Of a stretch of DNA of 64,000 nucleotides, positions 1 to 64,000 are shown piece by piece. The notes below the pieces were generated by a model. That model was not told where the DNA came from. It searched no databases and was given only the letters and a program-made list of their open reading frames with translations. The stretch comes from an uncultured Pseudomonadales bacterium. GTDB taxonomy: Bacteria > Pseudomonadota > Gammaproteobacteria > Pseudomonadales > Azotimanducaceae. The stretch is from positions 118,538-182,537 of the forward strand of contig CALKBV010000002.1 of NCBI GenBank assembly GCA_937775265.1. The letters run 5' to 3'. Every line of letters begins with the position of its first letter. Position 1 is the first letter of the stretch. A program made the translations under genes and the position numbers.

Positions 1-385
1 TTTCCCGGATCCCGACCTCGTTAAAGCCAAGCTTATCGTACAGCTCACGGGCCGCCACATTCGAAGGTCTCACCTCAAGAAATATAGTCGACGCCTCTCC
101 CTTCCGAGCCCGCTCCAGCAAGTGTTCGACCAGGATGCACCCAAAACCATGACCCTGGAAATCAGGATGCACGCAAACATTCAGCAGGTGAGACTCTCCA
201 GCCGCAACCGACAGAATGCCATGACCGACATTCTGGTCGCTACACATCAACAACCAGCATTCCTGGCCGTTGCCGAGGCAGTCCCTGAAAACCCCCTCGG
301 TCCAGGGATGCGTGTAACCCCGGCGCTCGTTTCGAAGTACATCAGGTAGATCGGTCAGCTGCATACGCCGGACCTCGCTGGACAT
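1..385 (-). CDS. rimI: Ribosomal-protein-alanine N-acetyltransferase RimI (GNAT); the C-terminus runs off the window start
   Basis: My own minus-strand translation from the ATG at 385 gives MSSEVRRMQLTDLPDVLRNERRGYTHPWTEGVFRDC...LLNVCVHPDFQGHGFGCILVEHLLERAR...LEVRPSNVAARELYDKLGF. It has the GNAT QxxGxG acetyl-CoA motif. The ATG shares its A with the TGA of the upstream ORF. It is absent from the ORF track because there is no stop in the window. Confidence 0.8.
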   Translation of the reverse strand, partial: MSSEVRRMQLTDLPDVLRNERRGYTHPWTEGVFRDCLGNGQECWLLMCSDQNVGHGILSVAAGESHLLNVCVHPDFQGHGFGCILVEHLLERARKGEASTIFLEVRPSNVAARELYDKLGFNEVGIRE

Positions 386-1050
386 CAAGACATCTCGCTG
401 CTGCGCCAACGATGCATTGCCAGCATCAGTTCGCGCTTGGCTGAACCCGACCCAAGAAGGCCTTTCAGGGACGGCACCTTAAGGAATGTCTGCGCACCAA
501 CTGCTCCCACCGACAGCGGCGCCAAGTCGCGCAGCGGATTGTAGTACTCGCCAACGTCGTCCCCAAACACCAATACCCTGGTAGGCATTTGCCGGAATTT
601 TTGGGTAACGACCTCTCTCGCCGCGTTAATGGATTGATCGATCCCCGATGTGCTTAGCATTGGCCATTTGAGTAACTGGTAACGCACGGATCCGATACTG
701 CCACCCATGGCGCGCGCCACATCGTCACAAAACCTCCTGGGAAGTTCACTTTCAGCACGCAGCGAAAGGCAAATACCCATCGTTTCATAGTGAAACAATG
801 CCAACATGAATTCAGGAATTTGTTTGCCGGTTGCAGCATCCCCGGTCTGAACTGTCGTATCTGTCTCAACTTTCTTAGCCGGCGCCTGCCTGAACACTTC
901 CGTAGGGCTGTTCACGGGCTCGTTCGAAGCTCCCACTGCAGCATCCACCTGGGGCGCAACAGCTGACCGCGATGTCCAGACATCAATACCCATCGCCTTC
1001 AGGTAGCCACTTCTGGTTAGTCCCATTTCGTTAACACCATCACCTAACAC
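385..1050 (-). CDS. holD: DNA polymerase III psi-subunit-like protein (HolD-like); GTG start at 1050 or ATG at 1026
   Basis: The N-terminal GYLKAMGIDVWTSR resembles the E. coli HolD N-terminus (LQQLGITQWSLRR). It sits immediately upstream of rimI and is translationally coupled to it, the classical holD-rimI pairing. The central part is low complexity. Confidence 0.45.
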   Translation of the reverse strand: MLGDGVNEMGLTRSGYLKAMGIDVWTSRSAVAPQVDAAVGASNEPVNSPTEVFRQAPAKKVETDTTVQTGDAATGKQIPEFMLALFHYETMGICLSLRAESELPRRFCDDVARAMGGSIGSVRYQLLKWPMLSTSGIDQSINAAREVVTQKFRQMPTRVLVFGDDVGEYYNPLRDLAPLSVGAVGAQTFLKVPSLKGLLGSGSAKRELMLAMHRWRSSEMS

Positions 1051-1056
1051 AAGCCG

Positions 1057-2352
1057 TCACTTCTCACCGACCAGCTTATCATCATCAGGATGAACCGGGG
1101 CCCGGGCAAACACAAAACATAGCGACCCAAGGAGCGCGCCAATACCCAGTACGCTAAACCCGGTCACATAATCGCCATGAGTATCCGCCATATATCCGGC
1201 ATAGATCGGCCCAATAGACATGCCCAACATCACGATCAGAGAAGAGAACCCCATGATCGTGCCGAAAGATGACGGGCCAAAATAGTCGGCACGCAGCGCG
1301 ACCATCAATGGGCCCCGAATTCCCCAGGCAAGTCCGTGCATCGCAGTGAAGAGTATAACCATCCAGAGCTCTGTAGCATTTGCGAGAAGGAACAGTGCCG
1401 CGGTGTGGAACAACATGCAGACGACACAGATCAACTGTTTGTTAAATCTGTCCCCGATGAAACCACCACCTATCTGCCCCAGCATCTGGAAGCCGGTCAG
1501 CGCCGCAACCACAAGGCCCGCCTGACCCAGGGAATAATCGAGACCTTCGCTTAGATGCGAAACCAGGTGGACCATGATCGATGACACAGTTAACAACGCG
1601 CAAGCGTGCCCCATGGAGATCAGCCAGAAAGAAGAAGTTCGCATCGCCTGTCGGGCCGTGAAATCGCGACCACTCGTAAACACCATTGGCATTCCCTCAA
1701 TGTTTAACTGGCTACCACCATCGACCAGCTCCCCATAGTCCTGCGGACGATGGCGCACTAGGAAGACCAACGGAAACCCAACCACGATAACCATGGCTCC
1801 GGAATAGAAGGCTGTTGTCCTCCAGCCGAATGCTTCAAGACAAATAATAACAACAGGGACTGCGAGCCCACCAAGAGAGTAACCCATTTGAGACAGGGCA
1901 ACTGCCTTCGCTCTATGACGGCTGAACCAGTTCACGATAGACACCATCACCGTGGCGAACCCGCCAAGGCTGGAGCCAACCGCTATCAGCGCAAAAGTCA
2001 GGTAGAACTCGAGAAGCGTCGTGATCTGGCTGAACGCCATGAATCCAATACCGAAGATAACAACACCCACGCCCAGCACAATCCGGGGGCCATACTTGTC
2101 AGTTAGCCAACCCTGCAGAGGCCCAAGGATCCCGCTTTCGATTCTCGTCAGCGCAAACGCACCGGCCACGAGCGCTTTACTCCAACCGAACTCGTCCTGC
2201 AGCAGGACAACATAGGCGCCATAGGAGTGCATCCACAACAGCCCGGAAAGAAGCTGCAAACCACCAGCCGCGCTGACGATATACCAGCCATAGAAGACAT
2301 GGCCTGCCGGGCGAATAACACCATCGATTCGGGAGAAGAGCCAGGACATCAA
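1057..2352 (-). CDS. MFS transporter
   Basis: The 431-aa ORF is a polytopic membrane protein of about 12 hydrophobic segments with MFS-like loop motifs (LTDKYGPR). Confidence 0.8.
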   Translation of the reverse strand: MMSWLFSRIDGVIRPAGHVFYGWYIVSAAGGLQLLSGLLWMHSYGAYVVLLQDEFGWSKALVAGAFALTRIESGILGPLQGWLTDKYGPRIVLGVGVVIFGIGFMAFSQITTLLEFYLTFALIAVGSSLGGFATVMVSIVNWFSRHRAKAVALSQMGYSLGGLAVPVVIICLEAFGWRTTAFYSGAMVIVVGFPLVFLVRHRPQDYGELVDGGSQLNIEGMPMVFTSGRDFTARQAMRTSSFWLISMGHACALLTVSSIMVHLVSHLSEGLDYSLGQAGLVVAALTGFQMLGQIGGGFIGDRFNKQLICVVCMLFHTAALFLLANATELWMVILFTAMHGLAWGIRGPLMVALRADYFGPSSFGTIMGFSSLIVMLGMSIGPIYAGYMADTHGDYVTGFSVLGIGALLGSLCFVFARAPVHPDDDKLVGEK

Positions 2353-2610
2353 TCAGGCGACGTCGGCTTTGAAGAATCGTCTCGCAATGCCAAAGACTGA
2401 GATCGTCAACCACGCGGACTCGATAATGAAAGCACTCAGGTTAAATTCTTCCATCAGTGAGAACAGAACCATTCCTGCACCAAGCGCATTGAGCCCGGAA
2501 AAAATCAGGCTTGTCGGTTCGATTCGTTCAATTTGCAGAAGCAGATAAGTTGCAAGAATACACAATACACCGACATTACCGACCAGATCGTGAAATTCGT
2601 ATCCAAGCAT
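2353..2610 (-). CDS. Small 3-TM membrane protein, function unknown
   Basis: The 85-aa hydrophobic ORF has its stop directly abutting the start of the downstream MFS gene, which suggests co-translation. Confidence 0.5.
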   Translation of the reverse strand: MLGYEFHDLVGNVGVLCILATYLLLQIERIEPTSLIFSGLNALGAGMVLFSLMEEFNLSAFIIESAWLTISVFGIARRFFKADVA

Positions 2611-2675
2611 TTTTCATTACCTAACCAAAACAAGGAAGCATAAACTAAGGCCCCTACCCTTGACAGGTAAACGCC

Positions 2676-3440
2676 ATGATGCGAGTCGCCGACCATTGGT
2701 ATGACACCAGAAAACTCACTAACGAGCTGACACTTATTTATGAACCGCATGTGCATCCGTTCCTGAGGTGCAATATCTGGCACCTTCGCGGCCGTGATAA
2801 AGATCTATTGGTCGATACCGGGCTAGGTGTCAGTTCGCTGAAGAACGCCATTGCAGACAAGATCGATAAACTCGTGATGGCATTGGCCACACATATCCAC
2901 TACGACCATGTCGGCTGTTTGCGCGAGTTTGATGAAAGATTGATGTACAGCAGTGAATCAGCAGCCATGCTGAATTATTCGGAGTTCAGCTGGCTTCGCA
3001 TCGCGGACTTCCCTCAAAACTACCAGGCTGGACTTCGCACCGATGATTACCAGGACTACCTGATTAACGCTCGACCGGACGAAAACTACGACATTAAAAA
3101 CTACCAGGTTACCTCCACCAGTATCACCCGCCACCTTGATGAAGGAGATGTTATCGACCTTGGCGATAAAGCACTCACGGTATAACACCTGCCAGGCCAT
3201 TCACCCGGCAGCATTGGTCTATGGGATCCATCAGGCAGAACACTCTTCTCTGGCGACGCTCTCTACGATCGCCAACTTCTCGATCAGCTACCGGGATCGA
3301 ACATCCCGGACCACATCAACACGCTGAAGATCGACAAGAGTTTTGTTGGTTCAATTAACGCAAGTGAAGAAGCGACTTCATTCGTCGATGCTATCGTGGC
3401 GATGGCGAAAGGATTGAAATTGAACCTGACTGCCGTTTAA
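2676..3440 (+). pseudogene. MBL-fold metallo-hydrolase interrupted by an in-frame TAA (3183-3185) and lacking its normal C-terminus
   Basis: The HIHYDHVG (HxHxDH) motif lies before the stop. The same frame continues after the TAA as HLPGHSPGSIGLWDPSGRTLFSGDALYDRQLLDQLPGS, which holds the later MBL metal-ligand motifs. The frame was checked codon by codon. Confidence 0.7.
3324..3440 (+). pseudogene. EAL-domain (c-di-GMP phosphodiesterase) fragment fused in frame to the truncated MBL gene
   Basis: The translation LKIDKSFVGSINASEEATSFVDAIVAMAKGLKLNLTAV* matches the EAL-domain core (LKIDKSFV ... IV.AI..LA..L.L.V.AEGVE). It is cut just before the expected EGVE. Confidence 0.6.
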
Positions 3441-3486
3441 AAAAACACAGGCAAGCACAGTACGGTGTTTTAACGGCGGTTGACTG

Positions 3487-3957
3487 CTAGAGCTGGTTGG
3501 CTCGTCCTAGCCACTTATGCATCGTTGTCTGCATGCGCCAGATCTTGGCTGGCTGGTATAACGTCTCGCGCATAAAACTATCTGGCTGTACCAGGTTCCT
3601 TATCCTCAGGCTGCAATCCAGATCCTTGCAAACGAGATTGCCCAATGTGTGCCGTCCCTCACTGCCTCTTACCGGCACCGTAAACATCGCGGTCCCATTT
3701 GCTTTGTGAACATGATGACACCAGGAACACATCTCCATCCGCCGGTTTTTCGTAACCCGTTTCGCTCGACTCATCTTAATACCACGACTTCGTCCATCGT
3801 TGGGTGACTGTAAAACGACGAAACCGACATGTCCTGAAGGGTGCACCCAGCCAAAGTAATCGAGTGACGGCCACTGAACATTTTCAAGATCAGGGACATG
3901 CAGAACTTCACCTTCATCAAAGGCTGCCGTGATTTCTTCCCGATTCAGAGCTAGCAT
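3487..3957 (-). CDS. Cys-rich protein, possibly of the FBP C-terminal treble-clef zinc-finger family
   Basis: The 156-aa ORF has CSWCH and CKDLDC cysteine pairs following an N-terminal alpha/beta region. The family call is from memory of FBP_C-type proteins only. Confidence 0.4.
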   Translation of the reverse strand: MLALNREEITAAFDEGEVLHVPDLENVQWPSLDYFGWVHPSGHVGFVVLQSPNDGRSRGIKMSRAKRVTKNRRMEMCSWCHHVHKANGTAMFTVPVRGSEGRHTLGNLVCKDLDCSLRIRNLVQPDSFMRETLYQPAKIWRMQTTMHKWLGRANQL

Positions 3958-4066
3958 GGGTGAACCATATCGAGTCAGCCGGTTTGTAGCGACCCTTTTC
4001 TGATTTGATGGGCCAATTCGGTCGTTTTGCCTGGTTCACTGTCTTTGCCATTCTCGCGAGCAACAA

Positions 4067-5131
4067 CTAAGCAACATCCGTGATCGTCCACACAATCGAG
4101 TCTCCGCTGATTTCAACCTCTGCCTGTTTCATGTGCTGGAAAGATGCGAGAGCACCCAACCAGAGTTCTTTCCATACCGTTAGCACAGTCTCTCGATCTA
4201 CCGGGTCCAGACCTTGAGTAATACGTAAACCAGTGTGAATAATCTGCAACGTACTACCGCTCAATTTCACGACCGATTCGTCGCCAAGCCCGGCAAACAT
4301 CTTGGAGAGATAGCTTCCCGCCGAAGCTAGGTCGCCGTCCTCTGTCCCGATAAGCGTTCGCGTCTGGGTGCAGTACTGCAGCCCGATCAGCCTTGCTGCC
4401 CTACCGCCCAGCGCTTTTGTTTGGCTCTCACCAATAACCCCATGAAGTTCTATTAGTCCGTTTCGGACAAATTCCACTGCATAGTTTCGGTTCGCTTTCT
4501 CAAGTCTTTCTTCACCCCAGCTCTCGGCGGGCAGCTTGGGCTGATCTTCCTGATTGAACGGGGGTGGTCGTTCATTGGCAAACTGCAATCGTTCTCTATC
4601 CGTAAGGTCATGATCAAACTCCTTAAAATATCCACAGAGCCCAAACTCGCCTGTCATGTCTTCTGAGACGCATACAAAACCTAACCTGGGATTGTTCAGC
4701 GAAACACCGTTTTCAGCATACCAGCCGTTAAGGAAGCCACGGCTGACCTCAACAGGGATACCGCAGATAGTTGCGCCAAGATACATCCAGCGTGGATAGC
4801 GGAACCTGACCCAGGCCTTTGTGTCACTTTCTGCAAGGTACTCAACAGGGACACCACCAATGCTATTGGCCATTACATGGTATTGGGCGCAGGCAACTGC
4901 ATCCGGCAAACCCTCTAGTCCCAACTTACCAAAGCTCGACAGGAATTTGTCTTTGTGTTGCCTGCGGAACAGACCGAACATCCAGTCATAAACTTCACTT
5001 CGATCTCGATTAGACGAGATCATGAGCTGTAACCCAAGCAACAAGGCATGGTGCATTTCCGCCTGAGCCACAATGCCTAAGGAATTCTGATCTCTGGCGT
5101 TCATCGATACTTTCATTCTATAGGCGCCCAA
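4067..5131 (-). CDS. Hypothetical protein (354 aa)
   Basis: This is a long ORF with non-repetitive, protein-like composition. I recognise no motif. The start may be at M6 (5116). Confidence 0.65.
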   Translation of the reverse strand: MGAYRMKVSMNARDQNSLGIVAQAEMHHALLLGLQLMISSNRDRSEVYDWMFGLFRRQHKDKFLSSFGKLGLEGLPDAVACAQYHVMANSIGGVPVEYLAESDTKAWVRFRYPRWMYLGATICGIPVEVSRGFLNGWYAENGVSLNNPRLGFVCVSEDMTGEFGLCGYFKEFDHDLTDRERLQFANERPPPFNQEDQPKLPAESWGEERLEKANRNYAVEFVRNGLIELHGVIGESQTKALGGRAARLIGLQYCTQTRTLIGTEDGDLASAGSYLSKMFAGLGDESVVKLSGSTLQIIHTGLRITQGLDPVDRETVLTVWKELWLGALASFQHMKQAEVEISGDSIVWTITDVA

Positions 5132-5396
5132 CGGTGAGCGTCAGACATTACCACTCATGACACCCAATGGCAGTCAATAGCAGGTAAACTAGTCCTAAGT
5201 TAGCCATTTCAAGGCACCCCTATGCACTAACTGATTGCTCTCGTTTGTACTGTACTACAGAATTCGACCGCGATTGCCTAGAGCACCCCTCAGGAAACCC
5301 TGGAAAAGTATCTCTCTATCCTGACGGGACAGGAACCGGCAGGTATCGCGACCCTAATGGATTCCGGAAATATGGATAGCCTGAAGAAGACTATAG

Positions 5397-5772
5397 ATGA
5401 GTCCATTCAGTACCAGGCGAATTTTGGTGAATATGGTTTTGCAACGCCGTGTTTTCGGACAGAAGGTTTCCATGAGTCGAGTGGCCAAAACACCAGCTGA
5501 GTTTTACCTGAACGCCCTTGCCAATGAAATCCTGAAAGCTTCGCGTTCACAACACCTTAAGGTCACAGACCGGGAGATCACCGGCAAGATCCAGGAGAAT
5601 GACGACATGGTACATATCGTCGCTCGGCTCAAAATGTCCCAGGGTGACCACCTGGGAACAGATACTGTTGTACACCTTAGTGAAAGAGAAAGGTGAGTGG
5701 AAACTTAAGTTTCCCGCCACGATCAAACAGATGGTGATGATGATTGAGAGTAGGGCGCGACAGCGTCGCTAA
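5397..5772 (+). pseudogene. Frameshifted small ORF with a DUF4878-like C-terminal motif
   Basis: Frame 0 ends ...DTVVHLSERER* at 5696. The +1 frame continues directly as VKEKGEWKLKFPATIKQMVMMIESRARQRR* (stop at 5770-5772). Removing one A from the run around 5688-5692 would give ...HLSEREGEWKLKF..., a typical end for this domain type. Confidence 0.5.
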
Positions 5773-5876
5773 CAGGTTCGCGCGTAAAGCATAGAGGTAA
5801 CCCTGATAGGTGAACTACCTTCTGAATCGAGCGGAGACGTCATTACAAAATGGAGGGCGTTATTCATTTGAGAAGC

Positions 5877-6170
5877 CTAGGAGCCCCCATAGTGTCGCAG
5901 CGGTAAATAACCAGTGAACAGCGATTTGTAACCTGAGGTGAACACAACCAATATAATTGTCAGGAAGAGGCCCAACTCGTTTGCACCATACTCAAAGCAA
6001 AGCAATAGACAGAACCCCAGGACAACCGGAATTCCCGCGCTAAATCGAAAATCCATTTCTACAAACCGATGGCAGCTCATACAGTTCGTACCATGGGCCA
6101 GTTCACCAACAGTCAGCTGGCCATGGTCACAATATGGACACTTTCGAACCTTTTTAAAGATTGGACTCAA
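5877..6170 (-). CDS. Zinc-ribbon plus 2-TM membrane protein; candidate immunity or accessory protein for the upstream peptide
   Basis: The 97-aa ORF has an N-terminal CPYC...CMSC ribbon followed by two hydrophobic helices. Its TTG start lies 4 nt after the peptide gene stop. Confidence 0.55.
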   Translation of the reverse strand: MSPIFKKVRKCPYCDHGQLTVGELAHGTNCMSCHRFVEMDFRFSAGIPVVLGFCLLLCFEYGANELGLFLTIILVVFTSGYKSLFTGYLPLRHYGGS

Positions 6171-6174
6171 ATGA

Positions 6175-6372
6175 CTAATTGTCAGAAAAGGCTGAGGCTA
6201 CGCCATAAACCGCATAAGAAGTAAGGCCTCTCGACAGGTAGTATTGCCCAATAGTCCTGACTGCATGATGCGTTGCAAATGAAGCAACCGCTGCTACTAG
6301 CGGCACAACGCCTCCGCTGACACTTTGCATTTCCTCGTGAGACAACTCTCGAATCGTGTTTGATTTATTCAT
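6175..6372 (-). CDS. Double-glycine-leader peptide (class II bacteriocin / microcin-like precursor)
   Basis: The sequence is MNKSNTIRELSHEEMQSVSGG|VVPLVAAVASFATHHAVRTIGQYYLSRGLTSYAVYGVASAFSDN. The leader fits the LSxxELxxIxGG consensus. A strong AAGGAG SD sits 7 nt upstream of the ATG. Confidence 0.65.
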   Translation of the reverse strand: MNKSNTIRELSHEEMQSVSGGVVPLVAAVASFATHHAVRTIGQYYLSRGLTSYAVYGVASAFSDN

Positions 6373-6497
6373 AACTGTAACTCCTTAGATGAATTGATTT
6401 GATCGTCTCCGATCAGAATGCATTTAGGCAGTTAGTCAGAGCCTACAAAATGGCAAAGCTCTTGGTTCAGCGTAGGAGAACAACAACAAAAAGTCAT

Positions 6498-6530
6498 AAA
6501 AAACCCCAGTCGCTTTCGCGAACTGGGGTT
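6498..6530 (-). terminator. Rho-independent terminator of the rrn operon
   Basis: On the minus strand the stem CCCCAGT-loop-ACTGGGG is followed by TTTTTT, immediately after the 5S gene. Confidence 0.7.
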
Positions 6531-6539
6531 TCTCAATTA

Positions 6540-6658
6540 ATGCCTGACAATGTCCTACTCTCGCATGGGAACTCCCACACTACCATCGGCGCTAAGCAGT
6601 TTCACTTCTGAGTTCGATATGGGATCAGGTGGTACCTACTCGCTAAGGTCATCAGGCA
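6540..6658 (-). rRNA. rrf: 5S ribosomal RNA
   Basis: The reverse complement TGCCTGATGACCTTAGCG...CCGATGGTAGTGTGGG...GCGAGAGTAGGACATTGTCAGGCAT aligns end to end with the E. coli 5S as recalled. Confidence 0.95.
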
Positions 6659-6933
6659 AGCCGGTGTGGCGTCATCGTTTTGTACGATAAGCCTCGTCCG
6701 TGTTGCCAACACCAGGGTTAGATCCTGGGTGACTAAATCTTAAAAAGTAATATAAGTGACAAGTCTTTTTACGTCTGACATCTTTTGTCTTTCAAACAAT
6801 CGTTCTATTTCAAGGTCTTATCCTATATAGCTTGAGTTTCTCTAAACCGGCGCCTTTTCTCTTCACGCTATGCGTTCAATTCAAGATGGCGGTTAGAGGA
6901 TCATGTGGTTATACCACAATCGCTCAAATTATA

Positions 6934-9845
<2,912 letters not shown>

Positions 9846-10099
9846 ATATAACTTGAACGACCTGGATAACGGAGTGTTATTCAGGAAACTAAATGCCTCT
9901 CACCTTTTGTGAAGCAGAGGCTGCTCAAAGCTATTGGTTTATCACCGGATAATACGCTTGAAATATACGAACTCTCGACCACTTTTCTGACCGGAAACCG
10001 AAGTTTCTTGTCTTCAACGTGATCTTGAATTTAAAAAAACAAATGAAGATCAGTTCCCTTTTAAATACCAACAGTGCGCGTTTGAATTAACACTACTGA

Positions 10100-10111
10100 T
10101 ATTAAAGAACA
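10100..10111 (-). promoter_or_regulatory. boxA-like antitermination element (spacer copy 2)
   Basis: The minus strand reads TGTTCTTTAATA, compared with the E. coli rrn boxA TGCTCTTTAACA. Confidence 0.45.
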
Positions 10112-10357
10112 TCTCTTAACAAGACTCGACCTGGCAAAAGGTCTTATCTTGGTCATTGAACTTGGGTTCGCTGACTCATTTGCGGATGTCAATTTTTGTA
10201 AACAGCTGATGTCATCACAACACCTTCTGATTACAGACTTTACTAAATTCCCCTTGGTTATTGCCTTCGAACGGATCGTGGTTTCTCTTGGTAGAGGCCC
10301 CTCGACTTCGATCGGGGCAAATTTCCGCAGGAAATTTGCTTTATCACTTATACACTT

Positions 10358-10369
10358 TTTTAAAGAACA
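10358..10369 (-). promoter_or_regulatory. boxA-like antitermination element (spacer copy 1)
   Basis: The minus strand reads TGTTCTTTAAAA. Confidence 0.45.
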
Positions 10370-10409
10370 TCTGTTGGGTCCACCAACAGAGTTTCTCTGG
10401 CTAGAGCGC

Positions 10410-10480
10410 CAGAAGTCAGAAGACTATTGAGAACAACTTGAGTACTACTTAACCTCAATCTCAGGGTCTTCTGACTTCTG
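10410..10480. repeat. Perfect 15-bp inverted repeat in the 16S-23S spacer (probable processing stem)
   Basis: cagaagtcagaagac (10410-10424) is the exact reverse complement of gtcttctgacttctg (10466-10480). Confidence 0.7.
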
Positions 10481-10574
10481 ATGTCTATGCACAGGCGCCA
10501 ACAGCAACTAACGAGTCGCTAATGACGCGGAATCAAACAATAGGTTGTGAGTGCTTGCAGTAGATGCTTTAGGT

Positions 10575-12133
<1,559 letters not shown>

Positions 12134-12539
12134 AAGAGTATTTCTCTAACCTCCCTTGTTACACCCTTTTGAGGCTCCCTCAGGACATTAGTAGTGGTAT
12201 AAGCCACCAATCTTTTCATGGCAACGGCTTTGATCTTCCGAGGAGGATCGTTTCCGTTACTATGCTCAGTCAAACAAGAATCGAACATCCTAGGATGTTC
12301 TATCATCCGCTGCGTCGGCCCAACGATGTTTCCATCAATGAACTGGCACAACAGAATTACTGTTACTTAGTAAGTATTGCGTCAACACCTCTTTGCCTAG
12401 CGGCTGTATATGTTTGCCTTACGGCAAGCCATGTACAAGAGCTGTCTTTCGCTTCTCAAATATAGTGTCAGTAACTTGTTGCTGAATATTTTTCGCATTC
12501 AATCAACAAGCACCCACACCTATTGTTTGTTTCCAACCA

Positions 12540-12551
12540 TGTTAAAGAACA
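12540..12551 (-). promoter_or_regulatory. boxA antitermination element in the rrn leader
   Basis: The minus strand reads TGTTCTTTAACA, an 11/12 match to the E. coli boxA. Confidence 0.6.
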
Positions 12552-12742
12552 ACTTCGGCACCAACGTACCCACCGTGTCATACACGTGGGGGCAGAACTT
12601 TCTGCGCAAAAAACCCCGCGTTGACGTTTATTTCAACGGGTGAATTTTAATCCTGGTTGTCCGAATGGCTTAACTACCCTTGGGTGAAAAGCCCTGAATT
12701 ACGGCCTGTAATTCAGCCCCGATCCGCTGATCGAGGAGGCGC

Positions 12743-12770
12743 ATTATACGCCTTAGAAGCCCCATTACAA
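12743..12770 (-). promoter_or_regulatory. rrn promoter P2 (sigma70)
   Basis: The minus strand reads TTGTAA-N16-TATAAT followed by a GCGCCTCC GC-rich discriminator. Confidence 0.55.
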
Positions 12771-12865
12771 CCACCTTCGTGGATAATCGATAAATATTTT
12801 CGAACTACTTATTTACCGGTGATGGAGCCTTGATTCTTTCCCCGCCCTAGGGCGAAGAGGCGCGC

Positions 12866-12893
12866 ATTGTAGCAGCGTTTTCTGGAATGTCTA
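12866..12893 (-). promoter_or_regulatory. rrn promoter P1 (sigma70)
   Basis: The minus strand reads TAGACA-N16-TACAAT followed by a GCGCGCC discriminator, with an AT-rich UP-like sequence upstream. Confidence 0.55.
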
Positions 12894-12910
12894 TTAAAAC
12901 TGGAGAGTAT

Positions 12911-13537
12911 TTAAACGCGTCGTTTAAGCGCCTCTTGGAATAACGCGAACTTATCCTTAAATACCCGGGAAAGCAGTAAAACTGTCACTATTACGCCATA
13001 GGCTATGGCCTCTGAATAACTGGACTTGGCTAGCCACGTCACATGCACAACAACCAGGATAGCGACACCGTATACAAGTCGGTGCAGAAGCGCCCAGCGA
13101 TTTCGCAGCAGCCGTATGGCAAAGCTATTAGAGGTAAGTGCCAGGGGTACTAGCAGCAAGTAAGCGGTAAACCCAATAGTAATATAGGGCCGTTTTAGTA
13201 TGTCAGCGCCCAGATTGCGAAAATCAAGCTCAAGCAGCAGGAACAGATAGGCCAGCAGATGTATCGAGGCATAGGCGAAGGTAAACAAGCCCAGCATCCT
13301 CCTGATCTTCTGGGCCTGATGCCATCCAGTAAGCCTTCTTACCGGCGTTACCAGAAGGGTGAGTAGAAGAAACCGTATAGCCCACTCACCCTGGAGCAGC
13401 ACCAGCGCCTTCGCCGGGTCGGCCCCTAAAACATTAGCCCCATCCGTTTGCAGCTGATATACCTGGTAAATCGAATACTCAAGGGGCAGGAGACACAGCA
13501 AGAAAGTCAGGAGCTTAAACATCGAAAACTTAAACAC
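12911..13537 (-). CDS. msrQ: Methionine sulfoxide reductase heme-binding subunit MsrQ (YedZ)
   Basis: The 208-aa ORF is a 6-TM ferric-reductase-like protein with conserved His residues. It lies directly downstream of msrP. Confidence 0.85.
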   Translation of the reverse strand: MFKFSMFKLLTFLLCLLPLEYSIYQVYQLQTDGANVLGADPAKALVLLQGEWAIRFLLLTLLVTPVRRLTGWHQAQKIRRMLGLFTFAYASIHLLAYLFLLLELDFRNLGADILKRPYITIGFTAYLLLVPLALTSNSFAIRLLRNRWALLHRLVYGVAILVVVHVTWLAKSSYSEAIAYGVIVTVLLLSRVFKDKFALFQEALKRRV

Positions 13538-13567
13538 GACAGAAACTCAATATCGGGGATCCAACCA

Positions 13568-14584
13568 CTAGTACTGCTTTCGCAAGTCCATGTCTTTATA
13601 AAGGTGCGCTACCAGGGGCGCATAGCCATTGAACTTGAGGGTCTCAACGTAATTCTGGTTAAAGATAGAAGTGGGTAATCTGCGTTCGCGCGCCTGACTC
13701 CAGCGTGGATGGTCAACATCCGGGTTTACGTTGGCATAGAAGCCGTACTCACGACTATTAGAAATTTCCCATGTCGTCTTCGGACGACGTTTCGTGAATT
13801 CTATCTTGACGATTGACTTAATACTCTTAAAGCCGTATTTCCAGGGGACAACCAACCTGATCGGCGCGCCATTCTGGTTAGGCATTGCGTTGCCATAGAC
13901 CCCCACGGCCAGAAACGCGAGTTCATTCATTGCCTCATCGATACGGAGCCCTTCTACGTAGGGATAGTCAATTGCGGCAAAGCGAGATCCCTGTGCGGGC
14001 ATCTGTTCCGGGTCATGAAGAGTTTCAAATCGAACGTACTTTGCATTTGAGTTTGGTTTAAACCGCTTTAAAAGATTAGCAAGCGAAAAACCAACCCAGG
14101 GTACGACCATTGACCAGGCTTCTACACATCGAAGACGGTAAACCCGCTCTTCAAGCGCATAAGGATTGACAATATCTTCGAGGTTATACGTCCCCGTCAG
14201 CTCTGCCTCACCAGTTACCTCCACCTTCCAAGGATCAGTGACGAAGTTCTGCGAGTTATCCGCAGGATCCGTTTTCCCTGTCCCAAACTCGTAGAAATTA
14301 TTGTAAGTACTGACATACTCAAACGGTGTTGCTGGTTCCCGTGTTGAATACTGACCCGGCGTCAGTGTATTTAGTTTGTTTTGGAGCCAGGCTGGCCCCG
14401 ATAACGGTGCCTGGGTGGTATAGAGCTGGCGTTCTCCTGATGTTGCACCAGCGACAACAGGTGTACCCAGCGCAACAGCACCAATGCCCATCGCCTTTAA
14501 AATTTGCCTTCGTTCGTGAAAGACGGTTTCGCTGGTGATTTCTGATGACCGAATGTCACCTGCTTGCGCTCGTTTGATCAACAT
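13568..14584 (-). CDS. msrP: Periplasmic methionine sulfoxide reductase molybdopterin subunit MsrP (YedY)
   Basis: The 338-aa ORF has a Tat-like signal (RRQILKAMGIGAVALG) and YedY-type sequence (YNNFYEFG, RLRCVEAWSMVVPW). Confidence 0.9.
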   Translation of the reverse strand: MLIKRAQAGDIRSSEITSETVFHERRQILKAMGIGAVALGTPVVAGATSGERQLYTTQAPLSGPAWLQNKLNTLTPGQYSTREPATPFEYVSTYNNFYEFGTGKTDPADNSQNFVTDPWKVEVTGEAELTGTYNLEDIVNPYALEERVYRLRCVEAWSMVVPWVGFSLANLLKRFKPNSNAKYVRFETLHDPEQMPAQGSRFAAIDYPYVEGLRIDEAMNELAFLAVGVYGNAMPNQNGAPIRLVVPWKYGFKSIKSIVKIEFTKRRPKTTWEISNSREYGFYANVNPDVDHPRWSQARERRLPTSIFNQNYVETLKFNGYAPLVAHLYKDMDLRKQY

Positions 14585-14643
14585 AACTGACTCCGGTTTG
14601 TCGCTTTTCTACTGAGGTAACAGACTGGCCAAACCAGACTATG

Positions 14644-15420
14644 TTACACCTCAGGCGCTTTATCCTTTTCGCGGACCAACCTCAACAGAGCCTGGATTGG
14701 TCCAGACACACCATAGGCAAGACCAACGCAGAACAACATACCTGGCGGGTAGATGGCGACCACAATGAACAGCAATACCGCCCCCACCATAATAGGAAAT
14801 GGCACCCTGCCCTTGATGTTCTTTGGGCTGAAGTACCGAATGTTGCTTACCATCAAGAACGCGACGACCGTTGTAAAAAGGCCGACCAACACAGAAACCT
14901 CCATACTCTCCATTGGTGGGAAGTTATCAACCCAGATCCAGACCAAGGTGGACATCGTACCTGCAGCACCCGGGCTCGCAAGGCCGTAAAATACCTTAGT
15001 GTCAGGGGCAATATTGAAACGCGCCAAACGCAGGGCCGCGCAACACATATACAGGAAGGCAATAATCCAGCCGATCTTGCCAAGATCCTGCAGGGCCCAG
15101 CTAAACAATAAAATCGCCGGCGCAACACCAAAGGCAACCAGGTCTGCCATACTGTCGTACTGCACTCCAAACTGGCTGGTGGTATTTGTTAACCTGGCGA
15201 TTCGCCCGTCCAGCGCATCAAGGAACCCGGCAATCACGATCGCGATACACGCAGTTTCGAATGCACCGGTCATTGCAGCAACAATCGCATAGAAACCCGA
15301 AAAAAGTGCGCCGGTTGTGATGAGATTAGGTAGCAGGTAGACGCCTTTTTTAAGGCCTTTGCGTTCTGGTAGCTGCGTTACGGTTCCCTGCTCCGGGCTT
15401 ACCGGTTCCTGGTCTGTCAT
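14644..15420 (-). CDS. pssA: CDP-diacylglycerol--serine O-phosphatidyltransferase
   Basis: It carries the CDP-alcohol phosphatidyltransferase motif DALDGRIARLTNTTSQFGVQYDSMADL and is a multi-TM protein. Confidence 0.9.
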   Translation of the reverse strand: MTDQEPVSPEQGTVTQLPERKGLKKGVYLLPNLITTGALFSGFYAIVAAMTGAFETACIAIVIAGFLDALDGRIARLTNTTSQFGVQYDSMADLVAFGVAPAILLFSWALQDLGKIGWIIAFLYMCCAALRLARFNIAPDTKVFYGLASPGAAGTMSTLVWIWVDNFPPMESMEVSVLVGLFTTVVAFLMVSNIRYFSPKNIKGRVPFPIMVGAVLLFIVVAIYPPGMLFCVGLAYGVSGPIQALLRLVREKDKAPEV

Positions 15421-15493
15421 TGTCTCGCCTCAATGGTGGCAATGGTGGGGTACCCAATTATTCATTATTCCACCGTTAAACCCACCATTACAA

Positions 15494-15985
15494 CTACGGT
15501 GTAAGCACTTTCTCGCCCCGGGAGAGTCCGGATACACCCGATCTCACGACTTCCATCACACTGGATTCAGGGAACGCCCGAAGGAAAGCATCGAGTTTTT
15601 CAGTCGTACCGGTCAACTGGATTGTGTACGTGCTCTGCGTCACATCAACAACCTGACCGCGGAAGATATCCGACGTGCGCTTTACTTCTGCACGCTGGGC
15701 ACCGGTTGCCTTCAGCTTGATTAACATCAGTTCACGCTCGATGTGTTCACCCTCGGTCAGGTCAACCAGCTTTACGACCTCAATCAGTTTGTTGAGCTGC
15801 TTGGTGATCTGCTCTACCTGTTCGTCACCCGCAAGAGTAGACAGGGTCAGACGGGATAGGGTCGAATCTTCGGTAGGTGCGACCGTGAGTGTTTCGATGT
15901 TGTAGTTTCGCTGGGCGAACAAACCAATTACTCGCGATAAAGCACCAGGCTCGTTTTCCATCAGCACGGAAATAATTCTTCTCAT
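15494..15985 (-). CDS. ilvH: Acetolactate synthase small (regulatory) subunit
   Basis: The 163-aa ORF has an ACT domain N-terminus (ISVLMENEPGALSRVIGLFAQRNYNIETL). Its start overlaps the ilvI stop. Confidence 0.95.
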   Translation of the reverse strand: MRRIISVLMENEPGALSRVIGLFAQRNYNIETLTVAPTEDSTLSRLTLSTLAGDEQVEQITKQLNKLIEVVKLVDLTEGEHIERELMLIKLKATGAQRAEVKRTSDIFRGQVVDVTQSTYTIQLTGTTEKLDAFLRAFPESSVMEVVRSGVSGLSRGEKVLTP

Positions 15986-17721
15986 CAGGTTCGTACCCCC
16001 TTACTGAGCCACATATCGCGCAACGATCCGTTCGGGGCAATCAGCATCGGATAAACATGCTCTGAAGGGTCAACCATGATATCGACAAACACAAGCTTGT
16101 TTTTGATCGCCATCGCCTCTACCAATACAGGCTCCAGGTCGTCCCGCGATTCGATCTTGAATCCCACGTGCCCGTAGGACTCAACCAGTTTTACAAAATC
16201 TGGCAGCGAGTCCATATAACTATGTGAATGGCGACCCTCATACTGCATATCTTGCCACTGCTTCACCATACCGAGTGACTGGTTGTTAACGTTGATAATC
16301 TTAATGGGCAATCCGTACTGCGAGCAGGTTGAAAGCTCCTGGATATTCATCTGGATACTGCCTTCACCCGTGATACAAACGACCTGCTCATCAGGGAAGG
16401 CAACCTGCACCCCCATGGCCGCTGGCAGCCCAAAACCCATCGTCCCTAGTCCACCCGAGTTAATCCACTTTCGAGGCTCATCAAATGGGTAATATTGCGC
16501 TGCAAACATCTGGTGCTGGCCGACGTCGGACGTCACGTAAGCCTTTCCGCCGGTGGCCTTATAGACAGCCTGCACCGCTTCCTGCGGCTTAATAATATCC
16601 TCACTTTCATCCCTGATAACCGCCAGGCAATCCTGTTTCCGCCACCCTTCGATCTGTTCCCACCATTCCTTCAACATTTGTTGCTGTTTCTCAGAACGCT
16701 TAGCAACTTCAGGTTCCAGTAGACTGATCATTTCATCCAGGACTGTATCTACGGGCCCAACAATAGGGACATCAGCATTAACAGTCTTGGAGATCGATGT
16801 GGGATCGATATCGAGATGGATAATTTCAGCATAAGGGCAAAACTTGGAAACTGTATTCGTTATCCGGTCATCAAAGCGGGCACCAATGGCAAACACCAGA
16901 TCGCTATGGTGCATGGCGTTGTTTGCTTCAAAGGTGCCATGCATACCAAGCATGCCCAGAAACTGTTTGTCTGTGCCGGGAAACGCACCCAAACCCATTA
17001 AAGTGTTGGTAATCGGGAAACCCAGCAGCCTTGTTAATTCGATGAGTTGGCTGGAAGCGTCTCCCTGAACAACGCCCCCACCCGCATAAATCATCGGCCG
17101 CTCACACTTCGCAAGTGACTTGATCGCTTTCTTGATCTGGCCTGTATGACCTCTAGTCGCCGGTGAATAGGACCGCATCGTTACCGTTTCCGGGTAGCTA
17201 TAGTCGAACAGGTTTGTCGGATCAGTCACATCTTTAGGAATATCGACGACCACAGGCCCAGGACGACCAGAAGTAGCGATATAGAACGCCTTTTTGATCG
17301 TTTCGGGAATTTCCGACGCTGTGCGGACCAGATAACTGTGTTTCACGATGGGTCTCGAGACACCCACCATGTCTGTCTCCTGGAACGAATCTGTACCAAT
17401 CAGGTGACTTTGTACCTGCCCAGATATCACCACCATGGGAATCGAATCCATATAGGCTGTTGCTATACCCGTGATCGCATTGGTAGCCCCCGGGCCACTG
17501 GTCACCAGGACGACACCAGGGCGACCCGTGGAACGCGCATAGCCGTCCGCCATATGGGTTGCAGCCTGCTCATGGCGCACCAGCACATGCTGAATTCTAT
17601 TCTGCCTGAACACAGCATCATAGATATGCAGCACAGCCCCACCAGGATACCCAAAAACGTGATCAACGCCCTCGTCCTGGAGGGCTCGGATCAACATGTC
17701 CGCGCCAGATAACTTTTCCAC
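15985..17721 (-). CDS. ilvI: Acetolactate synthase large subunit
   Basis: The 578-aa ThDP enzyme has [13 protein letters not shown] and [14 protein letters not shown] motifs. Confidence 0.95.
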
Positions 17722-17900
17722 GATATACCTCTGATTTTTCCGTAAATTTCGCCCCGAAAGGGGCCGGCATTCTCATGTATCCTGAATGCCTAGTCAAACC
17801 TGACTAAACCGAGCCTGAAAAATGACTATTTTCATCGGTGCGAATAGTGCACAATCTTACAGTAATATTCTGGAAATATTGTTTTTCTGTGATGGTTTAC

Positions 17901-18378
17901 ATGACAAAGTTAGAATCTACCGCAGGTTTGATAGGCCTGCTCATTCTACTCTCATGCAACAACCTCTAACGCCGAAGATGAGTACTACACTTGGGTCGAC
18001 GGGGATGGCGTCGTGAATTATTCGGAACATAACCCGCAAGGATTCGATGCTCGCTTTATCACCCGCAGCCAAAGATTCGGATACCAGAGCGACGAGCCGT
18101 TAGAGCAAGAAGCACCAGAACAGACTGCCGCACCAGCAGCGGAAGAGGAGCGCGATATTGATGTTGAAATCGCCACCCAAAGAGCCCGCATAGATAAGGA
18201 AATAGCCGCGGCCAAGAAGTCCAACTGTAATATCGGGAAACTAAACCTCGCACAGCTCCAGAGCTACAATCGCATCAAGGTTCAGGATGACGATGGACAA
18301 GTCAGGGTACTCTCGGAAGAAGAAAAACAATCCAGAATTGATAGGGCAAAGACAACCATCAGCGAAAATTGCAGCTAG
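17901..18378 (+). pseudogene. DUF4124-like secreted protein split by a +1 frameshift near 17952-17956 (or an assembly indel)
   Basis: The signal peptide MTKLESTAGLIGLLILLS is in the frame of 17901 and stops at 17967. The adjacent frame reads ...HATTSNAEDEYYTWVDGDGVVNYSEHNPQG, the DUF4124 signature, and continues to 18378. It has no start other than the GTG at 18013, which lies inside the domain. Confidence 0.55.
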
Positions 18379-18410
18379 ACTGATCTTTCAGGATGAGTCC
18401 GCCTGGGCAC

Positions 18411-19121
18411 TTACTCCATCCAGATAAACCCGCCCATGCGTCCTGTCACTCCATCCCTTCTGTAAGAAAAAAATCGTGACGAATCACAATAAGTGCATAG
18501 ACCACCGCCGTAGACTTCAACACCCAGACTCTGTAGCTGTTCGTTTGCAATCGCATAAAGATCCATCGAGAACTTACTCTCGGCACTATTAGCATTCTCA
18601 GGACCTTTAGCAAACCCTGTCCCAGAGGAAAAACAGGCCCTGACATTCTCCCCCACTGTGTAATGGCAAGGCCCTATTGCGGGACCCATCCAGGCCAGCA
18701 TCGACCTCGAACCCAGCGCCATAACCGTCGAGGACAAGACACCATTAGCAAGACCTCTCCAGCCTGCGTGGGCAATCCCTACAATATCGCCCCCACGTGA
18801 CGTAAACATAACAGGCAGACAATCAGCCACCATGATTGCCAGCACCTTTCCCCGCTCTCTTGTGATGCTGGCATCACCCAGCCGGTCAGTTGCATCCATA
18901 TCCGCATTAACGCAGATATCAGTATGGGTTTGTTCAAGCCAGTACGGTTCACCGGGAACATCGATTGAAGCTCTGTTTCGCGTGACCAAAGCTGCGTCGT
19001 CGCCGACATGAGATCCGAGATTAAGACTGGCATATGGCGCATGGCTACAACCACCACGGCGATCTGAAAAGAGCACCTTGATGTTCACGGGCGCCGGCCA
19101 ACCCGGCTCCAGACTAGCCAT
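18411..19121 (-). CDS. pgeF: Peptidoglycan editing factor PgeF (YfiH, DUF152)
   Basis: ADCLPV and HAGWRG motifs are present, and the gene is in synteny with rluD and bamD. Confidence 0.85.
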   Translation of the reverse strand: MASLEPGWPAPVNIKVLFSDRRGGCSHAPYASLNLGSHVGDDAALVTRNRASIDVPGEPYWLEQTHTDICVNADMDATDRLGDASITRERGKVLAIMVADCLPVMFTSRGGDIVGIAHAGWRGLANGVLSSTVMALGSRSMLAWMGPAIGPCHYTVGENVRACFSSGTGFAKGPENANSAESKFSMDLYAIANEQLQSLGVEVYGGGLCTYCDSSRFFSYRRDGVTGRMGGFIWME

Positions 19122-19129
19122 ATGGCGAT

Positions 19130-20071
19130 TTATCCATATAGAAGGTCCAGCAACTCCGCGAAGTCCTCAGGTGGCTTTACAGTCCACGTCATCTTTTTGC
19201 CGGTTACAGGATGCTGTAATGCAAGTTTTTTTGCATGCAGCGCCTGGCGTTTGAAATCCCGGAGCGTATCTGACAGCCATTCATCTCCGGACCTTGGTCG
19301 CCTGTAATGCCCGCCATAAGTCGGGTCACCAATCAATGGATTGCCAAGGGATTGAAGATGAACCCTGATCTGGTGCGTTCGACCGGTATCCAACTGGCAT
19401 TCAACAAGGGCGTGCTCGCCAAACTGCTCCAGGACACGATAATTTGTCCGCGCTTCTTTGCCGTCTCTGCGGATCGCCATTCTTTTCCGGTGAACAGGAT
19501 GTCGGCCGATCGCCCGATCCACGCGACCCTGCCTCCGGGTGACCACACCGTAAACCAGGGCATCGTATATTCGCGACACCGTTCTTGCCTGAATTTCCTT
19601 GACGATATGGTTCTGTGTTTCCAGCGTCTTGGCGACGACCATCAAACCGCTGGTTTCCTTATCGAGCCTGTGAACAATGCCGGCCCGGGGGATTGAGGCT
19701 AGTCCTGGCTCATGATGAAGCAATGCATTTAGCAGAGTGCCGCTGGGGTTTCCGGCCCCTGGATGAACTACCAGCCCTGGCACTTTGTTGAGGACTAGCA
19801 AGTGCTCATCTTCGAACACCACATCTAACGGTATATCTTCTGCGCGGTCGTCGTCGGCTTCCTCAAAAACAGATACCTGCACCTTCTCACCACCGACCAG
19901 ACGATCCTTTGATTTGGCCGGTTTGCCGTTGACGGTCAGATCGCCTGCTTTGATCCATTGTTGCAGGCGCGCTCTCGAGTACTGAGGCAGCAATTCCGAT
20001 ACAGACTGATCCAGTCGCCGAAGAGTGTGTATCTTGGGGATCACTAACTTATGATGTATTTGAAGGGGCAC
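19130..20071 (-). CDS. rluD: 23S rRNA pseudouridine synthase D
   Basis: It has an S4 domain N-terminus, the [15 protein letters not shown] catalytic motif and RTHQIRVH. Confidence 0.9.
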
Positions 20072-20144
20072 AAGCGCTACTAATTGGGCTTTGCGCAGAG
20101 GCTATGGTTTAATTAGCCGATTTTCAAGCACTCAGATCTTACTC

Positions 20145-20972
20145 ATGCGTTATATTACTGTAATCCTTCTCTCTCTTGCTCTCATAACCGGTTGTTCTAA
20201 AGATGAAGTAGAGGACGATCTGGAAGCTACTGAACTGGCTTACTACACCTCTGCGCAGGATAGCCTCAGGGCCGGTAACTATGCAGGCGCCATCCAGAAG
20301 CTCCAGCTACTGGAATCTCGCTTTCCCTTTGGCCGGTACGCAGAACAGGCTCAGCTTGAGATTATCTTTGCCTATTACAAAAGCGCGCAGCCTGAGGCAG
20401 CACGTTCCGCTGCAGATCGATTTATCCGCTTGCACCCCACACATCCCAATGTCGACTACGCGTATTACCTCAAGGGCATGGTGTCCTATGAACAGGATAA
20501 AAACTTTCTATCCAGTTTCATCCCCATGGACCCCTCTACTCGTGACCCAGGTGCCGCCAGGGAATCCTTCCAGGATTTCTCCCAGCTAATCAATCGATTT
20601 CCAAACAGCGAGTATGCGCCCGACGCCCAAAAAAGAATGAAATACCTGCGCAACCTGCTTGCTACAGCCGAAATACATGTAGCCCGCTATTACATCAAGC
20701 GCGGCGCCTATGTCGCCGCGGCGAACCGGGGCCGTTACGTATTTGAAAATTTCCAGGGGGCCGTGGCGGTACCGGATGCGCTGGCAATAATGGTAGAGGC
20801 CTACCAATTGCTGAAAATGAACGATTTGGCAGAGGAAGCCTTGCTGGTACTCAATAGCAACTACCCTGAACATAAATCCCTGGACGATCAGGGGAACTTT
20901 AAAACCAACAAAGGTATTCGAGCGAAGGGTCGTGGATGGCTAAATGTGGTGACCTTTGGGCTCTTAGGCTAG
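20145..20972 (+). CDS. bamD: Outer membrane protein assembly factor BamD
   Basis: It has a lipoprotein signal ([17 protein letters not shown]) and a TPR-like body. It is divergent from rluD as in most gammaproteobacteria. The start is chosen at the internal Met of the 293-aa track ORF. Confidence 0.85.
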
Positions 20973-20981
20973 CAAAAGACC

Positions 20982-22571
20982 ATGAAGCAGTTCGACCAGT
21001 CATTCGTGGAAGAACAACAAAAAGCCCAACGGGCCACAATATTCCGGATTTATAATTATTACCGCGTATTAATCTCTTTCCTGTTCCTGTTCCTGTTCCT
21101 GGACCCGAATCTTAATGATTTTGTTGGCAAGGTAGACTCGGAACTTTTCAAGATCACTATCCTCAGTTACATCATTATCAACGTGGTGCTCGGCATCGCT
21201 ACGCTGTTCGCCAGCGTTAACTTTCTGTCAAAACCGATGACTGCAATCTTTGTGATTATCGGAGACATCATCGCCCTAACGCTACTGATGTCTGCCAGCG
21301 GCGGGGTCAGTTCCGGGCTCGGTAGCTTCCTGTTCTTTACCCTCGCTTTCGCCGGAGGCATGGTTTACGGCCGAGTATCGACCGTGCTACCAGCGATCGC
21401 CTTTATCCTGACAATCTATGGCGAGTTCTATCTGTTTTTTCTTAATGAAAATGACATCCAAAGTTTCTTCCAGGCCGGGCTCCTGGGAATCGTCTACTTT
21501 GTAACCAATATCCTGTTCCAGGCCCTGTCACGCCAACTTCAAAAACGACAGACCGAGGTTTTTACGCTGGAACAAATCAACCAACTGGTCATCGGTGGTC
21601 TTCCCACAGGTGTTGTGGTGCTGACTAACAATAGTAAACCAAGGCTGATGAACAAGTCCGCAGAGAGCTTTCTTTCTAAACCCAGTCAACCTGGCGCTGA
21701 TTATGAAAGTGTTCCAGATAACCTCCTTCACGCATTCACCCGCTGGCGGGATGATCCTTCGGACAGTGAAGTAACCTTTGACGTAACTGCGACAGGCAAG
21801 GAACTTGTTGCAACATTTTCGAAACTGCATACCCCCTCGCCAGAAGCCGATACGCTCATCTTTCTTGAGGACAGCACCGAAGTTCAAAAGCAGGCACAAC
21901 AGCTCAAGCTGGCTTCCCTCGGCCGACTTTCCGTCAGCATCGCCCACGAAATCCGAAATCCGCTCGGCGCCATTAGCCACGCAGCTCAGCTATTAGGAGA
22001 ATCAAAAAACCTGGACAAAGGTGACGCTCGCCTGTGCGAGATCATTCAAAACCACAGTCTCAGAATGAATGGCGTTGTCGAAAACGTGCTACAACTGTCG
22101 CGAAGAAAACCAGCAGAGCCGCAAACAATCGTGCTGGCCCAGTGGCTGTCGAACTTCGTCAGAGAGTTCGACACCAATTGGCAGGAAAAACCCCAGGTCA
22201 CGGTACTGCTGAATCCCGACGATACCGTCATAACAGCAGACCCACTTCATTTATCACAGATTATGGGCAACCTTTGCCAAAATGGCGTTAGATACAGCAA
22301 AAAGAAAACAAACGAGCCGAGACTGGCGATACGGGGTGGAAGGGACCCGCAGACACGCTTACCGTTCCTTGAAATTATTGATTACGGACATGGTGTTGAT
22401 GAGGAATTAGTGCCTAACCTCTTCGAACCATTCTACACTACAGAAACGTCCGGAACGGGTCTTGGCCTCTACTTGTCAAAAGAACTATGTGCCGCGAACG
22501 ATGCTCGACTTAATTACCAACGAGCAGACACGGGCGGAAGTTCGTTCAAAATAACTTTCACGGAACCATAA
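20982..22571 (+). CDS. pilS: Type IV pilus sensor histidine kinase PilS
   Basis: It has a 6-TM N-terminus, the H-box SIAHEIRNPL, and N and G boxes (GTGLGLYL). It lies directly upstream of pilR. Confidence 0.85.
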   Translation: MKQFDQSFVEEQQKAQRATIFRIYNYYRVLISFLFLFLFLDPNLNDFVGKVDSELFKITILSYIIINVVLGIATLFASVNFLSKPMTAIFVIIGDIIALTLLMSASGGVSSGLGSFLFFTLAFAGGMVYGRVSTVLPAIAFILTIYGEFYLFFLNENDIQSFFQAGLLGIVYFVTNILFQALSRQLQKRQTEVFTLEQINQLVIGGLPTGVVVLTNNSKPRLMNKSAESFLSKPSQPGADYESVPDNLLHAFTRWRDDPSDSEVTFDVTATGKELVATFSKLHTPSPEADTLIFLEDSTEVQKQAQQLKLASLGRLSVSIAHEIRNPLGAISHAAQLLGESKNLDKGDARLCEIIQNHSLRMNGVVENVLQLSRRKPAEPQTIVLAQWLSNFVREFDTNWQEKPQVTVLLNPDDTVITADPLHLSQIMGNLCQNGVRYSKKKTNEPRLAIRGGRDPQTRLPFLEIIDYGHGVDEELVPNLFEPFYTTETSGTGLGLYLSKELCAANDARLNYQRADTGGSSFKITFTEP

Positions 22572-22577
22572 AAACCA

Positions 22578-23984
22578 ATGCCAAAGAAGAACGCACTTAT
22601 TGTCGATGACGAACCCGACATCCGTGAGCTTCTGGAGATCACACTAGGTCGTATGGGCATCGAAACATTAAGCGCAAAAGATATCACCTCTGCCAAGGCG
22701 CTATTACAAAACAATGAATTCGACTTCTGTATGGCAGATATGAACCTGCCGGACGGTAACGGCATTGAGCTCGTCAAATACATTAACAGCGACTATCCAC
22801 AGGTACCCGTTGCAATGATCACCGCACACGGTAGTGTAGATTCCGCGGTTGAAGCATTGAAAGCGGGTGCATTCGATTTCGTTTCCAAGCCAGTCAACAT
22901 CGAACTCTTGCGGAGTCTTGTCAACGCAGCGCTGAACCTGAAGCCCCTGGACACCAAAACCGGCATCGCTACTCCCAGCGTTCTCGGTGAAACAGCAATA
23001 ATGATCGCGCTGCGCAAGCAGATATCAATATTGGCGAGGAGCCAGGCGCCTATCTATATCAGTGGCGAATCCGGCAGTGGTAAAGAGCTCGTGGCAAGAT
23101 CGATTCACGAAAGTGGTCCGCGTGCCGGGGGTCCATTCATTCCAGTTAACTGCGGCGCAATTCCCAGCGAGCTAATGGAAAGCGAGTTTTTTGGTCACAC
23201 CAAGGGAAGTTTTACAGGCGCGGTTGCGGACAAGGAAGGCCTTTTCCAGGCTGCCAATGGAGGAACGCTTTTCCTGGATGAAGTAGCAGACCTTCCGCTT
23301 CCAATGCAGGTGAAGCTGCTGCGCGGTATTCAGGAGAAGGCGATCAGGCCAATTGGTTCGCAGCAGGAACTAAGTGTTCATGTACGAATTCTGAGCGCAA
23401 CTCACAAGGACCTGACAGCCGAGGTTGAGCGCGGGACCTTCCGGCAAGATCTTTTTTACCGTATTAACGTCATAGAGCTCCGCGTGCCGAGCCTTCGGGA
23501 GCGCGCTGAGGACATTCCTGTTCTTGCCGAGGATTTACTCAGCAGGGTTGCAGATGACTACCAAGTCCCGAAGCCCAGGCTCAGCAGCGAGGCGATCAGC
23601 GAACTCAGCAAGTACCATTTCCCTGGGAATGTTCGAGAGCTTGCGAATATCCTGGAAAGAGCCGTCACGCTGTGTGAGAACGATATCATCATGCCCGACA
23701 ACCTGCAGTTGACCCTTACGTCTCCGACAGACGAGCAATTCACCAAACCAGTATACGATGGTGAGGACCACGCGCGGGAGCCAGAAGCGGCGATCGATAA
23801 AACACCCGGATCAGCGCTACCTAAAGATGAGGAGTCGCTGGATTCCTATCTGGAAAATATTGAAAAGAGCCTCATCGTTGATGCCCTTGAAACAACTCGA
23901 TGGAATAAAACAGCAGCGGCCAGGAAGCTGGGTATTACCTTCCGCGCGTTACGCTACAAGCTGAAAAAACTGGGTCTGAATTAG
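22578..23984 (+). CDS. pilR: Sigma-54-dependent response regulator PilR
   Basis: It combines a receiver domain, an AAA+ domain (GESGSGKE, GAFTGA-like GSFTGA) and a C-terminal Fis-type HTH (AARKLGITFRALRYKLKKLG). Confidence 0.9.
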   Translation: MPKKNALIVDDEPDIRELLEITLGRMGIETLSAKDITSAKALLQNNEFDFCMADMNLPDGNGIELVKYINSDYPQVPVAMITAHGSVDSAVEALKAGAFDFVSKPVNIELLRSLVNAALNLKPLDTKTGIATPSVLGETAIMIALRKQISILARSQAPIYISGESGSGKELVARSIHESGPRAGGPFIPVNCGAIPSELMESEFFGHTKGSFTGAVADKEGLFQAANGGTLFLDEVADLPLPMQVKLLRGIQEKAIRPIGSQQELSVHVRILSATHKDLTAEVERGTFRQDLFYRINVIELRVPSLRERAEDIPVLAEDLLSRVADDYQVPKPRLSSEAISELSKYHFPGNVRELANILERAVTLCENDIIMPDNLQLTLTSPTDEQFTKPVYDGEDHAREPEAAIDKTPGSALPKDEESLDSYLENIEKSLIVDALETTRWNKTAAARKLGITFRALRYKLKKLGLN

Positions 23985-24099
23985 ATTCACCTGTTGACTG
24001 GTTAAACGCTCGCACACCTGGACGAGAAGTCCTGCATTAATCCCACGGCTCCCGCTCTAATCTGATGCCAGATAGCATTATTAGTAACGGGACACTGTT

Positions 24100-24660
24100 A
24101 TGCGCGGCCTTCGATCTGGATATTCCACCTTCGAGATGATCACTGTTCTGGGGATTAGCCTAACGTTGATAGCATTCGCGATTCCGCCCGTTAACGCCAT
24201 GCTCATTCGCAGTAAAACGACATCCTCAATCAATCGACTGGTCGCCGCCGTCAACTTTACCCGTCACACAGCGGTGCAATACCACACGGTCGCGACATTA
24301 TGCGCGACAAAGGCTAACGGAAAATGTGGCGCTTCCTGGGCAGGTGAACTGTCGGTGTTCCTGGACAGGAACAGAAACGCAAGGCATGAACCTGAAGAAA
24401 AACTCATCGCTCGTATATCAAACAATAATTCTGATAACTCAGTTACCTGGCGTGCATTCCAGAACAAACAGTACCTACAGATGACGTCGATGGGATATAC
24501 GAAATTTCAAAACGGGAATTTTGTCGTCTGCCCGGCCAACGCCAACCCGAAGTATGCACGCCAGATCGTGATCAATGTACAGGGCAGGGTCAGGCAGAAC
24601 CGTTCGGTCGATAAGGCTGGATACCCCATCGACCGCAAAGGTCAGCAGCTCAGGTGCTAG
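24100..24660 (+). CDS. fimT: GspH/FimT-family type IV minor pilin
   Basis: It has a prepilin-type N-terminus (GYSTFEMITVLGISLTLIAFAIP). Its position after pilR matches Pseudomonas. Confidence 0.7.
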   Translation: MRGLRSGYSTFEMITVLGISLTLIAFAIPPVNAMLIRSKTTSSINRLVAAVNFTRHTAVQYHTVATLCATKANGKCGASWAGELSVFLDRNRNARHEPEEKLIARISNNNSDNSVTWRAFQNKQYLQMTSMGYTKFQNGNFVVCPANANPKYARQIVINVQGRVRQNRSVDKAGYPIDRKGQQLRC

Positions 24661-25010
24661 TATTCGACTTCCGTGTTGGCCGCAAGCTGCTTGATCACCA
24701 TCGCAACTCTTGCCTGCCCCAGATCCAGGTACTCCACCTCTACCTTCATCCCAACGGACAGCAGTTCGAACGCGCCAACCGAAGTTCCATACAATGAAAT
24801 TTCGGTAATGTTTTCCCCGAAAGCAGGACTTACATGGTAATCGTACCCGCTGACCTGGATCACCCGATTCGCGAAATCCATCTCAACGATAACGCCATTT
24901 TCAAACCTCGAAGGAAGGGGAGCCTCGATGCTGTCCATCAGTTCATCGAAAGTCTCAGCTAACAATCCCACCGGCATCATCAAGATAAGCACGACCAGCA
25001 ACTCCCTCAC
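24657..25010 (-). CDS. Small secreted protein at the pilY2 position, function unknown
   Basis: The 117-aa ORF has a signal peptide (LLVVLILMMPVGLLA). It is the last gene of the minor-pilin operon, 10 nt after pilY1. Confidence 0.5.
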   Translation of the reverse strand: MRELLVVLILMMPVGLLAETFDELMDSIEAPLPSRFENGVIVEMDFANRVIQVSGYDYHVSPAFGENITEISLYGTSVGAFELLSVGMKVEVEYLDLGQARVAMVIKQLAANTEVEY

Positions 25011-25020
25011 AATAGTTCTC

Positions 25021-28000
25021 CTAATTTATAGTTTCCAGACGCTTCCAAGACAACCGGCCCGTGCTGGCTCCAAACGACGTGTTCGTTCCAATAATGTGCA
25101 GCGCCCGGCCATACTGGGTCACACGCTTGTCACCGATGAAAGTCGAGTCGGTGGGTGGTGCAGGATCCTCAAGGATAATACCTGCAGCCGTCTGAGCGCC
25201 GCCTATATCGTCACCAGCGTCGAAGATACCGTCATTGTTCAGGTCAAACACCGTTCGATTAAAGCAGATTGAACCACCGGTAGCCGGGCAGAACGACAAG
25301 ACGGCACCACCCGCCAGCCCAACACAACTCCCAAGCTCCCTTGGGAAGACAGAGTTCACGAACGCAATGCCACCACGCAACTGTATGTTTCGTACGGCTT
25401 TCTCACCAGGGAACTCTGCGGGAGCGCCTGCCGCTGCGCCCGCCGCCGGAGAATCTAGGTCGTTATACCAACCTTTCTGGGCTCCGATCGCAGACACAGA
25501 ATAGTCAACATCATTATTTGTGAGCGTTCTTAACTTGCCCAAAGTATCATCAACATTGGTATAGCTTTGAACCTGGAGATCAGACTTCAGGATCAGCTCT
25601 GGTCCCAGTCGATCCCAGAGACCGTACACAGACTGGATTTCTGAATCGGTAGAGTCGACGGTACGCACATACGCACCTGTACCGAAGATGATAATAAAGC
25701 CTTCCTCTTCAGTTGGGTGAACGATGGCAATCGGTTGAGTAGTGATCGGCTGATTCTTCTCATCTACAGTGCCTGGCTTGTACTGCGCCTTAAATATCTT
25801 GGTAACACTCCAATCATTGAAATCAGAGGCCGTGATATCAAAGCGGAAAAAATTTCCCTGCAGATCCCCGGCATAAACATAGTCAGCGGTACCGTTACCA
25901 TCTGTATCGAGTACTCTTGGTTCACTAAGACCGTTGGGCAGCCCGGATTCCACACCGAATCCGGTATCCAGTTTAACGAAGTCCTGCTCGTCGCCGTCCT
26001 GACAATCAGCAGGAAAGCCTCCATCCGGGGTGACGTTATGGTTAATGTCAGGGTGACACCAGGTGCCATCTAACCCGCCTTCAAGGAACAGGATCAACAA
26101 CTTCGCAATACCCGCGGTAGAGTTATAGCCATTACCCGCGATTGAAACCCACTTGTGTTCACCGTCAGACTCAACAATGTTACTCATCACGATGGTTGGC
26201 ACACTAAACGTGTAACCAAGGTCTTTCACTGGCTGTGCGGGTGACAACAGGTCCTGGCGCTGGTCATCTTTACTACCGTCGTCATCCGTGTCAGCAAGCA
26301 AAGCGTCACCAAACTTGTCAGTCGGGTACGTATCATCTTCATCCGTGAACTCCCAGAGCACAACCTGCTCTGCTGAAGAATCCTTAAATGTGGCTGGATC
26401 TGTAACATCCAGCGCGAAGTAGGCTTTACCGCCACCTCCCTGGCCACTGATCAGGATAGTCCGCCACTCCTTATTACCATCACCATCAACGTCCATAAAG
26501 ACATCGTTGACGGCTGGGGTCGAATCCACAAAGTACTTGTGGGTGTATTCGAAATCCAGCAGATCTGTGACGTCCTGACTATAGCTATTTAGCATCAGAT
26601 TATTCGGCAGGTAGGCGATGACTTCATCGCCGGTTTCAGCGGCAAACCCATGCAACATACCATCGTTAGCGGCGACATAAACCACTGGACTGCGGGTATG
26701 ATTGTCGGAACGAAACTTTGAGTAAAGATCAGCAGCAGACTGAGGGAATGGCGGGGAATCTCTGCCTACCCTCGACGGAAGACCGATGAAGGTCGGCGCC
26801 GAATGCACAATATCACCCAGCCGACCCTCAATGCCGGGGCGCTCCCGGAGGTTGCCTGCAGGGCGCTCGTTAGAATGGTCACCTCGCAGGTAAGCGACTC
26901 CCTGGTTTACCTCTAGGTCTTGTTGGCTGCCAGCGGGCTCCGCGCTAAATGCTGCTCGTTGATCGGCATTAAGATCAGCCTGCCTGAACGGTACCCCGTC
27001 TTGCCCGTCGTAGGTCAGGATCACGCGATCGTCAGGATCTCTTACATCTAGTCGAGCCGCAGCATTCCAGACAGGATCCTCCGTCACCGTTCCATCCAGG
27101 TCAATTTCCTGCGCAAGCAGGTCACCCGTGTTGTTCTTCGTATTGTAGAAAGAACGGAACACAAGGGTGTCTTCAAGAATTTCCTGCGAGTTAAATGATA
27201 CGGCCGATGCAGCACCACTTCCCTGCTGGAACTCTTCGAAAGCCGCGATCAAAGCCTCTGCCAGAGTTGCAGCATTACCAGCACTGAGATACTGGCCCCG
27301 GCCATTAACCGCAGCATGACGCATGTCATCGATCTTACGCAAAGTATTGGTTGGATTGCCCCAATCAAAGGTTTGCGTGTAGTCCGTTGGCACGTCCTCC
27401 TCTGCGATAGCCCCGTTCACACCGAACCCAATAGTGAAAGTCTTCATGTGCTGGTGCATCAGGACATTCGAGTTATCCTCGAACGCATCAACTGCAGCGC
27501 CGGCGGTATCTCTCGAGGAAGTCGGTACTTCATTCGACAAGGAGCTGTGTAAATCAGACTCGTAGTACGCCATTGCAACGTCCGCCAGGGAGCTGGCGAA
27601 TGGGCCTTCATAGACACCACCATCAAAGTTCGTATCGCCATCACCATCCCTGTTGCCGACAGACGGGCTATTACCATTCCATGCGCCATCAGAAATCAAC
27701 AGCGTAAAGTTCTGCTGGCAGTTCCCCGCTGGCGCCTCAAAGATCGGGCAATTTGGATCACCCGGCGCAGAGTTGGAGCTGGAATTGAAGATGTCATTGC
27801 GCCTACAGGCAAAGTGTCGGCCTGCATCGCGAAGTGAACGTCTTAAAGGCGTAGCACCGCTGGACTGAGTTAGGTAGATCGCATCCAGCAGATCGGCCTT
27901 GGCACCCGTTCTTTCGGAAGTGTTCATGGACTTAATCGGCTGACCGTCACTACGACGGTTGAGTTTTGCATAGCCCACCCGAAGGTTCTCGGATGACGCA

Positions 28001-30276
28001 ACGACTTTACCGAGTGCAGACTTAGCGGTGAACTCACGGCTACGGGAATAAGTAAACCAGTTCGAAAAGTTCTGCAGCTCTTCATCGAAGGAACAGGAAT
28101 CCCCCGCGGCGACACAGTCAGTTCTGCTCTTTGGCCTGGGATAGGTATCTGACCCAGGCTCACCATTCGATTGTGTTTCTGACGCAGGTCGAATCTCTAC
28201 CAGTACGCCGTCAGAGTTAGTCGGGTCCAGTATCGGAGACGGCACCGCATCAAGGTCTGGTGTTGTTTCTGTCAAATCCTTGTTATCCCAAATATAGTAC
28301 CGCGGCAGGTACATATCTTCAGCAACCACCTGCCGAAAACCACTTGTGCCCCCAGTACACACCGTGCGAAAGTTTACGCACTTACCACGACGGAATCTGA
28401 AACACTGCCGAGAACAGGTTCGAGGACTTCTTATAACCGCCGCGCCTGTATAATCCGGTTGCAATATTCGGAGGTTGGTTGCAGCGCCTGAGGGTGAGAG
28501 CGGATTGTGCAGCGCTGCAGTCGGCGTTGAATTAGGAAAATCCACATCACTCGGGTTCAATCCGTTCCACGGGTCGTAGCGAATGGCCGGGTTATAGTAG
28601 TTCTTGTTGTAAAACGAATTCCTGAGACGCCACAAACCCTGACCAGGCGCATCACTTTCACCGGGCGCGACATAAAGGGAAGAACCTGCAGTCGCCTTCA
28701 TGGTGTAGAGGATGTAGTTGCCAGTCGAGAAATAGTACACGCCACTACTCTGATCCGTAAGAATATCCCAGCGCATTGAACCTGAATCGTCGTTGACGAT
28801 CAGCACATTCGCCTCTGGGCCCACGGGAAGTTCCAAGGGAATATCTGCTAGGCCAAAGTCCACCTCAACCACGTCGTCAGACAAGCCTGCGGGGGCATCT
28901 CCAATAGCTTCCACAACGATCGTCACCGGGACATCAAAAACACAAGTATCAGCCGCAGGCACAGGCGTCTCACATACATTGAAAACGAAACTGTCAGACC
29001 CAGAGAACGCAGCAAGCGGTCGATAAGTGAATGTACCGTCGGCATTAAATTCGTTTAGTAGTCCCTGCTCTGTGAGAAATCCATTAATCGAGAAGTGCAG
29101 GGTATCCACGTCTCGTCCCGCTGGCTGTTCACAGTCTGCGTCATTTGGATTACAGCCATTCCCATCAACGTGGGTGTTATCAACACCGGTTACCTTAGTA
29201 GCAAGGCCATCAGCCAGAGTAACAATCAGATCGCCAGCCTGCTCCATTTGGTAGACGATATTCGCAGGCACCCGAGGCAGGTCGTTAACTGGCGTCACGT
29301 TGACTGTCACTGTTGCACACCGGACATCATCCGGTGGTGTGAACGCCGGTTCCGATTCGGGGAACGCATCCTGCATGCAGTAGGTAAAGGTGTCTTCACC
29401 GTTGAAGTCAAGCGCGGGCTTGTACATGATCGAGTTATCCAGAATACCGGCAGCTGCGATAGTCGTATCGCCTGTCTGTGCGTCCTGGCATCCCGCATTC
29501 GCACAACTGACCTCACCATTTATCTCAATAGCGAAATCACCGACGTTATTTCTGTCGGCTAATCGCGATGTGGTTCGCCAGGTATGAGCCTGGCCGGAGC
29601 TATCCGTAATTGTCTGGCCCGCACTGATCACAAAAGAAGGGGTGTCACCCAGATAATCATTAGACAAAACATCGAAGACGATCGGCTCACCATCTTCTAC
29701 CATCACCAGTCCAATAAAATCATGGTAATGGTCATCCTTCGCCAGCGGGGTATCGTTGCCAATACTCTGAACCGTGATCCTGAAGGTTACTTCGTCAAAC
29801 AGGAAGATTGGATCGGCTCGGGCTGCCGGTGGTCGACCCTGATCAGTGGCGCGGACAGTTATGTCAAGGTAACCATGCCCATCCGGCGCCAACTGGATCA
29901 ACATCGACGTATCGGTGGTCTCGTAAACCGCGGTACGCGAAACATCGGTATCGACATCGCTAATAATAGTAAACGGCAGATCGACATACACTCTCTCAAC
30001 CGAAGCATCCGTTGGGACATCAACCACCGTTATCGTGTAAGTCAGTGAATCATCAATATCCGGATCGGTGAAAGCAGCTTCCAGCGGAAGCCGGATATCG
30101 GCCGAATCTTCATCCACCGCATAGCCAGAGGCGCTGTAGCTGCCTGGAATATAGGTAGGCGCGACATTATCTAGCGCTAAAGCGGAGTAACTAAACAGCT
30201 GGACCGCACAAAAAACAAAAAGCGGGAGTAATCGCGACCCCAACTTAAGTCGTCTGAATGTTGAATAGTTGCCCAT
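25021..30276 (-). CDS. pilY1: Type IV pilus tip adhesin PilY1, extended form (1751 aa)
   Basis: It has a signal peptide and about 450 aa of cadherin/Ig-like repeats (TVNVTPVNDLP). A vWA domain follows with the MIDAS DDSGSM (28774-28791). The C-terminal PilY1 propeller carries the Ca site DTDGNGTADYVYAGDLQGNFFRFD and a second DLNNDGIFDAGDD. Confidence 0.85.
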   Translation of the reverse strand: MGNYSTFRRLKLGSRLLPLFVFCAVQLFSYSALALDNVAPTYIPGSYSASGYAVDEDSADIRLPLEAAFTDPDIDDSLTYTITVVDVPTDASVERVYVDLPFTIISDVDTDVSRTAVYETTDTSMLIQLAPDGHGYLDITVRATDQGRPPAARADPIFLFDEVTFRITVQSIGNDTPLAKDDHYHDFIGLVMVEDGEPIVFDVLSNDYLGDTPSFVISAGQTITDSSGQAHTWRTTSRLADRNNVGDFAIEINGEVSCANAGCQDAQTGDTTIAAAGILDNSIMYKPALDFNGEDTFTYCMQDAFPESEPAFTPPDDVRCATVTVNVTPVNDLPRVPANIVYQMEQAGDLIVTLADGLATKVTGVDNTHVDGNGCNPNDADCEQPAGRDVDTLHFSINGFLTEQGLLNEFNADGTFTYRPLAAFSGSDSFVFNVCETPVPAADTCVFDVPVTIVVEAIGDAPAGLSDDVVEVDFGLADIPLELPVGPEANVLIVNDDSGSMRWDILTDQSSGVYYFSTGNYILYTMKATAGSSLYVAPGESDAPGQGLWRLRNSFYNKNYYNPAIRYDPWNGLNPSDVDFPNSTPTAALHNPLSPSGAATNLRILQPDYTGAAVIRSPRTCSRQCFRFRRGKCVNFRTVCTGGTSGFRQVVAEDMYLPRYYIWDNKDLTETTPDLDAVPSPILDPTNSDGVLVEIRPASETQSNGEPGSDTYPRPKSRTDCVAAGDSCSFDEELQNFSNWFTYSRSREFTAKSALGKVVASSENLRVGYAKLNRRSDGQPIKSMNTSERTGAKADLLDAIYLTQSSGATPLRRSLRDAGRHFACRRNDIFNSSSNSAPGDPNCPIFEAPAGNCQQNFTLLISDGAWNGNSPSVGNRDGDGDTNFDGGVYEGPFASSLADVAMAYYESDLHSSLSNEVPTSSRDTAGAAVDAFEDNSNVLMHQHMKTFTIGFGVNGAIAEEDVPTDYTQTFDWGNPTNTLRKIDDMRHAAVNGRGQYLSAGNAATLAEALIAAFEEFQQGSGAASAVSFNSQEILEDTLVFRSFYNTKNNTGDLLAQEIDLDGTVTEDPVWNAAARLDVRDPDDRVILTYDGQDGVPFRQADLNADQRAAFSAEPAGSQQDLEVNQGVAYLRGDHSNERPAGNLRERPGIEGRLGDIVHSAPTFIGLPSRVGRDSPPFPQSAADLYSKFRSDNHTRSPVVYVAANDGMLHGFAAETGDEVIAYLPNNLMLNSYSQDVTDLLDFEYTHKYFVDSTPAVNDVFMDVDGDGNKEWRTILISGQGGGGKAYFALDVTDPATFKDSSAEQVVLWEFTDEDDTYPTDKFGDALLADTDDDGSKDDQRQDLLSPAQPVKDLGYTFSVPTIVMSNIVESDGEHKWVSIAGNGYNSTAGIAKLLILFLEGGLDGTWCHPDINHNVTPDGGFPADCQDGDEQDFVKLDTGFGVESGLPNGLSEPRVLDTDGNGTADYVYAGDLQGNFFRFDITASDFNDWSVTKIFKAQYKPGTVDEKNQPITTQPIAIVHPTEEEGFIIIFGTGAYVRTVDSTDSEIQSVYGLWDRLGPELILKSDLQVQSYTNVDDTLGKLRTLTNNDVDYSVSAIGAQKGWYNDLDSPAAGAAAGAPAEFPGEKAVRNIQLRGGIAFVNSVFPRELGSCVGLAGGAVLSFCPATGGSICFNRTVFDLNNDGIFDAGDDIGGAQTAAGIILEDPAPPTDSTFIGDKRVTQYGRALHIIGTNTSFGASTGRLSWKRLETIN

Positions 30277-30429
30277 GTCTCTATTCCCGACTTATCAATT
30301 TCAAGTAACAACTCACCCTAACGAGTGAATGGCAAACAACAATATACAAGCAGGACGTCGCTAGTAATGGGTAAATTGACTCAATGGTCGAATTAGCTGA
30401 ACGAACGGCTCCACCATATTTTAAGAGCG

Positions 30430-31005
30430 CTAGAACCTTTTCCCGTAGGTTCCCTGGATCATGGCCAGGGCGGTTCCAGTAGCGCCGGTTCCACGGGCCG
30501 TGACTCGGAAGATCTCGGTTCGACCACCACCTGTGTCCTGGCCTATATTATCAAGATTCAGTGTGTCTGCATCCGAAATAACTGTTTTTACATGCTCGAC
30601 GATGTATCTTGGCTGAACGTTGACACCGGTCATCGTGGTGTCACTCACTCGAGAGCCGGTGACGCCGGCCCAGACCCCAACCCCCGTCCAGTTTGGAGCT
30701 ACACCAGGTGCTGCCTCATAGTAATAACCATTAGCCTCATTGGCACCTAGCGTCCCAGGGGCGCCTGAATCTCCAAAGGCAATCAGCGAGTTAAGACCTT
30801 GCAGAAGGTTTTCTCCATCCCTGAGCGCTAACTCAGCGGCCTGGAAAGCGAGATTTCCATCATTGGCGTTGCGGGCCATTCGTTGCTGCAGCGAAGTTGT
30901 CTGAATAGATGAGACACCGAGGACCGTCAATAGCAACAGCATGACAAGGCTCATAAACAATACGATACCTTCCTGCTTTTGTTTGTTTTGCATCGCCATC
31001 CTCAT
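30430..31005 (-). CDS. pilX: Type IV minor pilin PilX
   Basis: It has a PilX N-terminal domain (QEGIVLFMSLVMLLLLTVLGVSSIQTTSLQQRMARN) and the expected operon position. Confidence 0.75.
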   Translation of the reverse strand: MRMAMQNKQKQEGIVLFMSLVMLLLLTVLGVSSIQTTSLQQRMARNANDGNLAFQAAELALRDGENLLQGLNSLIAFGDSGAPGTLGANEANGYYYEAAPGVAPNWTGVGVWAGVTGSRVSDTTMTGVNVQPRYIVEHVKTVISDADTLNLDNIGQDTGGGRTEIFRVTARGTGATGTALAMIQGTYGKRF

Positions 31006-31010
31006 TAGCC

Positions 31011-32195
31011 TCAGTTTCTCAGCATAAAAGTCTGTGTGAAAGCTCGGCGTATCAAGCCATCTCTGCCGTTTGCATCATTAGGATTATCGTTATATCCGGC
31101 TAAAGCCCCCCCCACCAGCGTGTAAGCGCAGTTTTGAATGCCGCAACCATGGGTTGTCGCACTAGAACCGCCAACATCATCAATAGTGTTAGCGATCACC
31201 GTGACCCGAACAGTGACGACATTATTCATGACAACCTGATTTGCGGGCAGGTATTGGTTTGGGGTGCCGTTTCCGTCGGTAGATACACCATAAAGAATCT
31301 GGAGGTTTTCAATACCCTCAACAAGCTCAACCGGAGCTGTTGTTCCGGATTTTTTCCACAGTGACAGAGGAACATCACCGCTTCTATTTTCGCCTGTGCC
31401 AGGCGCGATGAAGTAAATGTGCGTCTCAATTGCGCTTACATTTGCGTCATCCTCAAAAGTGTTTCTTTGAGCCAGAGTCAGGAAGCTATTCCGCCAGGCA
31501 TCAGTTGGATCCAGCGAATGTGCAATATCGACTTGCTCCGTAAGCGGATCAGGTGTAGCTACAAGCGTCACACCGGTCGCGTGGAATATGGTCGCTTTCT
31601 CGCAATCATGAATCATTGCAAGATCCCCTTGACTGAACCCGAGTGCAGCCAGCCCCCTGTTTTGGTCTACCAAGACAGAGATATCCCCTCTTGAAGTCAA
31701 CATATTCTGCGCAAGCCGGATTTCACTGTCTTGCTGTAAAGTGTTTCTTATCACCAATACATCCGTGCCACTCACAATGTTGTTCGTATTGATGCCAGTG
31801 CCGGCAACAAAAACATTAGTATTAGTCGCCCCTATTGTCGTTGGCAGACCAGTCAGGTTTGGAGCCCAGAGTCCTACGCCAGAAGCGTCATGACCCCCGA
31901 GACCAGACCTTAGATCAAACTCATACGGTATGTTGTTACCGTTAGCTGCTGTAAAGAAGACCGGGGTGGGTGCGTTCGAGAAACATCCGAGATACCCTGC
32001 CTTATAGATATCACGACCAATGAAATCGAGCGCAAATCGGGCAGATTCCTGTATCCGGGACTGACCCATCATGACCCGATGAGTGTCAGAGTTGGCACTG
32101 AACAACTGCACAATACCCGCGGTAATAACTGACCCGACGGTCAACGAGATCATCAGCTCAACCAGGGACAAACCCCTTTGCAGTGAATGGTGCAT
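31011..32195 (-). CDS. pilW: Type IV minor pilin PilW
   Basis: It has a prepilin N-terminus (RGLSLVELMISLTVGSVI), is 394 aa long, and sits between pilV and pilX. Confidence 0.75.
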   Translation of the reverse strand: MHHSLQRGLSLVELMISLTVGSVITAGIVQLFSANSDTHRVMMGQSRIQESARFALDFIGRDIYKAGYLGCFSNAPTPVFFTAANGNNIPYEFDLRSGLGGHDASGVGLWAPNLTGLPTTIGATNTNVFVAGTGINTNNIVSGTDVLVIRNTLQQDSEIRLAQNMLTSRGDISVLVDQNRGLAALGFSQGDLAMIHDCEKATIFHATGVTLVATPDPLTEQVDIAHSLDPTDAWRNSFLTLAQRNTFEDDANVSAIETHIYFIAPGTGENRSGDVPLSLWKKSGTTAPVELVEGIENLQILYGVSTDGNGTPNQYLPANQVVMNNVVTVRVTVIANTIDDVGGSSATTHGCGIQNCAYTLVGGALAGYNDNPNDANGRDGLIRRAFTQTFMLRN

Positions 32196-32743
32196 CAGTT
32201 TGTTGTCCTAGTCCGGAGCGTTACTGAGGTGTAGGTCCGCTGACTCGGATCGTCAATCCACCGCACAATCACACAGGTTTCCCCCGGTTGAACCGCGCAA
32301 AGCGCAGAGGCAGCATTATTTACTATGGCGCCCTGCCCTCCAGGCAAGGTGCCGGTAACACCCAGGGCGATGCAAGCGGGGTAGCGATTGAGGGCGGCAT
32401 TTAGATCGTTAATCGAGCATCTCCACAACGCAATGTCGTAGCCGCTCATCTGGGCGGCGTTACAGCCCCTGGCTACACAGTCTCTCGGCAACGCCGGGGC
32501 AGCGTTAAATCCCAGGCCGGCATAATTCTGGAGGGGATTTGCCCGCATTCGGTCGAGTATGTCACCACCAAGCATGAGTGCTTCCGCACGCAATAATGAG
32601 CTCCGGTTCTGTTGCAGGCTTAACACCTGCAGTCCCGCAACGCCAAGAATGCCCACTGACATGATGACCACTGAAACAAGCACCTCGATCAAGGAGAAGC
32701 CTTGTTGTCGTTGTCGGGTGAGTAAACGCGTTTTCATGGGCAA
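32195..32743 (-). CDS. pilV: Type IV pilus modification protein PilV
   Basis: QGFSLIEVLVSVVIMSVGILGVAGLQ is a typical PilV N-terminus. Confidence 0.8.
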   Translation of the reverse strand: MPMKTRLLTRQRQQGFSLIEVLVSVVIMSVGILGVAGLQVLSLQQNRSSLLRAEALMLGGDILDRMRANPLQNYAGLGFNAAPALPRDCVARGCNAAQMSGYDIALWRCSINDLNAALNRYPACIALGVTGTLPGGQGAIVNNAASALCAVQPGETCVIVRWIDDPSQRTYTSVTLRTRTTN

Positions 32744-33291
32744 AACGGCCGCACAGACAGGACTGGATCACCGGGCTCTGCTTCTCTCCAGACCTTTGGC
32801 CGACCGATGATCGCTATCTGAATCCGGCGACCGAGCTGTCCCGAAAGGCATAAATCCAGGTTTCGAAGCTGGTTGTTTGTTCCACTCAGCGCACCCAAGC
32901 TGCTGAACTGAATCGAGGTGCGGGGAGCATTCCAGTTACCTCCGTTTGCGGCATCATCTCTACCTGCAAGCGTTGCTGTTCCCAACAATGCTGGAAAACG
33001 CCTGATAACGGGATTACCGCAGTTTCCCGGAGTGCCACGGACGATGCAGTATCCTCCACCGAACTCATTGCCGGGGGTACCAACCGCGGCCTGCAGGCTG
33101 GTAGTGTTCCCGATTCTGCTTGCTTCTGATCGGGCCAGGTTTATCGCCAACGATAAATCATTTGTCTGAGTCACGAGCCGGTTTCTTTGCAGCATTCCCT
33201 GAAAGCTGGGCACAGCAATGGACATGCCGATACCCATAATCACGATAACGAACAACATCTCTACCATAGTGAAGCCGTCGAAACGCCTCAT
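32734..33291 (-). CDS. fimU: GspH/FimT-family minor pilin (FimU position)
   Basis: It has a prepilin N-terminus (DGFTMVEMLFVIVIMGIGMSIAVPSF). It is the first gene of the fimU-pilVWXY1 block. Confidence 0.7.
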   Translation of the reverse strand: MRRFDGFTMVEMLFVIVIMGIGMSIAVPSFQGMLQRNRLVTQTNDLSLAINLARSEASRIGNTTSLQAAVGTPGNEFGGGYCIVRGTPGNCGNPVIRRFPALLGTATLAGRDDAANGGNWNAPRTSIQFSSLGALSGTNNQLRNLDLCLSGQLGRRIQIAIIGRPKVWREAEPGDPVLSVRPFCP

Positions 33292-33411
33292 ACAAATCCC
33301 ATAAACCGATACCCGACAAAAATCAGGCCTCCAAAGATTCTATAGAATTGTCATAACATGAGCGCCTGGCCCCGATAAGCGGGAACAATCGGGCGACAGG
33401 TGGTCAGGTCT

Positions 33412-33786
33412 CTAAAAGACGCTTTCCGTCCCATTGGACTCAAGCGAATAACACCTTTCATCACAGCCACCAATAACAGGGGTGGCTGTGATGGTATACG
33501 TTTGCCCCAGAGGTATCGGCGTCACCGCTAAAGTGTATTGCCTGGAAGCCTGTGCACCGCTGGCGGGCGACCAGAGCGTACACTCCGCTTCGCCTCCCTC
33601 GTAGGTGAACCCATTACCATAGAAACGCTCAAGCGCCATCCCACAGGCTTTCACGTCTGCCTGTGCCTGCCCATGAAAAGTATCTTCGATGTAACCCTGA
33701 TAACTGGGATAGGCTATCGAACTAATCACCCCAATAATTGCCAGCACAATCATTAACTCAACCAGCGAAAACCCTTTCGTCTTCAT
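33412..33786 (-). CDS. pilE: Type IV pilin PilE-like
   Basis: It starts MKTKGFSLVELMIVLAIIGVISSIAYPSYQ. It is 124 aa long and has a C-terminal Cys pair. Confidence 0.75.
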   Translation of the reverse strand: MKTKGFSLVELMIVLAIIGVISSIAYPSYQGYIEDTFHGQAQADVKACGMALERFYGNGFTYEGGEAECTLWSPASGAQASRQYTLAVTPIPLGQTYTITATPVIGGCDERCYSLESNGTESVF

Positions 33787-33841
33787 AACACCGCCCCAAT
33801 GCGATTATTTGCATTACGCGTATTTAAATTCACCCGTTCAA

Positions 33842-34306
33842 TTACATCCGCAGGATCTCAGCAGAGATCTGCTCGACCTGTTTGACCTGGACGCTAAACA
33901 AAAGGTCCTGACCCGCGAGTGGGTGATTAAAGTCCACCTCAACCAACTCTTCGAACAACCGATTGACTACCCCGGGACGCTCGCCGCCTTCACCATCGGA
34001 AAAAGAAACGACCAAGCCCTCTACCAGCTCTTGTGACACATCAAAAAGCGCCTTTTTCATCATATGAACGTTTTCTTCGTTGGGCATTCCGAAGCCCTGC
34101 TCCGCAGCAATGGGCAGTTCCCCTGAATCGCCAGCTTTCATGCCGTACATTGCAGCCTCAAAACCTGGCAGCAGACTGCCATCACCCACTTCAAAGGTCG
34201 CTGATTCATCACCGGTAGAATCAATGATATCGCCTGAGGCAAGCGCGAGCTTGAAGATCAAGGTTACCCTGGTTCCAGGCCCAATCGGGACATTATTCAT
34301 TTGCAT
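33842..34306 (-). CDS. fkpB: FKBP-type peptidyl-prolyl isomerase (SlpA/FkpB type)
   Basis: It has an FKBP core with an IF-domain insert (FEVGDGSLLPGFEAAMYGMKAGD). It is downstream of lspA, as in E. coli and Pseudomonas. Confidence 0.85.
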   Translation of the reverse strand: MQMNNVPIGPGTRVTLIFKLALASGDIIDSTGDESATFEVGDGSLLPGFEAAMYGMKAGDSGELPIAAEQGFGMPNEENVHMMKKALFDVSQELVEGLVVSFSDGEGGERPGVVNRLFEELVEVDFNHPLAGQDLLFSVQVKQVEQISAEILRM

Positions 34307-34790
34307 GCCCCCGTTTACCTTGCCTTAACATATCAATAATCAACAATCCTGCACCTATACTTATGGCCGTATCTGCAATATTAAAGGCTGGAAAATAATA
34401 AGCCTCGTAATGAAAAACCAGAAAATCGACCACATAGCCCTGAAGCGCCCTGTCAACAAGGTTACCCAAAGCACCGCCCAAAATAAACGCCAGCGCGTGT
34501 GCCAGCAATCGCTGTTCCCTGTAAATACGATATAGCCATCCACCAATAAACAGGCTTACCACCAGAGAGACGGTCACCAGGAAGCCTTTTTGCCAGCCAC
34601 CCGCATCGGCCAGGAAACTGAACGCTGCACCGGTGTTGTGCAAAACGGTGAGTTTAAAAACCGGCAGAACCTCAATCGACTGGCAATAACCAGGGACACA
34701 CAATGGCAGAAGCCCAGCCATATAGTTTTTAGTCACCTGATCGACAACCAGAAATACCGTACTAATAGAAAAATAGTACCACACCGTCAT
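34293..34790 (-). CDS. lspA: Lipoprotein signal peptidase II
   Basis: The 165-aa ORF has 4 TM segments and NTGAAFSF and FNIADTAISIG motifs. Confidence 0.92.
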   Translation of the reverse strand: MTVWYYFSISTVFLVVDQVTKNYMAGLLPLCVPGYCQSIEVLPVFKLTVLHNTGAAFSFLADAGGWQKGFLVTVSLVVSLFIGGWLYRIYREQRLLAHALAFILGGALGNLVDRALQGYVVDFLVFHYEAYYFPAFNIADTAISIGAGLLIIDMLRQGKRGHANE

Positions 34791-35716
34791 GCGCCTCTGA
34801 AGAAGACCTTAGCGTCTTCAATATCGTTCATAATGGCTGCTTTTAATGCTTCTATTCCTGAGAATTTCTTTTCGTCCCGGATCTTCCGCCGGAAGACTAC
34901 CTTTGCTGTCTTACCATAGATATCATCAGAAAAATCGAACAGGTGCACCTCCAGAATAGGTTTTAAGGTGTGGTCATCAATGGTCGGGCGAACGCCCACA
35001 TTCGCGACCCCGGGAAAGGCCTGACCATCAAACAACATTTCAACCGCAAAAACTCCGGTGATCGGCGCAACATAACGGTTTAGCTGAATATTCGCGGTAG
35101 GAACACCCAGCGTTCTTCCTATCTGGCGTCCATAAATGACTTTGCCGGAGATAGAGTAAGCATAACCGAGCAGGCTCTCCGCCAGTTCAAAATCACCCTG
35201 GGCAAGGCTTTCCCTGATGCGGGTACTGCTGACGCGTTCATTATCATGGGAGATCGTATACATATTAATGACGTCAAAATGATGGGACTTCCCAGCATCC
35301 TGCAGATATTTAAAGTCGCCACTTCGATCAAACCCAAAATGAAAATCGTCACCCACAAAGAGCGCTGAAATACCGATTTCCTCAACCAGTATTCTGACAA
35401 ACTCCACAGCGCTCATGGTCCTGGCTTTCTCATCAAACTTAACGCAATAAACGTAGTCAATACCCTGGTCAGAGAGCAGGTCGACCTTCTCTCGAAACCG
35501 GGTCAACCGCGCCGGGGCATCGTATAAATCAAAAAACTCTTTTGGCTGGGGCTCAAAACAAATCAACATGGCAGGCATATTCAGTTTGTCCGCCCTGGTC
35601 CTGACTTCTTTCAATATCGACTGGTGCCCTTTGTGAACGCCATCGAAGTTACCTATCGTGACAATTGCGCCACGATGTTTTTCCCTGACGTTGAGTAGTC
35701 CTCGAATAACTTCCAT
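34787..35716 (-). CDS. ribF: Bifunctional riboflavin kinase / FMN adenylyltransferase
   Basis: The GNFDGVHKGHQ motif is present. The start is set at MEVIRGLL (35716), whose ATG shares one nt with the murJ TAA. The longer track ORF runs into murJ. Confidence 0.9.
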   Translation of the reverse strand: MEVIRGLLNVREKHRGAIVTIGNFDGVHKGHQSILKEVRTRADKLNMPAMLICFEPQPKEFFDLYDAPARLTRFREKVDLLSDQGIDYVYCVKFDEKARTMSAVEFVRILVEEIGISALFVGDDFHFGFDRSGDFKYLQDAGKSHHFDVINMYTISHDNERVSSTRIRESLAQGDFELAESLLGYAYSISGKVIYGRQIGRTLGVPTANIQLNRYVAPITGVFAVEMLFDGQAFPGVANVGVRPTIDDHTLKPILEVHLFDFSDDIYGKTAKVVFRRKIRDEKKFSGIEALKAAIMNDIEDAKVFFRGA

Positions 35717-37275
35717 TAGCGAACCAACTGTTGGTACTTGAATCCAGTACAGAGCAATACAGCCGCATAACTTACAGCACCAGCGAAGCAGATTAAAACG
35801 ATAGTGACCATTCTGGAGACAAAACCTTCGCTGATCCAGTAGGCCATGTCTGGAAGAATGAGGTAGAGCACCAGCAGCATGACAAGGCTGGAGATCGAAA
35901 CCTGCAAAAGAAATGACTTCCATCCCGCAGAAAAACGAAGCACATCAGCCCTGAGAAGCCCGAACAGCAGCAAACCAGCATTAAGAAAGGCGGAAATACT
36001 TGTCGCCATAGCAAGACCAACATGCTTGAACTGCCAGACCAGAGCAAAGTTCAGCACTATGTTAGCCACCAGGGCGAATATCCCATACCTGACCGGTGTA
36101 CGTGTGTCTTGCCTTGCGAAATATCCGGGCGCCAGCACCTTCACCATCATGTGTCCGAGAAGCCCAACCCCATAGGCAGCAAGGCTGTAACTTGACATGG
36201 CAACATCACGGACCGTCAGTTCTCCCTGGTAGAACAGGGCTGCAATCAGTGGCTCTGCCAGATAGACGAGCGCCACTGTCGCCGGGACTCCAAAAAGTAG
36301 CACCAGCCTGAGCGCCCAGTTCAGTGTGCCGGAAAAGGCTTCAACTGACTGAGTGGCATGTTCACGAGACAGGCCCGGCAGGATCACTGTAGCAACAGTG
36401 ATGCCGAATAACGCCAGTGGCAACTCCAGCAAGCGATCTGAGTAGTAAAGCCATGACAGACTGCCCGTTTCTAAAAAAGATGCCAGCAATGTATCCACCA
36501 GCAAATTGATCTGGCTAACGGATGCCCCAAACACGGCCGGTAGCATCAGCCAACCAATTCTTTTTACGCCAGGGTCTTTAAAATCAACTGATGGTAACGG
36601 CAACAGGTTTTCTCTGGCCAGGAAAGGGAGCTGGAAGGTCAGTTGAGCAACACCCGCAACCAAAACTCCCCATGCCAGAGCCATCACGGGAACGCCAAGG
36701 TAGGGTCTTAAAAGAACAGCACTGACAATCAGGGAAATGTTTAGCAGTACCGGGGTAAATGACGGTACAGCAAACTTGTCGTAGGTGTTCAGCACGGCAC
36801 CTGACAGCGCGGTCATCGAGATCAAGAACAAGTAAGGGAACGTGAGGCGCAACATATCGACCGCCAGGTCAAACTTGCCTGTGTCCCCGTGGTAGACAAA
36901 GCCGGGTGCAAACAGACCAATAACTGCCGCCGCACCAAGAACCCCGGCAAGCGTCAGAAGCACCAGGATTGCTCCCAGAGAACCCGCTGACTTGCCTATC
37001 AAGGCTCTGACTTCTTCGTGGGTCCGGTTTTCCTTATAGTCGGTCAGTACGGGGACAAAGGCCTGTGCAAAGGCACCCTCGGCAAACAGCCGACGGAAAA
37101 AATTGGGTATCCTGAACGCCAGGAAGAACGCATCAGCACCTGCCGCTGCGCCAAAGAAATAGGCAACGACCATGTCCCTCGCCAATCCGAAGATCCTCGA
37201 GAGCATTGTCATCAGGGAAACGACGAAGCTGGACCGGAGAAGCTTGCCTGACAATGAGTTGTTGGGTTGTTCCAT
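35716..37275 (-). CDS. murJ: Lipid II flippase MurJ (MviN)
   Basis: The 519-aa ORF has 14 TM segments and a typical N-terminus (SLMTMLSRIFGLARDMVVAYFFGA). Confidence 0.92.
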   Translation of the reverse strand: MEQPNNSLSGKLLRSSFVVSLMTMLSRIFGLARDMVVAYFFGAAAGADAFFLAFRIPNFFRRLFAEGAFAQAFVPVLTDYKENRTHEEVRALIGKSAGSLGAILVLLTLAGVLGAAAVIGLFAPGFVYHGDTGKFDLAVDMLRLTFPYLFLISMTALSGAVLNTYDKFAVPSFTPVLLNISLIVSAVLLRPYLGVPVMALAWGVLVAGVAQLTFQLPFLARENLLPLPSVDFKDPGVKRIGWLMLPAVFGASVSQINLLVDTLLASFLETGSLSWLYYSDRLLELPLALFGITVATVILPGLSREHATQSVEAFSGTLNWALRLVLLFGVPATVALVYLAEPLIAALFYQGELTVRDVAMSSYSLAAYGVGLLGHMMVKVLAPGYFARQDTRTPVRYGIFALVANIVLNFALVWQFKHVGLAMATSISAFLNAGLLLFGLLRADVLRFSAGWKSFLLQVSISSLVMLLVLYLILPDMAYWISEGFVSRMVTIVLICFAGAVSYAAVLLCTGFKYQQLVR

Positions 37276-37341
37276 TGTTAATTTACTGCCTTTGAGGCTA
37301 GATCATCTCACAGCACTGTACAAAACAGCGCGGAAAACCGT

Positions 37342-37370
37342 TTGACAATTCTGAGGTAAATCGCCATAGT
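37342..37370 (+). promoter_or_regulatory. Candidate sigma70 promoter of rpsT
   Basis: It reads TTGACA-N17-CATAGT followed by the GC-rich discriminator CCGCGCC. Confidence 0.45.
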
Positions 37371-37406
37371 CCGCGCCTACTTTTTTCCAGACCAGGTAAC
37401 TACCTA

Positions 37407-37673
37407 GTGGCAAACTCAGCTCAATCCAAGAAACGAGCACGACAAAATGAATCCCGTCGCAGACATAACACGAGTCAGCGATCTACATTTCGAACAGCAA
37501 TCAAGAAAACCCTTGCTGCTGTCGACGCCGGAGACTATGAATCTGCAAATGCGGCCTACATTAGTGCCGTACCTGTGATTGACCGAGCTGTTACACATGG
37601 AATTATCCAAAAAAACAAAGCGGCTCGTCATAAATCTCGCCTCAATGCCCGGGTGAAAGCGCTTAAAGCTTAA
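37407..37673 (+). CDS. rpsT: 30S ribosomal protein S20
   Basis: [26 protein letters not shown]... is the canonical S20 sequence. It has a GTG start. Confidence 0.95.
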
Positions 37674-37678
37674 CTCGC

Positions 37679-39948
<2,270 letters not shown>

Positions 39949-39971
39949 TCACTGTTGCCAAAAAATGGTGC

Positions 39972-39999
39972 AAAAAAAAGCCCTGTCACTGACAGGGCC
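39972..39999 (-). terminator. Rho-independent terminator/attenuator between rpmA and obgE
   Basis: On the minus strand the hairpin GCCCTGTCAGTGACAGGGC is followed by TTTTTTTT. Confidence 0.65.
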
Positions 40000-40020
40000 T
40001 TTATACACCTTCTTTAAGGC

Positions 40021-40296
40021 TTATACCCCAGCGATGGCTGCCGGCGCCACGACATTCACGTATTTGCGCTGCTTTGGCCCTTTAACGCTGAATTCGACCA
40101 CACCGGCTGACTTGGCGAACAAAGTATGATCACGGCCGCAGCCGACGTTTTTCCCAGGGTGAAACTTTGTGCCGCGTTGCCTGACAATAATATTGCCTGC
40201 AATCACTTCTTGACCGCCATAGATTTTAACGCCCAATCGTTTCGATTCAGAATCGCGCCCATTTCGAGTACTACCACCCGCTTTCTTATGCGCCAT
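40021..40296 (-). CDS. rpmA: 50S ribosomal protein L27
   Basis: It starts [24 protein letters not shown]. Confidence 0.95.
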
Positions 40297-40298
40297 CT

Positions 40299-40616
40299 CT
40301 AGTTACCTCCACTAATTTCTTTGATCTTCACTTCAGTGAAGGACTGACGATGCCCCGCCTGCCTTCGATAGTGCTTCCGGCGACGCATCTTGATGATCGT
40401 GATCTTATCTCCGCGACCATGGCTGACTACTTCTGCAGTGACCGCACCACCATCAACAAAGGGAGTGCCGATCTGGATGTTTTCACCCTCTCCAATCATC
40501 ATTACTTTATCAAAGTTGACTGTTTCACCTTCGGAGGCGTCTAATTTTTCAAGCCGCAAAACCTCACCCGGCTCAACCCGATGTTGTTTACCGCCACTTT
40601 CTATTACAGCGTACAT
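40299..40616 (-). CDS. rplU: 50S ribosomal protein L21
   Basis: [14 protein letters not shown] is the canonical start. The upstream 36 codons of the track ORF are rejected. Confidence 0.93.
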
Positions 40617-40695
40617 GCTAAGAATCTCATTCAGTTGCCCGCAAATAGCGGTATATTGGGTCGTGACTGGAATCCGGTCACTTTCAGGACGCGCA

Positions 40696-40724
40696 ATTCT
40701 ATTCGATGACCTTGCCAGGAGCAA
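40696..40724 (-). promoter_or_regulatory. Candidate sigma70 promoter of rplU-rpmA
   Basis: The minus strand reads TTGCTC-N17-TAGAAT followed by the discriminator TGCGCGTCC. Confidence 0.4.
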
Positions 40725-40745
40725 GCAACATTTGGCGATTTCACC

Positions 40746-40774
40746 TTGACACCCGAATTGACCCCCCCTAGGAT
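40746..40774 (+). promoter_or_regulatory. Candidate sigma70 promoter of ispB
   Basis: It reads TTGACA-N17-TAGGAT. The -10 overlaps a perfect 12-bp palindrome, GGATTCGAATCC (40771-40782). Confidence 0.4.
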
Positions 40775-40813
40775 TCGAATCCTCTCAAATGGCCCGCGAA
40801 ATCCGCAATTTAC

Positions 40814-41779
40814 ATGACCTATCCTTTCCTATCAGTCGTCAAACAAGATTTCCAGGCGGTTGACGACCTCATTAGGGCGAATCTGAACTCAGAAGTGCCG
40901 ATGGTCGAGGAAATCGCCGCCTACTTGGTAGAGGCAGGGGGAAAACGCCTTCGGCCTCTACTCGTGCTACTTTGCGCCAAAGCCTGTGGATACCACGGAA
41001 GCGATCACGTAAAACTGGCCGCGGTGATCGAATTCCTGCACACCGCGATGTTATTGCATGATGATGTCGTCGATGAATCGGACCTACGACGTGGCAGGGA
41101 AACGGTAAACGCCGCCTGGGGCAATGCTCCCAGCGTGCTGGTAGGAGATTTCCTGCACTCAAGAGCATTCGAAATGATGGTCGACATTGGGAATATCCGG
41201 GTAATGGAAATTCTCTCAAAGGCAACAAACGTCATCGCCGAGGGTGAAGTTCAGCAACTTAGCTTTATCCGCAATCCCGCGACCACTGAAGTCGAGTATA
41301 TGGAGATTATATCCCGGAAGACCGCCATGTTATTTCAGGCAGCTGCGCATGCCGGTGCCGTATTAGCGGGTGCCAATGAAAAAACGGAACACGCCCTGCG
41401 TGACTATGGCCTGCACCTTGGGATCGCCTTTCAAATGGTTGATGATCAATTAGACTACCTGGGCACACCAGAAGAACTGGGCAAGAATATCGGCGATGAC
41501 CTCGCCGAAGGCAAAGTGACACTACCGTTAATCGTTGCTATGAGAAACGGGCAACCCGACCAAAAGGCATTTGTTGAAGATGCGATCAGGAGCGGTGGTG
41601 TTGAAAACCTTCCTGAAATGATTCGGCTGGTGAAGGCAACAGACGCATTGAAATACACCTCTGAGCAGGCAAACACTGAACGCTGTCAGGCTATGGCGTG
41701 TCTCAATAATGTCGCTGATTCTGAATTTAAAGATTCCATGAGCACATTAGTTAACTTTGTTGTTGATAGGCATCATTAG
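40814..41779 (+). CDS. ispB: Octaprenyl diphosphate synthase
   Basis: It has two Asp-rich motifs (LLHDDVVDESDLRRG and FQMVDDQLDY). It is divergent from rplU, as in many gammaproteobacteria. Confidence 0.92.
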   Translation: MTYPFLSVVKQDFQAVDDLIRANLNSEVPMVEEIAAYLVEAGGKRLRPLLVLLCAKACGYHGSDHVKLAAVIEFLHTAMLLHDDVVDESDLRRGRETVNAAWGNAPSVLVGDFLHSRAFEMMVDIGNIRVMEILSKATNVIAEGEVQQLSFIRNPATTEVEYMEIISRKTAMLFQAAAHAGAVLAGANEKTEHALRDYGLHLGIAFQMVDDQLDYLGTPEELGKNIGDDLAEGKVTLPLIVAMRNGQPDQKAFVEDAIRSGGVENLPEMIRLVKATDALKYTSEQANTERCQAMACLNNVADSEFKDSMSTLVNFVVDRHH

Positions 41780-41942
41780 CAATTAAATGTCGTTGATGTG
41801 TGAGGGACGGGCTCTCGGTGCAGCGTTATAGCTGTTGGCTCTGAGTTAGATCACATTCCGTTACCTTAGTGCACATTGGCATCAACCCCCGCTTACAAGG
41901 CACCCCTAAAATCTCCTCCCATAGGGTAAACGGGCAAACAAC

Positions 41943-42203
41943 ATCTACAAGACTATCCTGGCTTTCTTACTCATCGCACTGACCACAGGTTGTTGTACTT
42001 ATCGCGGCACACAATCTACTGCTGAAATGGAATTCTGCTGGGAAAGAGGCAGGAACTTCCAATGGATTGAAGCGTTTGACGCGGGTTGTGTTGATCCGAC
42101 TGCCCAATCTTCAGCAATGCGAATTTCTAAAATCAGGTGGTTAGAAAAGAACCTGGGCACATTGGCTGGGCAGGCTTCACATAAAAGCACAAGAAGCATA
42201 TAA
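41943..42203 (+). CDS. Possible small lipoprotein lacking a canonical start codon
   Basis: An open frame runs 41925-42203 and encodes ...IYKTILAFLLIALTTGCCTYRG... with a lipobox (LTTGC). No ATG, GTG or TTG lies upstream of the signal peptide. The track ORF on the opposite strand (41999-42259) looks like its shadow. Confidence 0.3.
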   Translation: MYKTILAFLLIALTTGCCTYRGTQSTAEMEFCWERGRNFQWIEAFDAGCVDPTAQSSAMRISKIRWLEKNLGTLAGQASHKSTRSI

Positions 42204-42276
42204 GACCCGCAAAGTGACGAGCGATTCGCATCAGAACTTAGTCGAAGTTCGCAGGTCATCTGGCCATTAAGAGTGG

Positions 42277-42513
42277 ATGACCAGAGGAGAACTCGACGCG
42301 TTGAATAAACAGCGTGCCCTTAAGCGAGAAAAATTAAAAAGTCTGATCGAGCAATCAACGTCAAAAAAATGCCAAATGGCCAGCGATTTCGCTTTGGCTC
42401 AATGCGCTCTTGCTGATCCCTTTATTCATGATTCTGCTTTTTTCGCCGATAGATCTAAGCTTCTGAGTCAAGCGCAATATTTGCTATTTACGATTGAACG
42501 ATTGAACGATTGA
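42277..42513 (+). CDS. Hypothetical protein (78 aa)
   Basis: Support is the ORF only. The N-terminus is charged and helical. The 3' end is built from an 8-bp tandem repeat. Confidence 0.35.
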   Translation: MTRGELDALNKQRALKREKLKSLIEQSTSKKCQMASDFALAQCALADPFIHDSAFFADRSKLLSQAQYLLFTIERLND

Positions 42514-42517
42514 ACGA
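42491..42517. repeat. Tandem 8-bp repeat (cgattgaa) x3.4
   Basis: Direct reading shows cgattgaa at 42491, 42499 and 42507, plus a partial cga. Confidence 0.9.
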
Positions 42518-42642
42518 AATCTTCAGCTAAGGTGATTTTGGTGATGTCTACACCGCGCCTGAGTTACAGTGCCTCGAGCACCGCTGGCACTAAACCAAAA
42601 ACACGCGTATCTTCTAGGTATCGACAATCAGGGGAAAACGAC

Positions 42643-44847
42643 ATGCACCAAGCACCCACTGTACTGCTTGTTCTAGCCACACTATTCATCGCCGCTTGCT
42701 CAGAAGCGCCAGAAGCGCCGGAGCTCGCAGAGACGGCCAAAGAAGCCCAGGCGATATCTGCTATCGGGCAGATTGATGATGCTCGCATCAACAATGCTGA
42801 CTCCGAACCAGGAAATTGGTTGGCTCATGGGCGCACCTATGAAGAACAACGCTTTTCTCCCCTTAAGCAGATCAACAAAGAAACCGTAAAAGACCTTGGC
42901 CTGGCCTGGTACAAGGATATGGACACAAACCGAGCACTCGAATCAACGCCGATCGTGGTCGACGGCATTATGTTTTTCACCAGCACCTGGAGCCGGGTGT
43001 ATGCCATCGACGCCGTCACGGGGGAAGAAAAGTGGTCCTACGATCCCCAAGTGCCTCGCGAGTGGGGTCGTCGTGGATGCTGTGATGTCGTCAATCGCGG
43101 CGTTGCTGTGTACAAAGGAAAGGTCTACTTCGGCAGTTTCGACGGGCGTCTAATTTCGCTGGACGCAACCACCGGTGAAAAAGTCTGGGAAGTGGACACT
43201 ATTACCGACCGGGACCGTTATTATACCGTCACCGGGGCCCCGCGCGTAGCCAACGGCAAAGTATTTATTGGTAACGGCGGCGCTGAATTTGGCGTTCGGG
43301 GGTATGTCACCGCCTATGATGCAAACACCGGTGAGGAAGTGTGGCGCTTTTTTACTGTCCCGGGGGATCCGTCTAAACCCTTTGAAGGCGAGGCGCAGAA
43401 ACTCGCAGCGGCAACCTGGAAAGGTACAAATTACTGGGAATACGGTGGCGGTGGTACCGTTTGGAACTCGATTGTTTACGATCCAGACCTGAACTCACTA
43501 TATCTTGGCGTCGGAAACGGCTCGCCCTGGACTCGAGAGATCCGCTCGCCTGGGGGCGGTGATAATTTGTTTCTTTCGTCGGTTGTTGCGCTTGATGCTG
43601 ATACCGGGGACTACAAATGGCATTACCAAACCACACCGGGCGACAACTGGGATTACACGGCTGTTCAAGATATCGCCCTAGCCGATATGGAGATAGATGG
43701 GGTCGAGCGAAAAGTCTTGCTGCAGGCGCCCAAGAATGGTTTCTTCTATGTGCTTGACCGCAACGATGGCACCCTGCTTAAAGCGAACCCCTTTGCCGCA
43801 GTGACGTGGGCGTCGCATATAGATATGGACACCGGGCGACCTGTGGAAGTTGAGGCTAATGCCTACGATAAGGAAGCGCAGTGGGTGCTGCCTGGTCCGT
43901 TGGGTGCGCACAATTGGCAAGCCATGTCGATCGACGTGAAAGCCGGTATTGCCTATTTGCCGGTTCAGGAAAACGCCCTCATCTACGCCATGTCGGATGA
44001 ATACCATAAAACGGGGCTCTACAAACGGCACCCTGGCCGCTTTAACCTTGGTCTTGAATTTGGGCGCATTGCCCAACTCTTTGTGGACAACATTGGTGAG
44101 CAACCAAAGGTCCGGGGATATCTTAAAGCGTTTAATTTTTTGACCGGTGAAGAAAAATGGGCTGTTGAATTCCCCCATTACTGGAATGGTGGGGTACTCG
44201 CGACAGAAGGGGAATTAGTCTTTCAGGGTAACGTGCTTGGCATGTTCGCGGCCTATGATACAGAAACGGGGGAAGTGCTCTGGGACTTCAATACTTACGT
44301 TTCCATGCTCGCGCCGCCCATCACTTACCAAATTGATGGCATACAGTACGTGTCTATCCTGACTGGTACGGGCGGCGGGGATCTGTTTTCAGGCGCGCCC
44401 ATTGACCCAGCGGCAAACCCAGCGTCGCTTACCTACAGCAATACCGGCCGATTACTGGTGTTCAAACTGGGCGGTTCTGAAAGTCTGCCATCCCCCACCT
44501 TGCGTGATATGACCATTCCTGAGCAACAATTAGCAGCTGTCAGTGATGAAGATTTGGCAAAAGGTGAAGTGCTTTATCATGACTTTTGTGCGCCCTGCCA
44601 TGGGTTGATCGTGCGCTCGGGTGGGGTTATCGCCGATCTGCGAATGATGGGCGCAGAGTCACATACCAATTTTGATGCCATTGTGCTTGGGGGGCTGCTG
44701 TCTGGTGCTGGTATGGCGTCTTTTGCAGATTCCTTAACATCTGATGATACGGCGCTGATTCACGACTATGTAAAAGCAAGGGCTCACGAAGACCGTGGTT
44801 TAGCGATGGGTGAACCCGACGCCGGCCGGTTGACGTGGCTTAAGTAA
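42643..44847 (+). CDS. PQQ-dependent quinohemoprotein alcohol dehydrogenase (type II, C-terminal cytochrome c domain)
   Basis: It has an 8-bladed PQQ propeller with the vicinal Cys pair (GCCDVVNRG) and W-docking repeats. The C-terminal domain has the heme site CAPCHG. The start is set at MHQAPTVLLVLATLFIAAC (signal/lipobox). Confidence 0.88.
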   Translation: MHQAPTVLLVLATLFIAACSEAPEAPELAETAKEAQAISAIGQIDDARINNADSEPGNWLAHGRTYEEQRFSPLKQINKETVKDLGLAWYKDMDTNRALESTPIVVDGIMFFTSTWSRVYAIDAVTGEEKWSYDPQVPREWGRRGCCDVVNRGVAVYKGKVYFGSFDGRLISLDATTGEKVWEVDTITDRDRYYTVTGAPRVANGKVFIGNGGAEFGVRGYVTAYDANTGEEVWRFFTVPGDPSKPFEGEAQKLAAATWKGTNYWEYGGGGTVWNSIVYDPDLNSLYLGVGNGSPWTREIRSPGGGDNLFLSSVVALDADTGDYKWHYQTTPGDNWDYTAVQDIALADMEIDGVERKVLLQAPKNGFFYVLDRNDGTLLKANPFAAVTWASHIDMDTGRPVEVEANAYDKEAQWVLPGPLGAHNWQAMSIDVKAGIAYLPVQENALIYAMSDEYHKTGLYKRHPGRFNLGLEFGRIAQLFVDNIGEQPKVRGYLKAFNFLTGEEKWAVEFPHYWNGGVLATEGELVFQGNVLGMFAAYDTETGEVLWDFNTYVSMLAPPITYQIDGIQYVSILTGTGGGDLFSGAPIDPAANPASLTYSNTGRLLVFKLGGSESLPSPTLRDMTIPEQQLAAVSDEDLAKGEVLYHDFCAPCHGLIVRSGGVIADLRMMGAESHTNFDAIVLGGLLSGAGMASFADSLTSDDTALIHDYVKARAHEDRGLAMGEPDAGRLTWLK

Positions 44848-44853
44848 GCAGGG

Positions 44854-45414
44854 CTAGCCCGGTACAGGCTTAGCCGGCAGGTGACGGGGTGGTGCGCGGT
44901 TGAAGCGAATATTCACTTCCTCGTCTGAAGCGCCAGTGACTGAGTTCTCACCGGCGTATCCCGAAACCGCATCACCCTCTTCACTGGGGGTCATTAGATT
45001 TCGCGACAGCGTCCCGTTAAGCTCTTGCCCTTCCTCGATTGCAGAGGCTGCCGCTTCTGCCGTTTCCGCCGCTGCCTCAGACCACTCGACCCGATGCGCG
45101 CGCGGCGGCCCAATCGGCAGATCTGCCTCGTCGAGCGCTCGCACCCAGTAGTATATGTAGCCTGGGTTTCTGTCCTCTTTCTTTCGTTCCTCAATAGAAA
45201 CCCACAATAGACGGAATTGCTCAGGCAGCGGCTGCGTTGATGCCCAACCGGACATCGCCTGAAAGCCAAACCAGGTAACCATATAAAAGCAAGTCGTGAC
45301 AACAATTGCTGCGACCTTCACTCGGGGCGCATGACTGGTTTTCAGGTTAAAGTTCAATAACAGCGCGGCCACAGCGACATAGGCAACAGACAACATCACC
45401 ACAGCGTTGACCAT
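44854..45414 (-). CDS. Membrane protein, third gene of the MotA/ExbB-like operon (function unknown)
   Basis: The 186-aa ORF has two N-terminal TM helices, an acidic Ala-rich segment and a Pro-rich tail. Its ATG shares one nt with the TGA of the upstream gene. Confidence 0.6.
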   Translation of the reverse strand: MVNAVVMLSVAYVAVAALLLNFNLKTSHAPRVKVAAIVVTTCFYMVTWFGFQAMSGWASTQPLPEQFRLLWVSIEERKKEDRNPGYIYYWVRALDEADLPIGPPRAHRVEWSEAAAETAEAAASAIEEGQELNGTLSRNLMTPSEEGDAVSGYAGENSVTGASDEEVNIRFNRAPPRHLPAKPVPG

Positions 45415-46034
45415 CAGGATTTATCCAGAACCAAGGTCAGAAGTCGCTTCTGGAGTTCATTCGTACCTACAACTTCACCGGCACTATCGAGCCGAAATCG
45501 CACTGCGGTTTGCTCATCCCCTGTCCCCTTGAGAAGTCGTGTACCGTAGTAAACCAATGATACTTCAGGGTTCAGTTTTTCGACTTTAACGGTGACGGGC
45601 AAGCTTTCATCATAGTTAGATTGGTAGTGCAGCAGGTTCACCACATACTCTCCACTCTGCAGCGCCCGCACCGTAACAGTTTCCTGGTTAATCGGGTTCA
45701 ATACCTCTTTCCCGTCGAGGGTGACGCGATCGGCTACTAGCCCGCGATCGTCCCTGTCCAGGTGCATCAGTTCACCATCACGATTGTGGTACCAGACAAC
45801 TTCACCATGCGGGCCTTCCACTAACGCGTCAACGTCGTCCGGATGACCATCAGCCCAGCGCACGGTAATGAGCATCTCCGCCTTCGAATCGATCTTGCCC
45901 GCATCTTCAGGATCATTGATCAGCATAAACGCTATGATGAACATCATGGCGAATCCAAGCAGCGCATTAAACAGAAGGTCAGTGAAGGCGTCACTTGATG
46001 TGCTGCCACTTAAAGCTCTATGTCTCATCGACAC
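45414..46034 (-). CDS. Single-pass membrane protein with a MotB/ExbD/TolR-like TM Asp and an unknown periplasmic domain
   Basis: AFTDLLFNALLGFAMMFIIAFML places an Asp at the cytoplasmic end of the TM helix, as in MotB, ExbD and TolR. The roughly 160-aa beta-rich C-terminal domain has no OmpA-like motif that I can see. It overlaps the upstream gene by 17 nt. Confidence 0.55.
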   Translation of the reverse strand: MSMRHRALSGSTSSDAFTDLLFNALLGFAMMFIIAFMLINDPEDAGKIDSKAEMLITVRWADGHPDDVDALVEGPHGEVVWYHNRDGELMHLDRDDRGLVADRVTLDGKEVLNPINQETVTVRALQSGEYVVNLLHYQSNYDESLPVTVKVEKLNPEVSLVYYGTRLLKGTGDEQTAVRFRLDSAGEVVGTNELQKRLLTLVLDKS

Positions 46035-46674
46035 CTAATCCAACACGGGTCTCAACATGAGTCGACACGCGATTAGCAAGATCGACGGCTGCTGAATCCA
46101 GCACATGATATTGGAATCGAAGTAATGTGCTGGAGACAAGACCGGCGAGCGTGGTGTAAAGGGCGACAGCCATGCCACCACTCATGCTGGCCAGCAGGCG
46201 CTGCATCACCGCTCCGTCAAAATCCTTGATGTCCGCCACCGGCAGGAGCATGAAGATGAAACCGATAATCGTTCCAAGCAGACCCAATCTGAGCAGCACA
46301 TCGGTGGCAAAATGCCCAAAGGCGTGTCTGTTCATGAGCTGGTCATAATACAGGCTGAGGAGCCGTTCTCTGCGAGCCCCACCAAGACTAGATTCCAATC
46401 TGTCAATCAAATCCGACGTAAGACTGGCGGTGCCGGACGAAACCGAACCGCCATCCAGCGTTGCGGCATCATTAATGTCCCGAGAGAGTAACCAACCCAC
46501 CCAAACCCAATGCATGGTTAATGCTATATACATCGCAAGAATTACAGATGAAAGGTAACTTCGATCGGCGCTGACAAAAAGGTCAACAAAACCATATTGA
46601 AAGGCCAGGAAAACACCGAAAGAGATTACGCCCAACAAAACCAGCATGCGCAGAAGCAATAAATGTCGATACAC
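46018..46674 (-). CDS. MotA/TolQ/ExbB-family proton channel protein
   Basis: The 218-aa ORF has 4 TM segments. The C-terminal TM pair (LGLLGTIIGFIFML ... MSGGMAVALYTTLAGLVSSTLL) matches the family signature. Confidence 0.7.
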   Translation of the reverse strand: MYRHLLLLRMLVLLGVISFGVFLAFQYGFVDLFVSADRSYLSSVILAMYIALTMHWVWVGWLLSRDINDAATLDGGSVSSGTASLTSDLIDRLESSLGGARRERLLSLYYDQLMNRHAFGHFATDVLLRLGLLGTIIGFIFMLLPVADIKDFDGAVMQRLLASMSGGMAVALYTTLAGLVSSTLLRFQYHVLDSAAVDLANRVSTHVETRVGLGVDET

Positions 46675-46808
46675 AGGGAATCACAGCTATTGGAATACCC
46701 GTAAGCATAACAGAACTTCTATGAGTCAATAATGAGGGGTTGACGATACCTGTGGATACTGACAAATAGACTCGTCAGAATTGACGGAATTGACCGATCA
46801 AAACATAC

Positions 46809-46950
46809 AAACGCCATCGATTTCCTCTGGATTTCATTGCTTACGCTGCCTGGCTCTACTATCGATTCAATCTCAGTCACCGTGATATTGAAGATCTTCT
46901 AGCCGAGCAAGGTATGACTGCCAGTCACGAATCAATTCGGCGCTATAGGC
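46809..46950 (+). mobile_element. IS6-family transposase N-terminal remnant
   Basis: The translation KRHRFPLDFIAYAAWLYYRFNLSHRDIEDLLAEQGMTASHESIRRY matches the HTH region of IS6/IS26-type transposases (AVWLYYRF.LS.RD.E.LLAERG..VS.ESI.RW). There is no start codon, DDE domain or terminal IRs. Confidence 0.6.
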
Positions 46951-46988
46951 ATCAGAAGATTGAAACGAAAACACCGAGTTTGTTTTCG

Positions 46989-48278
46989 CTACTTGCTTCC
47001 CACGCGGGCTAGATCATCGGCAAGGTAATACCCCGCTCGCCAGTAGTGGAACGCCGCCCACAGGTTCACAAACCCCCAGGCAAAAAGGCTATAGCGCAGA
47101 GCATCACTATTAAAAGTGCCAACAAGCATGTCAGAAAGAAATCCAACAGCCGGTGGGCCAAATACAAAACCGATAAAGTTCAGAACAAACAACAACACTG
47201 CGGCGGCGACAGCTCGCATGCGCACCGGGGCAAGCCCCTGGACTTGAGCGAACGTCGTGCCCTGGTAGAAGTTGCCAAGCATAATAGGAAAGCTGAGCAA
47301 CAACAGCGAAAGCCACCAGACATCAACCATGAATGCTGCAGCACTAAAGGGAACGGCCACGAGTAAGGCAAGAGTCACAACCCATAAATACCAACGCGTA
47401 TCTTTGGCACCAAAGCGGTCTGAAAGCCATCCGCCAGCAACAATACCGATCCCACCGGGAATTCCAAGTACCAACCCGAGCCAGAAACCTGCTTCGGTGA
47501 GGCTCATATCGTAGCTGCGAACGAAAAAAGTGGGCGCCCAGGTAACAAGACCGTAGCCAACGAAAGCAGTTAAACCTCCGCCCGTTGCCAAGTGTAAAAA
47601 CGAACGACGGGTAGCCAGGTACCGGGCCACTTCCAAAATAGTAGGGTTTTTCTCCGCTGAGTTAGTCTGCACGCCATCGGCATGCCCACGAGGTGGTTCC
47701 TTTACCGTCAGGAACACCACAAATGAGAGCAACAGACCCGGTATACCGACGACAAAAAATGCTATACGCCAGCCAAATGCATCGGCAATGGCACCACCGG
47801 CAAACATACCAAACATGATGCCTATCGGAATGCCCAGGGCATAGATACTCAGCGCTGTCGCTCGCTCTTTAGCTGGATAAAGGTCCGCCAGCATCGAGTG
47901 CGCAGATGGACTACATCCGGCTTCACCTATACCCACACCAATGCGCGCGACTGCCAGCTGCCAGAAGTTCATCGCAAAACCTGACAAAGCCGTCATGCCA
48001 CTCCAAACGGCCAACGACAGACCGATAAGGTTGCGCCTGTTCCAGCGGTCTGCGACAAGTGCCAGGGGCATTCCTAACGTCGCATAGAAAATGGCGAAGG
48101 CAGTCCCGGACAATAGTCCCATACCGAAATCGGATATGCCTAGATCTGTTTTTATCGGCTCGATAAGGATCGAGAGTATTTGTCGATCGATAAAGTTAAA
48201 GGTGTAAACGACGACTAAAACGCCAAGCGTGTAGCGCTTTACATTTTCACTAATGAGGGGCTGCGATACTTCAGACAA
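46989..48278 (-). CDS. MFS transporter (Spinster-like)
   Basis: The 429-aa ORF has 12 TM segments and the N-terminal motif VYTFNFIDRQILSIL. It is a paralogue of the partial gene at the window end. Confidence 0.8.
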   Translation of the reverse strand: MSEVSQPLISENVKRYTLGVLVVVYTFNFIDRQILSILIEPIKTDLGISDFGMGLLSGTAFAIFYATLGMPLALVADRWNRRNLIGLSLAVWSGMTALSGFAMNFWQLAVARIGVGIGEAGCSPSAHSMLADLYPAKERATALSIYALGIPIGIMFGMFAGGAIADAFGWRIAFFVVGIPGLLLSFVVFLTVKEPPRGHADGVQTNSAEKNPTILEVARYLATRRSFLHLATGGGLTAFVGYGLVTWAPTFFVRSYDMSLTEAGFWLGLVLGIPGGIGIVAGGWLSDRFGAKDTRWYLWVVTLALLVAVPFSAAAFMVDVWWLSLLLLSFPIMLGNFYQGTTFAQVQGLAPVRMRAVAAAVLLFVLNFIGFVFGPPAVGFLSDMLVGTFNSDALRYSLFAWGFVNLWAAFHYWRAGYYLADDLARVGSK

Positions 48279-48806
48279 TGGGATACCTAATAAATATGAG
48301 GAGTTACGAACAATGTTATACGGAGATAGTATGAATTAACTACGATTCCGTAAAGGTTACCCCCCTATCTTACTCCCCCAATTCATCCTGCCAACCCAGC
48401 GTTCCGATGGATTCTTAGTTCAAACGCCAAGACATCGACCTGATTTTCGCAGAACGAACCACTTTCACGACCACCTCATGCCGCCAGGTAGAGACAGACT
48501 TTACCGGTAAGATGCAGCAGTAGCCCGGCAAATATCGAGCGCCTGCCGCTTGGCGGCATGTTGGCAGTGGCAATCAGTCTTTTACTGCTACTTCGATCAG
48601 CCCGATAACGACTGGAATTGTGTTCAGAAGGATGTCTTCATACATGCTGTCTTCCTGCTTATAGTTATGGTTTTAGGTTGTTCCAAGAAACAACAAAATC
48701 TCTTTCTTGCGTTATTACACTTTAACCTGCTAACTGCGCCTGAAATAACTTTCGTCTACCTGTCAAACCTACACTCGACAGAACCAGATTAAATTGAGCA
48801 CCGTTG

Positions 48807-50165
48807 ATGGATCGCACCACATTAAAAGAACTGCTAACGCTCGCTTACCCGATGATTATCTCTCAGGGTGCGTTTGCAGTCATGATCTTTACTGATCGTT
48901 ACTTCATGTCACTGGTTAGTCCAACCCATATGGGGGCATCACTCGGCGGCGGCGTAGCATCGTTTTTTTGCATGTCGCTGTTTATTGGCGTTCTGTCCTA
49001 TGGCAACGCGTTGACCGCACAATATTTTGGTCAAAAGCAATTCGACAAGTGCAGCCGTGTGGTGACTCAGGGACTACTTTTAACACTTTTTTTTGCGCCT
49101 TTACTCGTCGCTATCGGCTACCTCATCCTGGGTTCATTTGAGTTCATGGGTCATGCCCCGGAGCAGGTGGTACTTGCGCAGCAGTACTTTATTATTCTGA
49201 TCTGGGGCGCCAGCTTCAGTCTGGCCAAAACATGCATCGCCTCGTACTTTTCAGGAATCGGTCGAACCTACATTGTTATGATTGCGGACACCGCGGGTGT
49301 TGCGATTAACATTCCACTTACCTGGGCACTGATCTTCGGCTTCGGCGAAGTCCCGGCACTGGGAATCGCCGGTGCTGCTTATGCCACCATTATCAGTTCA
49401 TTAATTAGTCTATTGATCTTCTGCTACTTCTATCTTGAGCCGCATCATGCCAGCAGTTTTATGGTAAGGCGATCGTTCCAGCTAGACCGGGGTATTCTGC
49501 GCCGGTTTGTGCGCCTTGGGTTTCCTTCTGGCATTGAAATGTTTCTTAACGTTGCCGCCTTTAACTTGTTTCTGCTTATGTTCCAGTCCTACGGGATTAC
49601 CGAATCTGCATCTGCAGCAATAGTGTTCAACTGGGATATCGTTTCTTTCGTGCCGATGATCGGACTCAACGTCGCGATTATCAGTTTAATTGGCCGATAT
49701 ATTGGGGCGGGTGATATGACACTCATGAGTCAGGTGATTCGGATTAGCTTTATGCTTGGCCTGGGCTACTCCAGCATCCTGGCGCTGTTGTTTTATTTGG
49801 GCCGAGAACCCCTGGTGGCAATTTTTCTGACAACCGGTAGTTCAAGCGAAATTCAAACACTCGCCTCTTTTATGATGATTGGTTTAGCGACCTACGTAAT
49901 GGCCGATGCAACTATTCTGATTGCCGGCGGTGTACTTCGAGGTGCTGGTGATACACGTTGGTTGATGTGGGCGAGCGTGCTGATTCACTGGTTGATGCTG
50001 GCCGTGCAGTACTTTGTGATTAAAGTATGGGAGTTAGGGCCGAAAGTTTCCTGGGTTGTGTTCGTCGCAATGATCCTGATGACAGCTATTATATATTTGC
50101 TGCGGCTAACAAGTTCGCGCTGGCGAACACCAGAAGCTTTTGCCAGAGTCATGTCAGAACATTAG
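48807..50165 (+). CDS. MATE-family efflux transporter
   Basis: The ORF is about 452 aa with 12 TM segments and the N-terminal LLTLAYPMIISQG. The start is ATG 48807 or TTG 48804. Confidence 0.85.
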   Translation: MDRTTLKELLTLAYPMIISQGAFAVMIFTDRYFMSLVSPTHMGASLGGGVASFFCMSLFIGVLSYGNALTAQYFGQKQFDKCSRVVTQGLLLTLFFAPLLVAIGYLILGSFEFMGHAPEQVVLAQQYFIILIWGASFSLAKTCIASYFSGIGRTYIVMIADTAGVAINIPLTWALIFGFGEVPALGIAGAAYATIISSLISLLIFCYFYLEPHHASSFMVRRSFQLDRGILRRFVRLGFPSGIEMFLNVAAFNLFLLMFQSYGITESASAAIVFNWDIVSFVPMIGLNVAIISLIGRYIGAGDMTLMSQVIRISFMLGLGYSSILALLFYLGREPLVAIFLTTGSSSEIQTLASFMMIGLATYVMADATILIAGGVLRGAGDTRWLMWASVLIHWLMLAVQYFVIKVWELGPKVSWVVFVAMILMTAIIYLLRLTSSRWRTPEAFARVMSEH

Positions 50166-50369
50166 TCTTACAATGGTTCACGAAACTGCACAGTGAATGC
50201 GCCACTAAAGTGAAATCGCAGTGCCGCCACGTTCAGCAAATAGAGTCTGTACAACTTGATGGCTGAGATTGAATCGACGCACTCAGAATTTCCCTACAAT
50301 GAAACCGGTAAATTGTTGCACAAAAGTTGTTAGGAAATGGAACAGGAATGAAGGACTGGTCAGCACCAG

Positions 50370-50771
50370 TTACGCGGGTTCGAAATAAAGTAGCGTTGCG
50401 CTGTTTTGTAGATGGAAAACGGGTTTTACTGCCATGCCGATGATCAACGCCTCTGGCGCAACATTGATCATTACCGAATTCAGCCGAACACCTTCGTTCA
50501 GTTCGACAACGACAATCAGTTGAGGAATATCATCAGCAAATTGCGGTGCAGTTGGTCTGCGTGCCACTGTGTAACTGTAAAGGGTGCCGTTACCCGTAAC
50601 CTCCGTCCAGGTAAGGTTGGGTGAGAGACAGCCATTGCAATGACTACGCGGATAGAAAACCCAGGCGGCGCAGTCGTTGCACTGTTGCAATGTCACCTGA
50701 TGATTAGCCAATCCCTTCCAGAAAGGTTCGCTATTCGGAGTAGGAATAGGTAACGGTCTATTCGACTCCAT
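50370..50771 (-). CDS. Zn-ribbon/OB-fold protein (DUF35), thiolase partner
   Basis: It has a CNDC...CNGC rubredoxin-like ribbon followed by an OB fold. It lies immediately downstream of the thiolase-like gene. Confidence 0.8.
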   Translation of the reverse strand: MESNRPLPIPTPNSEPFWKGLANHQVTLQQCNDCAAWVFYPRSHCNGCLSPNLTWTEVTGNGTLYSYTVARRPTAPQFADDIPQLIVVVELNEGVRLNSVMINVAPEALIIGMAVKPVFHLQNSATLLYFEPA

Positions 50772-50772
50772 G

Positions 50773-51975
50773 TTACGCGCCCTCCAGGATTATCGCGGAC
50801 TGCTCACTCATAATGCCACCGGTGCCAGTGATCAGCGCAGCATTGCAGTTAGCAATCTGACGGCCATCAGCCCTACCCATTATTTGTCGGACACCTTCAA
50901 CGGGCTGTGACATACCACCCGCCATCCCTGCAGCTTGCCCCGCGCCTAGTTGTCCACCGTGAGTATTGACCGGGAAACTACCACTGAAAGTCAGGTCGTT
51001 CTCATTGACGAAAGCGGTGCCTTCTCCCTTGCTACAAAACCCTGAGTCTTCAATCGTTAAAAGCACCGTAATGGTGTAACAGTCGTAAGCTTCAAGCACA
51101 TCAACATCTTTTGGCTTTTTCCCGGACATCGCGAAAGCACCTGCTGCTGCTGGTCCAACCGGCGATACCGTCATGTCCTCGGCATAGGTTACAGACCTAG
51201 TTGTCAGCCGCTCGCCGAACCCTGTCACAAAGACCGGCCGATGTTTGCACTTTTTAGCCAAACGCTCACTAACTACAACGACTGCACTTCCTCCTGCACA
51301 CGGCATGACAATTTCAAGAATGTGTAGCGGGTCTGCAATCATCTTGCTCTGCAGTACATCATCTATGGTAATCGGTTCACCATAGAAGACTGCATTGGGA
51401 TTGCCTTGGGCGTTGGTCCGCTGATCGACCGCTATTTTTGCCAGGGCCCGTTCATCATAACCATAGATGGCGGCATAGCGCTGCGCGATTAGCGCGTAAC
51501 CGGCATTTTGCGCGACATTGCCATAAGGTACGTCATACTCTGCTTGCGGCGAACCCCATTTGGCACTAGTAGATCCATAGACTCGGGTCGGATCTTTGGG
51601 TGGTGGGTTTGGATGGGATGGGATCGGTAATCCAGGTGCGGCGCAGACAACGGCTTCGCAGATTCCCATTTCAATCGCGGCGGCAGCGCGCCAGATCATG
51701 CTGACAGGGGATGCCCCGCCAAGATCAACCGTTTCTGCGAAGTTGACCTGCAAGCCCAGATACTCAGCGATGGTCGCCGGGGCAAACATGGTGGACTCGG
51801 GAATCGCTGCGCAACACAGACCATCAACATCTTGTTTGCTGAGCCCAGCATCTGCGAGTGCCAATTGGGTAAGTTCTGCCCACTGCTCCAGGAAGAACTT
51901 CCGTTTGCCCGTGTACTTCCGAACATTCTTGTAATCTGCGACACCGGTTACAGCCGCACGACCCTTTAGACCCAT
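50773..51975 (-). CDS. Thiolase-like (SCP-x type) acetyl-CoA acyltransferase
   Basis: It has a thiolase fold (N-terminal GRAAVTGV, C-terminal NTHGG). The start is set at the second Met, which is preceded by a GAGGA SD. Confidence 0.8.
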   Translation of the reverse strand: MGLKGRAAVTGVADYKNVRKYTGKRKFFLEQWAELTQLALADAGLSKQDVDGLCCAAIPESTMFAPATIAEYLGLQVNFAETVDLGGASPVSMIWRAAAAIEMGICEAVVCAAPGLPIPSHPNPPPKDPTRVYGSTSAKWGSPQAEYDVPYGNVAQNAGYALIAQRYAAIYGYDERALAKIAVDQRTNAQGNPNAVFYGEPITIDDVLQSKMIADPLHILEIVMPCAGGSAVVVVSERLAKKCKHRPVFVTGFGERLTTRSVTYAEDMTVSPVGPAAAGAFAMSGKKPKDVDVLEAYDCYTITVLLTIEDSGFCSKGEGTAFVNENDLTFSGSFPVNTHGGQLGAGQAAGMAGGMSQPVEGVRQIMGRADGRQIANCNAALITGTGGIMSEQSAIILEGA

Positions 51976-52336
51976 CAGAACAATTCCTCTCATCGAGAGG
52001 AGGTACTATCGCAGAAAGATATTGAGATGACGAGGCTGTCATCCCGCCTGGATGTCTCGCAAAAAACCTTGCTGGTACGGGGATTAACTTATGGTTACTC
52101 AGCAATCGTATATTTATTCGCGCGGTCAATTTCGAACATAACAGCCTTTATCTCAAATTTCCGCTCGTTGTTACCATATTGGTAATTAATACCCACCATT
52201 TTAGTAGTTAATATCCACAAAACCCTTAGCACTGCAGCAATCGCGTCTACATTCATCAAATTAAGTACCATATTGGTGGATTTGTCAGGCCGATAAAGAT
52301 ACATTGCGCGACACCGCAAAGGGGGAGAAAAACATT

Positions 52337-54643
52337 ATGTTTAAAAATATCCATCAAAATTTTAACGCTGCATTATTTGCAACGGCTATAGCGACTTTCG
52401 CTTTAAGTTCATTTTCAAATGAAGCAGCAGCACAGACTGCTGAGAGAAATAGTCTTGCTCTCGAAGAGATTGTTGTCACGGCCAGAAAGAAATCTGAGTC
52501 GATTCAAGATGTTCCAGTAGCTGTTACAGCTATCACAGATCAACTGCGAGAAGGCAGCGTGCGTCGTTTAGAGGACATACAGGCGTTTGCGCCTAACCTG
52601 TTCATTAATCGGACACCGGGTATTGCCAGTGGTGCCGCGATTACGATCCGGGGTGTCGCATCGCTTGAAAGTGACAAGAGCTTTGAGCCCTCTATCGGGG
52701 TGGTGATGGATGGCATGTTCCTGGGAACATCGAGCGGCGTGCTTCTTGATAATTTCGATATCGAGCGCATCGAAGTACTGCGTGGCCCACAGGGAACACT
52801 GTTCGGTAAAAACACGACCGGAGGGATCCTTAATGTCATCCGCACGCCTGTTTCCTTGAATGAAAGGGGTGTCGATCTAAAACTCACAGCTGGCGAGTAC
52901 GGTCGGCAAGATGTGAGTGCCGTTGTTCAACTTCCGATTATCCAAGATACGCTCGGACTTAAATTATTTGCCGCCAAAGTGGAGCATGACGGACACGTCC
53001 GTAACACGACTCGGAACGAAGATGTTGGTGGCGACGATAAAACAAACTACGGCTTCACTGCACTTTGGGCGCCGACGGATAATTTCGATCTGAAAGTGCA
53101 CTATGAAGTCATGGAAGATACGAGCGTGCAGGGCGCGTACGTTAATAGGAACCAAGTGGGCGAGTTAGCCTGTACGCTTACGCAGATTGGCTTTGATCCT
53201 GCAAACGGCTGTGAAAAAGACGCCAACGATGGTCCGGATAAGACTGAGTCTGACGGCGAAAACTTTAGTGACAATGATTACGAGTCAACGATCATCACAG
53301 CGAATTACGACACGGACGCCTTCCTGTATACCTACATCTATTCGAACCGCGACATGGATGAGCAAAACATGCAGGACTTCGACGGTGCGCCGGTCCACCT
53401 TTTGAGGATGAACTTCTTTAATGATTGGGAGCAAACGAGTCACGAATTCAGAGTGACCTCACAATTTTCAGACAAGGTTCAAGTTATCGCCGGCGTTTAT
53501 GATTGGGAAGCTGACTTTGAGCAACGCTGGGATGTTTATGACTTGTTTTACCAGCTATCGCGCCTGGGCGTTCCGCCTTGGGGCGCTGGTAGACAGGGCG
53601 TTGAAGGATACGTCGATGTCTTCCCTTGGGAAGATGATGTTGCTGGTAATAATGGCCAGGCTCAGGTGACTGAATCCTTAGCCGTGTTCGCGTCAGCAGA
53701 CTGGTACTTGAATGAGCAATGGATGCTGACATTGGGTTTCCGTTGGACGGAAGAAGAAAAGGACTTTGTGGGCGGTGCATCTGCGCCTGGCTATTACCCA
53801 GACAGAGGTGAACCATGGCCTGGGGTTTTTAATCCTTACCCTGCGAAGGCCAAATGGACAGAAACAACACCTAAGGTCGGTGTAAGGTACCAGCCTTCAG
53901 ACGACGTCATGTACTACGCGTCATACAGCGAAGGGTTCAAGAGTGGTGGTTTCTTTGCCCGTCAGGCTAATTATAATATCGATCCTTCCTACGAACCTGA
54001 GTATGTTAAAAATTACGAGTTTGGGTGGAAGACAACATTGTTAGACGGAAGAATGATCTTCAACGGTGCAATTTTCAGATCAGAATATGATGACAAGCAA
54101 GAATCTATTTTGATCCCTGTCGATCTTTCAAACGTGGCGACCGTTGTTCGAAATGCTTCTTCGCTTGAAATGACTGGATTGGAATTAGAGGTAATGTACC
54201 AACTGACCGAGGCGTGGGACGTTTTGGCGACCTACGGTTACCTGAATTCGGAATACGATGATTACTTCGCGGACCTCTCTGGCGACGGAATCATTACTGA
54301 CAACTCTGACTTAGTGCCGCGTAATACGCCTGAAAATACCTTTGGCTTAACGACGTCGTACACCGCGAAAGTGGGCAGCGGCGACCTGAAAGCACGAATA
54401 TCTTACCGCTTTAGGGATTCCATGGAGAGTGAGTCTCAAAACAATCCATTAGGTAGCCTCGACAGCATTCATAATGTCAACGCGAACATAAGCTATACGA
54501 TTAACAATTATGGTATATCCGTGTGGGGCAGGAACATCACTGATGAGAGAGAGCAAAGATGGTCAACCATTGGCGGCCTTACTTCTCGCGGCTGGTGGAA
54601 TGAGCCTGCTACTTACGGGGTAACGTTGTCAGCCTCTTTTTAA
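52337..54643 (+). CDS. TonB-dependent receptor
   Basis: It has a signal peptide, a TonB box/plug (EEIVVTARKKSESIQDVPVAVTAI), a beta-barrel and a terminal aromatic residue (...LSASF). An SD GGGGGAG sits upstream of ATG 52337. Confidence 0.9.
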   Translation: MFKNIHQNFNAALFATAIATFALSSFSNEAAAQTAERNSLALEEIVVTARKKSESIQDVPVAVTAITDQLREGSVRRLEDIQAFAPNLFINRTPGIASGAAITIRGVASLESDKSFEPSIGVVMDGMFLGTSSGVLLDNFDIERIEVLRGPQGTLFGKNTTGGILNVIRTPVSLNERGVDLKLTAGEYGRQDVSAVVQLPIIQDTLGLKLFAAKVEHDGHVRNTTRNEDVGGDDKTNYGFTALWAPTDNFDLKVHYEVMEDTSVQGAYVNRNQVGELACTLTQIGFDPANGCEKDANDGPDKTESDGENFSDNDYESTIITANYDTDAFLYTYIYSNRDMDEQNMQDFDGAPVHLLRMNFFNDWEQTSHEFRVTSQFSDKVQVIAGVYDWEADFEQRWDVYDLFYQLSRLGVPPWGAGRQGVEGYVDVFPWEDDVAGNNGQAQVTESLAVFASADWYLNEQWMLTLGFRWTEEEKDFVGGASAPGYYPDRGEPWPGVFNPYPAKAKWTETTPKVGVRYQPSDDVMYYASYSEGFKSGGFFARQANYNIDPSYEPEYVKNYEFGWKTTLLDGRMIFNGAIFRSEYDDKQESILIPVDLSNVATVVRNASSLEMTGLELEVMYQLTEAWDVLATYGYLNSEYDDYFADLSGDGIITDNSDLVPRNTPENTFGLTTSYTAKVGSGDLKARISYRFRDSMESESQNNPLGSLDSIHNVNANISYTINNYGISVWGRNITDEREQRWSTIGGLTSRGWWNEPATYGVTLSASF

Positions 54644-54670
54644 GAACGGCTGTACAATAGCAAAATGATT

Positions 54671-54697
54671 AAGGGCGCTTTATGCGCCCTTTTTTTA
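54671..54697 (+). terminator. Rho-independent terminator after the TonB-dependent receptor
   Basis: The hairpin AAGGGCGC-TTTAT-GCGCCCTT is followed by TTTTTT. Confidence 0.75.
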
Positions 54698-54839
54698 TCT
54701 GAGCCGGGTGGGGTTTCCTTCGATCAGGTCCGATGATTCCTAACTGGACCGACAGCTGTTTACCGCTATTCGTATCACGATGCCCTAGGTCGTTATTTTA
54801 GTGCTAGTCTTGTCTACCCGGCCGAAAGGAACAATTCTG

Positions 54840-55229
54840 ATGCGTTCGATCTTGCTCATCGTGCTCTTGTTAAATGCTTCCCTGGTGTTTGCAGAAACTG
54901 AACCCGCCTCGATGGATGACTACACCACCTGTGCCGTCTATCACAGGATGATGGCAGGCTCTTTCAGGATGAAGGGCGATCTTCAGATCATGGCGGATCT
55001 CGAATCTGAAAAGATGGATGATCTTATCAAAATGTCCAAACTCGCGGCTGCCGAAGAGTATGGCGAGGCCTTCGCAGAAGAATACTTCCTTGAAGGGTGG
55101 CGTGATGTACTCGCCTATATGACCGACCAGATCAACCGCAACTACGAGAACGTCTCCGTGCTAAAGGCAAGATACAAAAAACGATGTGATCGTCTTGGCG
55201 CGTCATTGGTCAGTGGTGCAAAAAAATAG
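54840..55229 (+). CDS. Hypothetical secreted protein
   Basis: It has a signal peptide (MRSILLIVLLLNASLVFA) and a helical, acidic body. I recognise no family. Confidence 0.5.
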   Translation: MRSILLIVLLLNASLVFAETEPASMDDYTTCAVYHRMMAGSFRMKGDLQIMADLESEKMDDLIKMSKLAAAEEYGEAFAEEYFLEGWRDVLAYMTDQINRNYENVSVLKARYKKRCDRLGASLVSGAKK

Positions 55230-55373
55230 CAGCTCTAAACCCTATATTCTTCAAGTGCTTCTTCACGGGCTTCGTTACCGCTCGCCAGAGTCATGGCAGA
55301 CTCAAAAATAGGCTGACTTGCAGAAAAGGCCGAATCATCTAGGATACACAATTCAAATTTTACGGAGCACCTT

Positions 55374-56618
55374 ATGTTGCGAATCTTGGCTTTTGTTTTG
55401 GCCGGCCTACTGACTGCCTGTTCCGATAGCGGCGATACCAAAGTGCAATCCAGCTCGACACCTTCTGTGGCGCTGCCAAATATGCAAAAAATTCTTCAAT
55501 CGAAATTTCTTAACGCCAAACCAGGTGATGTCATAACAATCCCGGCAGGAACGTTTGATTTTCAACGATCGCTCTCGCTAAAAGTTGATGGCGTCACCGT
55601 TCGCGGCGCGGGCATGGATAAAACCATCCTCAACTTCAAGAATCAGATAAGCGGCGCAGAGGGCATACTGGTCACGGCCAGCGATTTCACTATCGAAGAC
55701 CTGGCCATTGAAGACACTAAGGGTGACGCCCTCAAGATCAATGATGGAAAGAACATCGTCGTACGTCGGGTTCGCACTGAATGGACTAATGGACCAGACA
55801 CCGACAATGGTGCCTACGGCATTTATCCAGTGCAAACAGAGAACACACTGATCGAGGGAGTCATAGCTATAGGCGCCTCCGATGCTGGTATCTATGTTGG
55901 TCAGTCTCGTAACGTTGTAGTTCGTGACAGTAGAGCAGAATACAACGTGGCGGGTATCGAGATCGAGAATACGGTAGACGCCGATGTGTACAACAATGTC
56001 GCAACCAACAACACCGGCGGCATACTGGTGTTCAATATGCCTAACCTTTCTCTTGAGGGTGTTAGAACACGAATCTACAACAACCAAGTCGTCGACAACA
56101 ACACGGCGAACTTTGCAGCACCGGGCGGTGCGGTCGCAGGGGTACCTGCGGGCTCAGGTATTTCAATAAATTCCAACGACCTTGTTGAGGTTTTCGACAA
56201 TGACCTTAAGAACAATCAAACCGCCCACATTGTGATCTCAAGCGTCTACTCCACCAACTACAGCGACAGAGATAACGCTTCTTCTTTTGATCCGTATCCA
56301 GAAAAAATATCAATTCATGACAATCGTTATGAGGGTGGAGGTAATGACCCCGACACAAATTATCTTCCACAACTTAAGGCTGCCGTCTTTGGCGAAGAGG
56401 GATCGTTTCCAAACGTTATCTGGGATGGTTTTGTCAATCCAGAACTCGTTGTAGATGGCAAATTGCCAGCCGAGTATCAGATCTGTATCTACAATGAAGC
56501 TTCCAGCGCAGTCTTTAACGTCGATGCGCCAAATCAGTTCGCCAACCCAGGGGTCAACGAGACTGACCACCAGTGCCGGCATAGTCCGCTGCCTGCTGTG
56601 CAGTTAGAGAGCTTTTGA
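55374..56618 (+). CDS. Parallel beta-helix repeat lipoprotein
   Basis: It has a lipobox (LLTAC) and repeated beta-helix turns (GIYVGQSRNVVVRDSRAEYNVAGIEIENTVDADVYNNVATNNTGGILVF). It resembles the family I recall as TIGR03805, which pairs with a diheme cytochrome. Confidence 0.75.
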   Translation: MLRILAFVLAGLLTACSDSGDTKVQSSSTPSVALPNMQKILQSKFLNAKPGDVITIPAGTFDFQRSLSLKVDGVTVRGAGMDKTILNFKNQISGAEGILVTASDFTIEDLAIEDTKGDALKINDGKNIVVRRVRTEWTNGPDTDNGAYGIYPVQTENTLIEGVIAIGASDAGIYVGQSRNVVVRDSRAEYNVAGIEIENTVDADVYNNVATNNTGGILVFNMPNLSLEGVRTRIYNNQVVDNNTANFAAPGGAVAGVPAGSGISINSNDLVEVFDNDLKNNQTAHIVISSVYSTNYSDRDNASSFDPYPEKISIHDNRYEGGGNDPDTNYLPQLKAAVFGEEGSFPNVIWDGFVNPELVVDGKLPAEYQICIYNEASSAVFNVDAPNQFANPGVNETDHQCRHSPLPAVQLESF

Positions 56619-56621
56619 ACG

Positions 56622-57743
56622 TTGCGCCTTAATCCTCTCGCTCTGGCGAGCTTCTTTCTATGCGTATTGGCTCTCGCGGGGTGTGCACCGCAAGCTTCCA
56701 GGTTTCCAGATAAAGATCCCGCCCTACTGTCAGGCTGGTCTCTCATGTCACAGCAGAGCAATCAGTTGGTATTGCACGATGACGTTCACCCGTACCTGCT
56801 CAACGCTAGCTTGTTTACCGACTATGCCCACAAACTTCGTACCATTACCATTCCGGAAGGACACCTGGTCACGGTGAATTCAGAAGGTTCCCTGAATTTT
56901 CCGTTAGGAAGCATCATCAGCAAGACCTTCTACTACCCGAAAGCAGATAGCGGTGTTCTGCAGGCTGATGATGATGGCAGCCTGTTCAAGCCAGATGTCG
57001 GCACAAGGGGTGGCCTTGATCTGACAAAAGTTCACCTAGTGGAGACCCGACTGTTAGTTCACCGACAGTCTGGCTGGGTCGCATTACCCTACGTGTGGAA
57101 CAACGAGCAGACCGAGGCCACCCTGGAAGCTACCGGCGATATCAAATCACTGGAGCTTGTGCACGGTCCAGAGCGTCGGAGCTTCCCTTACATTGTGCCC
57201 GACCAGAACCAATGCGCCGGGTGCCATGGCACCAACACCGCCTCAAAATCAGTCAATCCCATAGGGCCCAAAGTTGCGAACCTGAACCGTAATGGTTATG
57301 ACCGCAATCAAAATCAACTTGAGGCCTGGCAGGCAGACGGCTGGCTTGAGCTCAAAGCCAATCCAGTACCAGCCATGAAAAACTGGCAGGATACTTCAAA
57401 TACTCTTGAAGATAGAGCAAGGTCTTACCTTGATATTAATTGTGGACATTGCCACAGTAAACAGGGTCCGGCGGATACTTCAGGTCTCTATCTGGACATC
57501 GCAACCAAACACAAGATGCGTCTGGGTGAATGCAAATTACCCATCGCTGCGGGCCAGGGCACCGGAGGTAACAAATTCTCTATTGTTCCCGGCAAACCTG
57601 AAGAATCTATTCTCGTCTACCGGATGACTTCCATCGATCCGGGGGCAATGATGCCGGAACTCGGCAGGAGTCTCGTTCACGACGAGGGTGTAGCACTTAT
57701 CGCTGACTGGATCAGTGAAATGAAAGGCAGTTGCAACAACTGA
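56622..57743 (+). CDS. Diheme c-type cytochrome (SO_2930/HNE_0200-like), lipoprotein
   Basis: It has a TTG start, a lipobox (LALAGC) and two CxxCH sites (CAGCHG and CGHCHS). It starts 3 nt after the beta-helix gene. Confidence 0.7.
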   Translation: MRLNPLALASFFLCVLALAGCAPQASRFPDKDPALLSGWSLMSQQSNQLVLHDDVHPYLLNASLFTDYAHKLRTITIPEGHLVTVNSEGSLNFPLGSIISKTFYYPKADSGVLQADDDGSLFKPDVGTRGGLDLTKVHLVETRLLVHRQSGWVALPYVWNNEQTEATLEATGDIKSLELVHGPERRSFPYIVPDQNQCAGCHGTNTASKSVNPIGPKVANLNRNGYDRNQNQLEAWQADGWLELKANPVPAMKNWQDTSNTLEDRARSYLDINCGHCHSKQGPADTSGLYLDIATKHKMRLGECKLPIAAGQGTGGNKFSIVPGKPEESILVYRMTSIDPGAMMPELGRSLVHDEGVALIADWISEMKGSCNN

Positions 57744-57834
57744 GCACCATTTGCACTGGAGAGCTCGAAGGGATGCTCAAAAGGGGACTATGGGCGTTAA
57801 TTGTCTTGCTGCCACGCTAAATCTAATTCTGACG

Positions 57835-58584
57835 TCAGATACAGCGCCCACCATCAACCTCCAGTGCAACGCCCGTAATCATCGCTGCATCGTCACTTGA
57901 TAAATAAAGTGCCGTGGCAGCAATATCTTCGGGCGTTGAGAGCCGGCCCAGAGGGATAGACGCGATGAATTTTTCTCTTGTTGCCAGCGTATCGCCACCC
58001 ATGAAGGAAGCCAACAAAGGCGTTTCACCCGCAACCGGGCAAATAGCATTAACTCGAATGCCGGCGGGGGCCAACTCTATTGCCATAGATTTGGTCGCCG
58101 TCACCATCCAACCTTTGGACGCGTTATACCAGGTCAGATTGGCCCTTGGGCTAAGCGCCGCCGTCGAGGCGATATTAACGATCGCGCCAGCACCGGCCTT
58201 TTTCATCCAGGGCACGCCATACTTGCTGGTGTAAAATACGCTTTTAGCATTGACCGCAAATACTTTGTCGAAGTCTTCCTCGGTAACATCCTCCATTTGC
58301 ATGGGAAGGTGGGTTGTCCCCGCATTGTTGACGAGAATGTCGAGAGAATCCCATCGCGACCTTAGTTTGGCAAAGGTTTCGCTGACACTGCCGGAATCCG
58401 TCAAGTTGGCATATTCAAAGTGCACTCTGTCTGTTCCTAAAGAATCAATCAGCGCATTGGCCCCGGCTTCATTCAAGTCAACAATCGCAACCTTGGCTCC
58501 TTCCGCAAGAAACCTGGTCACGATCCCAGCGCCAAAACCTGAAGCTCCTCCCGTCACCACAGCAGTTTTATCCGTCAATTTCAC
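57835..58584 (-). CDS. SDR-family oxidoreductase
   Basis: It has the TGGASGFG cofactor motif and the YNASK catalytic motif. Confidence 0.88.
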   Translation of the reverse strand: MKLTDKTAVVTGGASGFGAGIVTRFLAEGAKVAIVDLNEAGANALIDSLGTDRVHFEYANLTDSGSVSETFAKLRSRWDSLDILVNNAGTTHLPMQMEDVTEEDFDKVFAVNAKSVFYTSKYGVPWMKKAGAGAIVNIASTAALSPRANLTWYNASKGWMVTATKSMAIELAPAGIRVNAICPVAGETPLLASFMGGDTLATREKFIASIPLGRLSTPEDIAATALYLSSDDAAMITGVALEVDGGRCI

Positions 58585-59879
58585 TCGGTCTGTTCTCCGG
58601 AAAGTAATTCATAAGTTGCAATCGCCATGACCTTTGCAGATTCAACCATATCGGTGACACCAACATATTCGTTAGCCTGGTGAGCCAAATCAAGGATACC
58701 TGGTCCGTAAGCAATACAATCCTTTAACTTGCCAATACGATCAATATGCTTTTGATCATAAGTTCCCGGGGAAACCACATACTCCGGTTCTCGGTCAAAC
58801 ACCCTAGAAATACCTCGAGCGACAGACTGAACAACAGGTGCATTCTGATCGGTCATTGATGGCACTACTTCGAACAGGTCCTTAAGTGAATAGGAAAAGT
58901 TCTCTCTGGATTTCGTCAGCCCCTCAAGAAGACTCTGCACTTCGAGCTTAACCTCTGACAGTTGCTCCTCAATCAAAAATCTTCTGTCGAGCACGATTCG
59001 ACAGGAATCAGCAACCATGGGTGCTGGAAACCCTGCAAAGCCTTCTGCCAGTCCGCCGTGAATGGAGTTAATGTTCAGGGTAGACTGTTTCGCGCCTTCC
59101 GGTACCACGGGCATTGCAGTTACTTTCCGTTGTAGGGATGGAAATAATTTCTGCTCAAATTCATCAAGCACGGCGGTCATATGTCGAATAGCGCTATCAC
59201 CAAGGAACGGCATCGACCCATGAGCCACCGTGCCAAATGTTTCTAATTCAGACCACCAGACACCTCGATGACCAAGACAAATTCTGTCTTTATTCAGCGG
59301 CTCGGGAATGATCACATGATCTATTCTAGGTACAGCCATCCAACCCTTCTCGGCGAGGTATGCGACACCACCGTAGCCCCCGGTTTCTTCATCCGCGGTA
59401 CCTGAGATTTCTATGGATCCAGAATAGCCTGGCATCCATTCAAGCAGCGCCTCGACGGCGATGATTGATGCCGCCAGACCACCTTTCATATCACAGGTTC
59501 CACGACCAAAAATCTTGCCATCTATTAATTTTGCATCAAAGGGATCGTCATCCCAACCCAGCCCCGGAGGGACGACATCGATGTGGGAATTAAAATGGAC
59601 GCAGGGACCCGACCGGTTGCCTTCTTTCCTCGCGATGATATTCAACCTGGGATATTGCTCATCGTCACCAGGCGTGCCTTCTGCCCTGATGATATTGATT
59701 TCGAATCCTCGATCTTCCAACCGACTTCTTAGCAGTTCAATGCAGTCACCATAATAATCCCCCGGCGGATTGATCGTTGGAATTCGCACAAGCGCCTGAG
59801 TCAACTGAATCAGTTCTTCTTCTTTGCTTTCAATCAAAGCCAGCAACTTATCGATTGAGGGTTTCACATTACTCACCAT
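58581..59879 (-). CDS. M20-family (ArgE/DapE-type) deacylase/peptidase
   Basis: It has HFNSHIDVVP and GRGTCDMKGG metal-binding motifs. It overlaps the SDR gene by 4 nt. Confidence 0.85.
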   Translation of the reverse strand: MVSNVKPSIDKLLALIESKEEELIQLTQALVRIPTINPPGDYYGDCIELLRSRLEDRGFEINIIRAEGTPGDDEQYPRLNIIARKEGNRSGPCVHFNSHIDVVPPGLGWDDDPFDAKLIDGKIFGRGTCDMKGGLAASIIAVEALLEWMPGYSGSIEISGTADEETGGYGGVAYLAEKGWMAVPRIDHVIIPEPLNKDRICLGHRGVWWSELETFGTVAHGSMPFLGDSAIRHMTAVLDEFEQKLFPSLQRKVTAMPVVPEGAKQSTLNINSIHGGLAEGFAGFPAPMVADSCRIVLDRRFLIEEQLSEVKLEVQSLLEGLTKSRENFSYSLKDLFEVVPSMTDQNAPVVQSVARGISRVFDREPEYVVSPGTYDQKHIDRIGKLKDCIAYGPGILDLAHQANEYVGVTDMVESAKVMAIATYELLSGEQTE

Positions 59880-60043
59880 CCACTCCTGATTGACGCTCCG
59901 TTAACCGCCCCTTAGTAGGAACTGCCACTAACTCTCTTCAAACTTTTTGACCCTTCGAGCCTAAGTTCTGAGGGCACGTTTAATGAGCAGCAATTCAAGG
60001 CTTGCGGTGACCATATCAAAAAACTCATGTTGGAACCTTCTAC

Positions 60044-60075
60044 ATTACTGCATTACTGCATTACTGCATTACTGC
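60044..60075. repeat. Tandem 8-bp repeat (attactgc) x4
   Basis: Direct reading shows four perfect units. It lies 165-196 bp upstream of the M20 gene start. Confidence 0.9.
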
Positions 60076-60840
60076 AAAGTTACTTCAATAAAATCACACG
60101 CGGTATAACCACTACCTTCGACTCGATCATTAAGCGATTGCCCAAGAAGCCCTACATCAAATGTCCAACGGCAAAGAAACAGCTCAGACAAGGCTCGAAT
60201 CAGGACGTCAGCAGCCTCAAATTCGAGGGCCCTTTCAGCGATCAAGCGCATGGCCTCACTAACGCAGGGTATCACCACCCCATACCCCTTTGAACCGCTG
60301 GTCTTAAGCCCAGCCCTTCAAAGCATCGCGGGTAAACAGCCATTATAAATCGCATTTTTCCAGGATTTGGCAATATCCTGATCAGGAATTTTCTGGATTA
60401 AAAGACTCTGTAAGCAGCCTGAGATAGCGTTACCGGTCACCTTCCCATTGTGATTCAAGAATTAGTCCCAGCATGAGGTTCGCAGAATTCACGATTTCCA
60501 TACTGCGCGTAGATAGCTAATTATATGACCGGCGGATGGTACCTACTATGGGAGGTTCAGAAGTAGCACCTGTCTTGGAATTATTAAGTAAGAAGTATAA
60601 CCTCCCGGTTCGCCCGGGGGCGTTGCCAGCGGTTATGTATGGTTATTCCAGTTAGCGCCTCACAAGAATGCATGAGGGATGTGCATCTAGTCAGTTTTAA
60701 CCGGTAAACATTGATAGTCGATTCTCTTAAATGCGACGGTTGTGACATTAACATTTCCGCTCGTTAAGCGAATTTCTGTAACCCCCATCAATAGGGATCA
60801 ATTCGGGTCCCGTTTAATTTAAAGATTAGAGGAAAGAATC

Positions 60841-61965
60841 TTGAGTGACGAAAAATCAAAAGAATTACGAACAAATATTACCAGTGCTGGAAAATTAGAG
60901 CTTTCGATTCTATCCGTACCAATGCCGCAACCTAAAGATGGCGAAGTGCTTATTAGAGTTGAAGCGACGCCAATTAACCCTTCTGATCTAGGTTTGTTGT
61001 TGGGGCCGGCGGATGTTTCTACGATGACGATTGCCGGATCTGGTGACGATGCCGTTGTGAGCATGGATGTGCCCGAAGCTATGATGCCTGCAATGGCAGC
61101 AAGAGTTGACAAGCCGCTACCTGCCGGAAATGAAGGTGCAGGTGTTGTGATTGCAGCTGGCGCTGGTGCTGAAGACATGGTCGGTAAAACGATCAGCGTG
61201 GCCGGCGGAGCAATGTACTCGCAGTATCGATGCGTACCTGCAGCCAGTTGTTTAGTGATGAACGAGGGTACCACTCCAGCACAAGGTGCGTCATGTTTTG
61301 TCAATCCACTGACAGCCCTTGGCATGGTTGAAACCATGAAAATGGAAAACCACACGGCGTTGGTGCACACCGCTGCAGCGTCAAACCTGGGACAGATGTT
61401 AGTGAAAATTTGTTTGGCCGACGGTGTTCAATTGGTCAATATAGTCCGGAAAAAAGAACACGTAGAGCTGCTAAAAGCTTTAGGTGCTGTACATGTTTGT
61501 GATTCCAGCGAATCGACTTTTAAAGAAGATCTTGTCGATGCGTTAGTTGCAACCGGCGCGACGATCGCTTTTGACGCAACCGGGGGCGGTGGACTGTCTA
61601 GCCAGATTTTGACCGCGATGGAAATAGCCGCGAATAGAACCGCTGACGGACATAGTATTTATGGGTCAACTACCTATAAACAGGTCTATATCTACGGTGG
61701 GCTGGATCGCTCAGCGACAGTTTTAAACCGCGCGTTTGGAATGTCTTGGGGTCTCGGCGGATGGCTGTTAACCCCATTTATCGGAAAAATTGGTATGGAA
61801 AAGTTTGGCGAATTACGCCAACGGGTGGCAAATGAGATAAAGACAACTTTTGACAGCCACTACACTCAGGAGATTTCGTTAGCAGATGTGCTAAGAGCTG
61901 ATGCAATCAACGCCTATTCCAAACAAGCAACCGGTGAAAAGTTTTTAATAAAACCTCATCAGTAA
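60841..61965 (+). CDS. MDR-superfamily NAD(P)H-dependent oxidoreductase (quinone/enoyl reductase-like)
   Basis: It has a GroES-like N-terminus (GEVLIRVEATPINPSD) and a Rossmann region (AAASNLGQ). The TTG start has a GAGGAAAG SD. No Zn-ligand motifs are present. Confidence 0.75.
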   Translation: MSDEKSKELRTNITSAGKLELSILSVPMPQPKDGEVLIRVEATPINPSDLGLLLGPADVSTMTIAGSGDDAVVSMDVPEAMMPAMAARVDKPLPAGNEGAGVVIAAGAGAEDMVGKTISVAGGAMYSQYRCVPAASCLVMNEGTTPAQGASCFVNPLTALGMVETMKMENHTALVHTAAASNLGQMLVKICLADGVQLVNIVRKKEHVELLKALGAVHVCDSSESTFKEDLVDALVATGATIAFDATGGGGLSSQILTAMEIAANRTADGHSIYGSTTYKQVYIYGGLDRSATVLNRAFGMSWGLGGWLLTPFIGKIGMEKFGELRQRVANEIKTTFDSHYTQEISLADVLRADAINAYSKQATGEKFLIKPHQ

Positions 61966-61981
61966 TCCTTGTCGCAGAAGC

Positions 61982-62012
61982 AAAAGAGCCTGGCTATAAG
62001 CCGGGCTCTTTT
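61982..62012. terminator. Bidirectional hairpin terminator between convergent genes
   Basis: The hairpin AAAGAGCCTGG-CTATAAG-CCGGGCTCTTT is flanked by A and T runs. Confidence 0.65.
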
Positions 62013-62170
62013 ATTCGCGCTAACTGATCTCCCGACACCCCTAACAAGTTTCACTTCCCGCAGAGAATATTCATCAGCCAGAACACACGCCTCTTTACCC
62101 GCTGGCGAAGGAACACTGGTCTGGGTTCCAAATGATCTTCGGAGAGACAAGGAAGCCTGGGCGAGGCTCA

Positions 62171-63262
62171 CTAGAACTCGAGAATCGCACGGCCACTAAT
62201 CTTGCCTTCCTCAAGCGCGGTGGTTGCTTCGTTGATCTGCTCGATGCTGTAGCGCTCCGTCACCATTTCTTCCAGCGGCAAATGACCATCCGCATGCCAT
62301 TGCAAGAACGTAGGAAAATCCCTGTCGGGCGCGCAGGAACCGCCGATACTGCCACGAAACTGCTTCTCATTGATCAGTATATCGATAGCATTTAACTCAA
62401 CCGGCGTAGAAGGCACGCCCACCAGCACCGCGGTCCCACCCACGTGTTCACCGAAGTGACAGGTTCTACAAGCCGGCGCAATTTGCTCCATGGTTTGCCG
62501 CAAGCCGATGCAATCAAAGGCGTAGTCCGCTCCGCTCACTAGCTGCCGGGTGATCGTGTATTCGCCTTCCCGAGCCGTCATGGCGTGAATGACAGCCACC
62601 GCGTCTTCACGACCCGCGTTGATCGTGTGGGTTGCACCAAAGCGCTTCGCGAATTCCAGCTTCGCATCGTCTAGATCAATAGCGATGATTGGACTAGCAC
62701 CGGCCATGCGCGCGCCTACCACCGCAGACAGGCCTACGCCGCCCACCCCAAAAATAGCGACGCTTTCACCAGCTTTCACACCGGCGGTGTTTATTACTGC
62801 TCCGGCACCCGTCATCACCGCACAACCAATTATCGAGGTGACATCTTTTTTGATATTGGCATCAGTCTTCACTACATACTGCTCGTCGCAGAGGGTGTGA
62901 TCAGCCCAGGTGAATACGTTTTCAGATTGCGCGGTGCCTCCCGTCACCTCAAGCGTTGCCCTCACCGGCAGGTCTGCAGCATCTCTTGCGGCCCGAGGAA
63001 CCCAGGTGACAAGCACAATATCGCCTTCATCAACATGAGTCACCGCACTGCCTTTCTTTAGAATAATGCCGGTCGCCTCATGGCCCAGTATAATCGGCGA
63101 GTTGCGCTCCCGATGCATTTGGTGCAACTGCGAATGACAGACTCCGGAGGCGTATTGCTTCACCACCACTTGTGTGGGACCCGGATCGGGCAAAGTCAGC
63201 TCCTGAACTTCGAGCGCGCCTGGCTTCTGTGGCAACACAACGACCCTGGCTGCTGTCCCCAT
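62171..63262 (-). CDS. Zn-dependent alcohol dehydrogenase
   Basis: It has GVCHSQLH and GHEATGII motifs and GVGGVGLS cofactor motifs. The start is set at MGTAARVVVL, preceded by a GGAGAA SD. Confidence 0.88.
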   Translation of the reverse strand: MGTAARVVVLPQKPGALEVQELTLPDPGPTQVVVKQYASGVCHSQLHQMHRERNSPIILGHEATGIILKKGSAVTHVDEGDIVLVTWVPRAARDAADLPVRATLEVTGGTAQSENVFTWADHTLCDEQYVVKTDANIKKDVTSIIGCAVMTGAGAVINTAGVKAGESVAIFGVGGVGLSAVVGARMAGASPIIAIDLDDAKLEFAKRFGATHTINAGREDAVAVIHAMTAREGEYTITRQLVSGADYAFDCIGLRQTMEQIAPACRTCHFGEHVGGTAVLVGVPSTPVELNAIDILINEKQFRGSIGGSCAPDRDFPTFLQWHADGHLPLEEMVTERYSIEQINEATTALEEGKISGRAILEF

Positions 63263-63388
63263 AATGTTCTCCTCTGCTGTCTTATTGAATGCATTATTTT
63301 GAGCGCGTACTGCGCTATTCCCTGACGGATATAAGCACTTCCTGTGACCTAGGTTCAAGCACTAATCTCGATAGCGCCAGCACCTGCG

Positions 63389-64000
63389 TCAGGATACCGA
63401 ACGTTTCAATAGCACACCCGTTCTATAGTAGTGAAAAGACCCCCACAGAATAACCACTAAACTGGTCATCAGCGCATAGCGTAAGCCATCAAGACCGTAT
63501 TCCGGTGAAAACACATCGCTAAAAAAGCCGACAGAAAAAGGCCCAAGCCCAAGTCCAATAATATTTCCTATAAACAGATTAATGGCCGCTGCTACCGAAC
63601 GCATTTCCGTTGGTGTCTGATTCTGTATCAATGCGAAACCAGGCGCGACATACACGGTCCCTAGTGCAGCCGGTAGCGCATAGGCCCACAAGGCGCCCGT
63701 CTGAGTGGCTGCCGTAAAACAAATATATAGAAAAGGAATCCCTAGTAAACTTGCTATTGCGACGATCCAGGGCAGCCATTGCTCCCCGTGTCGAGCGGCC
63801 AACAGATCGGCCAAACGACCCCCAAGATAAATGCCTACGGCCCCCCCAACGCCAATAAAAAGGGCGAGATAGGTGCCAACCTCACCAGTCCCCATGCCAT
63901 GAATGCGAACCAGATAAATCGGCACCCATATAACCGACGCATAACCTGTAAAAGAAATCAGTGTGCCTGCTGCAACAATGTTGCGAAGCACCGGGTTATA
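63389..64000 (-). CDS. MFS transporter (Spinster-like), C-terminal half; the N-terminus lies beyond the window end
   Basis: The frame stays open to the window edge. The C-terminal part resembles the 46989-48278 protein (FHYYRTG versus FHYWRAG). Confidence 0.75.
   Translation of the reverse strand, partial: YNPVLRNIVAAGTLISFTGYASVIWVPIYLVRIHGMGTGEVGTYLALFIGVGGAVGIYLGGRLADLLAARHGEQWLPWIVAIASLLGIPFLYICFTAATQTGALWAYALPAALGTVYVAPGFALIQNQTPTEMRSVAAAINLFIGNIIGLGLGPFSVGFFSDVFSPEYGLDGLRYALMTSLVVILWGSFHYYRTGVLLKRSVS

What the first reader, a model, noticed from the sequence alone, without database searches (positions are those of the whole stretch)
44854..46674. Orphan MotA/ExbB-type proton-channel operon with two uncharacterised membrane partners
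Three translationally coupled genes (17-nt and 1-nt overlaps) are involved.
(A) A 218-aa MotA/TolQ/ExbB-family channel, with the family's signature C-terminal TM pair.
(B) A 206-aa single-pass protein whose TM helix opens with an Asp (AFTDLLFNALL...). That is the position of the protonatable Asp of MotB, ExbD and TolR. Its roughly 160-aa periplasmic domain looks like neither an ExbD fold nor an OmpA-type peptidoglycan anchor by eye.
(C) A 186-aa 2-TM protein with an acidic, Ala-rich stretch and a Pro-rich tail.
No tonB, tolA/tolB/pal, flagellar, gliding or Zorya-like long-tail genes lie nearby. The operon is wedged 6 bp from a convergent ADH gene, and an IS6 remnant lies about 135 bp upstream of its first gene. 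The arrangement looks like a stator-type (5:2) ion-driven motor coupled to an unknown output, a class in which new functions keep being found.
Basis: partly seen in the sequence, partly recalled or inferred. Interest (0 to 1): 0.7.

Follow-up and report, generated by a model that had tools for sequence, protein, structure and literature searches.

The report
MotA-like motor trio beside PQQ dehydrogenase
Three overlapping membrane-protein genes encode an undescribed relative of the proton-driven Mot/Ton/Tol motors. In bacteria the trio almost always sits next to a PQQ alcohol dehydrogenase gene, and other branches of the family are carried by T4-like phages, so it looks like a new, widespread envelope machine of unknown output.

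Summary
Three overlapping minus-strand genes encode A, B and C.

- **A** is a 218-aa MotA/TolQ/ExbB-family protein.
- **B** is a single-pass protein whose membrane-helix Asp is kept in every full-length relative. Its periplasmic part is a confidently modelled beta-sandwich, not an ExbD, TolR or OmpA fold.
- **C** has two membrane helices, a small OB-like domain, a disordered linker and a conserved C-terminal PPxLPxK motif. It is not a TonB or TolA C-domain.

B and C match no Pfam, NCBIfam or PADLOC family and no solved structure. I found no paper on them.

The "orphan" reading is wrong. A-B-C keeps its order in about 150 loci. In the cellular clade a PQQ-dependent dehydrogenase lies next to it or within 6 kb. 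In the marine lineage 60 of 74 loci have it convergent right after C. Soil lineages show four other arrangements and a different enzyme subfamily. Other branches of the family sit in T4-like phages, including isolated Rhizobium phages, and lack the dehydrogenase.

Best reading: a new three-part proton-driven motor of the 5:2 type, with C as a periplasmic output arm. In bacteria it appears dedicated to a periplasmic PQQ enzyme. The actual output is unknown.

The parts
46018..46674 (-). Gene A: a 218-aa MotA/TolQ/ExbB-family membrane protein. By hydropathy and the positive-inside rule it has four predicted TM helices in a MotA-like topology. The cytoplasmic loop is short, about 60 aa. This is the presumed pentameric proton-channel subunit.
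   Evidence: - Pfam PF01618, 31.4 bits against a 22.9 cut-off, residues 130-201.
- A profile of 23 homologues hits solved MotA (E 8e-6), TolQ (5e-3) and ExbB (0.07).
- Invariant residues: D36 in the first periplasmic loop, G133/T134/G137 in TM3, T174/G177 in TM4.
- PADLOC ZorA models match the TM region only.
45414..46034 (-). Gene B: 206 aa from the GTG, or more likely 204 aa from the ATG at 46028. The N-terminus is cytoplasmic. It has one TM helix with a conserved Asp near its cytoplasmic end, a linker of about 12 aa, and a periplasmic all-beta sandwich with an invariant acidic cluster (DDVD...LDRDDxG). This is the presumed dimeric 'axle' or transpore-helix subunit.
   Evidence: - No Pfam, NCBIfam or PADLOC family.
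- Family size: 3688 clusters at 90% identity and 1660 clusters at 50% identity.
- Invariant W59, D66, D68, D94, G97, E117, G127. The TM Asp is conserved.
- AF2 model pLDDT 91: helix 12-37, beta sandwich 53-191.
- No PDB fold match below E 0.01.
- The best viral-model match is an uncharacterised 713-aa Cellulophaga phage protein (E 4e-5, TM 0.50); a BACON-domain protein scores E 4e-4.
44854..45414 (-). Gene C: 186 aa. It has a TM hairpin with a basic loop, so the rest is predicted to be periplasmic. After the hairpin come a small OB-like beta barrel plus helix, a disordered acidic linker of about 35 aa, and a conserved C-terminal F-x-F...PPxLPxK motif. This is the presumed third subunit or output arm.
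   Evidence: - No family in any library. No PDB sequence hit.
- Homologous across bacterial and phage trios. P103 is invariant; G55, W56, R104, P179 and K181 are at least 90% conserved.
- AF2 model pLDDT 70, with residues 138-165 disordered.
- The best folds are OB-type (PltB, SSB) at E about 0.1. No TonB_C or TolA fold.
42643..44847 (+). Conserved neighbour: a PQQ-dependent quinohemoprotein alcohol dehydrogenase, convergent with C and 6 nt away. The ORF is 42532-44847, but the probable start is the ATG at 42643, giving 734 aa. It has a lipoprotein-type signal (LFIAAC|S), an eight-bladed PQQ propeller with GDNWDYT (the Ca-type signature) and a C-terminal CxxCH cytochrome c domain.
   Evidence: - Pfam PQQ 260 bits plus Cytochrome_CBB3.
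- NCBIfam TIGR03075 615 bits (cut-off 480), plus a PedF-like cytochrome c550.
- Motif and haem site. N-terminus.
- Convergent directly after C in 60 of 74 assessable loci, median gap 39 nt.

Best explanation
A, B and C form one inner-membrane machine of the MotAB/ExbBD/TolQR kind, the ion-driven '5:2' motors.

**Inferred by homology**
- A builds the pentameric channel. Its conserved TM3 and TM4 threonines line the proton path.
- Two copies of B insert their single helix into that ring. Proton binding and release at the conserved Asp drives rotation of A around B.

**Shown here**
- B's periplasmic part is a new beta-sandwich with an invariant acidic, Ca-site-like cluster. It replaces the ExbD or OmpA-like domain.
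- A has almost no cytoplasmic domain, so the work must be delivered in the periplasm.

**Inferred from sequence and synteny**
- The beta-sandwich sits just above the membrane, either as an anchor (for example to a glycan or peptidoglycan) or as the working head.
- C is the third subunit. It is anchored by a TM hairpin and carries an OB-like domain and a long flexible tail. The tail ends in a conserved PPxLPxK peptide that acts as a TonB/TolA-like arm reaching a partner.

**Link to the dehydrogenase**
- In the cellular clade that includes this window, the machine is dedicated to a periplasmic PQQ-dependent alcohol dehydrogenase. Conserved gene linkage shows this.
- What it does for the enzyme is not shown. 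Candidates are supply or insertion of PQQ or of the Ca/lanthanide ion, and positioning of the enzyme.
- Phage-borne branches use the same engine for another envelope task.
For: **Engine**
- A passes Pfam's MotA_ExbB threshold.
- A's profile hits solved MotA, TolQ and ExbB.
- The GxxGT and TxxG motifs are invariant.
- B's TM Asp is conserved throughout a family of 1660 clusters at 50% identity.
- One database protein, P0252, has A and B fused.

**Three-part unit**
- The A-B-C order, with overlapping or abutting genes, holds in 74 of 80 genome loci.
- It also holds in the metagenome loci with room, in Azospirillum and in phages.
- C homologues share the hairpin, GW, PR(A) and C-terminal PPxLPxK in both bacteria and phages.

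**New periplasmic parts**
- B's model has pLDDT 91 and no PDB fold match.
- C has an OB-like fold, not TonB_C.

**PQQ link**
- 60 of 74 marine loci have the dehydrogenase convergent directly after C, and 7 more have one within 6 kb, while the outer flanks differ.
- In the sister soil clade a PQQ dehydrogenase lies within 6 kb in most loci with enough flank. It lies upstream on the opposite strand with DUF3422 between them, or as two tandem copies upstream, or co-directional 0.35-0.8 kb after C, or co-directional 2.4 kb upstream of A.
- The enzyme subfamily also differs. Marine loci have the Ca-type quinohemoprotein (GDNWDYT, 50 of 62 enzymes scanned; most of the rest fit none of the scanned patterns). 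Soil loci have the lanthanide-type DYD signature (28 of 28).
- Control: no PQQ dehydrogenase in 226 kb flanking phage and other trios. The only one in the 64-kb window is the immediate neighbour.
- The marine and soil B sequences form one clade in a neighbour-joining tree.

**Published precedent for the concept**
- TolQ-like pentamers paired with non-ExbD partners that carry an Asp 'transpore helix' (PMC12204202, section 8).
Against: - No complex was modelled or observed. Stoichiometry, rotation and C's membership rest on homology and synteny.
- In the window and the marine clade the dehydrogenase is convergent, not co-transcribed. If the marine and soil lineages share one ancestral linkage, part of the association is inherited rather than independently acquired.
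- Seven marine loci (mainly Ca. Azophilus), five long soil loci and Azospirillum have the trio without a nearby PQQ dehydrogenase.
- Phage copies have none, so the engine does not need that enzyme.
- C's tail motif is the same in phage and bacterial versions. This argues that its target is not the dehydrogenase itself.
- The metal-binding and glycan-binding roles proposed for B are guesses from residue pattern and weak fold resemblance.
Confidence: 0.55

Rival explanations
1. The trio is a domesticated phage module, such as superinfection exclusion, envelope remodelling or an anti-phage defence of Zorya type. Its position beside the dehydrogenase is historical accident.
For: - Most deep branches of the B family are in phage genomes. 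These include T4-like Rhizobium phages (P10VF_191-193, RHph_I1_18 EVB91_122-124), phage 16-3, marine contigs with a terminase, and contigs of 158-235 kb.
- The cellular clade is nested among them.
- A's TM region matches PADLOC ZorA models (E 1e-6).
- An IS6 remnant lies 120 nt upstream.
- Phage trios sit next to LPS-type genes: Glyco_transf_9 and an epimerase.
Against: - The linkage to PQQ dehydrogenases persists through at least five gene arrangements, two enzyme subfamilies and several phyla.
- Flanks are housekeeping genes, including in the 1.6-Mb SAR86 isolate genome.
- B is 64-83% identical across the marine clade.
- There is no ZorA tail, no ZorB peptidoglycan domain and no nuclease or other effector. 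B and C have no PADLOC hit.
- The window-type B was not found in IMG/VR viral contigs.
Confidence: 0.2
2. The trio is a TonB-like energiser of outer-membrane uptake. A5B2-C would power a TonB-dependent-type receptor that imports something the dehydrogenase needs, such as PQQ or a lanthanide or calcium chelate.
For: - The architecture parallels ExbB-ExbD-TonB: a channel, an Asp partner, and an anchored protein with a long flexible periplasmic arm.
- A TonB-dependent receptor gene lies 5.6 kb away in the window.
- Receptors of the same cluster lie two genes upstream of A in about nine other loci.
- PQQ and lanthanide uptake through TonB-dependent receptors is established biology (my own knowledge).
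Against: - C has no TonB C-terminal domain, and it has two TM helices rather than one.
- No receptor gene belongs to the conserved block.
- These marine bacteria carry many such receptors (my own knowledge), so chance proximity is likely.
- Phage versions have no receptor nearby.
Confidence: 0.12
3. The trio is an ordinary Ton or Tol paralogue (ExbB-ExbD-TonB or TolQ-TolR-TolA) that has diverged beyond easy recognition.
For: - A aligns end to end with TolQ at E 5e-3.
- The three-gene order resembles exbB-exbD-tonB.
Against: - B has no PF02472 signal even at E of 1 or less. Its confident model is all-beta, unlike the alpha/beta ExbD/TolR domain, and has no PDB match.
- C has no TonB_C or TolA signal and an OB-like fold.
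- A has an extra N-terminal helix and a MotA-like topology.
Confidence: 0.03

Closest known systems
ExbB-ExbD-TonB and TolQ-TolR-TolA (Ton and Tol systems)
   Same: - Three inner-membrane proteins encoded in one tight unit.
- A channel subunit of the MotA/TolQ/ExbB family with conserved TM threonines.
- A single-pass partner with a protonatable Asp near the cytoplasmic end of its helix.
- A third anchored protein with a long flexible periplasmic region.
   Different: - B's periplasmic domain is an all-beta sandwich, not the ExbD/TolR fold.
- C has two TM helices, an OB-like domain and a terminal PPxLPxK peptide instead of the TonB/TolA C-domain.
- A has four predicted helices.
- No receptor, TolB or Pal partner is present. 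The conserved neighbour is a PQQ dehydrogenase.
MotA-MotB / PomA-PomB flagellar stators
   Same: - A's best solved-structure hit is MotA (E 8e-6).
- A has four TM helices in a MotA-like topology.
- B's Asp sits in a MotB-like F-x-D-L-L context.
   Different: - A's cytoplasmic loop is about 60 aa, or nearly absent in phage copies, so there is no torque-generating interface.
- B has no OmpA-like peptidoglycan domain.
- There are no flagellar genes, and the trio occurs in non-motile SAR86 and in phages.
TolQ-like pentamers paired with 'transpore-helix' vWA proteins (predicted; Mol Biol Evol 2025, PMC12204202)
   Same: - A MotA/TolQ-family channel is paired with a partner that is not ExbD, TolR or MotB. 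That partner still carries the Asp-bearing helix and a different periplasmic head.
- Function is unknown, and the system was inferred from synteny and modelling.
   Different: - The head here is a beta-sandwich, not vWA.
- A conserved third protein (C) is present.
- The association is with PQQ dehydrogenases and T4-like phages.
Zorya ZorA-ZorB
   Same: - A's TM region matches PADLOC ZorA profiles.
- It is a phage-related context for a MotAB-like pair.
   Different: - No ZorA coiled-coil tail.
- No ZorB peptidoglycan-binding domain.
- No ZorC, ZorD or ZorE effectors.
- In this family it is phages that carry the trio.
GldL-GldM / PorL-PorM (gliding and type IX secretion motors)
   Same: A 5:2-type motor whose Asp or Glu-bearing partner has an all-beta periplasmic region that delivers work in the periplasm.
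   Different: - GldM/PorM is a long multi-domain periplasm-spanning dimer, whereas B has one small domain on a short linker.
- There is no sequence or fold match.
- There are no T9SS genes.

Membership tests
[quoted passage not shown] | Profile match above the curated threshold over the C-terminal TM pair | tested here: met
   - 31.4 bits against a 22.9 cut-off, residues 130-201.
- Phage and Azospirillum A proteins also pass.
[quoted passage not shown] | Conserved channel-lining Thr/Gly in the last two TM helices | tested here: met
   - G133, T134, G137, T174 and G177 are invariant in 23 diverse homologues.
- They align with the TolQ and MotA motifs.
[quoted passage not shown] | Pentamer enclosing a dimer of the partner's helices (5:2) | not testable with these tools
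   No multimer modelling was available.
ExbD/TolR (PF02472), for B | Single N-terminal TM helix with a conserved protonatable Asp | tested here: met
   D18 is at least 90% conserved in A1, invariant in A2, and present in all full-length locus sequences.
ExbD/TolR (PF02472), for B | ExbD/TolR periplasmic domain (profile match, alpha/beta fold) | tested here: not met
   - No PF02472 hit at E of 1 or less.
- The model is all-beta with pLDDT 91.
- There is no ExbD or TolR among Foldseek or PDB-profile hits.
MotB / OmpA-like peptidoglycan anchor (PF00691), for B | C-terminal OmpA-like peptidoglycan-binding domain | tested here: not met
   No Pfam or NCBIfam hit and no fold match.
TonB / TolA, for C | C-terminal TonB_C or TolA domain | tested here: not met
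   - No Pfam hit.
- No PDB sequence hit at E of 10 or less.
- The modelled fold is OB-like.
TonB / TolA, for C | Single N-terminal TM helix with the S-H-L-S motif | tested here: not met
   - There are two TM helices.
- The conserved TM1 residues are A15, L17-19 and N22, with no His.
TonB / TolA, for C | Extended, proline-containing periplasmic spacer | tested here: inconclusive
   - Residues 138-165 form a disordered linker, and the end carries a conserved PPxLPxK.
- This is not a long Pro-rich rod.
Zorya (ZorAB plus effectors) | ZorA with a long C-terminal tail, ZorB with a peptidoglycan-binding domain, and ZorC/D or ZorE genes | tested here: not met
   - PADLOC ZorA hits cover only A residues 106-190.
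- A ends about 30 aa after TM4.
- B and C have no PADLOC hit.
- Neighbouring genes are an ADH and an MFS transporter.
PQQ-dependent dehydrogenase, methanol/ethanol family (TIGR03075), for the neighbouring ORF | Profile above the curated cut-off; catalytic Asp motif; a haem c site for the quinohemoprotein type | tested here: met
   - 615 bits against a 480 cut-off, plus a PedF-like cytochrome c.
- GDNWDYT and a C-terminal CxxCH.

The most novel reading that the evidence does not exclude
The trio is a fourth kind of Ton/Tol-like periplasmic force-transducing machine: a MotA-like ring, an Asp-helix beta-sandwich axle and a hairpin-anchored arm with a docking peptide. T4-like phages and bacteria share it. 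In bacteria it would be a previously unrecognised, proton-driven accessory factor of periplasmic PQQ alcohol and methanol dehydrogenases, both Ca-type and lanthanide-type.
Probability: 0.4. Interest if true: 0.85.

Novelty: new variant of a known kind. Interest (0 to 1): 0.75.

Why it matters
**Motor biology.** Each 5:2 ion-driven motor found so far drives a distinct envelope process: flagella, Ton, Tol, gliding/T9SS and Zorya. This family is large, with thousands of sequences. It is found in abundant ocean bacteria (SAR86, K189A), in soil Alphaproteobacteria, Myxococcota and Acidobacteriota, and in T4-like phages. Two of its three proteins have no annotation at all.

**PQQ enzymes.** How PQQ dehydrogenases receive their cofactor and metal in the periplasm is only partly understood. 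A proton-powered helper would be new biology for alcohol and methanol oxidation and for lanthanide use.

**Phages.** The phage copies raise a separate question: why would a virus bring its own proton-driven envelope motor?

**Testability.** Isolated Rhizobium phages and cultured carriers make the system open to experiment.

Tried and rejected
- **Family libraries.** Pfam, NCBIfam, PADLOC and PHROGs on B and C returned only noise. Examples are Cupredoxin_1 at E 0.11, SitI3 at 0.09 and phrog_1735 at 0.003. The cupredoxin idea was dropped because no Cu ligands are conserved.\n- **Fold and sequence search against PDB.** Foldseek found nothing below E 0.01 for B or C. I could not check their homology, and the paper's supplements do not list the genes.\n- **Regulatory signals.** The Rfam scan of 42-49 kb gave no hit. 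The IS6 identity was shown by tblastn against plasmids instead.\n - A 'second A-like gene' beside an MFS gene in SAR86 loci was a clustering artefact. It is an enoyl-CoA hydratase.\n - No conserved small ORF lies between C and the co-directional dehydrogenase in soil loci.
Full report
**1.

The window has three minus-strand ORFs exactly where stated: A at 46018-46674 (218 aa), B at 45414-46034 (206 aa) and C at 44854-45414 (186 aa).

- The A/B junction gives a 17-nt overlap from B's GTG, or 11 nt from the ATG two codons later. The 204-205-aa homologues favour the ATG.
- B and C overlap by one base, TGATG.
- C's stop lies 6 nt from the stop of a convergent 771-aa ORF.
- An IS6-family transposase N-terminal fragment lies at 46794-46988 on the + strand, about 120 nt from A.
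- An MFS transporter gene lies upstream at 46989-48278.
- No Ton, Tol, flagellar or gliding genes occur within about 12 kb. A TonB-dependent receptor gene does lie at 52304-54643.

**2. The three proteins**

*Protein A*
- It passes Pfam's MotA_ExbB threshold (31.4 bits against 22.9) over its last two helices.
- A profile of 23 homologues hits solved MotA (8e-6), TolQ (5e-3) and ExbB (0.07).
- The channel motifs are invariant: GxxGT in TM3 and TxxG in TM4. So is an Asp in the first periplasmic loop.
- Its cytoplasmic loop is short in bacteria and almost absent in phage copies. Any output must therefore be periplasmic (inference).

*Protein B*
- It has no family in Pfam, NCBIfam, PADLOC or PHROGs.
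- It nevertheless belongs to a very large family: 3688 clusters at 90% identity and 1660 clusters at 50% identity.
- The membrane-helix Asp (F-T-D-L-L-F-N) is conserved throughout.
- The periplasmic part has invariant W59, D66, D68, D94, G97, E117 and G127, forming a DDVD...LDRDDxG acidic cluster.
- AlphaFold2 gives a confident model (pLDDT 91): one long helix, a short linker and an all-beta sandwich.
- Foldseek finds no solved structure below E 0.01, and PDB profile search finds only marginal hits.
- Among predicted viral structures the best matches are domains of large uncharacterised phage proteins and a BACON-domain protein (E 4e-5 to 4e-4).
- B therefore has the MotB/ExbD/TolR helix but neither the ExbD nor the OmpA fold.

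*Protein C*
- It evolves faster, with 44 word-based hits.
- It is clearly one family in bacteria and phages. Shared features are two N-terminal helices joined by a basic loop, GW, P-R-A, a helix, a disordered linker and a C-terminal F-x-F..PPxLPxK.
- Its model (pLDDT 70) shows a hairpin, a small OB-like barrel and a helix.
- The best folds are OB-type at E about 0.1, and there is no PDB sequence hit. It is not a TonB or TolA domain.

**3. The trio is a conserved unit**

- In 80 genome loci found with B, 74 keep A-B-C in order. Five of the other six are cut by contig ends and one (L076) lacks C.
- Those loci come from marine Pseudomonadales-type MAGs, SAR86 (including the isolate HIMB1674), K189A, Azotimanducaceae, Myxococcota and Vicinamibacterales.
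- The same holds in 80 metagenome loci found with a Devosia-like B and in Azospirillum brasilense Sp7.
- Identity to the window falls in the order B (64-83%), then A (40-61%), then C (32-63%).
- One database protein has A and B fused.

**4. It is not an orphan**

- The convergent ORF is a PQQ-dependent dehydrogenase of the methanol/ethanol family with a fused cytochrome c. It scores 615 bits on TIGR03075 against a cut-off of 480 and has GDNWDYT and CxxCH.
- Its probable start is at 42643, which gives a lipoprotein-type signal.
- In 60 of 74 assessable marine loci this enzyme is convergent directly after C, with a median gap of 39 nt. Seven more loci have one within 6 kb. The outer flanks differ between lineages.
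- In the sister soil clade a PQQ dehydrogenase again lies within 6 kb in most loci with enough flank, but in other arrangements:
  - upstream on the opposite strand, with a DUF3422 gene, a cytochrome c and a LysR regulator in between;
  - as two tandem copies upstream;
  - co-directional 0.35-0.8 kb after C, in a classic cluster with cytochrome c, a pentapeptide-repeat protein and a beta-propeller;
  - co-directional 2.4 kb upstream of A.
- Those soil enzymes carry the D-Y-D signature of lanthanide-dependent enzymes and lack the fused cytochrome (28 of 28).
- Control: 226 kb flanking phage and other trios contain no PQQ dehydrogenase. The window's only one is the neighbour.
- In a neighbour-joining tree the marine and soil B sequences form one clade. 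The linkage may therefore have arisen once. It has still been kept through rearrangements, a change of enzyme subfamily and several phyla.

**5. Much of the family is phage-borne**

- Deeper branches of B sit in contigs with a terminase, SbcCD-like nucleases, radical SAM genes, methyltransferases and gp55-like sigma factors.
- They also sit in IMG/VR contigs of 158-235 kb.
- Isolated phages carry it too: Rhizobium phages RHph_I1_18 (EVB91_122 passes MotA_ExbB, 123 is B, 124 is C-like), P10VF (genes 191-193, beside the late sigma factor and the gp46/47 homologues), RHph_N3_19 and 16-3 (p040).
- Some phage trios adjoin LPS-type enzymes.
- The window-type B was not found in viral contigs.

**6. 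Mechanism**

- The best-supported reading is a 5:2-type proton-driven motor.
  - A forms the ring.
  - B forms the Asp-bearing axle with a new beta-sandwich head just above the membrane.
  - C is a third subunit whose flexible tail and conserved terminal peptide act as a TonB/TolA-like arm.
- The A and B parts rest on homology to solved motors. C's role rests on strict synteny and shared conservation.
- The link to PQQ dehydrogenases is shown by gene neighbourhood only. Its nature is not shown: it could be cofactor or metal supply or insertion, or positioning of a membrane-tethered enzyme.
- The tail motif is identical in phage and bacterial C, so its target is probably not the dehydrogenase itself.
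- Rivals:
  - a domesticated phage envelope or exclusion module, with the enzyme linkage as a historical accident;
  - a TonB-like energiser of an outer-membrane receptor;
  - a divergent ordinary Ton/Tol paralogue, which the fold and profile tests contradict.

**7. Comparison and novelty**

- The closest published idea is the set of TolQ-like pentamers paired with non-ExbD 'transpore-helix' vWA proteins (PMC12204202).
- This family differs in three ways: the partner's fold, the conserved third protein, and its associations.
- No library family and no paper found describes it.
- I rate it a new variant of a known kind of machine, with high interest because it is abundant, unannotated and experimentally approachable.

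Noticed in passing
window 52304-54643 (+): A 779-aa TonB-dependent receptor-like ORF lies 5.6 kb from gene A. Receptors of the same sequence cluster lie two genes upstream of A in about nine related loci, for example L030, L036 and L056. This may be chance, because these bacteria carry many such receptors.
   Followed up: partly
window 46794-46988 (+): An IS6-family transposase N-terminal fragment lies between the MFS gene and gene A. Its best match (79%) is on a Halioglobus pacificus plasmid, which hints at a Halieaceae-like host.
   Followed up: yes
window 42532-42643; L001-L080 dehydrogenase N-termini: The neighbouring PQQ dehydrogenase seems membrane-tethered in the marine clade. It has either a lipobox (window: LFIAAC|S; SAR86: LVSC|S) or an uncleaved hydrophobic anchor followed by a Pro/Ala/Glu-rich linker. 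The soil-clade enzymes have ordinary signal peptides.
   Followed up: partly
L081-L083, L101-L118, L126, L137-L139: A 415-aa DUF3422 membrane protein is divergently adjacent to the trio in the Devosia-like lineage, between the trio and the lanthanide-type PQQ dehydrogenase. No NCBIfam family and no paper was found for it.
   Followed up: partly
L183 (phage P10VF 123684-125188); L087, L097: In T4-like phages the trio sits in the replication and late-transcription region, next to the gp55-like sigma factor and the gp46/gp47 nuclease genes. This points to a conserved accessory slot.
   Followed up: partly
P0252 (411 aa): This is a single database protein with an A-like domain (residues 126-241) fused to a B-like domain (273-408). 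It could be a real fusion or a gene-calling artefact.
   Followed up: no
L016 7194-11655; L048 7189-11630; L137-L139: Some loci carry two tandem PQQ dehydrogenase genes next to the trio.
   Followed up: no
L002, L009: Contigs labelled Limisphaerales and Candidatus Fonsibacter carry B at 96% and 78% identity to the window, with the same neighbours. These are probably mis-binned gammaproteobacterial contigs.
   Followed up: no
window 25021-33291 (-): A type IV pilus tip and minor-pilin cluster: a 1751-aa PilY1-like ORF followed by four prepilin-type ORFs. It is unrelated to the finding.
   Followed up: no
PMC6277846 (M. alcaliphilum 20ZR): Two genes annotated MotA/TolQ/ExbB (MEALZ_3990 and MEALZ_3991) are reported as down-regulated together with the Ca-dependent PQQ methanol dehydrogenase cluster when lanthanum replaces calcium. 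Their homology to this trio could not be checked here.
   Followed up: partly
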